From positions 372,001 through 436,000 of the forward strand of contig NMRA01000337.1 of NCBI GenBank assembly GCA_002633005.1: a stretch of 64,000 nucleotides of DNA, given 5' to 3'. Under the pieces are notes generated by a model. That model did no database searches and had not been told where the DNA came from. It saw nothing but the letters and a program-made list of their open reading frames with translations. Below are positions 1-64,000 of this stretch, one piece after another; position 1 is the first letter of the stretch; each line of letters starts with the position of its first letter. The stretch comes from Phoronis australis (taxonomy: Eukaryota; Animalia; Phoronida). Made by a program: the position numbers and the translations under genes.

Positions 1-1692
1 CGATAATTCTTGTGGAAAATAGATGGAAGTTTGAAGCAAATTCGGTAAATTTTCAACAATTTTAGTATCATTTTTGTCTAACTTCCTTCCGGATTTTCGC
101 CACGACATCCAACAAAAACTCTGGAAATTAGAGTCATTTTTCGGCAGATTTTCATCGGGATTTTCGCTTTATGACAAAAATGTATGAGCTTGAACACGGT
201 CACCCGTCGCTCTCATTTTGAAATGGCGAAAAACGGCTGTGGCACTGTGCAAATTAGACCGTGGCAGATTCATATATTCGTGAAGTTTTTTACTTTCTCA
301 GGAATTTTAACTCGGGTTTACTGACATTCCACGCTAATTTCTGTGAATTTACTATGAAATTATATGTGCAAATTAAATTCTTAATGGATATGAAATTCAA
401 TACAAAGGAAACCACTTTAACACGTAGTAATACCAAAAGTTACTTCAAACTCGGCTGATCTGACCGAAGCAACCTCAGCTAAAACTTCACCGATATTTAC
501 AGAGACAGCAAATACGGAGGTCAAAATTTTATGAAGATTTCGAATTTTCTATTAGTTTAAATCCATCAGAAAAGCGAAAAAGTAAAAACAGAGGTGTTAT
601 TTCTTTAGGCAACTCTTATCTGAACGCTATCAGCTAATGTGTATTAGAGTGAAATAGCATGTTACTGAACAAATAAAGGCATGTGGTTTACTCAGGAATT
701 TCGACTATCACGACCAAAACACGTTATGTAGTTATAGTACAACCAGACCCTCCTGTTGGTGGGCTATTTAACAACAGCAAGGTCAACTGAACTACAGTAC
801 ATCTCATACAACAGTGGCAAAGGGCAGGCATGGGAACCAATACGCGCAGCATATCTCCATGCAGTAGAGCGAACAACATAAACGTGCATCTTTAATTACC
901 TGAAGTGATATGTAATACAGAATCTGTGGATCAGATATGAGAGTATGACAGTAACATGTGACCACGGCCACAATACAACATTATGCACTTATAGATATGT
1001 TCATTTTATGCTACTACGCTAAACTGAAATGCGCCAGTTATCAGCTGCCATTTCTTTAAAGCTTCATTAGGCTTCATTTAGCATGAAAATGGAATTAGCG
1101 CTTTTACTCTGATAAAATCAGGCGTGTAATATTCCTTAGCGTGATAACATTCCATTTGCATACTGAAATATGCACGTTTTCTTGTCATGAAAATAGAATA
1201 GTTGAGATAATTTCTACTCGAATTTATAAGAATAAAATGCCCAACTTGAATTTCATTTTCAGTCTTCTACAAAGTCTCACAAGATTATGCTTTTCTCGTG
1301 CGAAACTAGGTCTACAGAAAACTCTCCAACTTTTTTCTTTATTTAGACATTTGGCTAAAACATATCTCTACAATATCTAAGTCCCTCAAAAGGTGATGCA
1401 ACAAACTCGAAGGGTTTTCAACTGTTACGTCTGTTGCTGTTACTTCCAGAAGTTTGTTAATTTTAAGGTCAAACCTCAAGCAGTTTCACTGTCCCGAGCC
1501 CAAGTGTCCTTATGATGGCTGCGGTCTTCATAAATAAAGATAAATTCAACCAATGTTTTCAAAGATTGCAATAAAATTTCTTGCAGGCATATTTCAAGTT
1601 TGCAACATGACAAGTCATGCAATAAGCAGTGCGTTTGCAGGTCAGTAAAATGACCGTGGTTTTCTTGTGAAGATCTGTGATACCTCCCGTAC

Positions 1693-1795
1693 CTGTTGGT
1701 GTTTTGTGGACTACACTTGTATGACTTGTTGCTGAATACATCATCCTCACCATCACTCTCCTCCGACTGACCTCCCACCAGGCTTGCTTTGTCCT
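1693..1795 (-). CDS. Cav3: Cav3 II-III linker exon (EDKASLVGGQSEESDGEDDVFSNKSYKCSPQNTN); donor uncertain (1693 or 1684)
   Basis: Acceptor ttcaacag, phase 1; resembles the vertebrate Cav3 ERxSLLSGE-acidic segment. Confidence 0.6.
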
Positions 1796-2630
1796 CTGTT
1801 GAACAATCATTGTTACATTAAGGGAATACCAGACAAAAGTGCAAATTTCACACATAAAACCAATTAATTTTAACGTATATAAGGTTAAGTACCTATATGT
1901 CATCGTGGAGATTTTTGATCCACTTCCGACGGTGGACAACAAGTATGATGACATCAAACCTTATTACATTGCCATGGAAGTTTCATGAGTGGCTATCCCA
2001 TTACTCATTATTAAGGTTGAGCAGGGTTGATGCAAGAATGTTTGTGCACGACTCAGTGAACAATTCGGCCCAATGCACAGTGGCCTAACAAACTGCAACT
2101 ACTGACAAGATCTAGCTTGTCTGATAGAAATACTAAAAACACCACAAAAACCTGAGTAGTGTTGGCAGATATTGCCAAATTCATTAACTACAAACAATCA
2201 GTATAAAGAGGTCTTTAAGTGAAAACATCGCCCAACAATTCCTAATTTTCTTGTCAATGAATTGATGTGAAAGGTGCAGTGTGTCCTCATCATGAAAGTA
2301 GGGCAAGCTTTTCTCTGACAGTTCTGTTTGAAATGAAGCCACAAGTCATAAGACGCCAGGCCTTGAGAGTGTGTTCCACATTTTATGGCAATTACTCATA
2401 GAAAAGGGCAAACCCACTTGCTGCGAGATGTCACACTGAAGTACAAGCAAAACCAGTGATCACATCAGCTTTTAATTCTCTCGAGTTGTTTGTGTCTACA
2501 GAACACAGCCCAGATGTACAATGGGGAAGGTGAACTGCTTGCGACACAATTAAAAATCATTCAGAATTTTGATGTGACATCACAACATGAAATTCATCAA
2601 ATCACTGTAACTACATCAGCCATACTGCAC

Positions 2631-2730
2631 CTTTAATATTCACGTTCTTGTGGTTACTACTTTTACTACTCTGTCGTCGCAGACGTGGAGTTCGAGGGAG
2701 TCTGGGAGAACTGCGGAGACTCGATGAGCT
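2631..2730 (-). CDS. Cav3: Cav3 II-III linker exon (SSSSLRSSPRLPRTPRLRRQSSKSSNHKNVNIK); donor uncertain
   Basis: SLRSSP and RRxSS motifs as in the Cav3 II-III linker; phase-0 acceptor matches the upstream exon; several phase-1 GT options. Confidence 0.6.
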
Positions 2731-3292
2731 CTTTAAATAATAAGATTAATGACATTAGTCACCATGAACACAAAAATGTCAAATATGAATAACGCATTGA
2801 ACACTTAGTGAGAGCATACAAGGACCAGTATACAACAGTTGTTGTAGTGAGATTAAAATAAAAACGGTTAAAGAATGGCATACACTGAACTTTGTAATGA
2901 GAAATTAAAATCATATTTCAATTAATAACTTGTTTAAAATTAATAATAGAAAGTGAAAGCTAGCTGCTTTTGCTCTGGTATTAAATTTTCATTATTTAGA
3001 TTACTGAAAATTTTACATTTTAATTTTAAAAAATTCTCAACAATCATATAGAAGAATTTTTTCTATAGAGTTTCCACAAAACAACACTTGATGAACTTTT
3101 GGTTATTTGAATCACTATCAGGAGCCTCTGGAAACTCAATAACTAGTTACCTTGGGACAGGGTCCCAGATTTTGAGAACCAGTCTGGTGCCTGTTATTCA
3201 GGGGAAAATGTTTCTCAAAATGCAGGACACATAACCATCTTAGAATTAAATAACCGAAAAATTACCATCTCATCAAAAAATTTAACACTTAC

Positions 3293-3495
3293 AACACTTT
3301 TGTCAACCGAATCCATGGAGACATTACTAGAGTTGAATGATGTATTTAGTTTACTGTTGTACATCATCTCATGAGGAGAGCCATGAGGTGTCGCCGCTGG
3401 TGTTGCGGCTGTGTGAGTGATGATAGGTGGGTTTAGGTTCAGCTCCATCTCCTGGCAAACTGTGACAACAGGGGTGAGAGCGTTCAGTTTCTTAG
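3293..3495 (-). CDS. Cav3: Cav3 II-III linker exon (AKKLNALTPVV...PPIITHTAATPAATPHGSP...DKSV)
   Basis: Conserved PxIxHTAATP motif; cag acceptor phase 1, donor GTT|gtaagt. Confidence 0.9.
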
Positions 3496-4582
3496 CTGTC
3501 ATGAAACGAACAGGCAAACAAATCAATCTAGACTGAGAGAGCGAGTGTATGTCACATGAAGTGTAATTCTTCTAAAGCAATAAAAAATTAGCATCACGCC
3601 ACTCTGTGCAAGAAAATAACGCCCTCAAGTCCAATTAAAAGACATGCAATACTACAATTACGCATAGCATTAACAAAATTATGCATAGTGTAAACAAAAT
3701 TGACATAAAATTATACTCAGGGGAATTGTTCAACAACAGCATAAGTTTTTGTCTTTTCATATAACAGTTTTGGTAGAAAACTAAGAATTATATATTAAAC
3801 TCATTTTTCTGTTATTTTTAGAATTTAAGTGTGCATGTAACATGAGTTTGAAATGGTTTCAAACACACCTCAAACACATTTGAATTACAACACGTTTGAC
3901 ATAACAAAACAAATATGGTATGATGGTCGTCATTGAACTACTGGAGGTTCTTAGAAAAAGGAGGAAGTTTCACTTAGTGTTTTTAATTAGTAACGAGAGG
4001 CTCTTCACTTTCTGAAGCATTTCTACAATATCGTTTTAGATTCTCATTCGTACCTACAAATTACTCATCAGTCACTGACAAAACTTTTAACATGTTTTCT
4101 GGTAAGTCCACTACTGAGCATGTAATGTCTTTAAACACATTGGGCGAGTTGAAGAATTTCTTAAGTTGGAGACTTTAATGTTTAAGTGCAGCAGTAGTTC
4201 AGTAAAATCTCAGCTGAGAACATATTAACCAACTCGACAAAACACAGCCTACGGTAAAATCTCACCAATTTCAGACAAAAAATTAGTTGCTAGAAATGGG
4301 TTTTTCATTTTCAAAAGCTTCTAACATTGTTGATAATGGCCACATGATTGTCTGATGCTAGCTACAACACTGCACTTGAAAATGGCAAAGCATTAGGTAT
4401 GACTTACGAAAAAAGAGAAAATAAATTCCGAGCCATACTGAATTTTAAATTGATGAGAGTAAAAAACAGCAATTCTTCACTACTTGCCAAAAAAACTAAA
4501 CCTATATGTCGTCTGTCACTTGATCTGCAACTAGAGACATCTGTTGATGAAATCACAAGTAACTCCACGGAAGACAGCTCAC

Positions 4583-4715
4583 CTTTCTGCTGATTGTTTT
4601 TCTCCTCCTCAATGTCTGCTTTTATACCGTCATCATCATCTGTCATGTTGTTCGCCTTAGCCTCACTTTCACCCTGACTACCAAGTTGCGAGTTCTTTTT
4701 CTTCTTCTCTTCTTC
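4583..4715 (-). CDS. Cav3: Cav3 proximal II-III linker exon (EEEKKKKNSQLGSQGESEAKANNMTDDDDGIKADIEEEKNNQQK)
   Basis: Acceptor tttacag phase 0, donor AAAG|gtgag phase 1; both match the flanking exons. Confidence 0.85.
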
Positions 4716-4952
4716 CTGTAAACAATTGTCAATATTTTCATTCTGAGTGATCTTTTGCCAACTAGCAACATTAAAAAGACCAACAGAACACTCAGCCCAT
4801 CAAAATCTCATTCTCATTTCTTAGGGACTTCTAGGAAATTTGTGATTGAGTGCCCAGGGTCTTTTATTGATGATATATGTATCCCATCACCCAAGAGCAA
4901 TATGCCCACAACTTTATGGCAAATGACATGCTTCTAAGGGTGTTCATTAGTA

Positions 4953-6260
4953 CCGTACTCGTCCGCGTTACCGCCCAGGGTGCTTAAATTGGGAATCTAA
5001 AAAATAGGGGGTGGGCGGTAACCCGAGCATGGGGGGTTAAAATCGAAATTTTTTAAAAGTTTGTTGCTTACTGCATGGAGCTACACTGACGTCAGACTTC
5101 AAGCATATCAGTTAAAATATAGGTCGGGGATTGAAGTAACGGACTTCGACGGCCTGAAGTGGAATAGCACACACGATAAAGTGGCGTCGTGATCCCGAGC
5201 ATGACTGGGTTTTTACGTACCTCGGTCGCTGCTGGTCATCTCTTAGAACTAAAGTATTCATACAGGTAGGCATGCGTTCAGCAGGGCAAATTTCTTGAGA
5301 AAAAAGATAGATCAAGCAAAACTCCGCTAGTTCGCGGAGTATTTCTAAGGGAAGCACTTGAAGTTGTAAACGTTTGCTTCCCGCTGGATGCTTAGGCAAC
5401 CAAACACGTGCTAATGATTGACTGGTTGTTCATACTGAATACTTTGAACTTAGTTTGAACAATCAACGTTTCATATACATTGTATATTTCTTTTTGAGTT
5501 CAAAGCCATCACCGCTCTTGTTCAATAAAGCATGTGCTCAACAATCGGACGATATTACTATTAGGCAATAGGGGGGCTCGGTCGGCTGTCAAAATAATGA
5601 AGCAAAACACATCATGTAAAAAGTCATCAGGTAAATCAAAAGTTGGATGTGGACAGAATGTTTGACTTGCGCTTAATGACAAGTTGATTTCTTGCACTGC
5701 TGCTTTCGGTTGGGCGCTTCCATTTTGGCGTCAGAAGTGAAAGGCATTAAAAACATGTGTTTAACCAAGACGGGGAACAGCGAGACAAGTTGGCTTGTCA
5801 CAGTGGACCATTTCTTTTCTTATTTCAAATGCTCGGGATTGTTATCTTTCGTGTACTGTCACGGGGAATCACAAAAAGGTTGGCCATGAACGTGAAATTC
5901 TTGTCAAGTACTGCTTTGCTGGTTCTTCCACAGCAAATGAAATACATTCGAAAACGCCGTCTCAGTGATCAGTACATACCAACGCGAGTTCCGCGCGCGT
6001 GTGAGCCAAAGGAAACAATTGTCTCCTTCAGTAAAGGGCATGAGAATACGGGTATTTTACCACCATAGTAAGGCAAGGTACCAGTTTCGCTAAAACTGAT
6101 TGATTGTCACAGAAAGGTAAGCAAGTTGTGCACGTTTTGGAATCTTAATGTTGTGCGACGAATGTTCACAGAAGCACAGATACTTTTAAGGAAGTATAGA
6201 TCATGAAAAATTGGGGGTGGGCGATAAGCCAAGCATGGGCCGTAACCCGGACGAGTACGG
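4953..6260. mobile_element. Non-autonomous TIR DNA transposon (Tc1/mariner-pogo-like), about 1.3 kb
   Basis: Termini CCGTACTCGTCC...GGACGAGTACGG flanked by TA on both sides; diverged, truncated second copy at ~55938-57160. Confidence 0.85.
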
Positions 6261-6269
6261 TAATGTAAT

Positions 6270-7120
6270 ATAACCATTAGATAACACAGAATACGTCAAA
6301 CCCGTACAAAAATGGAAAGTATTGTCATTTTCCCGGTAGAAAAACATCAGTGAAATTTTATGAAAATCCAGCAAGGAACTCCAGAGATACAAAAGCCAAG
6401 TGAAAAAAAATTGTCATCGAGTAGCAGCAGTAGTTGCGTTTGTCCATCTGTTGTCAAATTAATAGGAATACACTTGCAAAATTTCCAAGTTTTTGCAAGG
6501 GATTTAGGAAATACAGCTGCAGATGCAAAAAAAGGCACTAAGGGGCACTTCAACAGTTGCATCCACATAAATCAACGTCACTTGCAGTCTTCTTTTCAGG
6601 AGCACATCTGCCAATGCTCATATTGACCCTTCAAAAGAGGTATGGCAGACAGAGAGGCCAACGCCAAAAAAAAATCGAAATTTTTTTTAAAATGGCCAAT
6701 AGGTAGCACAGAATAAGTTAAATCTGTCTGAAACCTATTTGCCAAATTAAAGGAACTTCAAAAATACAGAGGCAAACATAAAAAACTAAAATTGCCACTA
6801 AGTGGGAATAGCAGTTATCGGATCAATCCCAAATTCACGGTCATCTGTCGTCACCTCTATAGGAGCACATCTGCCGTCACCTCCATAGGAGCACATCTGT
6901 CGTCTCCTCCATAGGAGCACATCTGTCGTCACCTCCACAGAAGCACATCTGTCATCTCCTCCATAGAAGCATATCTGTCGTCAACTCCATAGAAGCACAT
7001 CAGCCAAATCCCATTAAGATGGTTCATGGGGTTTAGGAAATACAGCAGCAAACGCCAGATGGCAGATGCCTGGAGATCAGGGCATTATGCAACCCATTAT
7101 GTAAACGTGGGTGCATAAAA
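6270..7120 (+). mobile_element. Degenerate pearl/HINE-like repeat with an internal ~26-bp tandem array (6840-7005)
   Basis: Same modules as 54789-59898 (aaaattgccacta.., tttaggaaatacagc, 3' hairpin plus gcataaaa). Confidence 0.6.
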
Positions 7121-8839
7121 GTATAATGCAATTTTAAGTTTTAATAACGTCAAATTGATTTTCCGATAAATAGGTGCTTATGTAGCAGGTGATAAGAACC
7201 CTGAAATTGGATAATGACCAAAAAAATCATGGAAACACAGAGTGCTGTGAAACATAGCACAAAAAAGCTGTAACGAACGTGACCGCAACATTCAACAAAA
7301 TTTATAAAGTCCAGTATTTGTAGCAATTTTATTTGCAACATGCAGTCTGAATTTGAAGAGGCTTTACTGCAATCAGCTGACCAAATGATAAAAAGCACCA
7401 TTCTTTTGACAATCTAATTGTCAAAACTTTTCTTATAAAATAAACAGTCATGATTAATTTCGCTTGAGAGTTCCAGTGGCCGGTTGCATGAAACACTCCC
7501 AAATAGGTACTCAACTAAGTTCCCTAAACCTACTGAGTATTTTTGGACTTGTGAAAACATCGATTTTCCTTCCTTATATTGTTTTAGTTTCATTACTAGA
7601 TAACTTTTGATTTGATACAAATCGAGAGTGAACTCTACGTTAAATTGTCAATATTATCGAAAATAAGAAGGGATCTTTTGATGCAACACCCACAATTTAA
7701 GGACTAAGTCCCTATTTATTTTCAATGAACTCTGGGCTCAGTTTTTATCTACATTACTAGAAAATGTCATTAATCAAAAAGGAGCTCATAATGAAGATGA
7801 AAATATTGCATCTGTGAGTCCATACAGACACTAATACTCAAAAAGACTTAGGGACCTTAGTTGAGTCCCTATTTGGGACTCTTTCATGCAACCGTTCACT
7901 GATTATTGTATTTCACAGAGTTAATATCCAAGGTGTTTATTTTGGGAATCCCAAAAGCCACATGATGGACAAAAAGCTGAGACAGGTATTTTTAAAAATT
8001 TTGGGGTGGGTACCTAGTGCCCTAGATGTTTATAAAAATGTTGACTGTGTGCTAGCTGTCATTTCTAGTAATTCATTGCAAAAGCTTACATGGGCATGTT
8101 GTTTTGAAGACATTTTGTAAACCAAATGAAAGAAAAAGCGGTGAACAAATATTCAGATGCTCTAACCATACAACATGAAACAGTGCCATCATCGACTTCA
8201 CGGCAAAATTTTGCTAGGCAAGAAAAACAAACAACACAGATAGCACACTCATAATAAATCCTTTGAAGCTTCTTGTCGGAGTTTCACGGCTTCTTTAACT
8301 AGCGTACACAGGACTCCATTTATTAGGCAACATGTGGTGTGAGGCATCAAACGTGAATATTTACACGCACTCAAGTTCTGTGATAACATTTGTTGGCACT
8401 AGAATAAGACAGCTTTGAGTGACAGCACCTGCTGAGGCAATATGCTGTTTTGATTTGTATTTTCTGTTTATGGAAAAAATGGGTTCATACACCCACTGAC
8501 AGGTGATTATGTAAAGCTGAAATTTAAGAAAATCTGACGGTGAACTTGAGCAGGCTAGAGCGATTAAAACAAAAATTTTCAAAAAATGGAGGGAGTTTAG
8601 TGACACCTGGTTTTAACTCAGGGAAATACAATTAGAGTTAAATAGAATAATGAAAGGAAGAGAAATCAGCATAGAACAACATGTTTAACATACATTCCAT
8701 TTCAGACCACACAAAACAGAAATCAGCAGGCAATGCATTCACTTTTGAGAGACTATGACCACGCAGCCAGCACAAAGGTCAAAGTTAGCCTCAATATTAT
8801 TTTGGGAGGAGAGTGGTTCACACCTTTTCTGAAACAGCT

Positions 8840-9990
8840 GCTTGGAGCAGCGGTGCATTGAAATGTGCCCACGAATGCACCGCAAAGGGTGTGCTTCAAA
8901 GGGTGTTTATTTGTATCATAAAAAGGCCACTAGATAGCGCAAAATACGTCAAATCCATCAGCGAATGGGAGCATGTCATTGTTGCTTCTAATAGAAACGA
9001 TTTCCTAAATTTCATAAAAATCCATCAAGAACTTCAGAGAAACAGAAGAAAACTGCCATTAGGAGGCGCCACAGTCATCGCAGTCGTTGAAAAATCATTG
9101 CCAACTGTACTCTTAACACTAAGAACAACTATGCAAATTTTCACAATCATCCTTAGAGTGATTTGGTTGATAGAGGGGCCAACGCCAAAAACAGACTAAA
9201 AACAGTACAAATGGCCCCAAATGTCACAAAAAATGTCAAATTCATTTGGAAATGCGAGGACAGCTTCAACTCACTAATAGATGCCTATCTGCCAAATTTT
9301 ATGAAAATCCAATGAGGACTTACGAAGATACAGAGGAAAGTGTAAAAAACTAAAATTGCCACTAGGGGGCACACTAGTAGTCTGATCTTTCCGAAAGTCG
9401 TCGTCGTTGTCCGTTGTCAACTTCATATAAATGCACTTGCTAAATTTGATAAAGATCCAGTAGAGCCTTTAGGACATCCAGCCATGGGCGCAAAAACAAG
9501 CAAAACTGCAACTAGAGGAGGTGCCACAATAGTCTAAATCATCAGAAAATCATCCACAGCTGCCCTCTTCATAGCAAGAACATGTATGGCAATTTTCACA
9601 AACATCCTAAGAGTGGTTTGTTTGATGGAGGGAAACAGTAAAAATGGCCACTAGGTGGCACAAAGTACCTTGAATCCGTCTGAAAATGGGAGGATAGCGT
9701 CATCTCACAGATTGCTTAACTGCAAAATTTTATGATAATACGTTGAAGACCTTCAAAGATACAGACTGAGGGAAACATGAAAGTTAAATTGCCACTAGGG
9801 GGAACACCAGTAGTCGATAGGTCTGAAATTCATCGTCATCTGTGGTCAGCTTCATAGGAACATATTTGCCAAATCTCATTAAGATCCTGTGAGAGGTTTA
9901 GGAGATACGGCTGAGGACGCCGGGCAGCAGACGTCCAGACAGAGATGACGGCAAGATGCACCCAAATATAAATATGTGGGAGCATGAAAA
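8840..9990 (+). mobile_element. pearl/HINE-like non-autonomous element with internal tandem modules
   Basis: 5' gaaatgtgcccacgaatgcaccgcaaa, repeated ccactagggggc modules and 3' cccaaatataaatatgtggg hairpin shared with 54789-59898. Confidence 0.75.
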
Positions 9991-10507
9991 CCTAGTGAGG
10001 TGCTGTGAGGTTACTTAGTATTCACAGAACAATGAAAAAATAAATAATAGAAACAAACACAATCATGTGACTTGACAAAGTATTATGTGGTCTGAACTGT
10101 CAGAGAGACTTAACCAAAATGAATACCACCAAGGTACGGCATCCGCAAGATGTCTGCAAGCAGTTGATTCAACAATTTCTAGCAAAACTAGTGCCCAGGC
10201 ATTCTATTTGAGCAAGCAATTTGTGAGTGGCAAAATTTCCAAAATTTGTAAACTGAAATATCATTTTTACTGAAGTAGGCTCCATAAATTTCAAAACTTT
10301 TGGACATTAAAAATAATATATCAAAACAGGATCTAAAACTAAGAAATGATAATGTATGAAGAAGTATTTGTCTTAACTAAAAAACCTGGAGGGCTAATCC
10401 TTTTGGTGACATACTGTTCAACAGTAGGTAATCAACCAGACATCTAAAGATGGTCTACCGCAGATCTTAGAATTTCTGCTCAAGAGAAATTGTTGAAAAA
10501 CGCTTAC

Positions 10508-10534
10508 TGACTGATGGACGGCATGGTTACAAGG
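10508..10534 (-). CDS. Cav3: Candidate 27-nt Cav3 microexon (PCNHAVHQS) just after IIS6
   Basis: Branch-like cctaat/ctgac, strong pyrimidine tract ctcttctctcctctag, donor TCA|gtaagc, phase 0/0, no stop. Confidence 0.5.
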
Positions 10535-10625
10535 CTAGAGGAGAGAAGAGTCAGAAGAGATTAGGTGAGACAAGCAAGGGTGGTGACCAAGTGCACTGTG
10601 TGCGGGTAGACATGGCCTGGCATAC

Positions 10626-10781
10626 CTCTGTAGAAAACCCTTCCACCAATATGGCAACTAGAAGATTCAATAAAACGTAGTTGCCAAATGTCATCAGGGC
10701 AACGAAATAGAGAGAGGCCCAAGGCGAAGTCTTTTCCATGCCATTGTACAACACTGTATTCCAATCTTCTTGAGTCAGAAT
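10626..10781 (-). CDS. Cav3: Cav3 domain II selectivity filter + S6 exon, canonical copy ([52 protein letters not shown])
   Basis: 156 nt, acceptor tttcag, donor GAG|gtatg, phase 0/0; close to Cav3 consensus. Confidence 0.97.
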
Positions 10782-10963
10782 CTGAAATAGGGTAAAAAAT
10801 CATGCTGAACAAATTCAAGCCTTAAAAAAAACTGCCTCGAGTCATGTGCTGGTCTATTCCGTAACAGTAAACTGACGGCAACCAGTACTGCCACCTGGTG
10901 TGTGTAAAATAAACCAACACAGGGCACCCTGGCAGTTGAGCAAACCAAAACAACAGTATTTAC

Positions 10964-11125
10964 CTGTAGCTGAGTGGAGAACGTTTGGACAATAACTGCC
11001 ACCAATAGACTGATCAAGACATAAGCCCCAAAAGATATGATTGCATGAAAATAGAGGACAGACCAGGGAGAAATCTGTGTCATGACTGCGTATGTTATAG
11101 CATTCCAGTCTTCGACGGTTAGTAT
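10964..11125 (-). CDS. Cav3: Cav3 domain II selectivity filter + S6 exon, divergent duplicate (ILTVEDWNAITYAVMTQISPWSVLYFHAIISFGAYVLISLLVAVIVQTFSTQLQ)
   Basis: 162 nt, acceptor tttcag, donor CAG|gtaaat, phase 0/0, ungapped alignment to the 10626-10781 exon, no stops. Confidence 0.85.
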
Positions 11126-13139
11126 CTGAAATAAGCACAGTATTAATTGAACATATAAAGAAAGCCCTACATGTATGTACAACAAACAACACAGCCAAAT
11201 ACCAGGCAGTTAGGTTCAGGGTACTCTAATCAATTTGAACAAAGGATGTACTCCTGGACCATTCAGAACCAATAGGTTGCCTATTTATTGAGCATCATGG
11301 AAGCGTTAGTGGGTGATGAATACTTCATATAACATCCTATTATGACCAGAACATAATGGTCCACTTCATATAAGCCAGTTTTAACAAAAAATGATAGCGG
11401 ATATTTTAATTATAACGGATTTAGGTTTATCACTTATTGCAGTACCAAAGCAGCTATTAAGTAAACTTGAATTTTAGGGTTGGGGGGAGGGTGGGGGGAG
11501 ACTTCATCTATGGCACTGCTGTCATTTTTCAAATGCAATGTTAGACTTTTGTTGACTCGTAAACGCCGCGTGATATCAGAGGTAACTTGATGACATGCAG
11601 ACAATAGTATAGAAAATAGACCAGAATCGAAAGCCCAGGTCCACTGCAACAATGACTTCTGATGCACGTACAACTAAGCAACCATCATAGGAAAAAAAAG
11701 GAAAACAGTTGAAACTGGGCCTCAAAATATATCTAATTAAAACTAAGATTAGCCAAATTATTCTTTCTCATGAAAGATTCTCAGGGCATGCGCCATCAAA
11801 TCCCACTGATGTTAAATTTCGTCACCAAAAACTGACAAACTATAAATCAAGTTGACATATTTTATCGTCATCTATTTTGCGCGGGGTACGCCGCGAGCTA
11901 TGTTGCAGAGTAAACAAACTGAGGATTAAATATCATTTATTATGATGTAAATAGAAGAAATGAAGACTCTGCAAGATGTGCATGGAAAAAACGAATATCT
12001 GTGATGTCACTGGATGTTAACTAGTCCACAACTGTACACGTTGCATATGAAAAAAGACTGCAGCCATTTAGGTGACATCATCTGTCTGTCTAACCCAATG
12101 TAGACCTTCATGCCTACCAATAAAATACAATATCACAGTTTTAGGTGTTTTCTGGAAACCTATCACAATTTGCCCAAGCAAAAATCCACTCTGAAATGGA
12201 TCTTAGTTTAGGATCATTTATTCAAAGGCCCTGTTTAAGAGCACATCCTTGTGTTCAAGTAGCAGACGGGAGTCCTTAAATGTCAGATAAAGTTTCAGGT
12301 GAACATGTTACGAATTAATAATATTTAGGCTAGAATCTTGAACACAGTCATGTAAAAATAACACAACCTTCTAAATTATTCATCTCACAGGTTTTGGATG
12401 TCAAATGTTTCCATGTTGACAATACTTACGTACAGCTGACCCAGATTTTGAGAACCAGTTTTATACCTACCTCACAGTTCAGTAGGAAAACTGGTTCTCA
12501 AAATGCTGTACCCCTGTGATTATTAAGAATTTTTTTATAGAATTAAAACAAAATAGCAATGTTGTTAAAAATGAGATCCTATTTTAAACAAGACAATAAC
12601 TAACTACGGTATCAAAGTTATATAATACTAGGTACAGATTTACAAGTTAGAATGATTAACATTAGATTGAATGCTAAAGCCCTAGACAACAATAATTAGG
12701 TTAAAACCGTCAATTTCAAACTAGAATTAATCACGATTGCACAAGCAGACCCAAGCACAGACACAATCAATATTCTATTCATAATGCATGTGTGTAAATT
12801 AAGATTGGCGAATTGCCATATTAAAAAGCTTTGAAGTGTGGTCCACAGCCAAAAATTAAAGAACAAAGCTTTTTGAAGATGACACTGTCTCTAATGCTGC
12901 TGCAGCTCTTAACCTGCCTACTCAATATGTAAAATGTAGTTTGAGTTGACCACATAGCATTATCTAAGATTGGTGAACAATTACAAGTAATTTGTAGGAT
13001 TAAAAAGAACTGTCAGGATGTTAACACTCGCGACCAGTGACAATAAGTTGGCTTGATACAGCAAGCCATTTTAGGCACGCAGCAAATAATTATAACCTGA
13101 GAAAGGGATAAGTTGAAATCAGTTTTATTTTAATGACAA

Positions 13140-13730
13140 ATTGTCAATGGTAATTAAGTCATATTTATGGTCAATGGTAATCAAGTCATATTTATGTTAA
13201 ATGGTCAATGGTAATCAAGTCTTTTTCATGGTAAATGGTACCCAAGTCATATTTATAGTAAATAGTCAATGGTAATAAAGTCCTTTTTATGCTAAATGGT
13301 AATCACGTCATATTTATAGTAAATGGTCAATGGTAATCAAGTCTTTTTAATGGTAAATGGTAATCAAGTCCTATTTATGGTAAATGGTCAATGGTAATCA
13401 AGTCCTTTTCATAGTAAATGGTAACCAAGTAATATTTATAGTAAATGGTCAATGGTAATTAAGTCCTTTTTATGGTAAATGGTAACCAAGTCATATTTAT
13501 AGTAAATGGTAAATGGCAATCAAGTTCTTTTTATGGTAAATTGTCAATGGTCACCAAGTCCTTTTTATGGTAAATGGCCAATGGTAAGCAAGTCCTTTTT
13601 ATGGTAAATGGTCAATGGTAATGAAGTCACTTTTATGGTAAATTGTCAATGGTAATCAAGTCCTTTTTATGGTAAATGGTAATCAAGTCACTTTTATGGC
13701 AAATTGTCAATGGTAATTAAGTCATTTTTG
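13140..13730. repeat. Minisatellite, ~26-34 bp units (gtcaatggtaatcaagtcctttttatggtaaatg)
   Basis: Visible tandem array. Confidence 0.95.
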
Positions 13731-15164
13731 CAAGAAGGCAGGCCAGCAGAAAGTAAATAGAAGCATTCTCTGCACTAGCATTAGAAAGATCTCAGGGCAA
13801 CAAGTAGCCATTCAAAATAGTAGCATGATGCGGACATTTTGGACTAAATGATGCAATAAACCCAACTTTCGAATTACGGTTGTGTAGGACTCTTCAAATT
13901 TAGCTATCCTAAAAAAACTTTATCTCAGAAATGGCTCATCAGATTCATATGAATGGCTCATCAGATTCATATGAAACTGAGATACTAAGCTTTATGCACT
14001 GTTCTCCAAAATGATGAGATTCCTTTCAAATTCATTCACTTTTCCATAAGCAGTTATAAAAATATGACATTTATGATATTTATAAAAAAGGAAAATTGCA
14101 TAAAAAGAAAGCAAAATGACAAATTGGAGATCTCATATAGAACATTCAGCAAATTTGTTATTGACACCATTTTTCATATATTGTACGGTAACCTTTCTTA
14201 TCTGCTAAATGTTAATAAAAATTGCCAATTGGTATATAAAGTCAAAGCAAAATTTTACAGGATTTCTACTTTCAAAAATGCGAACTTTTCTTGAGTAAAA
14301 TTCTTTGCAGAAATAAGGCTGAATGCGGAGAATTGTGGATAGCGTCTTCCATAACTTTAAGCCACTTAATGAACAATGCAATATTGGTCTCCTTATTAAG
14401 ATTAGAAATGATTTGAAGATTTGAGAAGAGTTGACAGGTCATAATTGCTTCAAACTAGTCCCATTAAGCCGCTTGTCACAACGGGTTAGTTTTAGTCACC
14501 CAGACAGGGAATTCTAAGCGATTTATTATAAGAAATTTTATTTCAAACAATGGCTCAACATAATGCCTTGTAATACATAGTAAACAAGATGACATTTTTA
14601 ACAACAGGACATGATTTGCAGCAACAATTCTTTTTTTTCACAATACGTGTTTCAGACGTTCATTTACAAGAGCTTCAAAAAAATTAATTTGTACCCAAAT
14701 CCCTGTAGTTGGCATGACCGGTCTCACTAGGGGCCACTGCTATCGTCAACAACTTAAAGGGCAGTGTCATCACTAATATTTGCAAATAATCACCAGTCGT
14801 ATTAGAAATAAGTTTTATATCAATTTTCGCAAGAAAATGTTTTCAAATTGTTACATTAAAAAAATCTTAGTGCGCATGAGATGTATCAGTGCTACCTCGC
14901 AATTACTTCGTTTACTGCAATGCCATTTAACTACCAAAGATGGTGTGAACGGTTCAATTAACTTCACAGTTGACATCGTTGCTCCGCTGATACCGGAGTT
15001 AAAGTTAGTAGGAAAGGGTCTTTAGAGGTCAGTACATAAACTCAAATAACATTATTGCCAAACGAAAACAAAAGAGCAATTACCAATAATTTTAAAAGCT
15101 CAACATGCTGGCCAAAATTGAAAGAGAGCCTGATCATGAAACAGAAAAGGTGGTAATTTGGAAA

Positions 15165-15485
15165 ATACACCACAGCACTGACTTACCATGATTGAAATGA
15201 CTAGGCAGTTTGACTAAGTATACACCAGCACTGACTTACCATGACTGAAATGACTAGGCAGTTTGACTAAATATACACCAGCACTGACTTACCATGATTG
15301 AAATGACAAGGCAGTTTGACTAAATATACCCCAGCACTGACTTACCATGATTGAAATGACTAGGCAGTTTGACTAAATATACACCAGCACTGACTTACCA
15401 TGATTGAAATGACTAGGCAGTTTGACTAAATATACCCCAGCACTGACTTACCACGATTGAAATGACTAGGCAGTTTGACTAAATA
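15165..15485. repeat. 53-bp tandem repeat, about 6 copies
   Basis: Unit cagcactgacttaccatgattgaaatgactaggcagtttgactaaatatacac. Confidence 0.95.
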
Positions 15486-17845
15486 ACCATTTTGAAATAT
15501 ATGCATAAAACATTTAAAGAGAGCCAACATGTACTGACAATAAAGGTCATTGCTGAGACAACAATGATGAAAATAATAATGGCGCAGAACCAGTAGCGTG
15601 CTGAGGTTTGGTGATGCTTGGGGGCGATTTTTTAATGGATGCCCCCTTTTCTCTACTCAAATGCATGGACCCCAGTACTAAGAAAAGTTAAGAAAGATGA
15701 AACATGAAACAGAAATTTTATTCAATTTAACTACAAATCAGCTACAATTTCAAAAAGTTTATTCATTTTGATCAGATGCCCCCCATGTGGATGCCTGGGT
15801 CAGTTGCCCTGTCGCCCACACCCCTTCTACAAGGAACATAAGACTACAGCCCTGACTATTTGTGATCATGTTTGTCATCTGGAAAGTACACATGTACTGA
15901 GTACAAATAACCCATATGTTGAACCATAAGCAAAAGAGAGGTGCAACTTCTTAGTTTTACAGGCTCACGCAAGGTGGTGCTGTAGTATGTCACTGACATA
16001 CAGTGTCTAGCAAAAATAGACAACTGGTCTCAGTAACTGTGATAACATGCACACACACCATTTCATTTATTATAGGCAGTACAAGTGTGTCTAACTGGCT
16101 GGAAGTAAAAAAACACCAGCACAACGTACATGACAATTACATGTGGGTACACGTTTCGTATCGTCATACGATTTTGACATTTTGGACCCACCCAAATAAA
16201 ATCTTAATGTCTACGTTAAAAATTACAATAATAGTAAGGCCACATTTTACATTACGTATACTAAAAGGCTATGGACCAGACCAATCTAAAACCTTCTCAA
16301 CTCCCCAGGAGCATACAATGGATGCAACCCTTGTCAGTGCATACCGAGAACTCCAAACACAAATACTGTAAAAGTTTCTGATAACATGATTATTTTAAAG
16401 AGAAAGATATCCAAGAGTGAAATTTTTGGCAATGTGATGTGACTGCATTTCTATTGCTATTGTGGGCCAAATGGTGTTGTGATAACACATGACACATTAT
16501 CTAAGCATTAGTATTGCAAACAGTGAGAGCACAAAACTAGATTATAGAGTGAAATATCAATTATTCAAGACTCGCTGTGTTAAAACCAACTTGAAAGTCA
16601 AAATATTATCTGTATCCATACACACACACCTGACATAAGATTAAGGTTAGGTTAACAGCTATTGTATAAAACAACACAGAATATTACATCATGACCTATC
16701 ACTACCTGGGGTGGATTTAGGCTACTGCCTACAGGCACTGGGCGGTTACTGCTACACAAACTACACGTAACGATAACAGCAATATACCACATGAGATGAG
16801 AGAGGCTCTTGTTAACCTCAAAGTCACCCATCATGACACAAGGATACACCACAGCAAATTGAATTACAGGCTCATGTATCTATACAGATGGCAATCATAG
16901 TAAACGTTATAGATGAAACTACGAATAAACAAATTCACGAAAAGACATTTGTGCTTGCCAAGAAGTCCACTTTAAAATACCATACAAGATCATGTCAATG
17001 TGTCAACAGTCTTCATTTTAAAGGCGAAGGCAACCTTTTTCCATGTCATTTTGAGCTAAAATAAGGTTGGTTGGTTATCCTAGACATATTTTCCACTTAA
17101 TTACAGCTTTTCGTAATTTTACAAATTACTCGTCCGCTACTCCGGAAGTGACGTTTTAGGAGGCAAGCGTTTCCCGCCACTTGGTTTTGCGTTGACTTTA
17201 CCGTGCGAATCTGTTCTATTCTACTTTTGTTTTGTGCTGTTTTTCAACAATTGTCGCCACCACTTTCCATCNCTGCCCTAAATTACTCAACCGTATCCAG
17301 TAAGTATCGTGACATGGTGTTGAAGAATAACTCTGCATGATGCAGGCTAACTCTACATGATGCGGGCAATGTGAGCCCCCAAGGTACGTCATTAGAGCAA
17401 AGATCATCTATTTGTACAATGTTTTGTTTTCACAACTAGTTGTCAATGAATACAACTGCACTTTGTTCAGCGTATATGATGTTCTAACAGCATTGTCGTT
17501 TAGTTCCTGCTATTCATTAGTATAGTTAGGATGAAACAGGCTGAAGCCGTTGGTAAAACTGGTTTTTAGCTGGAAGTTAAGACAAAAGCCAATATAGACT
17601 TATTGAGAAACACGCCCAGAGAAAACTTAAGCATGCATTTCACTCAGGTCAACTTGACAAACGCAACTGAGGATGTTTATCAAAAGAGAGGTCAACGTAT
17701 CAAATATAATTTAAATTTATAAGAACTTATGCACAATTACAATCTTTGTCTAGCAAATATACTGAAGGTTGGGAAATTAAAAACAGAATCTGCAACCACT
17801 TGAATGTCTACAACGTGTAAATTAGTAACTAGGTAGTAAATTTAC

Positions 17846-18002
17846 CTGGAAGACCGTGACAAAAGCCCACAACAAGCTATCAAAGTTCGGCCGCGAACAA
17901 TGACACTGGCTGGTTAAGGTTGAATTACGAACAGCACAGTCACAGCTAGATCCGTCTGGAAGCTGGCAAAATTTCCCGCCAAACAAACTCATACCTAGAA
18001 CG
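17846..18002 (-). CDS. Cav3: Cav3 exon 12b, long five-cysteine domain II turret ([52 protein letters not shown])
   Basis: 157 nt, phase 2/0, donor CAG|gtaaat; C...CxC...CxC pattern typical of invertebrate exon 12b. Confidence 0.95.
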
Positions 18003-18610
18003 CTACCACCAGCCATGCAAAAGAAAACAACACAATTGCCAGTGAACGAACACAAACCATCAGTTTGAAGTGTAACTAGAACCCAGCCGTATTCCACTCT
18101 ACGTATTGTGGATAGGAGGGAAGGTCAATAAAGGCATAATACAACATATTGCAAGGTGTTTTGTCCACAAAGTAAAAAATTTTCCCAAATTTTTTTGGAA
18201 ACTGTATGAATTAACTACTGCAGTTTTGGAGAAAATATTGCAAGCATTATGCAAACCATCAAAAATTAACCATGGCACAGTTGTTTTGTTCAAAATGCTG
18301 CTTTTTTAACATCCCCTGTACCAGCGAGTAGGAATACGGCCACGGGCGCTACAGCAAGTAATTCTACATCTGAAAGCACAGCATGGTGACTAAAGGCAGG
18401 ATTATCGTGAGATACCAGGGATACTACATGGTTCTAGAGCCAGCTTCTCTCTGTTAGAACGGTCCATGCTTCATGTTTCTAGCTTGGCAAAGTTTTTTCT
18501 TTGACTTCTCCAAGCCAACGCTAGAAACGTGAATGGCCATGCATGAAACAATGAAAGGGGGATGGGCTATATACATGCAGGGTATAAGCGGCCTAGTCAC
18601 TTGGGTATAC

Positions 18611-18728
18611 CTGGAATACTGTTACTATCGCCCATAACAAGGAGTCAAAGTTGGCGCGACTTCTCCTTTTGCGACCATCGTATGTCATCCGGTCAAATTT
18701 GCATCCAAATAGGTTCATGCCTAATATA
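18611..18728 (-). CDS. Cav3: Cav3 exon 12a, short domain II turret ([39 protein letters not shown])
   Basis: Not in the ORF track; read by hand. 118 nt, acceptor tctctctacag, donor CAG|gtatac, phase 2/0, paralogous to 17846-18002. Confidence 0.95.
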
Positions 18729-19451
18729 CTGTAGAGAGATAGTGTCAGTTGGAGAGAGGGCACCAGGTTATATTAAGGTTATGAGTAATGCTAAAAAAAC
18801 ATCCTAATTTGGCGATCTTCGCAATATGATACATTAGAAAAAACAGTTAGAAATAACTGTTTTAAAAAATTTCGAAAGTTGCAACTTTTACAACGTTATT
18901 GAAGAAACTCAACAAGAGCATAAAACTAATTAAAATAAATGTTTATAAAACTTTGGTAACTATGTGCAATGAAATTAGGTCCTGGCCTAGATTTGGTGTT
19001 TCCATAAAGCTATTTTATCGTAATAAACTCAAGCATTCCCACTCTGGTCGAGTCAAATAACGTGAGTGAGGAAAATCCCATTCAAACCAGTTCTATAGTG
19101 TGACCAGTTTGATGTCTCTGAGTTTGCATCAAGGCAGCCATTTTGCATTATGACTATGAATGCCTTCTTTTAAAATTTTAAGAAGCATGGAGATATAATC
19201 CAGTCAATGGCAGATTGGTATAATGTTGAAAATTGAATTTTAGACACTTTTTTTTCCACAAAATATACACTTTTATTGAGTTAAATTATATAGTTTGAAG
19301 GTAGCTAAATGCACAGTCTTACTCATAACCTTAAGTTAGTAATTGGGGATTAGAAAGTTGAGTCTTGGGTACTGTAAACAGTGTACAAGAGTTACCATTA
19401 ACTATTACCACATATGGTAATTAGCCTACCATGAGGTTAAATAGTGTTTAA

Positions 19452-20069
19452 GGATATCTCAAACCTTATTAAAAAATTGGCTGTTTTTAGAATATTTCAC
19501 ACATGTTTAGCAAAAACACCTAATCTTCATTCTCGGAGAGCTTACAATATGAAAAAAGATTTAGAAACACCGGTAATCTGACGTTTTGCGGTTTTCTTGT
19601 GATCTAGTGCTCACGGCACGCGTTCACCAGATACTCGATTTCTATTCTACATTTAACTTGGTTTCTTTCAGTCTCCCTGCCACCTGCTTCAGCATGTGGT
19701 GCGTACTACAGTGTACTGTTGACCTATTTTAAAAGGTCAAGAGATATACTCCTCCCCCTGACCTACTTTCACTCATTCATTGTCAAGTGACTTAACAAAA
19801 TTAGTGACAATTCAGTCGGCATCATGAGTGAATGTTGAAATAGACCAAGGGGTTACTTTGCTATGAATATACATTTAAAAATAGAATTTTGACCTAAAAA
19901 ACTTGGCAACATAATACTAATAACAGCACATGAATAAAAACATATTTTTATAATATCCGAATGTTTTTCTTTCAGAAAATGTATACGTTTACTAGTAATA
20001 ATATGTTGACATTGCCTGTTATTTGAATATCACTTAGAATGGAGTTCACTAAATAAGGATGAGATAACC
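19452..20069. mobile_element. MITE with TTAA target duplication (Kolobok-like)
   Basis: TTAA|GGATATCTCAAACCTTATT...AATAAGGATGAGATAACC|TTAA imperfect TIRs; related ends at 51910 and 53463. Confidence 0.65.
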
Positions 20070-20404
20070 TTAATGTCAGATATTAAACTTAGCCAACATC
20101 AAACGGGAATTGGCTCGTGAGAATAATGGACAAAAGATTCGATGAATTTGATGAGTAAACACAATTTGACATTAAAAACACGAGCAAATTTTACTCTCTT
20201 TAATTAACATTCCTGTTAAAAAATGAAGTTTTTTAATAATACAATAAAAGTTCTGCTACAAGTGTAGTCACATAAATATAATGTTAAACTACACGATTTC
20301 ATGTGGATGAATGTTATTAACCTAACTAGGCACAACCTTGGTTAATAACATTCACCCACATGAAACACGAGTAGTTTAACATAATTTTTATACGCATACA
20401 AATA

Positions 20405-20586
20405 TACACACACACACCACGTGTCACACACACCAAGCGTCACGCACACCACGCGTCACGCACACCACGCGTCACGCACACCAAGCGTCACGCACACCAA
20501 GCGTAACNCACCAGAAAGACAAAACTATTTGATCAAAGGCGACTTTATATATACACACACGCACACGCACACGCACACGCACACGC

Positions 20587-20617
<31 letters not shown>

Positions 20618-20618
20618 T
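20405..20618. repeat. CA/CACG-rich micro- and minisatellites
   Basis: (cacaccaagcgtcacg)n, (cacacg)n, (ca)n. Confidence 0.9.
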
Positions 20619-21010
20619 ATTTAACTTATAAACCACCTTTCTGACAGCTGTCATACAATAACGATGTCACAAGACCATACAATAACCAGGTTATTACACA
20701 GGCAACTAACACAGTTATTGTATGGACGTCTTAAGACATATGTGGTATACTTATATCACGACACAGTACATGGAAACCCATGGTTAAATAAAAAGCAACA
20801 TTTTCAATCTAGAACAATTAATTTGTAGCACAGAAAGGAAATCCATTCAAACTTCCTGAATTCCTTCTACAGATAATGTTTTCCAAAATTTTTATCATTT
20901 CTACATGGCAACTTGCACGTTTCTTTAAGTAAATGAATTTAAAACACTAAACCATATGGATACAACATGAAAACAACAACCTAGGGGCACTAAAGCTTAT
21001 ATATCCTCAC

Positions 21011-21196
21011 CTGAAGATGAACATAAATAAGACTAATAAGACGAAGAAGGTGGCCACATTGTCCATAGTTCTCACCATCACCACCAGCTGGCGCTTCAAG
21101 GCTGGCATGAAACGCACCAACTTGAGAATACGCAGCAAGCGGAACGTTCGCAACACAGACAGACCACTGTTACTGCCCAAGAAGAGCTCTACCAAG
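21011..21196 (-). CDS. Cav3: Cav3 exon, IIS3-S4-S5 ([63 protein letters not shown])
   Basis: S4 voltage sensor; phase 2/2; donor AG|gtgag. Confidence 0.97.
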
Positions 21197-21659
21197 CTAG
21201 AAGTAACATGTGGAGTTGGTAACATGTGGAGTTGAACAAACTGATTAATGAGCAAAACTTGTCTCATGTTACCAAGGTAACAGAAACACCAAGGTAACAG
21301 AAACACCAGTCTGGTATACAACTCTCAAGCTGCTATTAACCTATCTTGCATCAACAAACTCTTGATCAAGACAATTCACCAAAATGGTCTCAACATGTTC
21401 TGTACTCAGATTAGAAGTGATTTGTGGGTTTGAAAAGAACTGACAAATTGCTATTGCCGACACCAGGTGGACACATCAATAAGGGTTGTTATATCATTAT
21501 GGACAGTGAGTGATGCACAAGTTTTCCATGAGTTGTTGACACTGTTACACTGAGTTGTGATTTGCTGATTGTTAGCCAATCCTGTCCTGGTATCTTTGTG
21601 AGTTAGCCATCGTGGCACCCATTCTGTGAATAAAGCTAGACAATGGTGGATGTTTTACT

Positions 21660-21750
21660 GCTGAAACATGTCGCTGAAACATGTCGCTGAAACATGTCAC
21701 TGAAACATGTCGCTGAAACATGTCGCTGAAACATGTCGCTGAAACATGTC
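21660..21750. repeat. 13-bp tandem repeat (gctgaaacatgtc), about 7 copies
   Basis: Visible tandem array. Confidence 0.9.
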
Positions 21751-21949
21751 ACTACATTGTAGAAAAGTTAATTGTCATTATTCAATTTGTTATTAAGTTA
21801 GGAAACGAGAATAGATGTACGTTAATATTACTTATATTTGATTTGTTAATTGTTACTGTCACATTCGGAAGTGTCAACTATGCCCCATTCAGGCTGGGTA
21901 CAGATTCTTATATTATTGGTGTTAATGACCAGAGTAAACAAACACTTAC

Positions 21950-22101
21950 CTAATGACAACAATGACAGCATCAAACAAGTTGAAGCCATTACTGATGTAG
22001 CCAAAGAAACCTTCAGCCAAGATCTTAAGTATCATCTCAAGGACAAATATCACGGTGAAACATATATTACTGTACTCTATAGCCATTGTCAGTTCCTTGG
22101 G
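21950..22101 (-). CDS. Cav3: Cav3 exon, IIS2-S3 ([51 protein letters not shown])
   Basis: Acceptor tttcag phase 0, donor AG|gtaag phase 2. Confidence 0.97.
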
Positions 22102-22221
22102 CTGAAACAACACAAAAATAACAGGATACACAATATGCATTAAATGTAGAGCATAAAAACAAAGTTTTTGAATAGAAACAGCAAGAAGGCAAACAGCTAT
22201 AGCAGTAAGAGCATCAACTTA

Positions 22222-22502
22222 GTGTCAGTCTTGCCATATGCGTGTGTCAGTCTCGCCATATGCGTGTGTCAGTCTCGTCATATGCGTGGGTCAGTCTCGC
22301 CTTATGCGTGTGTCAGTCTCGACATATGCGTGTGTCAGTCTCTCCATATGCGTGGGTCAGTCTCGCCATATGTGTGTGTCAGTCTCGCCACATGCGTGTC
22401 AGTCTCGCCATATGCGTGTGTCAGTCTCGCCATATGCATGTGTCAGTCTCACCACATGCGTGTCAGTCTCGCCGTATGCTTGTGTCAGTATCGCCATATG
22501 TG
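22222..22502. repeat. 20-22 bp minisatellite (atatgcgtgtgtcagtctcgcc)
   Basis: Visible tandem array; explains the repetitive ORFs here. Confidence 0.95.
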
Positions 22503-23923
22503 TAGCTACGATAAAATCTCAATGCAAATCATAATAGTGGACACAATGCGGCAGACAAGGCTAAGTTCTTTTTTTCACTAAAGAAATGTTTCATCATTTG
22601 AAAGGTACATTTGAAAGGTGCATAGCACAGCTGATATTTTGAGAAACTGTTATCCTTCACAACTGCAGTGTCAGAGGCTTTATTGCAACTGTGCTTCTTC
22701 ACAACTACAGTGTCAGAGGCTTTATTGGAAAAGATCAGTTTTGGCAAGTAACAATAAATCCTGGTCAGATCATATCTAGACTGACTGGGCTGCGCTGTTA
22801 AAAATAAAAGATAAGTCAAAAAATGTTTGAACATAAACCAGTAACAATTCTGAATTCCTCGTCAAATGCTGATCATGTTTTTGAATTACTAAAATCACCC
22901 AAGTACAACCAAAGTTAATTAGAGAATCTGTCCAAACCCACATTACAGTTTCACTAACTCTTTATGGCCATTCCCACTGGCTCTGAACACTTAACTTTGG
23001 TCTTTAATCAAACTTAACAGCGCAAGTTAACTCTGAAGTAAAGAGGTGGTTTTAACAGCTACAATGGGAACCCACAACTTCAATGTCATTGGGGTTATTG
23101 GCAGGGGTCAGTGCCTGCGCTTGCCAACAGCGAGCAGTGACTGGTTAATATTTCTTAATATTTTGTTATATTATCTATTATTTTGGCAGTGTCAGCATGC
23201 CCTTTCATTTTATCCATGTGTTGGTTGAATTGTTTACTACAAAAAATCACTGAACGTATGGGGTACACAAAATGAGTTCCCATCACACCTTCTTTGTTCA
23301 GATCAACTGTTAGCCTACTTGAGAGTCAATGTTTTAATATGCCACCTTCCTGTGCATCACAATCTTACCAACATGGTGATCATTGCCTTGAAAAGTTGGG
23401 GAGAGGGCGAGGTGCTTCCCATATTTGTTGGCAAGCACAAAAACAGCAAAGCATATGACTGACGGTCATATTAGCTCCACCTAGCGATAACTTTGCTTAA
23501 CTAGATTTTTTAATAACTTTGAAGACGATGGGAACACTAACGCTTATCTTTGCGGTTAATTATACTTAACATCGAAACTTGGATAGTAGTGGGGAGTTAA
23601 CTATATGGTAAAGGGTCTATTGAAACATGGTAAATAAGTGGCCTGCATGTTTTCATACCAGGCAAAAGACTGGACACAGTAGCTAACAAAGGAGCAAGAT
23701 GTTATCAGATGTTCACAATCAGAACAAGTCTGGTTAGGTCATTGAGCAGGAGAACACCCTGATGATTAGTGTGATCTACATAATTATGATATTGGCAAAC
23801 TTGTAAGATACAAAAGCCATGCTTGTAATATCCCTAGTTAAATGTCTGACCACAAATAATGACTTCCAAATCTATTGCCTTGGTGTGATGCAGTATATCT
23901 AATATAGTCTACAAGTCAGAATT

Positions 23924-24082
23924 ACCTGCTTATGGTACTCAATACCCAAAAACTCAAAGTGAGTTACCTGCTTATGGTACTCAATACCCAAAAACTCAAA
24001 GTGAGTTACCTGCTTATGGTACTCAATACCCATATACTCAAAGTGAGTTACCTGCTTATGGTACTCAATACCCATACTCAAA
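23924..24082. repeat. 42-bp tandem repeat spanning the Cav3 IIS1 exon end and its splice donor (four donors)
   Basis: acctgcttatggtactcaataccca repeated at 42-nt spacing. Confidence 0.95.
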
Positions 24083-24173
24083 GTGTTGATGAGAATAGCC
24101 ACAAGTATGCCATATCTGAAGCCTTTGCTGTCAACGAACGTCTTCAAGTAGGGACGATACTTCTTCCAACAAG
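24052..24173 (-). CDS. Cav3: Cav3 exon, IIS1 (CWKKYRPYLKTFVDSKGFRYGILVAILINTLSMGIEYHKQ)
   Basis: Matches Cav3 IIS1 consensus; phase 1/0; further in-frame donors would end the exon at 24010, 23968 or 23926. Confidence 0.95.
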
Positions 24174-26310
24174 CTACAATAAGATGTCATGATTGTTGAA
24201 GTCAGGCAACATAAAACTATAAGTGCCCGGGTAAGACAATTGGAACATACTTTTATAGGGATTTTAAGCCTACAAAAATGAAATTTGATGATTTTTTGTG
24301 ATTACCGAGTAAATATCACAGTCAAATATGACTTCTTAAACAACTGCATTTTATAGAAAAATCAATTAGTCGAAATTTGTGGATTTCCAATACCGAAAAA
24401 TCACATAATTTACTGCTTATCGTTACTACATTATTTTGCAGATAGAGGGCACAGTTGGTGAAAGACTACATTGCAGTACTTGCTATTAAGATCAAACTGT
24501 GAGNNNNNNNNNNNNNNNNNNNNNNNNNNNNNNNNNNNNNNNNNNNNNNNNNNNNNNNNNNNNNNNNNNNNNNNNNNNNNNNNNNNNNNNNNNNNNNNNN
24601 NNNNNNNNNNNNNNNNNNNNNNNNNNNNNNNNNNNNNNNNNNNNNNNNNNNNNNNNNNNNNNNNNNNNNNNNNNNNNNNNNNNNNNNNNNNNNNNNNNNN
24701 NNNNNNNNNNNNNNNNNNNNNNNNNNNNNNNNNNNNNNNNNNNNNNNNNNNNNNNNNNNNNNNNNNNNNNNNNNNNNNNNNNNNNNNNNNNNNNNNNNNN
24801 NNNNNNNNNNNNNNNNNNNNNNNNNNNNNNNNNNNNNNNNNNNNNNNNNNNNNNNNNNNNNNNNNNNNNNNNNNNNNNNNNNNNNNNNNNNNNNNNNNCC
24901 CCCCCCCCCTCCCGACCTCGCCCCGCTCTGCGCTACACGCCTAGGATTCGATCTTGGCGGGAATCCTAAACCCCCCCTTGCTGAAAACGTAGATCCGCCA
25001 CTGATGTTATTGAAGTTTCCTGATTCACTTCTCACTGAATGGATTTCCAGGAGTTCACAGACATTCACCGCAATTTCACAGGTGATAACCGACAGACAAC
25101 TTGTGTTAACGTGAGATATAAAAGTGCTTACCATAAAATGACACAGTAAAAATCAATGGCAAATTATTATAACACCTTCCGCTTTCTGGAAAACTTGATA
25201 TTAGTCTAATAAGTAATTTGGCTTGATATTGAAATATTGGGGGAGGACCCAGTGTCATAATCAATACAACCCTGCACATATACCAAAAAGGTATCAGACA
25301 ACCATGATTTCATGACGTTGATTTGATGTCACCTTGATTACAAAACAGCCCATGAGACTCTCATTAAACAGACAGGTATGGATAAATGTGCCACTGTAAT
25401 ACAGTCAAGACAATCCAGCTAGATCTGAAGTATTGACAAAATGTCAATTGTAATCCCAGCAAGGAACATTGTTGAGATTAGTATCATAACAGCAAGGGGT
25501 CTATGTACATAAAATGTAAAATGCTATTTTTTGATGGATGGAGGTTTACAGCAGCTTTAAAGGAAATTACAAGGTACGATAATTTCTTTCTAAGAATCAT
25601 ATGCCATAGGCAAAATTGTTTCCCAAAAAGTCCTGCATTAGGGTCAAGTTTTGAGGCTGACCACAGAGTGATGTCATTGTACCCATATCTAGGATGAAGT
25701 TTCCCCAGGGTCAAATCGGAAATTGAAATGTCATTAACCATGCTTTGTCCATAAATAAATTTTGAATCAGGCCATTTAGTCATCAAGCCCAGAAACCACC
25801 CATTTTGAACCACAAGGTCGTCCCGGATTACATGGTGATCGAGCTCTCCTCTGTTCTGGAGATAAAAAAGAAAAACGTGTGACCTAGTTTTGAAAATCAG
25901 ACACATTTTCCTGTCTCTCATAGATGTCGGGAAGGTAAAGAATTTTAGATCACGCATCCACGGGGAATTGTCCAGTTTATCAAAATTTTTCGCATCAGAG
26001 TTGCAACGCATGGCACAGCAGCAATACTTCAATGGCACTGGTGTAACGAATAGAGTAATGCAACTGAGAAAAACTTGTAAAGAATCAGACAGCAACAAAT
26101 AACTCCAGTGGCACGAAAACGAGGTAGCAAAATGAGCCAGACGGATGTTTACAGCACTATGGGTAAATACAGCAAGATTGGAGTGTCGCTGTGTAATCAG
26201 GGACAGCCCTATTGTAAACTCAATTTCAACAGTGAGTGCATGGCTAAAATCAAAACAGAATGCATGGGTTTATGTGGCTTTAAATAATATGGGCTAAGAT
26301 AAAGACGTAC

Positions 26311-26475
26311 ACATGTTCTCCTGCATGCTGGTCTTGTCCTGCTCCCAGTCATCAGTTTCCAGTTCAATGGCGTACGCGAGTTCCCTTAACGCACATTGTG
26401 AGCACTGACTGCAATAGGATTCCATGTCAGTCATACTCACAGACGAGATATTATGTGAACCCACAGTCTTGCTAT
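26311..26475 (-). CDS. Cav3: Cav3 distal I-II linker exon (DSKTVGSHNISSVSMTDMESYCSQCSQCALRELAYAIELETDDWEQDKTSMQENM)
   Basis: Acceptor ttttttctacag; phase 1/1 compatible with neighbours; donor T|gtacgt. Confidence 0.75.
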
Positions 26476-26779
26476 CTGTAGAAAAAAGGCAGTCAATGAC
26501 TTGATTTGGCAAAGTTAGAACATTCAACATTATTCGTTCATAAATGAGAAGGTGTTTGACTGATCGGGGCAATTCACGCATGGTTTTCAATTACTTACAT
26601 CAATTTTATTGACTACGGGAAGGCATTTGACAGTAAAAACTGTGCTCTTAGCCATATTTTGTTGACTGTAAGAAGAATTGTGTGGTTACATTATCTAGCT
26701 TACACAAAAATGTTTGACTGGTTAAAGACAATAATTACAATTGGGAGTAAAAAAGTAAAAAGCCACTTTTCCAACACAC

Positions 26780-27509
26780 CTTTGTCAATGTTGAGCGAGG
26801 AAAGTTTGTTGATGTCACAGTCACCATTAGTCAGGGCACCAGGTGACCCCACACCACATGTTGGCTTACCAGATGACAACATATCTGGAACAGCTAACTT
26901 ATCTCCATGGTAACTGTTCACTGATGGAGGGTGACTAGGAAACGGAGTAAGGAAGCGCGGAGATGACGATCGGGATATAACATTTATTCGCGAATCCAGC
27001 TGTCCATGGGTATATAGAGCATCAGGATGAGAGTGAATAACTTCCATACATGGCGTCTTACTATAGGACAAGACTGACACAGTGTCAATATCTGATGGTT
27101 CTGGACTAGCTGTTGGTGCCACCAAGTGTGCGACACCATGGTGAGGGTGACGGCAATGATTGACATGATGGTGACGGCATTCACCAACAGTCTGTCCTTT
27201 ACAGCTACACTTCTTTGTTACACTAGTCCGCCTGCAAAGAGCAAACGCCTTCTCAGGAGTCACTCTCTGCTTAGTCTGAGGTTTGGTAAAGTGTTTCTTG
27301 AGGCGTCGTCTCATTCGGCGCCATAAGTGTCCAATATACTTTAATATCTCACTGTAACAGCCAGTAGGCTCACCAGCACTAGCCAGAGTGCTGGTTGACA
27401 TGTATCTCTTACGCTCCAACTTCATTCTCTCAGTCTCACGTTTTTTGGTGGCAGAGAATTGCGTCGCTATGACTACCAAACATAAGTTTATCATAAAAAA
27501 TGAACCAAT
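26780..27509 (-). CDS. Cav3: Cav3 exon, IS6 end + I-II linker with gating brake, His-rich tract and APTASPE motif
   Basis: [29 protein letters not shown]...[16 protein letters not shown]; donor AAAG|gtgtgt phase 1. Confidence 0.93.
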
Positions 27510-28979
27510 CTGAAAAAATAACAATAATAAGATATAGAACAAGTGAACAGTTCAGAAGACAACAGAAATTTTTTGGAATGATGGAATCATTCATCCTCAG
27601 GCAAAAAGAACTCATACAAAATTTAAAAAATCTTGTTTATCATGATATCCCAATGGTACATCTGAGTGTGTTTTACTGTCCCATTCTTGATCCAGAGAGC
27701 ACTCATGCACGCTCAATGCAGAGCATAGGTTTATGGGATAGGATTTAGTCAATCCATAGACGCCAAGCTCAACTTGAAAACTGACAAATCGTGTGCCATG
27801 TTTCAAGTAATTTTTCCAACTCTAAGTGATGTGATTGGTCAACTATTTACTCAACAAAATCCCGTCATCTTTTGTGCATACAGCATCTCATGCTATCCGT
27901 AAAAAGGTCAATTGTAGCGTGAGAATGGCAGATATTGCCATGGAAACCTGTCATGACTTAAACATTTTTATTAAAATAAAATAAAACAAAACAAAAATAA
28001 TCTAATGAGAGTTTTGTCACATAATTATTTGTATAGTTATCATTGTTAAAAAGTTTAGTGTTCATCAATCCAAATAATATCATAAATTTTACAATCAAAA
28101 AACAACATTCAAGACAGCTGTAGCTACGTAATATGTTGGACTCAAGCAAAAATGGCCAAATTTGGTGCCAACTTTGTAACATATCTCAGAAATGGCCGAT
28201 CACATTAAAATGAAACGTTCACTTCTTATGCTGCTGTTTTGCTGCATTTTACTTAAGACATGATCACATGACTCAAGACATGGTCACATGACTCAAGACA
28301 TGGTCACATGACTCAATCAATTGGAGGTTGGTATAAAGACAAAAATCTAATTCTACAGGCTTTCTGCTTTTAGGAAATTATTTTTCCCCCAGTTAAATCG
28401 AATAGTTTGGTAGAAATTTGGAGGAATGGACAGATTTGTCAGTGAAGTGCTACATAACCTTAAAATATTTCTGCTTAGGATACACCTCATATAGCACTTG
28501 GAATGTCATATATGTACCAATGTCTGAAAGCAACTACTACGAAAGTTCAGTTTCCATCTGTTGTACAAGGAACAATCCAGCAAATTCAATCATAGGCCAA
28601 CATTTACATATTTCAACTTCCTAGTGACCTAAAAGGAACCAGATTTACGGCAACTAGAGAAACAATTATCATTCGTGGTAAGCAATTCTGAGAACACCGA
28701 AAGCACTCAAAATATCAACTCAAAACTTAAGACCATATAGGCAAAAAAGATTTGCCTATTTTTATAATTATTTTGTAACTGATACCAAGGTTTGCATCTT
28801 GGTAATTTGTAAAATTATGGCAAAACGTCTTTGTTTTAGAACAGATTATGGTGAACACGTGGACTTTTATCTTGACAAAAATTTCAAAAAGAGGCAGTAT
28901 TGAGAATTAATACATCATCATTAGCATAATTTGAACTGTGAAGTTGCCACGAAACAACACATAGTAGACTTTTGAACAT

Positions 28980-29207
28980 TCACGAGGAAAGTCTACCTCA
29001 GATGGATGTTATTTTTCATCCAGGAAAGTCTACCTCAGATGGATGTTATTATTCATCCAGGAAAGTCCACCTCAGATGGATGTTATTATTCATCCAGGAA
29101 TGTCTACCTCAGATGGATGTTATTATTCATCCAGGAAAGCCTACCTTAGAAGGATGTTATTATTCATCCAGGAAAGTCTACCTTAGATGGACGTTATTAT
29201 TCATCCA
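28980..29207. repeat. 37-bp tandem repeat, about 6 copies
   Basis: Unit ccaggaaagtctacctcagatggatgttattattcat. Confidence 0.95.
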
Positions 29208-29432
29208 GTTAAGTCTTTGATTCAAAAAATTGGGATAATTTAGACAAGTACGTTTGTCATCAAGCAGCATAATTGGCACACTGCAGGAGCGAATCTACGA
29301 TCATGACCAAAGGGGTGAGAATGTTTGATAATGGACAAATATAGGAGGAAAATTACAACAGCAAAACTGTCAAACTAGAAGAGTTCCGAATTTTTGAAAC
29401 CGTGACTACACTGAATTCTTTAACATACTTAC

Positions 29433-29525
29433 CACAATAAGAGTAACGAAATAAATCCACACCCAGAAAGAGTGAGCGTCTTGTACATAGTACATTATGT
29501 CAACCCAGCCTTCCAGACTAATCAC
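29433..29525 (-). CDS. Cav3: Cav3 exon, domain I selectivity filter + IS6 start ([31 protein letters not shown])
   Basis: Read by hand; 93 nt, phase 0/0, acceptor tcacag, donor GTG|gtaagt; filter Glu present. Confidence 0.97.
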
Positions 29526-30595
29526 CTGTGACAAACACAGCAACATTCTCATCTCAGCAATAGACAATGACATCACGAAAACAAAAAAAGAAAATCCACC
29601 ATTCCTTCCCCCAATTACGACTGTATCCTCCCAGTTTGTTTCCCTTCAGAAAGCTGGAAACAACCTTTTCTGGCGTTACTCCGACCCCCATTCACGTCCC
29701 CATTCTCTTATGTCACGGACATATGTCAAACATTCTCAGCATCGAAATGACAATAAATTGTGATACATTATAGAATTCTTGGAATGTTTGAGATTCATGA
29801 AGAAGTAGGAATCATCACTAGCCAATCATTCAGTTGAAATTTTGTGTGAAAAAACTGTGAACCTCGCCTAGTTTTTGGGGTCGTAAATTTCCTTTTTACA
29901 GGAGTACTTCTAGCCAGCACACTACATTTCTGAACAATTTTGTAATACTCCAAGTACAGGAATTGCTGATGAGACTACAACTAAAGCACATTACACAGTG
30001 ATATATTGACACTAGTAAGTGTAAGGCCATAACACTGTCACACATTTTCACATTACAACATTATCTACACAACACAATAACACATTCCTTGAGCAGTGAC
30101 AGCACTAGACGCAAGTTACCAACTACATATTAATTAAATTTTTGTTTGGTAATTTGATACGATGTAGTGATTTTCTGAACAGTTGGGTAATGAAAAACAC
30201 ATGCCATTGCACATCCTTATTTTTGAGGAAACAAACCAACATCATTGAAAACAAACTTACGGTACTTAGAAACAACCACATGAACTCATTTACAGTCCTC
30301 AGTGCACAGGACCACGAGAGGTGAGTGCGGCTAGCACAAGATTCCATCCTCAGGGAGCCAAATCTTGAAAACTGAGGATGCCAATGGAAATTTTTCACCA
30401 AGACCACCAAATCACCAATAAAATGTGACCCAACCACCCTTTGGCAAAATTATATCTTACGGTAGTCTTATTTCAGTCAAAAATGGTAGCATATTTTTGC
30501 TAAAAAATGGCTGCATTAAAAGCTACATCCCTGTGTATCAGTAAGCCAAAGTATCCCCCGGGGTTACTATACAGTTGACGGGTTTCATACTTTAC

Positions 30596-30884
30596 CTGAA
30601 ATATTGCAATCCAAGCTAGTCCGATATTATCAAATGCCACACCCCCCTGGAAGGGGTTCATTTCTGTTGACTGACACGTGTTGTAGTACTGATTCCAGTT
30701 GACACAGGAGTCGTTATATAAAGTATTGCTGTAAAAGTAGTCTACGCTCTCGTTACATTTCACTCCATTCCACCGGTATGTAGGGATATCTTTACAGTGC
30801 ATGATTCCACCATCCCCTTCTTTAGCACATATAAATTCAGTGTCGATCCTTTCTGGTATAAAATATGATCGCAAGTTGTACATG
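30596..30884 (-). CDS. Cav3: Cav3 exon, domain I turret and P1 helix (…CVNWNQYYNTCQSTEMNPFQGGVAFDNIGLAWIAIFQ)
   Basis: Cav3-specific CVNWNQYY motif; phase 2/0. Confidence 0.97.
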
Positions 30885-31923
30885 CTGTAAAAAATCAACA
30901 CAATCAACTGAAAAAATAGTCAAGCTGTTCATTCCAGTCACAGGCAAAATGTTTTGTGAGATATTACAACAAATGTATACTTGTTATGTTGTGCTGGCCC
31001 ATAAAAATAGCAAAAATGAAGTAGCAGATGACATTAACCCATAAACGAACTTTGTTTTCGAAAATCTGTGCTACGGACAACACTCAGGTGTTTGTAAGAA
31101 CACAACCGTGAAGAGTGAAGGTGGGGGTGAATTGCCTTAATGGATAAAACAGACTTAAACACACAAGTCAGGTCGATGCTCAATCTGAAGAGTTCATCAT
31201 TAGGTAAACAGAGGTGTGTCATGTACAAGACACACTATAAGACTAGCCTGTACCATTATTTTACACAGATGTTGACTGGGAATCCTAGGCTCAAGTCATG
31301 GCCAACTAAATATACAAAAAAGCAACTTATAAATGGCATAAATGCTGATGGAATTGAAATTAAATGTCCCCAGTGTGCTGACAATACTACTTCATTTTTA
31401 CAAGATTGAAATTCACGTAGAAATTGTTTTAAAAGCATTTGGGTTATTGCCTGGTCAGCAGCTGAAGGGGAAGACGTGTGAAGACCTGTATCTACATCCT
31501 AAGAAAGATTGTCCTGGCCTGCTTTATGGTTTTAACAAGAATGGCAAACCAATCACAAACCGGGGAATATTTTTTGCTGCAGTAAACAAGAGAACAATTT
31601 GTTAAACTTTCAACTCAAAATTAAATCGCTTTGCCTGTAGATGTTGCTAAATGTCTTTGCCAGGCACAATCAGTGCAGCTAAACTTTGTCAACTTGCTCA
31701 GGTGATCTAATATGAGCAATTTAAGGAAGGTGCACATAGAACAAAGATAAAAATGGTACCAAGGAGTGTAGAGATACTACTACACTCCTTGATGGTATTA
31801 AGCAATTTTTATTTGGCAAGCTACCCCACACAAATAAAAAAGACGTGCCAGTGAACTACCATGAAGTGATGGTTTGTCAGTTCTTGACATAAATATTATC
31901 AGTAGCAGCCCTTTGTTAACACA

Positions 31924-32478
31924 AACTTCATTGAAAGCACAACTGGTCTTTTTGTTTGACAGCTTAATAGACTCGCTCGTAGTGTCTAAACAATATCATT
32001 TCTTCAGGCGTGCAGCGATGTAATAAAACACCGAGAGACATAACAGACAAATTAAAACACTAGCTATATTTCAAGATTGCATGTCTCATCAGGCAATGAA
32101 TGAAATGATTTTGGAATCCGTATTGATCAGTCATGAAAAACCTGTGTTGAATGAGCAGCTCACAGGTGTGTATCACACGCTGGCTCTGTTTCGTTAGGCT
32201 TGCGGGCTTCCTACCGTGTGCTGCATTCACACTCTGCTTGTACGCCCCTCTTTCTGCTCTTATGTATATTTCACTGTTTTGCTTCGTATATGTTCATTTC
32301 ACTCATAGCCTGATGAGACATGCAGTCTCGAAATATAGTCAATGTTTTAAGTTGTCTCTCTGTTATGTCTCTCGGTGTTTTACTACATCGCTGCATGCCT
32401 GAAGAAATGATATTGTTTCGACATTACGAGCGAGTCTGTATTAAGCTGTCAAACAAAAAGAACAGTCAATGAAGTTTC
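31924..32478. mobile_element. Long inverted repeat (~185-bp arms) carrying hammerhead-like motifs; probable Penelope-like remnant or foldback element
   Basis: 31924-32108 is the near reverse complement of 32294-32478; contains cctgatgag...cgaaa and cctgaagaa...tcgac. Confidence 0.6.
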
Positions 32479-34893
32479 TACAAATATTATGTATAAGTCG
32501 TTATATGTGAAATAGGTTACGTAATACTTTATTGGAAACAATGAAATCTTTAGTCTTTCCAAACTATATCTCAAAACATATGGGGTAGTTTGATCTTTAA
32601 ATTGAATGAGCGATATGTTTTGTAAATGTTGATATTTTTATCATGACATCCTAGTAGCGTGAGAAAAATATGGATTACCTACATAAGGTCATAATTATTG
32701 GAAATAAAAAATACTTTTTAACTCAGGAGGTAATGCAAGAATGACATTAAGCTTTCAAACTGGATAAATTAAGTAGTTTTGAAACAAGCAATTAAGTTGA
32801 AAGCTCAAAATAATACATCTTCTGAAACAAATGCATAACTTTCATACTCAAGGAAATAACTAATTTACTACATTTTCTATGATGAAATATTCTTCTTACC
32901 AAAACTGCTCTGCCTCCTTGACAGACAAATACTCCTCACAACTAATTAAACAGATTTATGTTCTTCCACACAGACTGTTATCGGACATCCTTTTGCTGGA
33001 ACCCTTTAATGTCATTGTATTTATAGAATGGTATTTACACATACTGTCTTGAAAAGGTGAAATAAATAAATAGGGCCACGTGTGCATCTTGTGGAGATGT
33101 TGAAACCATCAAAGATATACTTATTGTCAATGAATGTAGAAATGTGATTTTGTGAAAATGTTGCATTACGAGAGCCAGAAACTTTTAGTTTATTTAACTA
33201 CAAAATGTAACTTAATCTTTGACAAAAATGTAATTTTGACAAAATATTTTGGAAATAATTTTGAGGAAATTTAAACTGTATTTAGGATTATGAATAGGTA
33301 AATGCTCTAGAGATAAGAATATCCCCATGTAACTATTATCTGTAGAAAAACTTAATTTCAAGATATGCGCAACAGCCGTGTATATCAACAGTTTTTCGGA
33401 AATCCTTTGCATATAAAATATTTATCTAAAGCAACTATTTAACTAAGATGCATGTGTGAGTGTACATGGTGTTTTTTTGTTTTGTTACAAACATGCATAT
33501 GTTTCAGTTGATGTAGAAATAAAATAAATAAAAGACTTGCACCTATGATTTACATAAATTTTGTAGCGCTTTACACCTGCTGCTTAAGTGAAAGGTATGA
33601 GCAATGGTACACCGCCAAGCCACGCCATAACCTCGTTAGCATCAACACACCTTTACAAATGAGTTTCTCACCTGGCTTTCTTCGTATGCACAAGGTTTAA
33701 GCTCCTTGAGATTTACTTAGAAAAGACTTATGTCAAGAATTGAGACTAAAATCAATTGTGAAGGCCAGGTTTTATATTTCCCACCATTCAAGAGTGTTTG
33801 CCACATTTGCAATGATCAATTAGTCTTGACAGACACAGCACTGCCCGGCCTGTCTCCAAGGGCTACAGAACAGTTGTCAACAAATGTCGGAGAAAGACAA
33901 TCAGAGAACAGCATATGCAACGTTTTACTGATTAAAAAATAAACTTTTAAACTAGGCCTTCTTTCATATTGTATTTTTGTGATCACCACGTGACGCTAGT
34001 TTTATCTTGCTTTGAAATTTTTGGCCACCAGGTGGTACTGCACATATGCTCACCTTAAGACATTCCATTCCAGTATAAAATTGCACAACAGAATTATTAG
34101 CAATGTTATAAGAATGAGTGAATTTCAACCACACACTGACCCAAATGGGCTGTGTGCAGCAACATCAAAGGCTTTGCGGGCACCTACACATGCAGCTGCC
34201 AGAGTGACCCATAATGCAGAATCAATGAGGTTTCTTTGACCGTAATGTTACCTGGTGGTAAACTGGTGAACAACCTTGCCCAAATTATTGTTGAATTCAT
34301 AAAAAGATGCCTGAACTTTCAACTGTCTGTAGGATGACTGATTGTAACAAGAGAAATGCAATGTGATCTTAATCCTGTTCTTAAGTTAAAACAAGCATCT
34401 TGAATTACATAGCCACACTTGAATCTCTTTTATTTAGCCACAATGCCATATGACAAGCACCTTCAGTATCTTATGTAATTAGTCGGTGTCTTGGTTTTTC
34501 CAAGTTTTTCTCGAGTACGTTACTGTATTCAACCTTTCGATGCCAGCAGTTTTGTGGGCTGCAAGTCCCTCAGTAAAAAGTTGGAAAAACTTGACAAGTA
34601 TGCATGGATACGTATCTTTGAGACTACCGTAATCCCCAAAATGAGGCCTACCTCCAGGACAAAGAGGAGTTCCATGCAGGATTATTGTAATGCTTAAATT
34701 AAAACTGGTTTACAATAAATTGGCTGGACTTCCCCCGATGGTCACAGTGCTTCAGTTACTGAAGCATTGTGGGTAGTTTTCAAGCCTATAAATCATTTCT
34801 AATCTGAGTGCAGAATTGGTGACACTCATTCCCTTATGGAAAGAGGCACAAATTATAAGTACTTTTTACAGACGCCCCATTAAAATGAATTAC

Positions 34894-35065
34894 CTTGCAT
34901 AAGAAGAATTGTTGTCGAGGCTGAAGACACACCGTTGCCTCAGTAGCCCAGCCCACAGCTGTACACCGATGATACCGAATATGAAGAAGACAAAGAAACA
35001 CAGGAGAAGAACGTTACCCAACATTGGAAGTGTGTCCAAGAGTAACATTACTAATATACGGAGGC
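34894..35065 (-). CDS. Cav3: Cav3 exon, IS4-S5 linker and IS5 ([57 protein letters not shown])
   Basis: Very close to Cav3 consensus; phase 1/2. Confidence 0.97.
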
Positions 35066-36538
35066 CTGCAACACAAGGCAAAGCTTGGTTAAAAACATTT
35101 AGAATACCAACACAAAGCGCCTTCAACAGCACTTCAACATAAAAAGACTAGAAGTGCCCTCTACAGCATTCCTTCATAAACAATACTATGAATGAATTAA
35201 GAGCTACCTGTGAAAAGTCTTTACAAAAACAATGCTCTTTTTACCTTGGGAAACATCACTTCTAAAAACCAAACTTAACACCACAATGGCTGCACTTGGG
35301 TTTACTGGTTCTGCCAGTCAATCAGCCAAGACATCTGATTGGTCTGTAAGCCCAAAGTCCTCATCAAGAACCAATCAGATGTCTCGGTGGAACCGATGAA
35401 GTTAATCGAGTGCAGCCAACGCAGCCCAGTATAAAAAACTTCACACAATAATTAACGGATAGCTTGTGGAAGTTGAGAGTTCTAGTGACATAGAAGCATT
35501 AAGATTTGGATGGTAACTAAAAGACATTGTTTTACAAACTTGCCCCACACAAAACTAGGTAACTTTCTCATTTTAATGGCATTGCAAATTAAACATTTCA
35601 TTTCAAGACACCTAGACATCCCTGACCCATCAGATGAAAATTTAAGGAAAATGATTAATTTAACTATAAACTCTACCCCAAAGTTATCCCCTGAGAGTCA
35701 AAAATTTTGCAATTCCCACAAGACACCATGACTTTCATTTTGCCTCCCACCAATTCCTCACACAATTTCATGTTTCCATCTGCCATTCCCCCAATAATTT
35801 CAGCAATCAAAAATAGATCAAAAATCAAGTTCCAATCATTTATAAATCGATTTGTAGCCAGTCATGCAACATTCCCAAGTTTTCTGAAGCCATGTGTACA
35901 TATGTAACCCTTCCTATAGCCCAGGTGACACATGCATAATTATGACATGTATTACCTTACAAGAAAACTGTCTACTGATAAGAGGCTCTCTTAAATTTAG
36001 AACAGTCAAACTTCTGAGAAAGAGGTCAAATTTCACCATCTGTGACAACAGGGATGACTACAGTATATGGCAAAAGTAATCAGACAAAATTATAGGGTGG
36101 CTGAGCCAATTTACTAACTTTCCTTTTAATTTCCCTTCATTCTCAGTCATGAGAGAAGACTAACTCTGAAGATAAGCCACCATGACCAAAAATTCCAGGT
36201 CATTTTGTCTAAATACTTTTGGCTCATACTGTATTTTTCTTTGCAGAAATGTTTCCAACACTGTATCTTAATGATCGAAACTTCAACATGCCTCAAAATT
36301 TCAAGGACACTACTTTCAGTTAACAAATTTCCACAACCGAAAAGATGTTGTATGATTAGATGATTCTTAATGTGATGTACAGAAATGCTAATAAGAAGTC
36401 AATAAAATCAAGACATTCAACGTGTTTCCATGGCGTCATGTTAAACAATATAATCATGCTCATTACTTTAGAAAATAAATATTCACAATAAATTCTGGTT
36501 ACATGAATAACAGAAAGGCTTTTCCAAACAAAACATAC

Positions 36539-36636
36539 TTGGTATTCTGTTGATAGCACGAAGTGGACGCAGCACCCTAATTGTCCGAATTGCCGTCAGA
36601 CTAAGGTTTTCTGTGGCCACCGCGTATTCAATAGTC
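36539..36636 (-). CDS. Cav3: Cav3 exon, IS3-S4 loop and IS4 ([32 protein letters not shown])
   Basis: Read by hand; 98 nt, acceptor aatacag, donor A|gtatgt, phase 2/1. Confidence 0.96.
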
Positions 36637-39600
36637 CTGTATTGAAAGAACATCTAGATGAGAAACAACATTCTACATTTGTACAAATACATACGGTAGT
36701 ACTTTTATTTATGTAGGTTTTGACACATAATCTGAGACTTCAGGCAACACTTACATAAACTAGACCCTAATGATTAATCTAGCATCTCTAGGAACTGATA
36801 TAAAAATTAGAGCCATCATTCAGTTGAGTCGCCAAAGACGATTGAAAGTATGCATTAGCAGCAGACGTACAATAGCAAACGATTCAGTCAGTGACTGGCA
36901 GCCATTGTAACACACAATGATATGCACAGATTAAACTCATTACTTAATCATGCTCAAAATTGATTATAGCAGACTTACTTCTGAATACTGCAAATCAAGC
37001 TAAGTGACAAACATTCAATGTGAACAATTTCTTGCCTCAGGTGATGTGGTTTTTAGAATTGAACATTGTTTTAATGAACACAGGCATTTGTTGTCCTGCG
37101 CACCTGCTTCACTATAAGCTACTGGTGGCCTTTAACTCATTTGCGCCAGTATTGAAACAAGTGTAGTAAAATTCAGTTTGAATGGTTTTGTCATGAAATT
37201 ATTATGACACGTCCCGGCTTCGGCAAAATATCACCAATTTAGGGCACAATATCGTGGACGAGCCAAATTTTATTTTTAATTTTTTTTTTTCACAAAATAC
37301 AAGCCTTGTCATTTTTAATTGGGCACCTTAACAACCAACCAACCAGCAAAGTTTTGAGAAATTGTGTGTATTCCCAACAATGTTAGAACACTTTAAAAAT
37401 GAAAAATCGATTTCCACAAACATTTTTGTCTGAAACTGATGATATTTTAACGCTACATAGTCTTAAGGACACCAGAATTGGCCAAGTGAAGCCAACAATA
37501 ATATTGGGAGATGTGTGGTTACAAGCCTTCAAGTTATGTGAAAAGATAACTGACACGAGCAACTTAAAGTGATCAAAATGGCCAAGAACTGCTTGGTGAA
37601 AATTCAAGTTACATACATCAAAAGAAATTTTCTGACTGATGTTCGTTTAAATGACAAAAGGCCTTTTCACGTGTCATTTTTACAAAGATAAATTAATCAC
37701 ATAAAGAAAAATTTACCAAATCATTAGCTGTGTTCACAAGGAAGAGCGTAATTTTTTTGAGAAAATTTTGCAAAGACTCATGAACGGGCCTTAAGTGGCA
37801 ACAAACCCGTGTTCCATCGAAGAAACAAGTTTCAATTTAGACCACGTACTGCTACAGAATTGGTCTTAATGTGTACTGTACTCAAGATTGCTTTTGGTCA
37901 TGCAGAGATTGTGGTGCATGGAGCGTGTGGAGGAGGCAGAAATAGCTTTCACTGTCAGAAGTGTCTACTTCCATTACTCAAGGTTGTGAGTTTGAGTCTC
38001 ACTCCAGGGCCACACTGCTAGAGACCCGAGTCAGGTCTCAAGTTCCTCAGCTTGGTTTTAACTATGTCATTAAAAAAGCACAAAAATGGTTCCAGGTGAT
38101 CAGTGCAATGGACCCACCTGCGCATGTCTGGTACAACGTGTAACAGACCGCCTACAATTACTTAATCTCTAGCAACAAACAACTGTCAGTTGTTTACAAG
38201 CCTGCACACCTATTGACTAATGATTTGAGACCAATTTCATGGTAGGTAGTCTAAATAAAAACTAGTTTTTGTGATGGAAGGTGGGTTTATTACCACATTA
38301 AAATTAAACACAATCAAACTTAACACATTCACACTTAAACACATTCAAACTTAAACAATAAAAATAACTGCTCAACAAACTGAACAGGTTGCACCCCATA
38401 CATACAGTAATCAAACAATACAGCTACAGTACAAAACAAAAGTAATTGACAAAATACTGTTTTCCTGTCATGATGGCTAATTATGTTAAGAACAAACATC
38501 ACTCTTAATAACGTTTAGGGCGACAGAAGTCTAATTACAGTATGACTCAAACACCTTACTAACTTTCCAGTTAATTCCTCTTCTTCTCTGTCATGAGGGG
38601 AGACAACTCTGACGATGAATTCAGCTTGCGCCCAGCCATCATGACAGAGAATTATGGGTCATTTTGTCAGAATACTTTTGGCTTATACTGTTGTCATGCG
38701 CAAGCACATGGGCGGCACACCATAGGGGGCTGGGGGGGGGCTATAGCTCGCACTTCCTTTAGTGGTGCGCTACCCATGAGGCAATAAGGAGTCTTTAATT
38801 GCATATGTATTCAAGCACTTGCCATAAGGCCTGTGCTATGAACCACAGCGAATATTTATAGAAAACAGGTGGCTGGGGTAAAAGTTAGAACAGAGAAATC
38901 AGTGAAGAAGTAAAATACTACATAAGATGGCAGACAGTCAATGCATGCAGCATCATGACGAGAACAATGTCCCCATGCAGAACACAGAAAGATCAGCCAT
39001 CAAGCATGCACAGATAACGTCTCCCTGGTAATTTACCATACTCATCGGGTTATCGCCCAGAGCACTTACATTTTGGGGATTTCACCGAAAGCGATATGCT
39101 ATTTTTTAAAAATGCATTAAGGGGAGGTTTTCCGCTCATAAACATCTTAAGAAATCACAGAAAAGAGTGGACTTGTAATTTAACATTCTACTGTACATTT
39201 TGGTAATGAGATTTTAACTTCAGCGTGATTGGATAGGGCGTACCTCGAGAATATTTAATTAACGCAAAAGCTTTCCAAATTTAAGCATTAATTTAATTTT
39301 GAGGCTCATTTTCAGCTCTGTGTTTTTGTATGATTCGCATAGTTATACTTACACAAGTTGTAGTGCATCTGTGCTTTCATATGATGACCCCATTAGTGGC
39401 AAGTACGTTTTTTTGTTAAAAGTATTTTACACATCAAATTATACGGGAAGTCACCAAATGCTTACCAGTGAAAAATCCAACCCACAATGTACTTGAAAAA
39501 AGACAGCAGTGCCGTAGATGAAATGCTCTGAATTGGTGAATCAAAAACTCAGGATATGGGCATAAGCTGAGCACAGGTGATTACAAAATATTTGAGGAGT

Positions 39601-42600
39601 TAGGGAACAGGCATTTACCAGAATGGCCGATTCACAAAAAGAGCATGAACCAAAAGAACCATTTCACATCTTCTTACGTAAAAAGCACAATGCGGAGTGT
39701 TCATATGTGCTCACCGTGCATCGGAAGTTGTGAAGAAATAAAGGGTGGTCATTTCTAAAAAAATGTTTCCATAGTAGTTGGATTCATCTGAAAATCAACA
39801 TTAGATGTGTAGGCTCTCCTCATTAGGAACACATAGGAGGAATTTAATGAAGATTTATCAAAGCACTTGGAGGCAATAACAATTTGACACCACAGTAGTA
39901 AGATCCGTCCAAAATAAGCAACAACCATTCAAGACCTGGTCTGGGGCAAAAATCTCACATTCATTAGGTCACTTCATGTGACCAACTGGTGGCATGCAGA
40001 CCAGATTTAAAAACGTTTGTGATTGATAGAAATCTATTTGCCAAATTCCATGATTATTTGTGTTAAATTCGAAGATTACAAAGGGAGTGTAAAAAGTTAA
40101 AACTGCCACAAGGGGGCAAAGCAGTTGTCGAATCTTTCCGAAACTTGTAATTTGTCATCAGCACCATAGTAACACATCTGCCAACTTCTATGAAAATTTT
40201 CCAAGGAATTTTGCAGATACAATAGCGAAAGAGGGCGCCTAGACAGAGATTACAACACACTGGCATATATCCATATATAGATAGGTATATATGCAGGTGC
40301 ATAACAAGAAATTTTCATGGCTGGATATTTGGTTTTAAGTGCTCTTGAAACTGACTGTTCATCACCCAAATGGATGTGAATGATGAACGATGAACGTTTG
40401 AGAGCTAATTAAAATGCTCCTTAGATGGGGCGGAGGGGGTTTCACAAAGACTAGCACTTGGAAGTCTCAAACGTATANNNNNNNNNNNNNNNNNNGGGGG
40501 GGGTGTGTGATTAAGAACATCATTGGCGGCTAAAATAAACTTTGGAAACTTCAAATGTGGGCGTTAACACGAGAGTACAGTAGGTGCAAACCTGAGCATT
40601 TCTGATGGAATTCGGTATGACTAAAAACTGATATTTTAACATAATAAATAATTTAGGACAGCACAAAATGAAAAATAAAAAATAAGAGATGTGATTTGGC
40701 ACAGTTTGTACTGAGTAGTTGTACGGAAAGTATTACCATGTTAACAAACGGAATAACCTCTTTGAATGAAAAATGGCAATTTCAGTAATTTAATGCGTGG
40801 AATTTCAAATAACTTTAACATATATGGCAAAGAGGCCAAAAACTGTCCATTAATACTGCGACTATGATTGATTCTAAGCCTGAATAGATTAAATATTTGT
40901 ATATTCATCAAGAGGCTGTAACTAAGTAATGACTATCAGCCATTTGATCTGTTGTCTTAGCGCTATCAATCGGAGAAAAATGGAACATTGTTATATAAAA
41001 CCCGGTCTCAGAACATGTTATCTGAGCTAACCATTAGGCCAACATTTCAATGAAAGGGTCTAATGTGACTGTAGACCACAGTGTAACAAGACCGAGATTT
41101 GGCTCCCAACTGTCTTATGTACAAACTATCACTGGTCATTTGTCAGTTTGCAGCATCACCAGAGGACAAGTACATCATGCTGGGGCAGCAAGCCACCATC
41201 TCACACTAACATAATGGAACAGTAAACCAACAGCAAAATTACTTAACACAGTAACAGTTGCAATGCATCACTAGTTTCCATGGCAACCCATTTACAGTCT
41301 GCTACATATTAGGCTATAGTGTGGTATCTTCATTATACAAGATGACATGACATACGTACAGATTAGTTATATGTCAAGACTACAGGTATGAAAATGTTGA
41401 CAACAACCCAAGATGTGAAATGAAGACAACACAGTAAAATAAATTGGTATGATTTTCGAAAATAATTACAAAACCAAAAAACATGGGTAGCAATGCATAG
41501 CAACTGCTGGGAGTCACGATATGCAAAGAGTATGCACACGCTGACATGCATCAGAGGCTATGAATACAGTGAGAGGCTAAAATCTTACTTGTTGGCAATA
41601 TACTCGGCAACTCTTAGTTATGAAAAATGAAAATAATCGTATATAAGATTAAAGAATGCATTATTGATTGAAATAGTCGGTTACTATAGCAACACAATAC
41701 ACAGCCAAGATTGGACACTACATAAAGAATGGGGGTGTGGCCAGGGACCACTCAGCAGACCACGCCCATCATAACAAGTAAAACTTTGCCCAAAAGCACC
41801 GATTTGTCAAGCAAGTGAGAAATCAAATCCAATCTGAACACAGAGGCCATTTTGCAGAAATAATGTCAAAAACAAGCGGTTTAAGAAACCTTTATTGCTT
41901 GTCTACCACCCAACACAGACTTTGAGCTCTGGTCTCATATGTAAGAGTTCTTAGTTCAACTCAGTGATAGACTGCCCTTGGGTAACACTGTTATCACTAG
42001 TGACATCTGTAATTGACTGATTTTAGACTAGATAACCAAATAGAATCCCATCCAAGTAAGGAATATTAGGGGACCGCCACGATTAAATGGAATTAATTCA
42101 ATGTTTTCTTCTTTTCTTAGGTAAACAGGGTGAAATTCAACTTTAAGAAAGCCAAATACAGCCACTCTAACACCAGTTAGCAGACTATAAGGCAGACAAA
42201 TGAAATTTTATTTTGTCAAATTTCTCAACAAAAATAAATATTAAGAAAACAATAATACATTATTCGCTTGATTTGTAGCGTGTCATAAAATAACATTGGG
42301 AAAGTTTTTATTTCTTATAGCTTCAGCTTTTGAACAAGCAAAATACAAGTTTGACAGCTACTGCGTGAAGTACTAAAGAAGAATTATCATTTGAAAGGTT
42401 GCATAAGGCAACTAATTGCCTATCATAGCTACCAAGGGACACATTCATCAAATATTTTCTTAACTACTAAATTTTATCCTTGGTCACCACAGATGTTGCA
42501 AGCTTAAAATAAAGACTGAACGTAACTAACGGTAAGTCACATGGCCAATTTTTTTCTAAAAAATTTCATGGAAATCGTCATAACAAGCACAATATAAAAT

Positions 42601-44614
42601 TTTTTGCACAAATCTTGCAATTTTGTTTAGTGTTCATTCAGCTAGCTAAAAACAGTATCTGGTATTTTCTTTCAAAGCTTCTTAGAAAGAGATCTAGGCA
42701 GTTGAGGAATGTTTAAATCTTTGCGTTTCACCCTGAATTCTCAGCCAAACGGATTTAAAAGAAATTCTTCTTTTGTAGTTAATGGAGTGCTTAATGAGAC
42801 TTTGCAAGATTGTAAGCAAAACTTCAAGGCTGCGCAAGTTGAGACTATGTCTGTAAAAAGAGGCCATGTGACAACCAAAAGCATGTGCTCACATGGGATT
42901 CCAAAAATATACAGTTCCATGGGTTAAAACTGCATTTCGTCCCGTTTAGCTGAATAAAAAACGAAAATCGAATTGGGCCTTTCATTCACATCAAATCGGT
43001 TTCATAACATTCCTTACCGAAATTAAGGACAAAAACCCCCATCAGAAACTCGAGAAAACTCAAGAAAATGTTTCAAAATTTACTTATGTTGACCAACCCA
43101 AAAATTATGAATTCAAAAATGGCGCATGTTTGGACTGTGGCTTGAGTTGACGGCTTATTTGACAACATTTTCGTGGAATGAGCGTGGTTATGTTTAAAAA
43201 CCTGGGCTTTGGCAAAGCGCTTTGGTTCAGAATTCAACATTGACAGCTAAGCAGTGGCAAAATGCCGTAGCAGTAATATTTGAATAAATGTGACCATTGG
43301 TAACAAAGGCCTAGTCATTTACCATAAAACAGACTTTACAGCCCATGAAAATTTCCTACGCTATCACTCAGTGGCACTCGGGTGTAACACAGTGTCACAC
43401 TCAAGTCTAGATTGTGGTAATTTACCATGGGTGCTTAGAGTCATAACACTAAAGTGAGATGACGTCATAAGACTAAATTCATTGTTATTTGCTGCACTAA
43501 ATTCTCCATAAATTGGCTTACTGTGCACCAATTCTGATAATTCAAAGTCGGATAACAGTTATTTTTCAATTTTTTAAAAGGGTAACGGTGGTCAGTTGTC
43601 TATAGTCTTCATGAAATTTGTACGCATGAGAGGCACATACTAGTTATGATCATGTTAACGACAAGTCAAGTATTAGACAGTATAGTTGTTAATCATCTGC
43701 AGCCAATAATTGTATAGATGTGAACTGGATTACAACATTAATGGTGTTACATTTTTTATTAAAGTGCTATTGTACACAAGCTAGAACAATCACAGGTTCT
43801 GGTTTTTGGTCACTAGAGGTGAGTGACACAAAATTTCTTTCAAAAGCACAAAGGTTAGGGTGTTACTTTTTCAACTGTGCTGACTATTCACACCTGGTTA
43901 TTATGCACTTTCCAACAGATCATTAGACCACCCTCACAGAGGATCATAACCATGGTGCAGTTATACCTTTTACAACTGGTTTTAAACTGTTCGCATATTT
44001 TAAACCTGGTCTGAAAGTTATAACCACTTTAGTGTGAACAGGGCATTTGATCCATGGCTAGACAAGCTGAAACACACGGGCAATCTTACCACATTTCAAC
44101 ATTGCAAACACAGTTAGATCAATAACCTACGACACACACACCACTTATTTCAGGTTATTTCCACAAAACACCTCAGCGTCTGTGTCCAGATTGGTAAAAA
44201 ACTGATTATACCAAGAAAAAAAAGAAATGTATTACCAGTTAACAACAACCATACTGCCAGAGAAATGAAAAGATACGAAAAGTGCAAAACAACAAATGAA
44301 CTAACAAAATCGACCAAATAACCCATTTCTGAGTAAAACAAATAATGCAATGGAGGGAAGACATTATATAGCAGAGGTATGAAACTAAATAGTTGACAGA
44401 AACCAACTGTTATAGTTACAACAAGTCTGTTTAGTATGCACAATATCTAACTTGTGACATTCCTTAAGACTGGTGATTATGTTCCCACAATATCCCTGAT
44501 ACAAGTATGACATACTGTAAAAACTCACCAATTTAAAACAAAATATGGTGGACAAGTGAAATTTATTTTATTAATTTTTCATAAATTATGCATAGTGCCA
44601 AAATGATGCTTTGC

Positions 44615-44925
44615 CATATTCAAATTGTATACCATAGCTTTTCCAACAGTATACCATGGCTATTCAAGCAGTATACCATGGCTATTCAAGCAGTATACCA
44701 TGGCTATTCAAGCAGTATACCATGGCTATTCAAATAGTATACCATACCTATTCAAGTAGTATATCATACCTCTTCAAATAGTATACCATGGCTATTCAAA
44801 GAGAATACCATGGCTATTCATACAATATATCATACCTATTCAAAAAGTATACCATAGCTATTCAAGTAGTATACCATAGCTATTCAAGTAGTATACCATA
44901 GCTATTCAAATTGTATAACATAGCT
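44615..44925. repeat. 22-bp minisatellite (agtataccatggctattcaagc)
   Basis: Visible tandem array. Confidence 0.95.
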
Positions 44926-45759
44926 ACTAACAGACAAAATTTTAAAAACTATAGTAACCATTCACAACAATGTTAGAAGTCCTTGGAAAATGAAAAAAAG
45001 TACTATCTTGGAGATTATTTTTGTTCAAAATTGGTGAGATTTTACCGTACTTAAAAAACTCCATTTTATGATTGTATGGAGCTAAGAACATATTTTTATA
45101 AAATATTGCAGTAAAGGGGAAGATCTGACACAGTTCATTACTATGGGACAGTGAAAAACTTGCATGTTTAAAACATGTGGTCACATTGGTGGATCTAGGA
45201 TGTCATAAAGGGAAGCTTAACAACAAATTAGAAGGAAAAATGTCTGCACAGAACCCAATAGCTGTGCCATTGACATTTTTTGGCCATGGCCCAAGTATGG
45301 TGGTTCCGTATCAACCAGCCAATTCTGAACCCGACAAGGATAAGCAGGCTACAGAGACATGTTGCATAAAATTTCAGGATTCTTTTCATTGTTTCAAAAA
45401 AATAGTTGATAAGATACTGGAGAATGTTTACTAGAACAGTAACTGGTTGATAATGTCCCAGAATAATACCCTCACTCAATTTTATATCAACAAGTCACCA
45501 AGGACATTCAGCTCAACCATAAGAATGCTGTTGGTAAGTACTGTTTTTACTAATAATGAATTACAACAAGAATAATGTACACGCACAGTACCACAAACAG
45601 TAGACTTCTAAGGGGATTATTATTGATGTAATATAACAAAGTCAAAGATGAAAATGAACTTGTGTTGTCGCTTCCCATCCCTACAGTCAACCTCATCATC
45701 AAGGTCCATTAAATTATGAGTCCACCAGTTGTGACAATAATCAACAGAAATGTTATTTT

Positions 45760-46712
45760 TTTGACAAAAACTAAAATTGCCAACAGGAGGTGACATAATA
45801 GTCCAAAATGTCCAGTAATTAACTGGTAATGGTGCAACCCAGCCATAAAGCCTGTCAAACATACAAAATTCAATGGACAACCCATATATTGTCAAAAACT
45901 AAAATGAGCAAACAGGGAAACATCAGAAGTCAAATTCATCAGAAAATTTTCTGTTGGCAGCGCATACCCATACACCTTTGTGTCAAGTTTCATCAAATTC
46001 TGACAAGTGGATTTGACAATTAATTGATGAACTGGAGAAATCCTGAACAAATCAGTGAACAACAAAACAGGCCCACACATCCTAGCCATATACCTGTCAC
46101 GTTTTGTCAAAATCTGTTAAGCCGTTTTGACAATAAATGACAGACAATAACTTTTCAAAAACCAACACAGCCAACAGGGGGTGCCACAGCAGTCAAATTC
46201 ATTTAAAAAGCAACAGACGATACATCCCAGCAACAAACCCTTGTGGCCAGTTGCATCAAAATCTGTAGTGTGAGCCATTTTGACACAAATAGGACAATTT
46301 ATCAAACAATTTCACTAAAACCTAATGAGCAAGGAATTTTAAAATTAAAACAACCAACAGGTTGTGCCACAATAATGAATCCATATAAAAGCCAACTGGT
46401 ATCGGGGCATTGCCACAATATAGCTCTCTGCCAAATTTCAAGTTGAAAATGGCCAACAGGAGGTGCCATGGCAGTTGAATCCGTCCAAAACTCGAACTGG
46501 TGCAAGCACATCTCCGCCACAAAAGAATAGACCCAATTTTATCATGATCTTGATTTTTTGACAAAACCAAAGAACAAGCCAAGGTAACGACAGATAGGTG
46601 ACAGATGATGAATGGATGGTAAAAAGACGGATTGACGATGGACAGGTGGATGATGGACAGACGGCTGGATAGTGGACTGTCGGGGTGGAATGCTGACAAC
46701 ATGCGACCACAA
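45760..46712 (+). mobile_element. Degenerate pearl/HINE-like element
   Basis: ccaacaggaggtg modules and a 3' (gacg/gatg) microsatellite followed by a hairpin end. Confidence 0.55.
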
Positions 46713-47405
46713 AATTCTTTTTGGAGTTTATAAAAATATCCTTTACTCTTGGGTCACCCTTTTCAACGAGACTTAATACTGTCACGCCTTTAATCTGAAC
46801 AAACTTTCTACTACCCGCTACAGAATGACTTTTTTCACAAACTTCACATAACTAAAGAAATTAAAGCTTTCCTTCAACAAATTTTCGATGTTTAGCTCCA
46901 GCAGTGCTTTAGCATCATCAGAAAACAGTCTATAATCACAAAATCGTAGGAATGATAATGTGAAGTAGCCTTTTCGTGTCATAATCCGCCAACGAAAGTA
47001 AAAAACTTTGAAAGCTCAAAAGGAGTTTTATAGGAAAACAGTCAGAACGAAACACTTTATGAGGATTCTAGCGGTGACATAGATGAAAATTCTTCAGTCA
47101 GAAAATTTAACCTTTTATTACTGTACAGGTTATAGCAATGGTGCGTCCAGTATGATGCCTTAGACAGTGTGTCCAGTGTAATGCCTTAAACAGGGTGTCC
47201 AGTGTGATGCCTTAAACAGAGTGTCCAGTGCGATGCTTTAAACAGTATGTCCAGGTCCAGTGCGATGCCTTATAAACAGTGTGTCCAGTGTAATGCCTTA
47301 AACAGTGTCCAGTGCGATGCTTTAAATAGTATGTCCAGTGCGATGCCTTATAAACAGTGTGTCCAGTGCGATGCCTTAAACAGTGTGTCCAGTGTCAAGC
47401 CTTAA

Positions 47406-50400
47406 AGGAGAATGCCACCCGATTTAATTAGTCTTTTTTACCATCTTAATCGGTCTATATCCACTTCGCCTCTGATACGGTCGACCTCACCTTGCCGCCT
47501 AGAGGTGTCGTGTTAACCTGTGAGGAAGGTGAGAAATGACGCAGCGACGCCAATGGTTCGTCTGCAGAGTGAATGCCGCTATATTGCAGCGCATCGTTTC
47601 CGCTTGTCCGAACTATGAAGCTGCGAAGAAAGCGGGTATATCGTTGGCTCGCGCCCCTTTGCGATTTTTGAAGATTTCCAGTTAAGCGCCCACCTCTCGG
47701 TTAAGCGCCCATCCTCGACTTTCAAAGATTGAAGATTTATCGTTCAGTGTTAGGAATTACGCGATTCCCGACTTTTAGATACAGATGATGATCACAACTA
47801 GCGTAATGATGCTGGGTCTCCGGGAAGGCGGCTTGGCAATGTGAATTTAAAATACAAGTAACGAATTACTGTCCCGGGTCATGGACTAACTTCAAAATAT
47901 AATACATGAACGTTTTTGTCATTTTATTATCTTCCCATGTTTGTTAAAGTTTAAGAACCCCGCCAGCGTCAATACCTCCGCTTTCAGCGATGCTGTCTGC
48001 CGCGCTGAGTTTCCGCCTGCAGTGCACCAGATGAAACATATATTCGAAATAATCGGGCCTGAGAAATGAGACAATGGTTTTGTCAACCCTCCAAATTCCC
48101 TTAATGTGGAAAGCTCTTGTATTTTAAAGAATTAATTCCTATAACTCACGGAAAGATGTCAAATTCTCCCTCTTGATGAACGTTATTGCCAGGTTATCAA
48201 GGATGTGTGGCGACCAAAGGGACAGTGTGCCTCACTGGGTTACCGATTTGCTGCCTCGCAATTTCTGAGTTCAAAGGTTGGCAATGTCTTACTGTATGTT
48301 TGTGTATCATGTTGAAGTAATAAAAAACTTCTAGTCAAATTTTGTTTTTCGCTTATTGCATCTCAGTCAAACTGGCGTTAGCAGATTTAACTAATGTCGC
48401 AGGCTGTTCTTTACTACGATTTCTTGCATCAACCCCACCTGACTGTGTGAATTATCGCTTCCATATTCCCTTTTTAGCCATCCAGAATAATTTTGTTTCT
48501 ACATTGGCCAGTTTCAGCCTGAACAAAATTCTTACCATTTGAGCCTGAAATATCTACGAAGCAGACTGACTGAAAATTGGCGATAGTTGGTAGGAGGTGC
48601 ACGCAGTTAGCTAAGGGCATGGCACACTCGGGCCTTGGGAACATCGAGCCGGAAAATATCGTAGTAGACTTGACAACGCAGTTTTGGGGGAAATTGGAAC
48701 GGAGGAATATCGTAAAGTACTGGGTCTTTCCTAACAACAGCTTAAAAATACAGCATCACGCGGGATTCTTTCACTTAGGACTGTCATTGTGGCTGTTCTC
48801 TTTTGATGTTTGACTTTGTAGTGGTGCACGCGAGTAAGTTCCCACACTGAGTGCATGTTACCTTGACACCAACACGTGATTGACAGGTTACTCATACGTA
48901 GGCCCTACGTGCATGCTGAATTCCACCGCTATCTTTGGCCATTAAAAACGAGACGCATATTGAAAGAAGCCGTTATATTACTTGAGGCCTTTGCAAGTCA
49001 AGATTGCCTGCCGGGACATTGCGTGCAAACATTGGGACCGACCAGTGACGCAGTCCGATAGTGTAGGTAATAGGATATAATCTGGACATCTTGCATGTAA
49101 AATAAATGTGTTTTCTACCACAAAGTTGGGTAAGGTGGTCGCTTAAGAATGAATTGAAACATCGCTGTTTTGTGACGTTTTATCACATATTTATGCCGTG
49201 GTTCGAAATTTTCTTCTTGATTGACAACTGGCTCATGTCCGCTTACCCCCCCCCCTGATTCTTGTCTTACTATTGTTTGCCGAGCATGTTTCGCGCAACG
49301 GGAAGTGAAAATGAGTCACAGAGTGTCAACTATAAACATCCCAAACACAAAGAAACACCTGAATTAGTTTTTCAAACTTTATTAAAACTAATTTTAAAAC
49401 TGCTCTATGACTCAGAACTTGAAAGCTAGCACGGGACTCTAACCTTGATGTCAGCCGTGACCTCTGCAACACGTGAAGCTTGCACGCGCGCACTTTTGCA
49501 GTGTCACCGCTTGCAATCCAAGTGGAGCGCTGTGTGGTCACTGGTCGTCTGCGCACTATAGTTCTAACCAACTAACAAGCCCGCAGGATGGCACTGGTCT
49601 CTTACTCAGCAATTTTGTAAATTTAATTGTGAATGACTAATCTGAGGGCAACAGAACCTTTGTTGGGATCATCCGCTGTTATGAAGTTTTTACTGTCATT
49701 TGGCGAAGTGATGATAAAGCTCTTTGAAAAGTGCTACACGTTCTGAGTATGTGTGTCGTGTGGGTACTTAGATCACGAGGTAACATTAACCGCCCAGGGT
49801 GGTTGTCTGTCTTAATAAGCGCCCATATTCGGTTAACCGCCCACGCTGGATTTCTTGAAATTTCACGTTTAAGCACCCATGTCTGGTTAACCGCTCACCC
49901 CCGATTTTTTAGGTTTGCCAATTTAACCGCCCAGGGCGTTAACCCGAATGTTTACGGTATATCCTACAGTCACATGTTAGGAGAATCTTTATTTAGAAAT
50001 ACAAATACATTATTCAAATCATTGTTACTGTACAATCTTTGCCCTGACGGTCTGTGGAAGAGGAACCCAACTTCGCGGCCCCGACAAGTAAGTAGATTTT
50101 CAGTTTCGTGGCTAATTCACATTAATAATTACGTGCACATTATTTCTGTGGCTCACTATTATAGTCTTTCCGTGACTGGAGGTTTGGGTTCCAACTCAAG
50201 CTGGTTCATGTTCGTGCCAGTCCCAGCGGCCGCGACAGGCCTGATCGGATTCTGAGCCACTGGCTGGGGATAACGAGTCAGTCCAGCCGCGATGGGCCTG
50301 ATCAGGTTCTGAGCCACTGGCCAGGATAACAAGCGTTTTGCGTGTTTAGAACTAAAAAAAATCACAAATCTAAACAACACAGATCTAGGTTCTCTTGTCT

Positions 50401-50815
50401 ATATTTCACGGAAGAATACGTCGAATTTATCTCCGAACAGACCCCAAACTCCTGCTACGGACCTTGGTAACTTGGTCTGCCGAACTTTATAGGCTACGGT
50501 GTGTCCAAATACCAATAAATCCGTAACAGCGAAATAAAACAACACATTTTTATAAGAACTCAGTGTATTGTTAAGGGTTTTAGATTGATTTATTGGTGTT
50601 AAATGATGAATTCAAGGGATAAGCAGACACCAGTAACCCGTGTTGTGAACTGCTGAACAGACTGCGTGTGAAACCAATGACGTCATTGGATAATTTCAAC
50701 ACCTCCGTCTGCTGTCAGGTGTCAGGTAACGCAACCGAACGTGCTGTATCGAGTAGAACTACTCGATCTAAATTCATATGATACAAAATAGGTTGTTTTT
50801 GGGTGGCATTCTCCT
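47406..50815. mobile_element. Kolobok-like DNA transposon (~3.4 kb, no intact ORF) containing a nested CCGTA-type element fragment
   Basis: Perfect 15-bp TIRs AGGAGAATGCCACCC / GGGTGGCATTCTCCT with TTAA TSD; internal taagcgccca/taaccgccca repeats ending tttacggta near 49958. Confidence 0.85.
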
Positions 50816-51909
50816 TTAAACAGTGTGTCCAGTGTAATGCCTTAAACAATGTGTCCAGTGTCAAGTCTTAAAAAGTGTGTCCAATGTAATGCCTTAAACA
50901 GAATCTCCAGTGTGATGCCTTAAACAGTGCGTCCAGTTTGACGCCTGAAACAGTGTGTCCAGTGTGACGCCTTAAACAGTGAGTCCAGTGTAATGCCTTA
51001 AACAGTGTGTCCAGTGTAATGCCTTAAACAGAGTGTCCAATGTGATGCCTTAAACAGAGTGTCCAATGTGANCACATTTCTTCAGCAAATTCCATAAAAT
51101 TTCCGTAGTTTGATTTTATCAAAATTAAGGCGCGCTGTCGATTATTTTATCCCCGTTTGCTGGCTGGTAACAGTACAGGCACTGCTCCAGTCGCACTGAC
51201 GGCGTTTTCTCGGCCTGTTCCTGAATGAATTGTACTTCCGGGTTCGCGGCAAGTTCAAAATGGCGGTGTTTCTTCGGGTGCGAATCGTGAGTGGCGCGTT
51301 CATTGAAACTGTTTTCGAGTACGGATCGTGTATTAGTTATGGGGTTGGTACTTCTTGGATCCTTATAACATCTTCTAACCATGTAATAAGGGTTAACAAC
51401 GCGTGAGAGGACTTTAATAAAATTACGAAAAGCTGTAATTAAGTGGAAAATATGTCTAGGATAACCAACCAACCTTATTTTAGCTCAAAATTACATGGAA
51501 AAAGGTTGTCTTCGTCTTTAAATCAATTTTGGCGCGTAAAAATGGCGGAAAAATTTTGCGACCTGGCATTTATGAATGCGAACTGGATTTTGGAAATGCG
51601 ACCTGGGATTCCGTTGGCTAGGTCGCAAAATGCGACCTGTCGATTTTAATAGCGTCGAGGTCTGTCATAGCGATATCTAACGAGATACTTAAAACTAGTC
51701 CAGGAAGGGGGAGTGAGGCAGAACGAGCCAACGTGACACGACAGTCGTTTTCATTTAGGCGACTTAAAGCCTATTTTGCACATACGTCGGTGACATCAGT
51801 AAATTTGGTTCCTACAGTATGTTAAAAGCATCGCTTTGTGCCCACTAGTGCCGCGAGAATTACTTTTTAATTCAAACAGCTGCGAATAACATCTGCACGC
51901 CATGTTTAA

Positions 51910-53463
51910 GGTTATGTCCAACCTTATTTAGTGGCCTCCATTCTAACACTTACATCAAAAAACTAAGCTTTGTCAACTAGTAAAAGTAAATGTTTTTTGA
52001 AAGAACAAAGACCAGGAAATATAAATATACTTTTTGTATTTATTTGTCATTATTATTTTTACGTAAAAAGCTTTTTTAAGCAAAAATTTCATTTTTAAGA
52101 AAGGTACATCCATAGCAAAATAACCCCTCGGTCGATTTTAACGAAACCTTTTTTAAATGAAAACTTCATCAATTACCTCAAAAACGCTGTGAGGAATTTT
52201 NATTATTTTTACGTAAAAAGCTTTTTTAAGTAAAAATTTCATTTTTAAGAAAGGTACATTCATAGCAAAATAACCCCCTCGGTCGATTTTAACAAAACCT
52301 TTTTAAAATGAAAACTTCATCAATTACCTCAAAAACGCTGTTAGGAATTTTTGATTAGTTTGTTCGTTTGGTTTCTATGACAAATCAACTCGCAAAACGT
52401 AAGGAATTTTTGTAAAAAATTGAAGTTGTATTCGTCTTTGTCACATTACACAAAAACAAAGCTTTTATATCAAAAATCCTAACAGCGTTTTTGAGATTGG
52501 TGACTAAATATTAAGTTTGGAAAGTTTCAGCGAAATCCATCGAGCCATTTTTGAGAACTCGTGTTCCTAAGTTCAAATAAAGTCGATTTGCTGAAGCCGA
52601 GAAAAAGCCGATTAAACTGGGACACGTGAAAATCTCTAAGTCTTTGGTTAACTATTCTGTGAAAACTTGTTTTCGGTATACATAACCTATAGAATCCTTA
52701 ACTATGTCACCTATTTCAATGTTTTCTTGCAATGTCAGCTAATTTTGCAGTGCGTAACTAACTTAAATATCATTAAAACCTCAAATAGACCTATCTTTCG
52801 CAGCCAACTTTTGCCGTTTTGTACGACCTACTTAGAAAAGTAGGTCACAGTTCATAGCCTGTACACGTCACGCGCTGGGAGACTGATACCAAACCAAGTA
52901 AGAAATGGATAACAAAAATTGAATTGGTGGTTAAAGTAAGTCGTTAACATGAAATCGAAACATCGAAATGTTAACTTAATAATTGAATTAAGGAATAAGG
53001 GGGAGGATTTATCTCTTTTCACAACTTTCTGTGTTCATGACCAGACTGAGGCCTGAGGCAACTCGTAGCATTCGTTTTCAACGTCAACGGTGGTATGCAT
53101 GTAGACCCACAACTCCCTTAGGATAAAAACTACGTTTTGTATTCGTTTTCCCCGGGACCATTCTATCATAACCACACCTCGTTGGTTCAATGTTATGGCG
53201 AATTTGTGAATGAAAGGACTGAGGGTATACCGGGAGACTCGATTTACTTGAAAGCCCTTTAACTTTGACCTTGGATAAGTGCTAAACAAATATCCACGCG
53301 GTTGTGCAGTTCCAAGGTGGTTCTGCTAAATCTTTTTTTTTCTCGCTACGCAGTATATATTTCGTATTTGAAGTTCCCCGAGAATGAAGATAAGGTATTT
53401 TGCTAGACACCAGTGAAATTTTGTAAAAATGGCCAATTTTTGTGAATAAGGTTAGAAATATCC
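51910..53463. mobile_element. TTAA-flanked non-autonomous element, same family as 19452-20069
   Basis: TTAA|GGTTATGTCCAACCTTATT...AATAAGGTTAGAAATATCC|TTAA imperfect TIRs. Confidence 0.55.
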
Positions 53464-54788
53464 TTAAACAGTGTCCAGTGTTATACCTTAGTGTGTCCGG
53501 TGCGATGCCTTAAACAGTGTGTCCAGTGTAATGCCTTAAACAGTGTGTCCACTGTAATGCCTTTAACAGTGTGTCCAGTCAGTGACGCCTTAAACAGTGT
53601 GTCCAGTGTAATGCCNCTGCCCTAACCTGCCCCCACCCCAACTGAAAATCCTGGATCCGCCCGATTTTTACACGGCTTTGCTAGGACTACCTGGTTAGCC
53701 AAAGACACCCAAAATGAATGACAAAATTCCATTGACGTTAGCTTTTAAGGATGAAAGCAAACGGCTTCTGTAGTACAATTACTATACAAATGCCGGCCTT
53801 AACTATATCTTTGAAATATGTCGTCTACCCGTGCTTTATCAAAATGCATTATGATTTTAGCTAAATAGCAATATCGGCACAGTAGTAGCTTTGCATTTCA
53901 ATCGTTTAAAGATAAAAACAAACGGTTTCCATCGTAGGATTTGTAAAAATATATATCCTAGGTTAGCTTTTAAATAAGTTAATATTTACTCATGTCTCAG
54001 CGTCAAAACATGCAGTGACAATGGCGAATGAGAAAAGACTGTCAAAACTGACAACGTGGGAAATAAATGCAACCCAGAAAATCCGCCCACTAGACGGTGT
54101 TGTGACGTGATGTTTGATTACACGTTTTATTCGGAGTATTGGACTTTAGTCGTAGTGATAGTTTAGTCATAACTACTTCCTGTTATCAACTTCCTGTCTC
54201 AGACCATGAGGTCATGATATAATAAAGTGATGTTTTATTAGTTAAAATCTACGAGTTAACAGCAATTCGTTACAGGTGTAACAAAAATTTATTAAATACT
54301 AAAGTGATACAACCATAAACATTCATGCATATCTGGTATACGGATAAGTTTAATAAGTAATAATAAAACACGGTGATCTCTAATGAAATTTCCAAAAGAT
54401 CTCCATGATAGTAAGTAGCAGCATGTGTTGATAACAAGGATGGATGTAAATAGAAATATTCATCTGCAGAACTCCAATCATTGTTAAGAGCAATGCTCTT
54501 TCAATGACTTGGTTATAATAGACCAAGCAGGTTGTCATGGTTATTCTAGTCTTGCTGCTGTTCTACTCCACTGTAACTGACTGTCTGTGTATCATTAGTT
54601 GTTGATGGCATAGCAAGGTGGTCACTGCAACTAGTCATGACACTGTCACAGTCTTGAAGGGTGAATCCAGTGGAATATTCTTAAGAAATCTTTCATTATG
54701 TAAAGACACTCACACATGCTTACAAACAATACATTGTACTCTTAGATTCAGCACTATATGTTAAGTGAAAATTGACAATAAATGTAAC

Positions 54789-57700
54789 AACAAGAGCAAC
54801 GCAGAGCATTAAAATGCGCCCACGAATGCACCGCAAACGATGTGCGTCTAGATTTGTTCATTTCTATCATGAAATGGCCACTAGATGGCGCAACACATCC
54901 ACTCCTGAAAACGGAACATGCCACCGGTTCTTTAATAGAAAGCAATTAACCAAATTTCCTGTCAAGGAACTTCAGAGCAGCAAAGGAAAACGGAAAAAGT
55001 GAAATTGCACCAAGAGGGTGCACCATCTGCCTCAAACTCGTCATCTATTGTTAGCTTCATTTACACTTACTAAATTTAATAAAGATCTTGCATCGGGTTT
55101 TGGAAATACAGCTACGGCTGCAAAACAAAATAAAACCACCACTAGGAGATGCCACAGTAACCGAAGTTGTCAGCGTAACCAACCTCTTCACACTGAGTAC
55201 ACGCCAATTTTCAAAGCCATTCTTAGAATAGTTTGGTTGATAGAGGGGTGGACGCCAAGACACAGACTGGAAAACAATAAAAATGGCCACTAGGTGGCGC
55301 AAACTACCTAGAATGCATCTGAAAACAGGAGGATGGCGTCACAGGGCTCAACATTAACTTTTATTTTAACTTGTCCATACGGACAAGTAGAAATGAAATT
55401 TACTAGTCCTGACCTATAAGACACTTGTCCGAAGATAATTAAATTCAAATTATACTTTTCAAACATATGTGAATGTTGCACATTATACCTGTTAGCACAA
55501 GCCCAATAAACATGTGAAAGAGCATATATTACACGAGATTTAAATTTTGCACAAGTTTATTAAAGTGGGTATTTGTATTTGGATTTCACCAGTGAACACG
55601 CTACAAGTTTCCCCTGGCTTTTTAATTCAGTTATATAATGCTGAGTGAGCCGTCGACTGTTCATGACTTCAGAGATTCGATCCTGAACACATCTGACCCA
55701 TACTCAACAGATGAACTGTTTGCGTCGCGTATTTTGCAGATGGGACACAACAAATTTTACTTCTGGTCGCTATCAAACCGTACGGTAACCTGTCAAAATC
55801 TTTCTTTCATTTCGGAAGAAATTCCTGTTTTTGTTTATTGGTTTCATACAGTTGCTTGGTGATTTCACGCCCTTTGGTTTGGTTACCACTTGCAAGATCA
55901 GAACTCCACGACTTGAAACCATACGCAAACTAACTACCCCTACTCGTCCGCGTTACCGCTCTGGGCGCTTAAATTGGGAATCTAATAAAAACGGGGTGGG
56001 CGGTAAGCCGAGCATGGGCGGTTAAAATCGAAATTTTGGAAAGTCAGTTGTTGCTTACTGCACTGAGGACCGATTTCACCCTAACGGAGATACACTGACG
56101 TCGGATTTCAAGCATATCAGTTAAAAATAGAGGTCGTTGGATTGAAGTAACGGACTTCGACGACCCGCGCACACGATACAGTGACGTCGTGATCCTGAGC
56201 GTCCTTGGGTTTTTACGTACCGTGGTCGCTGCTGGTCATCTCTTAGAACTAAGTTATTCCTACAGGTAGGCGTGTGTTCAGTAGGGCAAGTTTCTTGAGA
56301 GAAAAGACAGATCAAGCAAGACACCACTAGTTTGCGGTGTATTTTTAAGGGAAGCACTTGATTGTGTAAAGATTTGCTGGGCAATTAGGCAACCCAGCAC
56401 GTGCTAATGATTGACAGGTCTTCTTATTGAATAATTTGCACAATGCAACGTTTTATATACATTATTTCTTTTTGAGTTCAAAGCCAACACCGCTGTCGTT
56501 CAAAGCACGTGCTTAACAATCCGACGATACTACTATTAGGCAATAGGGGTACTCGGTCAGCTGCCAAAATAATGAAGCAACAACACATCTTGTAAAGTCA
56601 TCAGGCAAATCAAGAGTTCAAAAAAATAAGTTATTAACCACGTAGAACATGGACAAAATGTTTGACTTGCACTAATGACAAGATTTTTTTGGGCTCTTGC
56701 CTTTGATTGGGCGCTTCCATTTTGGTGTCGGGAGAGAAAGTCATTAAAAACATGCGTTTAACCAAGACGGGAATAGCGACACAAGTTGGCTTGTCACAAT
56801 GGACCATGTCTTTTCTTATTTCAATGCTCAGGGTGGTTATGCTTCTTGTACTGTCACGAGGAATCACAGAAAGATTGGCCACGGACATGATATTCCTGTC
56901 AAGTACCGCTTTGCTGGTTCTTCAGCAAACTAAATATATTCGACGAGCGCCGTCTCAGTGATCAGTACATGCGAACATGAGTTGCGCGCGTGAGCCAAAG
57001 GAAACAATTGTGTCTCCTTCAGTAAAGGGCATGAGAATACGGGTATTTTACCGCCATTTAAGGCAAGGTCCCTGTTCCGCTAAACCCGATTGATTGTCAC
57101 AGAAAGGTAATTGAGTTGCGCATGTTTTGGAATCTTAATTTTGTGCGACGAACGTTCGCAGAAAAATTCATTGACTTGTCCTGTGGGACAAGCTGCTCGG
57201 CCGTGAGCTTGTCTGGATCAACAAATTTGTTGTCCCGGGCAGTCGGACTTCCGTTAATGTCGAGCCCTGCGTCATCTCACCAATAAATGCCTATATTCCA
57301 GATTTTATGAAAATACGTTAAGGTACAAAGGTAAACAAAAAACTAAAATTGCCACTAGGGGGCGCACCAGTTATTCGATTACGTGCGAAAGTCGTCCCTG
57401 TCCGTTGCCACCTTCATATAAATACACTGGCTAAGTTTAGTAAAGATCCCGCAAACGGTTTAGGAGATACAGTCATGAGTGCAAAAAAAACTGCCACTAG
57501 GAGGCGCCACAGTAGTTGAAGTCGTTGGAAAATCATCGTCAGCCATCCTCTTGATGGTAAGAACATACACGTCAATTTTCACCACCATTCTTAGAGTGGT
57601 TTGGTTGGTAGAGGAGTGGATGCCAAAAAACACTCGAAAACAGTAAAAATGGCCACTAGGTTGCGCAAACTACATCGAATCCAGCCGAAAACGAGAGGAT

Positions 57701-57986
57701 AGTTTCAACTCACTAATAGATACCTATGCTCTAAATTTTATGAAAATACGTTGAGGACTTTCAAAGATACAGAGGTAAGTGTAAAAAACTAAAATTGCCA
57801 CTAGGGGGCACACCGGAGAGGTCCGAAATTCATAGTCATCGGTTGTGACCTTCTACGAACACAACTGCCAAATCTCATCAAGATCCTGTGAGAGGTTTAG
57901 GAGATACAGCTGCGGACGCCGTACGCCTGGGCAGACAGAGCCGACGGCAATATGCGACCACATATAAATATGTGGGCGCATAAAAA
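54789..57986 (+). mobile_element. pearl/HINE-like element interrupted by a nested transposon
   Basis: 5' aacaagagcaacgc, internal tandem modules, 3' ccacatataaatatgtggg hairpin plus cataaaaa. Confidence 0.75.
55342..57269. mobile_element. TIR element with a 5-bp TSD (hAT5-like), carrying a truncated copy of the 4953-6260 element
   Basis: CAGGGCTCAACATTAAC...GTTAATGTCGAGCCCTG; CGTCA at 55337-55341 and 57270-57274. Confidence 0.85.
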
Positions 57987-58160
57987 TGAATGCCTGAATT
58001 GGCCCATCTGAGTAAGTTAAAAAAAAATGCCTTGAATTTTATCTTGACCACCAAAAATGTTAAAGAATAACTTAACCCTGGCTTTCTGATCAAAGGTATT
58101 GAAATTTATTAAATTTGACCAGAATGAGCAGGCAACAAAAATCATGTCTCCTAAACAGCG

Positions 58161-59898
58161 TACAAGAGCAACGCACAGCGTTGAAATGTGCCCACGAATG
58201 CACCGTAAATAGTGTGCTTCTAGGGTTGTTTTTTTGTTTCATAAAAACAGCCACCAGATTGCGCAAAAATATCCAATCCACCTGAAAACAGGAAAATGCC
58301 ATCGCTTCTATAATAACAAATTTCATAAAAATTTGTTGAGGAACTTGAGAGAAATGAAGGAAAACAAGAAAATTAAACTGCCACAGTGGGACACAGCGTT
58401 CATTGGATGGGCCTGAAAGACGTCTGTTGTTAGCTTCAAATAAATACAATTACTAAGCTTAATAAAGATCATGTAGTGTGTTAAGGAGGTGCAGCTATGG
58501 GCGCAAAACAATACAAAACTATCACTAGGGGGCGCCACAGTAGTCGAATTGGTTATAGTCAATCGCCCTCTTCACACTGAAAACATACACGCCAATTTTC
58601 AAAATCATCCTTAGAATGGTTTGGGTGATCGAAGGGTGGACGCCAAAAACAGACTCGAAAACAGGAAAAATGGCCACTTAGTGGCGCAAAGTACCTCGAT
58701 TCCATTCGAAAACGGGAGGATAGCATCATCTCGCCAAAAGATGTATATATTCCAAATTTTCTGAAAATCTGTTGACCTTTGAAAATAAAGGTAAACCTAA
58801 ATAACTAAAATTGTTACTAGGGGGCACACTGGTAGTCAGATCCGTTAGAAAGCTGTTGTCATCCGTTGTGAACATAATATAAATACACTTTCTAAATTTA
58901 GTAAAGATCCTGAAAACAGTTTAGGATATAAAACCATGGGTGCAAAAAATGCCACTAGGAGGCACCACAAGTTTCGAAGTCGTCGGAAAATCATGGTCAG
59001 CTTCCTAGAAAGAACATACATGAAAATTTTCAGTCATCCTTAAAACCGTTTGGTTGATAGAGGGGTGGACACCAAAAAATAGACTAAGAAACAGTAAAAA
59101 TGGCCTCTAGGTGGTGCAAACCATGTCAAATCCATCCGAAAACGGGATGATAGCGTCATCTCACTACTAGACGCCAAATTTTATGGCAATACGTTGAGGA
59201 CCTTTGAAGATACTGAGGTAAATGTAAAAAACTGAAATTGCCACTAGGGGACACATCGGTAGTCAGATGCGTCCAAAGCTCGTCATCATTCATTGTCAAC
59301 ATCATATAAATATACTTGCTAAATTTCATAAAGATCCTGCCAACGGTTTAAAAAATACAACCATGGGCGCAAAAAAAAATGCCACTAGGAGGCGCCATAG
59401 TAGACAAATCCTTGGAAAATCATCGTCAGTTGTCCTCTTCATAGTAAAAACATACATGCCAATTTTCACAATCATCCTTTGAGCAGTTTGGTTGCTACAG
59501 GGGTGGACGCCAAAAAACAGACTCGAAAACAGCAAAAATGGCCACTAGGTGGTGCAAACTTTGTCGAATCCATCCGTGAACAGAAGGATAGCGTCATCTC
59601 ACTAACAGATTCCTATATGCCAAATTGTATGAAAATATGTTTAGGACCTTTGATGATATAGAGGTAAGCGTAAAAAACTAAAATTGCCACTAGGGGACAC
59701 AACGGTAGTCGGATCCATCTGAAAGTTCACTCATGCTGTCCCACCCATCCTTGAATGAAACGTGCTAAATTTCATGAACGTATGTCAAAGGGGTTTTGAA
59801 GATAGAGCAGTGGACGCGTGACGCCAGACGGACGCCGGACGGATGGACAGAGATGACGGCATAATGCATCCACATATAAATATGTGGGCGCATAAAAA
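58161..59898 (+). mobile_element. pearl/HINE-like element with ~430-445 bp internal tandem units
   Basis: Same termini as 54789-57986; gacggacg microsatellite before the 3' hairpin. Confidence 0.8.
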
Positions 59899-60931
59899 TG
59901 ATGACTCTGACTCTTGACAACCATTTTTAAAGTTTGGCTTTGAGGGTCTCAACAAATTAATTAAAATAAATTCAGTCTGCATGCACAAAATTACCCTACT
60001 CACAAACTGCTTGTCCCCCCAGTTGGATTCAGCTTATCCATGTTTTTCCATGCAAACATAGAATGGGAATTGCAATCACCATGAACAGTTTAGATATAGA
60101 CTGCTCAATGGCCAGATAGACTTACTCGACGCAGTTACACGTATTTGATAACCTCATGTAATCCAGCAATGATGATTTAAACAGCATGCCTGATGCTCAT
60201 CGATATTCAATAATACTATTTCCAAACGACGTTCAACAAATGTCATGAAGAAGATGTCTTTTTGTGACCTGTACTATCATCAAAAAACTTCCAACAGAGA
60301 AAAACGGTTGAGTTTCGGAGAAATAAAAATTAACTTTCACTTTTTGATCCCTTTGTGTGACTGTAAGCTCTGACCTGCCTACTAATCCAGCGTTGTGTAT
60401 CAAAACAATAAGCTTGTTTGTCAAATTTAATCCAACTTGATACTAGAACAATCTATTCCATCGCATACTACATCAGATCGTGATGACGTAAATTTCTTCT
60501 TTTCAACAAGGTAATGGTATGTAACTGAGAAGTACTCCATGCCTAGTTTGACAAGCTTGGCAATGAAAAAAGGCAATACATATTGAGTCCCTCCCATTTG
60601 TGAAAATGAAATATGTCAAAAATTTCAAAACAAATATTTTTTAAGAAGACATTTTCTATTTTTAGGCACTATGACCTTAATGTATTTAGCACTTACCACA
60701 TGATATCTTCAGGAATACAAACACAACTTCTTATGATCAATTTTCATTCCCCAAAATTTTCAAGTGTTGCCATAGATTTCGATGATAAGCTTTTTTGCCA
60801 GGCAACTACCTAATACAGATTGCAAACTTGAATGGCTTGACATTACATTAGTAGGCATGGACAGTTACATATTATGCAGAGTTGAGGGCCTGGTACTCGA
60901 GAGCACTGCATCCTTGTGGCCAGAATTGCAA

Positions 60932-61125
60932 CTAGACCTCCTCCATGGACTGCATTGGTGCACTCCTCTGTTTGTACACCACTTCTGGACCTCCTGAATA
61001 GATATCTGTGAAGAAGCGCCACTCTTGTTCAGAAACTTGACCGTAGTCAGAGCCTGACCGCAAGGAGTACCCCCCACCAGGACGCTGCACAGCGATGTTC
61101 TTGTTATCCACTGGGCCGGGTGGGT
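60932..61125 (-). CDS. USP20/USP33: Last coding exon of a USP20/USP33-like ubiquitin-specific protease (end of C-terminal DUSP domain)
   Basis: PPGPVDNKNIAVQRPGGGYSLRSGSDYGQVSEQEWRFFTDIYSGGPEVV matches the family pattern PPGPIDN...GADYGQISEETW...YGGGPE; acceptor tcttttcacag; TAG stop. Confidence 0.88.
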
Positions 61126-62029
61126 CTGTGAAAAGACAACAACATGCATCTGGGTTATGCAACAATGGGTAAAAACAAATTTTGGAGTAAAAGCTTGACT
61201 CCCAAGTTGTGCAGTCAAGCTGCATTACTTGAACTTGTTACCACCATTATGCTCCAAAAACAGTCCATCCACAAGAGTATGCACCAATAACAATCCATCC
61301 ACAAGTACCAAGTCAACAGTACTGTATAGTTTGATAGATTTAAAGCAAATCTGGGTTACATGCAACATTTCTGAAAGAAATTGGGGGAGGATTATTGTAA
61401 AGAATTTTGCACTGTCATTCCATCTAGAGCTTACTCATGGAACGAGTCTACTTCTAGACAACTGCCAAACAAAGTGTTTTAACACAAAAACGATAAACTG
61501 TGAACTTCAGTTTTTAAAAATTAACTAACACTTCAGTGTTTGTTACAATCTATACAGGAATACACGACTAAATTCAAATGTTAAGAACACTTGATATCAA
61601 AAACGCCCACAAGTGGTGCACCGATACTTACTACATTGTTGCAACAAGTTGGCATGGGATTCCGTAATACAATATTTGGGACAAAATACCTCACAAAACA
61701 AGTTGTTTCAAGCCGCAGACAAACTGTTTTCACTCGATGAACTCCTCCTTCGTGTCCAACTGGGGCTCTCTATGAGGGGGTGGCAGATACACATTCTCGG
61801 CACAGATACCCAACACAAATCAAATCAAAGTGATTGTGGTCATCCACAGCACTGAACACCAGTCAAACCCAAAAGGCCAATTGTCTATGATGACAGCCAT
61901 ACATATTGAGAGACACTTTGTGTAGCCCCATCAAGACACAAGTGTTCATACTAACATCCCAACACAAATTGTTCCTGTTCATTAAACATCTTCATGAAAA
62001 CTACATAGACACACTCGGCAGACGGGCAT

Positions 62030-62379
62030 CTTTCCATACTCACTATCCCCCTTCCATACTCACTGTCCTCCCTTCCATACTCACTATCCCCCTTCCATAC
62101 TCACTATCCTCCCTTCCATACTCACTGTCCTCCCTTCCATACTCACTGTCCTCCCTTCCATACTCGCTGTTACCCCTTCCATATTCTCTGTCCTCCCTTC
62201 CGTACTCACTGTCCCCCCTTCTGTACTCACTGCCCTCCCTTCCATACTCACTGCCCTCTCATCCATACTCACTGTCCTCCCTTCCATATTCTCTGTCCTA
62301 CCTTCCGTAATCACTGTCCCCCCTTCCACACTCACTGTCCTCCCTTCCATACTCACTGCCCTCCCTTCAATACTCACTG
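62030..62379. repeat. 21-bp CT-rich minisatellite (cccttccatactcactgtcct) running into a gap
   Basis: Visible tandem array. Confidence 0.95.
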
Positions 62380-62910
62380 NNNNNNNNNNNNNNNNNNNNN
62401 NNNNNNNNNNNNNNNNNNNNNNNNNNNNNNNNNNNNNNNNNNNNNNNNNNNNNNNNNNNNNNNNNNNNNNNNNNNNNNNNNNNNNNNNNNNNNNNNNNNN
62501 NNNNNNNNNNNNNNNNNNNNNNNNNNNNNNNNNNNNNNNNNNNNNNNNNNNNNNNNNNNNNNNNNNNNNNNNNNNNNNNNNNNNNNNNNNNNNNNNNNNN
62601 NNNNNNNNNNNNNNNNNNNNNNNNNNNNNNNNNNNNNNNNNNNNNNNNNNNNNNNNNNNNNNNNNNNNNNNNNNNNNNNNNNNNNNNNNNNNNNNNNNNN
62701 NNNNNNNNNNNNNNNNNNNNNNNNNNNNNNNNNNNNNNNNNNNNNNNNNNNNNNNNNNNNNNNNNNNNNNNNNNNNNNNNNNNNNNNNNNNNNNNNNNNN
62801 NNNNNNNNNNNNNNNNNNNNNNNNNNNNNNNNNNNNNNNNNNNNNNNNNNNNNNNNNNNNNNNNNNNNNNNNNNNNNNNNNNNNNNNNNNNNNNNNNNNN
62901 NNNNNNNNNN

Positions 62911-63640
62911 AATCGTGTGCCTGTGTGAGTTAAACATACCAGTGGGTAATCAATGACTTTAGAAATAATCGTGTGCCTGTGTGAGTTAAACATACCAGTG
63001 GGTAATCAATGACTTTAGAAATAATCGTGTGCCTGTGTGAGTTAAACATACCAGTGGGTAATCAATGACTTTAGAAATAATCGTGTGCCTGTGTGAGTTA
63101 AACATACCAGTGGGTAATCAATGACTTTAGAAATAATCGTGTGCCTGTGTGAGTTAAACATACCAGTGGGTAATCAATGACTTTAGAAATAATCGTGTGC
63201 CTGTGTGAGTTAAACATACCAGTGGGTAATCAATGACTTTAGAAATAATCGTGTGCCTGTGTGAGTTAAACATACCAGTGGGTAATCAATGACTTTAGAA
63301 ATAATCGTGTGCCTGTGTGAGTTAAACATACCAGTGGGTAATCAATGACTTTAGAAATAATCGTGTGCCTGTGTGAGTTAAACATACCAGTGGGTAATCA
63401 ATGACTTTAGAAATAATCGTGTGCCTGTGTGAGTTAAACATACCAGTGGGTAATCAATGACTTTAGAAATAATCGTGTGCCTGTGTGAGTTAAACATAGC
63501 AGTGGGTAATCAATGACTTTAGAAAGAATTGTTTGCCTCAGTGAGTTAAACAAAGGAGTGAGTAATCAGCAACTTAAGAAATAATCATATGTCTGAGTGA
63601 GTTAAACATATATGTACCAGTGGGTAATCTGAGACTTTAG
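62911..63640. repeat. 56-bp tandem repeat, about 10 identical copies followed by degenerate ones
   Basis: Unit aatcgtgtgcctgtgtgagttaaacataccagtgggtaatcaatgactttagaaat. Confidence 0.97.
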
Positions 63641-63847
63641 GAACAATATGAAAACAAAAGCTAAAGGACGGCACAATTGTGTAAACACACTGGCATGTAA
63701 CTTGTAACTTTACACCGAGTGCACAGTAACTTCGTGATTAAGTATAAGTTTTATGAGAAAATGCACAACGACTTGCGAGATACAACATTCCACATAATCC
63801 TACATAAATGGAGATAGTCAACAGTAATGTTGGAAGACTGCCAGGCT

Positions 63848-64000
63848 GACAACACTGGAATGAACCGTGAGTTGTCTAATGACAGTGCAGGAATACTGCC
63901 TGCCCGATAACACTGGAATGGACCATGAGTTGTCTAATGACAGTGCAGGAATACTGCCTACCCGATAACACTGAATGGACCGTGAGTTGTCTAATGACAG
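63848..64000. repeat. ~57-59 bp tandem repeat at the window end
   Basis: aacactggaatggaccgtgagttgtctaatgacagtgcaggaatactgcc repeated. Confidence 0.85.

What the first reader, a model, noticed from the sequence alone, without database searches (positions are those of the whole stretch)
10626..11125. Duplicated, probably mutually exclusive exons encoding the domain II selectivity filter and S6 gate of a T-type channel
Seen: two tandem exons 182 nt apart, both phase 0/0 with tttcag acceptors and GT donors, both starting ILTxEDWN. The downstream copy is canonical. The upstream copy is ungapped and stop-free but about half divergent: TQED>TVED at the filter, LYNGMEKT>TYAVMTQI in P2, [10 protein letters not shown]>FHAIISFGAY, the conserved S6 Asn LNLL>ISLL, and VEGF>VQTF. 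The filter E-D-W, SPW, LYF, FG and YVL are kept, which suggests purifying selection rather than decay. Known: invertebrate Cav3 genes swap the turret exon 12a/12b to change Na+/Ca2+ selectivity. I am not aware of a described alternative exon for the filter+S6 segment itself, and I cannot run a literature search. Inference: including both would add an extra transmembrane helix, so they should be mutually exclusive, giving a channel with a switchable inner pore and gate.
Basis: partly seen in the sequence, partly recalled or inferred. Interest (0 to 1): 0.92.

Follow-up and report, generated by a model that had tools for sequence, protein, structure and literature searches.

The report
Spare pore exon, T-type calcium channel
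An invertebrate T-type calcium-channel gene carries a second, old and intact copy of the exon that builds part of the ion filter and the inner gate; it likely lets the animal swap in a pore that opens and closes differently, but use of the spare exon in RNA is not shown.

Summary
Observation confirmed. A spiralian Cav3 gene (minus strand) has two phase-0 copies of the exon after 12a/12b (filter-P2-IIS6): 11125-10964 (divergent) and 10781-10626 (canonical), 182 nt apart. They share 29 of 52 residues, but only 1 of 14 fourfold sites; neutral-decay simulations fail (0 of 27,000; 0 of 2,000), and the spare exon has strong splice sites. So it is old and was kept by selection as pore-coding sequence. 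Splicing is untested: RNA depth was near intronic background and no exon joint was listed. No orthologue was found, and none of 80 other animal Cav3 loci has a duplicate. The filter Glu, 'beacon' Asp and main gate Leu-Val are kept, so a gating/pharmacology variant is more likely than a Na/Ca switch. New: this gene's exon 12a has Ala where 73 of 77 short turrets have the Na-switch Lys. Either/or pore exons are known (NALCN 15a/b, Cav1.2 8/8a, Cav3 12a/b), and this scan noted similar pairs in other channels (TRPC, Cav1, CNGB3, SK) on other DNA; this Cav3 pair was not found in print. New variant of a known kind.

The parts
10964..11125 (-). Divergent duplicate exon ('13-alt'): end of P1, repeat II filter, P2 helix, IIS6; 54 codons, phase 0/0
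   Evidence: ion-transport-like by ESM features, score 0.93
10782..10963 (-). 182-nt intron between the two copies
10626..10781 (-). Canonical exon ('13'): filter-P2-IIS6, 52 codons, phase 0/0; has Leu where 98 of 100 Cav3 segments have Phe (Cav3.2 F1007)
18611..18728 (-). Exon 12a (short turret): one Cys only, Ala at the position of the Lymnaea Na-switch Lys
   Evidence: position inferred by alignment to Lymnaea 12a/12b and PMC9694082
17846..18002 (-). Exon 12b (long, five-Cys turret); Pro at the switch position
21011..21196 (-). Exon 11 (IIS3 to IIS5), upstream of the 12a/12b pair
4583..4715 (-). Probable next exon (start of II-III linker), phase-0 acceptor compatible with either copy
   Evidence: inferred from splice sites and frame

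Best explanation
The Cav3 gene holds an old tandem duplicate of its repeat II filter-P2-S6 exon, kept by selection, that is likely spliced in instead of the canonical copy in some cells and would give a T-type channel with the same acidic filter ring but altered gating and blocker sensitivity. Shown: two intact phase-0 copies, saturated synonymous sites, fold-compatible substitutions, strong splice sites. Inferred: either/or use, because two P2-S6 hairpins in a row would add a membrane crossing; exclusion would need splicing regulators rather than steric hindrance or nonsense-mediated decay. Inferred: together with 12a/12b this gives up to four repeat II pores. Predicted effect: kept are the filter Glu/Asp/Trp and gate Leu-Val (Cav3.2 E974, D975, L1010, V1011); changed are Q973V beside the filter, N1003A and F1007I in the cavity and II-III fenestration, the S6 Asn N1008S, and I1013V, E1016Q and G1017T at the cytoplasmic end. 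These point to shifts in activation, inactivation and window current more than to a Na/Ca switch.
For: Codon-position identity 32/41/18 of 52, fourfold sites 1 of 14, bootstrap dN/dS upper bound 0.30. Neutral decay since duplication: 0 of 27,000 simulations reach the observed protein identity, third-position divergence and no stop together. Late decay: pore-HMM score 70.5 against 34.4 +/- 9.3, 0 of 2,000 stop-free simulations with 21-25 changes reach it; 6 of 23 changes equal the gene's own repeat I residue (5 of 2,000 simulations reach 6). Acceptor above 99.3% of 579 intronic AGs and donor above all 757 intronic GTs under a small matrix from 12 exons of this gene. Residue roles: PMC11143251 passages (N1003, F1007, Q973, L1010/V1011, alpha-to-pi change of IIS6); PMC8422349 passages (Cav3.3 I860 in IIS6 alters gating; I860 is position 44); PMC5599482 abstract (S6 Asn affects inactivation). 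Family habit: ten independent tandem-exon events in human and fly Cav genes (PMC9741552 passages).
Against: No spliced read is shown: depth in the 641-nt bin holding the exon was 0.35, 0.47 and 0 in three RNA runs, like several intron-only bins, and none of the 15 joints listed (of 114) joins exons. No orthologue: no hit; among 150 best representatives none has more of the derived than of the canonical residues. 15 of the 23 changed residues occur in 0 of 100 Cav3 repeat II segments, and the S6 Asn is lost (Ser in 1 of 100), so the product might not conduct. No mechanism of exclusion was found.
Confidence: 0.55

Rival explanations
1. The exon is used, but its product is a silent or dominant-negative channel. 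Either the substituted S6 does not open, or both copies are included in frame, or the 182-nt intron is kept and the protein stops after repeat II. Splicing would then act as an off-switch or dimmer for T-current.
For: Loss of the S6 Asn and of many near-invariant residues. Double inclusion is in frame (162 nt). Cav1.2 e21+22 is a non-conducting dominant-negative precedent (PMC5059693 abstract). The frame stays open through the intron to 10778.
Against: An off-switch would not need a filter, Trp/Tyr/Phe/Gly core and hydrophobic S6 kept through synonymous saturation: 15 of 2,000 simulations keep all eight core residues, and S6 hydrophobicity is above 98.6% of simulations.
Confidence: 0.15
2. A once-functional alternative exon that has recently fallen out of use and has not yet decayed.
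For: No expression shown. No orthologue found. The donor sits 6 nt downstream of the homologous position.
Against: Both splice sites are among the strongest in the gene; no stop or indel. The searches do not reach close relatives' genomes and missed proteins over 2,000 residues for this query, so absence is weak evidence.
Confidence: 0.17
3. The exon is an ion-selectivity switch that took over from the 12a lysine: the Q-to-V change beside the filter Glu and the rebuilt P2 helix would lower calcium selectivity, alone or with the basic 12a turret.
For: Exon 12a has Ala at the switch position, where 73 of 77 short turrets have Lys and none has Ala; K1067A makes Lymnaea 12a behave like 12b (PMC9694082 passages). 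The P2 helix, which the turret contacts, is heavily changed.
Against: Glu and the 'beacon' Asp are kept and no Lys or Arg is introduced. The lysine rule is not universal: human Cav3 channels are calcium-selective, while the single-Cys turrets retrieved carry Lys, and annelid 12b-type turrets carry Lys too. The co-occurrence rests on one genome.
Confidence: 0.1
4. Neutral duplicate or assembly artefact.
For: The window has gaps (949 N) and many repeats.
Against: The copies are only 58% identical in DNA with a strong codon pattern; neutral models are rejected.
Confidence: 0.03

Closest known systems
Protostome Cav3 exons 12a/12b (Lymnaea LCav3, C. elegans cca-1, Drosophila Ca-alpha1T)
   Same: Same gene, same repeat, tandem duplicated phase-matched exons; this gene has that pair as well.
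   Different: 12a/12b end before the filter (PMC4436565 passage) and are shared across protostomes. The pair here is the next exon (filter to S6 end) and was seen in 0 of 80 other loci.
NALCN exons 15a/15b (repeat II) and 31a/31b (repeat III)
   Same: Mutually exclusive duplicates of a four-domain channel's filter exon; exon 15 spans the P-loop and the proximal part of S6 of repeat II (PMC3557258 passages).
   Different: NALCN swaps the filter residue itself (E or K). Here Glu and Asp are kept, the exon covers all of S6 including the gate, and the gene is Cav3.
Vertebrate Cav1.2/Cav1.3 exons 8/8a
   Same: Mutually exclusive exons carrying the S6 gate region (PMC12149502 passages; G406 in helix IS6 per the PMC6449482 search listing).
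   Different: Repeat I of L-type channels. Whether 8/8a include the filter was not checked; from recall they start after it and are much less divergent in S6.

Membership tests
Cav3 (T-type) channel gene | Repeat II pore closest to Cav3 rather than Cav1, Cav2 or Nav | tested here: met
   Best four PDB hits are T-type for both copies; nine window exons group with spiralian Cav3.
Cav3 (T-type) channel gene | EEDD filter ring | tested here: inconclusive
   Repeats I and II have Glu; repeats III and IV lie outside the window.
Tandem duplicated mutually exclusive exons | Homologous adjacent exons, same phase, intact splice sites | tested here: met
Tandem duplicated mutually exclusive exons | Both copies under purifying selection | tested here: met
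   (between-copy test only; no cross-species dN/dS)
Tandem duplicated mutually exclusive exons | Each copy found in mRNA, never both | tested here: inconclusive
   Low depth, no exon joints listed
Tandem duplicated mutually exclusive exons | Exclusion mechanism (steric, frame/NMD or RNA pairing) | tested here: inconclusive
   In-frame double inclusion; 182-nt intron; only short, probably chance, inverted repeats; no Rfam match
NALCN-type filter switch | The alternative exons differ at the filter residue (E versus K) | tested here: not met
   Both copies have E-D-W
Canonical Na-permeable Cav3 exon 12a | Turret Lys and three-Cys motif | tested here: not met
   Ala and one Cys in the window; Lys in 73 of 77 and three Cys in 65 of 77 retrieved short turrets
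Functional channel variant | Conducts current with distinct properties | not testable with these tools
   Needs heterologous expression

The most novel reading that the evidence does not exclude
A lineage-specific Cav3 has lost the classic turret-lysine sodium switch and instead builds a two-by-two repeat II pore by splicing (12a/12b times 13/13-alt). The alternative inner pore works without the S6 asparagine thought to be conserved in all such channels and resets gating and possibly ion preference: a natural experiment on the T-type gate.
Probability: 0.25. Interest if true: 0.8.

Novelty: new variant of a known kind. Interest (0 to 1): 0.6.

Why it matters
IIS6 of Cav3 is almost invariant from cnidarians to humans, carries disease mutations and forms the site for T-type-selective blockers. 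A naturally selected version with 23 substitutions, including loss of the S6 Asn, in an otherwise identical channel would show which of these residues are needed for low-voltage gating, inactivation and drug binding. It is testable with four constructs. The unusual exon 12a also tests how general the turret-lysine rule is. The limit: swappable pore exons are a recurring theme in ion channels, and this pair is seen in one genome without expression data.

Tried and rejected
Own genome: none held, so no paralogue or repeat III/IV check. RNA: no RNA holder listed by index; four same-species-label runs were offered and laid once over 3100-22300; the result was dominated by intronic repeats and is uninformative on junctions; reads resembling human DNA may also be filtered. 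A base-level view of the two exons was not obtained, so splicing stays open. Orthologue searches with the divergent peptide: 10 candidates and 0 hits among 96-2000 aa proteins; no candidate among 29-95 aa; 598 pattern matches and 0 confirmed in metagenome contigs; best single-stretch identity 57% among the 150 listed of 598 representatives; ESM Atlas gave generic ion-transport clusters only. These are weak negatives (word filters, 50% clustering, length limits). Duplicates elsewhere: 0 of 80 metagenome Cav3 loci, of which 58 have at least 600 nt upstream, 37 have that on both sides, and 27 show the end of exon 12 upstream (17 distinct peptides); the loci are redundant. Extra HMM hits in 14 loci read as repeats I, III or IV by sequence or position. 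Two fetched proteins with a repeated segment (P0168, P0195) carry identical copies, probably model artefacts. Gene conversion from repeat I rejected: DNA identity 46% against 45% for the canonical copy. Docker/selector pairing: 15 inverted repeats of 10-24 nt in 10300-11800, none convincing. Literature: eight searches found no report of this pair; 'exon 13' occurs 0 times in PMC5379919, PMC4436565, PMC9694082 and PMC3376122. PMC4002102 (Senatore 2014 JBC) is not held, and no supplements were read; alignments there could bear on novelty. No structure or complex was predicted: a 54-residue piece would only echo its homologues.

Full report
Observation. On the minus strand there are two exons, 11125-10964 (162 nt) and 10781-10626 (156 nt), each with a tttcag acceptor and a GT donor, 182 nt apart. 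They translate without stops and align without gaps over 52 codons; 29 residues are identical. Both match repeat II of T-type channels best. tblastn with fetched Cav3 proteins and splice-site inspection place them in a Cav3 gene running from at least 36636 down past 4583, directly after the exon 12a (18728-18611) and 12b (18002-17846) pair. I call them 13-alt and 13; the number is my extrapolation from exon 12. A pore HMM finds no third copy in the window. On a tree of nine exons and 27 fetched proteins the gene falls among spiralian Cav3s (fork support 88/86, not starred), outside the sampled gastropod, bivalve, cephalopod and annelid clades, on a 0.66 branch; the exact place is unsupported.

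Is the spare copy selected? Identity by codon position is 32, 41 and 18 of 52; 1 of 14 fourfold sites is identical; pS is 0.82 and pN 0.29, and the bootstrap upper bound of dN/dS is 0.30. If one copy had drifted freely since duplication, 0 of 27,000 simulations (nine time depths) reach the observed protein identity, third-position divergence and absence of stops together. If the 23 changes came from a late neutral phase, 25% of 10,200 simulations are stop-free; among those, 2.2% are as conservative and 1.4% have as hydrophobic an S6. Against an HMM of 57 pore segments built without it, 13-alt scores 70.5 bits, against 34.4 +/- 9.3 for simulations (0 of 2,000 reach it); six changes match the gene's own repeat I residue, without DNA similarity to suggest conversion. 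The simulations omit indels and assume the ancestor equalled the canonical copy. Its acceptor outranks 99.3% of 579 intronic AGs and its donor all 757 intronic GTs under a matrix trained on 12 exons of this gene, a crude measure. So the exon is old and was kept as pore-coding sequence. These tests cannot exclude very recent loss of use.

Is it spliced? Untested in effect. No RNA holder was listed by index. In three raw-read RNA runs of the same species label (about 18-19% of each read) the 641-nt bin holding 13-alt had sense-type depth 0.35, 0.47 and 0, the bin holding exon 13 had 0.88, 0.44 and 0.34, and several intron-only bins had similar values (for example 12715-13355: 0.32, 0, 0.30). The 15 joints listed of 114 are all repeat-derived. 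Mutual exclusion is inferred from topology: two P2-S6 units in a row would add a membrane crossing. Double inclusion is in frame, the intron is long enough to be spliced by my inference, and no convincing RNA pairing was seen, so exclusion would rest on splicing regulators.

Relatives. No orthologue of 13-alt was found. None of 80 metagenome-derived animal Cav3 loci has a second copy; 58 of 80 have at least 600 nt upstream and 27 of 80 show the end of exon 12 upstream, and the set is redundant. The fetched full-length proteins visible (output partly cut), including snails, bivalves, octopus, an annelid, a nemertean, arthropods, nematodes and deuterostomes, show only canonical segments. The pair therefore looks lineage-restricted, but close relatives were out of reach.

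What would it do? With Cav3.2 numbering (position + 969, from E974), 13-alt keeps E974, D975, W976, the core Trp/Tyr/Phe/Gly and the gate residues L1010 and V1011. It changes Q973V, N1003A, F1007I, N1008S, I1013V, E1016Q and G1017T, rebuilds P2, and puts His at 996. Fifteen of its 23 changed residues occur in 0 of 100 Cav3 segments. In human structures N1003 and F1007 line the II-III fenestration and cavity, Q973 and F1007 are among the ligand-contact residues that differ from high-voltage channels, and IIS6 undergoes an alpha-to-pi change (PMC11143251, passages). Changes at Cav3.3 I860, position 44 here, shift gating and window current (PMC8422349, passages), although Ile to Val is milder than those. 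The S6 Asn is described as conserved in all Nav, Cav and TRP channels and affects inactivation in NaChBac (PMC5599482, abstract); one unnamed Cav3 fragment also has Ser there (P0133). Selectivity in invertebrate Cav3 is attributed to neutralising the Asp after the repeat II Glu (PMC9694082 and PMC10120453, passages), and 13-alt keeps that Asp. I therefore favour a gating and pharmacology variant (0.55) over an off-switch (0.15), a recent relic (0.17) or a selectivity switch (0.10).

An unexpected neighbour. Exon 12a here has one Cys and Ala at the position where Lymnaea 12a has Lys and 12b has Ala (alignment). Of 77 distinct short-type turrets retrieved, 73 have Lys, 1 Arg, and 3 (five-Cys nematode forms) Thr or Met; none has Ala. 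In Lymnaea, K1067A makes 12a behave like 12b. The classic sodium switch is therefore predicted to be missing or rebuilt here; the turret has a run of Arg and Lys that could substitute. A link to 13-alt is a guess from one genome.

Comparison with known systems. It works like other tandem duplicated pore exons: Cav3 12a/12b, which end before the filter (PMC4436565, passages); NALCN 15a/15b, which span the repeat II filter and proximal S6 but swap E for K (PMC3557258, passages); and Cav1.2 8/8a (PMC12149502, passages; PMC6449482, search listing). A survey counts ten independent events in human and fly Cav genes, with a single event in Ca-alpha1T (PMC9741552, passages). It is not a NALCN-type filter switch, since the filter residue is unchanged. 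Eight searches found no report of this pair; the library lacks most subscription papers, including PMC4002102, and I read no supplements. Other papers opened: PMC5379919 (passages), PMC3376122 (passages), PMC10510735 (passages), PMC5059693 (abstract and outline). Earlier notes of this scan describe similar pore-exon pairs in TRPC, Cav1, CNGB3 and SK genes of other genomes; look-ups by sequence and by place found nothing like this stretch. They are unchecked and only show that the theme recurs.

Verdict. Real, old and selected; use in mRNA and function not shown; new variant of a known kind; interest 0.6.

Noticed in passing
window 18611-18728 (-): Exon 12a lacks the turret Lys (Ala instead) and the two intra-turret Cys, and has a basic Arg/Lys run; 12b has Pro at that position.
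   Followed up: partly
window 10508-10534 (-): Possible 27-nt phase-0 micro-exon right after exon 13; splice sites are middling (78th and 86th percentile), so doubtful.
   Followed up: partly
window 23920-24080 (-): The end of the IIS1 exon plus its GT donor is tandemly repeated about four times, giving several candidate donors.
   Followed up: no
window 10626-10781 (-): The canonical exon has Leu at the Cav3.2 F1007 position (Phe in 98 of 100); F1007L gives ML218 resistance in Cav3.2.
   Followed up: partly
window 8869-10150, 11433-12073, 16561-17842: Abundantly transcribed intronic repeats; many reads run on into unlike sequence.
   Followed up: no
P0078, P0011, P0106, P0122: Teleost 'Cav3-like' proteins with a divergent repeat II filter and S6, some annotated as short.
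   Followed up: no
P0205, P0222: 12b-type long turrets of Capitella and of an unnamed protein that groups with it carry Lys at the switch position, unlike molluscan 12b.
   Followed up: no

Follow-up and report, generated by a model that had tools for sequence, protein, structure and literature searches.

A divergent duplicate of the domain II filter/S6 exon as a probable splicing alternative in a Cav3 gene of Phoronis australis

The 64,000 nt stretch of DNA that was analysed (the window) carries part of a Cav3 (T-type) channel gene, in which the short and long exons 12a and 12b are followed by two versions of exon 13, which encodes the filter, P2 helix and S6 of domain II. Judging from the sequence, the divergent version (13a) probably replaces the canonical one (13b) in a minority of transcripts, with a predicted effect on gating and the inner pore more than on ion selectivity. 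The either/or pair 12a/12b is an already known invertebrate Cav3 system. Exon 13a, known from the genomic sequence of one genome, is the new part and extends this system: published splicing of invertebrate Cav3 ends just before the selectivity filter, and 13a would carry it through to the gate.

The gene was assigned to Cav3 because its closest relatives of solved structure are Cav3 channels (E values of 1e-17 to 1e-24), while the next family among Cav1/2, Nav and NALCN reached 1e-6 to 1e-9. A quick tree of Cav3 proteins placed it as a lophotrochozoan Cav3 outside the sampled molluscs and annelids; both of our Cav3 trees were quick trees, the second one built without three rows that had long branches and without further redundant taxa. 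Of the EEDD filter ring expected of a T-type channel, the window includes the glutamates of domain I (SLEGW) and domain II (TQEDW or TVEDW); domains III and IV lie beyond it. Within the window, duplicate copies exist for exons 12 and 13 alone.

Table 1. Features of the Cav3 locus (window positions)
Feature	Position	Strand	Remarks
Exon 11	21011..21196	-	constitutive; domain II S3 end, S4, S4-S5 linker and the larger part of S5; phase 1 at its end; best PDB matches human Cav3.2/3.3/3.1
Inverted repeat, upstream arm	19319..19334	-	16 bp, intron 11-12a
Inverted repeat, downstream arm	18773..18788	-	perfect 16 bp, 45-60 nt before the 12a acceptor; overlies a motif that we take to be branch-point-like
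Exon 12a	18611..18728	-	short turret + P1; 118 nt, 39 aa, phase 1-0; one Cys, a run of basic residues, Ala where the sodium-switch lysine would be
Exon 12b	17846..18002	-	long turret + P1; 157 nt, 52 aa, phase 1-0; five Cys (C...CxC...CxC), Pro at the switch site
Exon 13a	10964..11125	-	filter TVEDW, P2 helix and S6 of domain II; 162 nt, 54 aa, phase 0-0; divergent duplicate
Intron 13a-13b	10782..10963	-	182 nt; read-through from 13a meets no stop for 62 codons; a long, modestly stable hairpin is predicted
Exon 13b	10626..10781	-	canonical; filter TQEDW, P2 helix and S6; 156 nt, 52 aa, phase 0-0
Exon 14	4583..4715	-	opens the II-III linker; acceptor in phase 0 (starts at 4715); borders inferred from AG/GT and weak homology

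The coordinates given for the four alternative exons in the earlier note were confirmed, all with AG..GT ends. With the phases listed in Table 1, from exon 11 to exon 14, each of the four single-choice joins of an exon 12 to an exon 13 is in frame, as had been proposed. Inclusion of both 12a and 12b leads to a frameshift and a stop, since 12b is then read in frame 0. The lengths of 13a and 13b are multiples of three, and both double inclusion and double skipping keep the frame, so that decay of aberrant mRNA could not enforce a choice between them. No frameshift guard and no standout long-range pairing of the docking type was found as an exclusion mechanism for 13a and 13b, and the hairpin predicted for the intron between them (z -2.1) is not a convincing one; the use of one exon 13 per mRNA would require some other splicing block. 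The intron between them is long enough for splicing and has normal ends. The two exons are homologous, adjacent, nearly equal in length and equal in phase, as expected of a tandem exon pair. The order 12a-12b-13a-13b points to two independent duplications instead of duplication of one block; exon 13 would thus have been duplicated in tandem separately in this lineage, with 13b presumably the default exon.

Tandem short and long exons 12 with shared borders are present here as in other invertebrate Cav3 genes. Exon 12b agrees in length and Cys number with the form described for invertebrates (C...CxC...CxC, five Cys, 48-55 aa; PMC7382465). In the accounts of Lymnaea LCav3 and C. elegans CCA-1, the equivalent gene likewise has these exon borders and a short 12a followed by a long five-Cys 12b (PMC7382465), but their 12a has three Cys and the switch lysine. 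The 12a of the present gene is indeed atypical, as the earlier note held: the intraturret Cys pair is lost, leaving one Cys instead of the CxxC...C of the sodium-permeable form, a basic stretch is present, and Ala stands in place of the lysine that precedes NFD and neutralises the beacon aspartate. Among 103 distinct short exon 12 sequences with one to three Cys, this site is K in 102 and R in one, and Ala occurs in none. Mactra P0241, the one other protostome-type 12a with a single Cys in the compared set, retains K. A 12a lacking the switch lysine offers a test of how general the lysine/beacon rule is.

Exon 13a matches residues 817-867 of human Cav3.3 with an E value of 9e-20. Its protein aligns to that of 13b without gaps and with 29/52 identities, and 91 of 156 nt are identical (32, 41 and 18 of 52 at the three codon positions). 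Synonymous sites are saturated (pS 0.82, pN 0.29), and there is no stop or indel. We simulated neutral evolution with 13a free of constraint and 13b constrained, and counted the exons that were still open and matched the observed amino acid identity (n=1056). A third-position identity as low as 18/52 was reached by none of these exons, and substitutions as conservative as those of 13a by 18. Both 13a and 13b show coding constraint in this test, which is blind to recent loss. This supports the view that 13a is an old duplicate that purifying selection maintained through most of its existence, and is compatible with a recent loss of function. Eight of the nine residues that are invariant across 120 Cav3 exon 13 matches are retained in 13a, while 13 of its positions, one of them a His in S6, carry residues found in none of the 120; D, E, K, R and P are absent from positions 21-46. 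The donor of 13a fits the U1 consensus at 8/9 positions (13b: 6/9), and the acceptor has 11/17 pyrimidines, within the range of this gene (9-13).

Long purifying selection, together with splice sites that match those of neighbouring exons in quality, makes a swappable filter/P2/S6 exon likely. The proposal that the whole pore module of domain II is exchanged goes too far, because most of S5 is encoded by exon 11, which is constitutive, 12a and 12b differ by a single residue in the C-terminal part of P1, and 13a and 13b share the filter E-D pair. It is improbable that 13a, after long service, is now a silent pseudoexon and that 13b is the sole partner of 12a and 12b. A recent decay would go unseen, since about 15% of neutral exons (872/6000 runs) were still open with AG/GT at d 0.2, and the lack of any orthologue found, the 13 replacements at near-fixed positions and the loss of a conserved S6 asparagine fit such decay. 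Against it stand the saturated synonymous sites with conservative replacements, the donor that exceeds that of 13b, and 52 codons free of indels.

In 13a the filter glutamate and the 'beacon' aspartate are kept, as in 13b, and V replaces Q at filter position -1. The P2 helix has fewer charges and is more hydrophobic, and S6 is altered at residues aligned to N952, F956 and the conserved N957 of Cav3.1 and to the gate isoleucine I860 of Cav3.3. These changes fall on near-fixed residues of animal Cav3 that align to human gate or inner-cavity ligand contacts (Q922, N952, F956, N957 and Cav3.3 I860). Mutation of the gate residue I860 in Cav3.3 is described to shift activation and slow inactivation (PMC8422349), and conserved S6 asparagines to stabilise the open pore (PMC8876033). 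As the differences of 13a lie mostly in P2 and in gate residues of S6, altered gating is the likelier effect, and a channel with 13a is predicted to have altered gating and inner-pore properties. The suggestion of a differently gated channel is therefore plausible on the aligned S6 residues. The residues of 13a at the 13 positions where it stands apart from all 120 matches could also indicate a product that conducts poorly or is decaying.

The other part of that suggestion, a more sodium-permeable channel, found no support in its known form: 13a keeps the E-D pair and 12a has Ala at the sodium-switch site, which leaves this gene without the established way of becoming permeable to sodium. In Lymnaea Cav3 the lysine at this site of 12a switches the channel to sodium, and K1067A abolishes the sodium preference (PMC9694082). 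Sodium-permeable Cav3 channels of cnidarians are marked by loss of the beacon aspartate (PMC10120453), which is present in 13a. These findings speak against free two-by-two mixing with a sodium-permeable 12a-13a channel as its main purpose, which we consider quite improbable even though two atypical exons do occur in one gene and 12a is basic and lacks the intraturret Cys pair; removal of turret Cys raised sodium permeability in Lymnaea (PMC7382465, PMC9694082).

Which exon 12 would accompany 13a is a separate question. Free pairing of 13a with both is possible, and pairing mostly with 12a a fainter possibility; the latter partnership is structurally plausible, because the turret sits in the groove between P1 and P2 in the published model. 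It is unlikely that this lineage dropped the lysine sodium switch of 12a and evolved a 13a that is spliced with the remodelled 12a, giving an alternative domain II pore module from turret to gate with new permeation and gating. If so, the 12a-13a channel would be a natural swap experiment on S6 and P2 in a T-type channel.

Replacement of 13b by 13a was also weighed against other uses of the short intron between them. If this intron were kept, 62 more codons would follow 13a up to a stop at 10777-10775, and the resulting truncated two-domain (DI-DII) protein could be regulatory or degraded. We regard this as very doubtful. The frame is open across the entire intron, for which we estimate by hand a chance of a few percent, and the intron is predicted to form a long hairpin, but the open frame was spotted post hoc, and the donor of 13a is strong and in a phase that exactly fits exon 14. 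It is very improbable that 13a is added in frame before 13b as an extra filter/P2/S6 unit, most likely non-conducting and regulatory: both exons are phase 0-0 with normal intron ends, but an additional membrane helix would be expected to invert the topology of domains III-IV, and the retained filter and invariant S6 residues suit a working pore better. An assembly artefact, a second haplotype or an exon that belongs to an adjacent paralogue can practically be dismissed, since 91/156 nt identity with saturated synonymous sites far exceeds allelic difference, the flanks of 13a and 13b are contiguous and N-free nearby although the window has assembly gaps, and no further exon of a second Cav3 gene lies in the window; two database proteins (P0161, P0191) do contain two copies of exon 13 that score equally, as duplicated gene models would give.

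RNA depth was low throughout. In three shallow runs, out of four that were matched to the locus by species label only, exon bins on the expected strand had a depth of about 0.4-1.7 (about 17% of each run, 2500-13100; repeats dominate). The bin with most of 13a had 0.49, 0.85 and 0 and did not stand out from an intronic bin (12058-12411), which had 0.82, 0.84 and 0.38. At a depth of about 1 per run, none of the 15 joints listed links these exons (149 more are unlisted).

A second exon 13 was found in none of 80 animal loci and none of 10 isoform clusters. Among 358 proteins there was no orthologue of 13a (best identity 29/52), no protein listed in two full-length Cav3 searches carries it or could be recognised as that of the animal itself, and a word-based search with 13a alone, a weak method, gave nothing at E 0.001. 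Some of the positions changed in 13a are also variable in the teleost Cav3-like proteins P0009, P0076 and P0104, which come from short or partial records. A literature search for a duplicated Cav3 exon 13 gave no report, with mention possible in alignments, supplements or subscription papers outside the texts seen; 'exon 13' does not occur in the main texts of PMC7382465, PMC4436565 or PMC5379919.

Related arrangements are known from other channels. Exons 8 and 8a of Cav1.2 encode S6 in a mutually exclusive manner and change both gating and drug sensitivity, but in an L-type channel, in domain I and with much less divergent copies. The exons 15a/15b and 31a/31b of NALCN are described as lineage-restricted, tandem duplicated pore exons that carry a selectivity-filter residue, exon 15 likewise in domain II (PMC4436565). 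In these pairs K takes the place of E at the filter, whereas 13a and 13b differ in P2 and S6; neither an E-to-K switch nor loss of the beacon D distinguishes them. In anthozoan cnidarians, too, one animal has the domain II filter/P2/S6 segment of Cav3 in two versions, but by gene duplication and with the beacon aspartate, kept in 13a, changed to asparagine in one copy (PMC10120453). If expressed, 13a would provide naturally selected substitutions for testing T-type gating and block.

The introns around exon 12 were also inspected for pairing. For the 16 bp repeat before 12a (Table 1) no counterpart was seen in the loci of other animals, where the longest pairing was 7-12 bp (17 testable stretches of 24 listed). 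The intron between 12a and 12b folded no better than shuffles (z -0.5), and contains one local duplex at -32 kcal/mol.

By its sequence the gene encodes a Cav3 T-type channel, and among solved structures human Cav3.2, 3.3 and 3.1 are closest to exons 11 and 13a. Its coding sequence in the window reaches from S4 of domain I through the I-II linker and domain II into the beginning of the II-III linker. Seventeen Cav3 queries gave no match to the domain I S1-S3 exons in 36800-64000 (27 kb), and these upstream exons lie beyond the window or inside a gap. A quick tree of 21 proteins gave support of 92 to a group of 13 lophotrochozoan entries that includes the window sequence; this sequence belongs to neither the mollusc nor the annelid group and lies, without resolution, beside a nemertean.

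Exons 12 and 13 are the only ones doubled within the window. The short 12a and long 12b encode the domain II turret and P1, the divergent 13a and canonical 13b the filter, P2 helix and S6. All four are minus-strand exons with AG..GT ends at the positions first assigned to them: 18728-18611 for 12a, 18002-17846 for 12b, 11125-10964 for 13a and 10781-10626 for 13b. The earlier note had proposed that every pairing of 12a or 12b with 13a or 13b is in frame. Splice ends and phases bear this out, since the phases of exons 11 to 14 agree for all four single-choice pairings, and the joined chain 11-12b-13b-14 is translated without a stop. Inclusion of 12a and 12b together leads to a stop codon. The exon order points to two independent duplications, which would make 2 x 2 mixing possible without implying it.

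Exons around the duplicated pairs and the inverted repeat upstream of exon 12a (window coordinates)
Feature	Position	Strand	Length	Remarks
Exon 11	21196-21011	-		ends phase 1
Exon 12a		-	118 nt	starts phase 1, ends phase 0
Exon 12b		-	157 nt	starts phase 1, ends phase 0
Exon 13a		-	162 nt	phase 0-0
Exon 13b		-	156 nt	phase 0-0
Exon 14	start at 4715	-		phase 0
Perfect 16-bp inverted repeat	19319-19334 with 18773-18788			covers 45-60 nt before 12a acceptor

The 12a/12b pair is already known; the duplicated exon 13 is new. We favour, with some reserve, the view that 13a is a minor, swapped-in filter/P2/S6 exon that would retune gating. Exons 13a and 13b share 29 of 52 residues without gaps and 91 of 156 nucleotides (pS 0.82, pN 0.29), with 32, 41 and 18 of 52 identities at codon positions 1, 2 and 3. 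Neutral evolution was simulated with 13a unconstrained and 13b constrained (six divergences, 6000 runs each), and runs with an open frame, intact AG/GT and 26-32 identical residues were counted (n=1056). Third-position identity of 18 or lower occurred in 0 of the 1056 runs (means 28-38), and replacements as conservative as those of the real 13a in 18, in a simulation that is biased toward neutrality by omitting indels. This indicates that 13a is an old duplicate under constraint, and a later, recent loss of function would be compatible with the simulation. We regard such recent silencing as unlikely; the splice signals of 13a are ordinary by this gene's standard.

Exon 13a was compared with the 120 library hits, out of 150, that match 13b at 30 or more of 52 residues; many of these are redundant fragments. 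Of the nine positions invariant in this set, 13a retains eight, including filter T, E and W, and the beacon D, the aspartate after the filter E, is also kept; 13 residues of 13a are found at the corresponding position in no member of the set. Aligned to Cav3.1, 13a shows Q922 to V, N952 to A, F956 to I and N957 to S. It has V in place of the isoleucine aligned to Cav3.3 I860, and its P2 helix has lost E and K and gained hydrophobic residues. According to the respective studies, Q922, N952 and F956 of Cav3.1 are ligand contacts in docking poses (PMC10110893), asparagines conserved in S6 have a stabilising effect on the open pore (PMC8876033), and I860 of Cav3.3 belongs to the activation gate, with I860N and I860M shifting activation by -15.5 and -8.1 mV and slowing inactivation (PMC8422349; I860V lies outside that study). 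As ligand-contact, gate and S6 asparagine positions are changed, we infer that 13a would alter gating and inner-pore pharmacology rather than filter charge. Five divergent teleost Cav3-like proteins (P0009, P0076, P0104, P0105, P0120; short or partial records) carry L in place of Q just ahead of the filter E of domain II, and their S6 is altered at some of the positions changed in 13a.

Exons 12a and 12b are known from protostomes, with the same exon 12 borders as here (PMC7382465). For Lymnaea 12a, PMC9694082 traces sodium preference to a single lysine neutralising the beacon aspartate of domain II, and K-to-A abolished it; removing cysteines by itself increased sodium permeability in Lymnaea. 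Exon 12a here encodes the usual 39 residues, yet a single cysteine: both intraturret-bridge cysteines are lost, the one tethering to domain I is retained, and Ala occupies the switch-lysine site. Among 143 distinct exon-12 sequences recovered by pattern from 496 proteins, 103 contain between one and three cysteines; at this site 102 of them carry K, one carries R and none carries Ala. The known sodium switch is thus absent. The loop carries several further basic residues and, given these and the Lymnaea cysteine effect, permeation is not predictable. The bivalve Mactra antiquata (P0241) has a single-cysteine 12a that retains the lysine, its intraturret pair apparently lost independently. Six metagenome-contig loci (L009, L012, L013, L015, L016, L018) have a very long exon 12b, near 70 aa, whose cysteines are arranged differently; these loci resemble a bdelloid rotifer protein (P0051).

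The suggestion of a more Na+-permeable or differently gated channel remains plausible in its gating half, through the P2/S6 changes of 13a. The sodium half is weakened because 13a keeps E-D and 12a lacks the lysine, and we consider a strong sodium-channel form quite improbable, an estimate that overlaps with the favoured reading in that both assume use of 13a. Read-through from 13a into the retained intron (10963-10775, minus strand) meets a stop only after 62 open codons and, if translated, would yield a two-domain protein; we doubt even more that such a truncated product is the role of 13a. Tandem inclusion of 13a and 13b keeps the frame, as does skipping both, and is very unlikely. The anatomy of the four exons is real, and an artefact is hardly credible.

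A second exon 13 was found in 0 of the best 80 of at least 157 confirmed animal exon-13 loci on metagenome contigs, which represent fewer than 80 independent lineages, several coming from closely related annelid-like hosts. Within these best 80, 36 have exon 12 upstream and hence cover the interval where 13a sits, 8 have two exon 12s, and 55 have flanks of 500 nt or more on either side. Seven of 10 annotated isoform clusters contain both 12a and 12b and none an alternative exon 13 (of the 130 members listed, 108 cover the region). Across 358 proteins nothing matched 13a better than 29/52, the level of an ordinary exon 13, the named hits being without brachiopod, phoronid or bryozoan Cav3. A duplicated exon 13 of Cav3 is not described in the literature searched, and supplements or alignments beyond it may mention one.

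RNA depth over the exons was near 1 in three runs, like some intronic bins, and no informative junction was seen. An interspersed repeat family at 8872-9933 (also about 55000-60000), of which other parts of the window seem to hold further copies, reached a strand-biased depth of 140-260 in each of the three runs. The 16-bp inverted repeat covers what we take to be the branch-point region of 12a. None of 1000 shuffles reached 16 (maximum 14), a statistic picked after the repeat was seen; the longest pairing at the gene's other 12 acceptors is 8-10, and the loci of other animals yielded no equivalent repeat. The repeat may repress 12a, possibly as an RNA switch. The 182-nt 13a/13b intron folds modestly better than shuffles (4/200, z -2.1; second test 9/200), which does not explain exclusivity of 13a and 13b. 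At 23922-24085 (minus strand), a 42-nt unit is repeated in tandem four times with 96% similarity between copies, and the S1 exon of domain II has its donor inside this array. The exon end and an in-frame GT donor recur in every copy, and alternative donors could insert 14-residue repeats into the S1-S2 loop.
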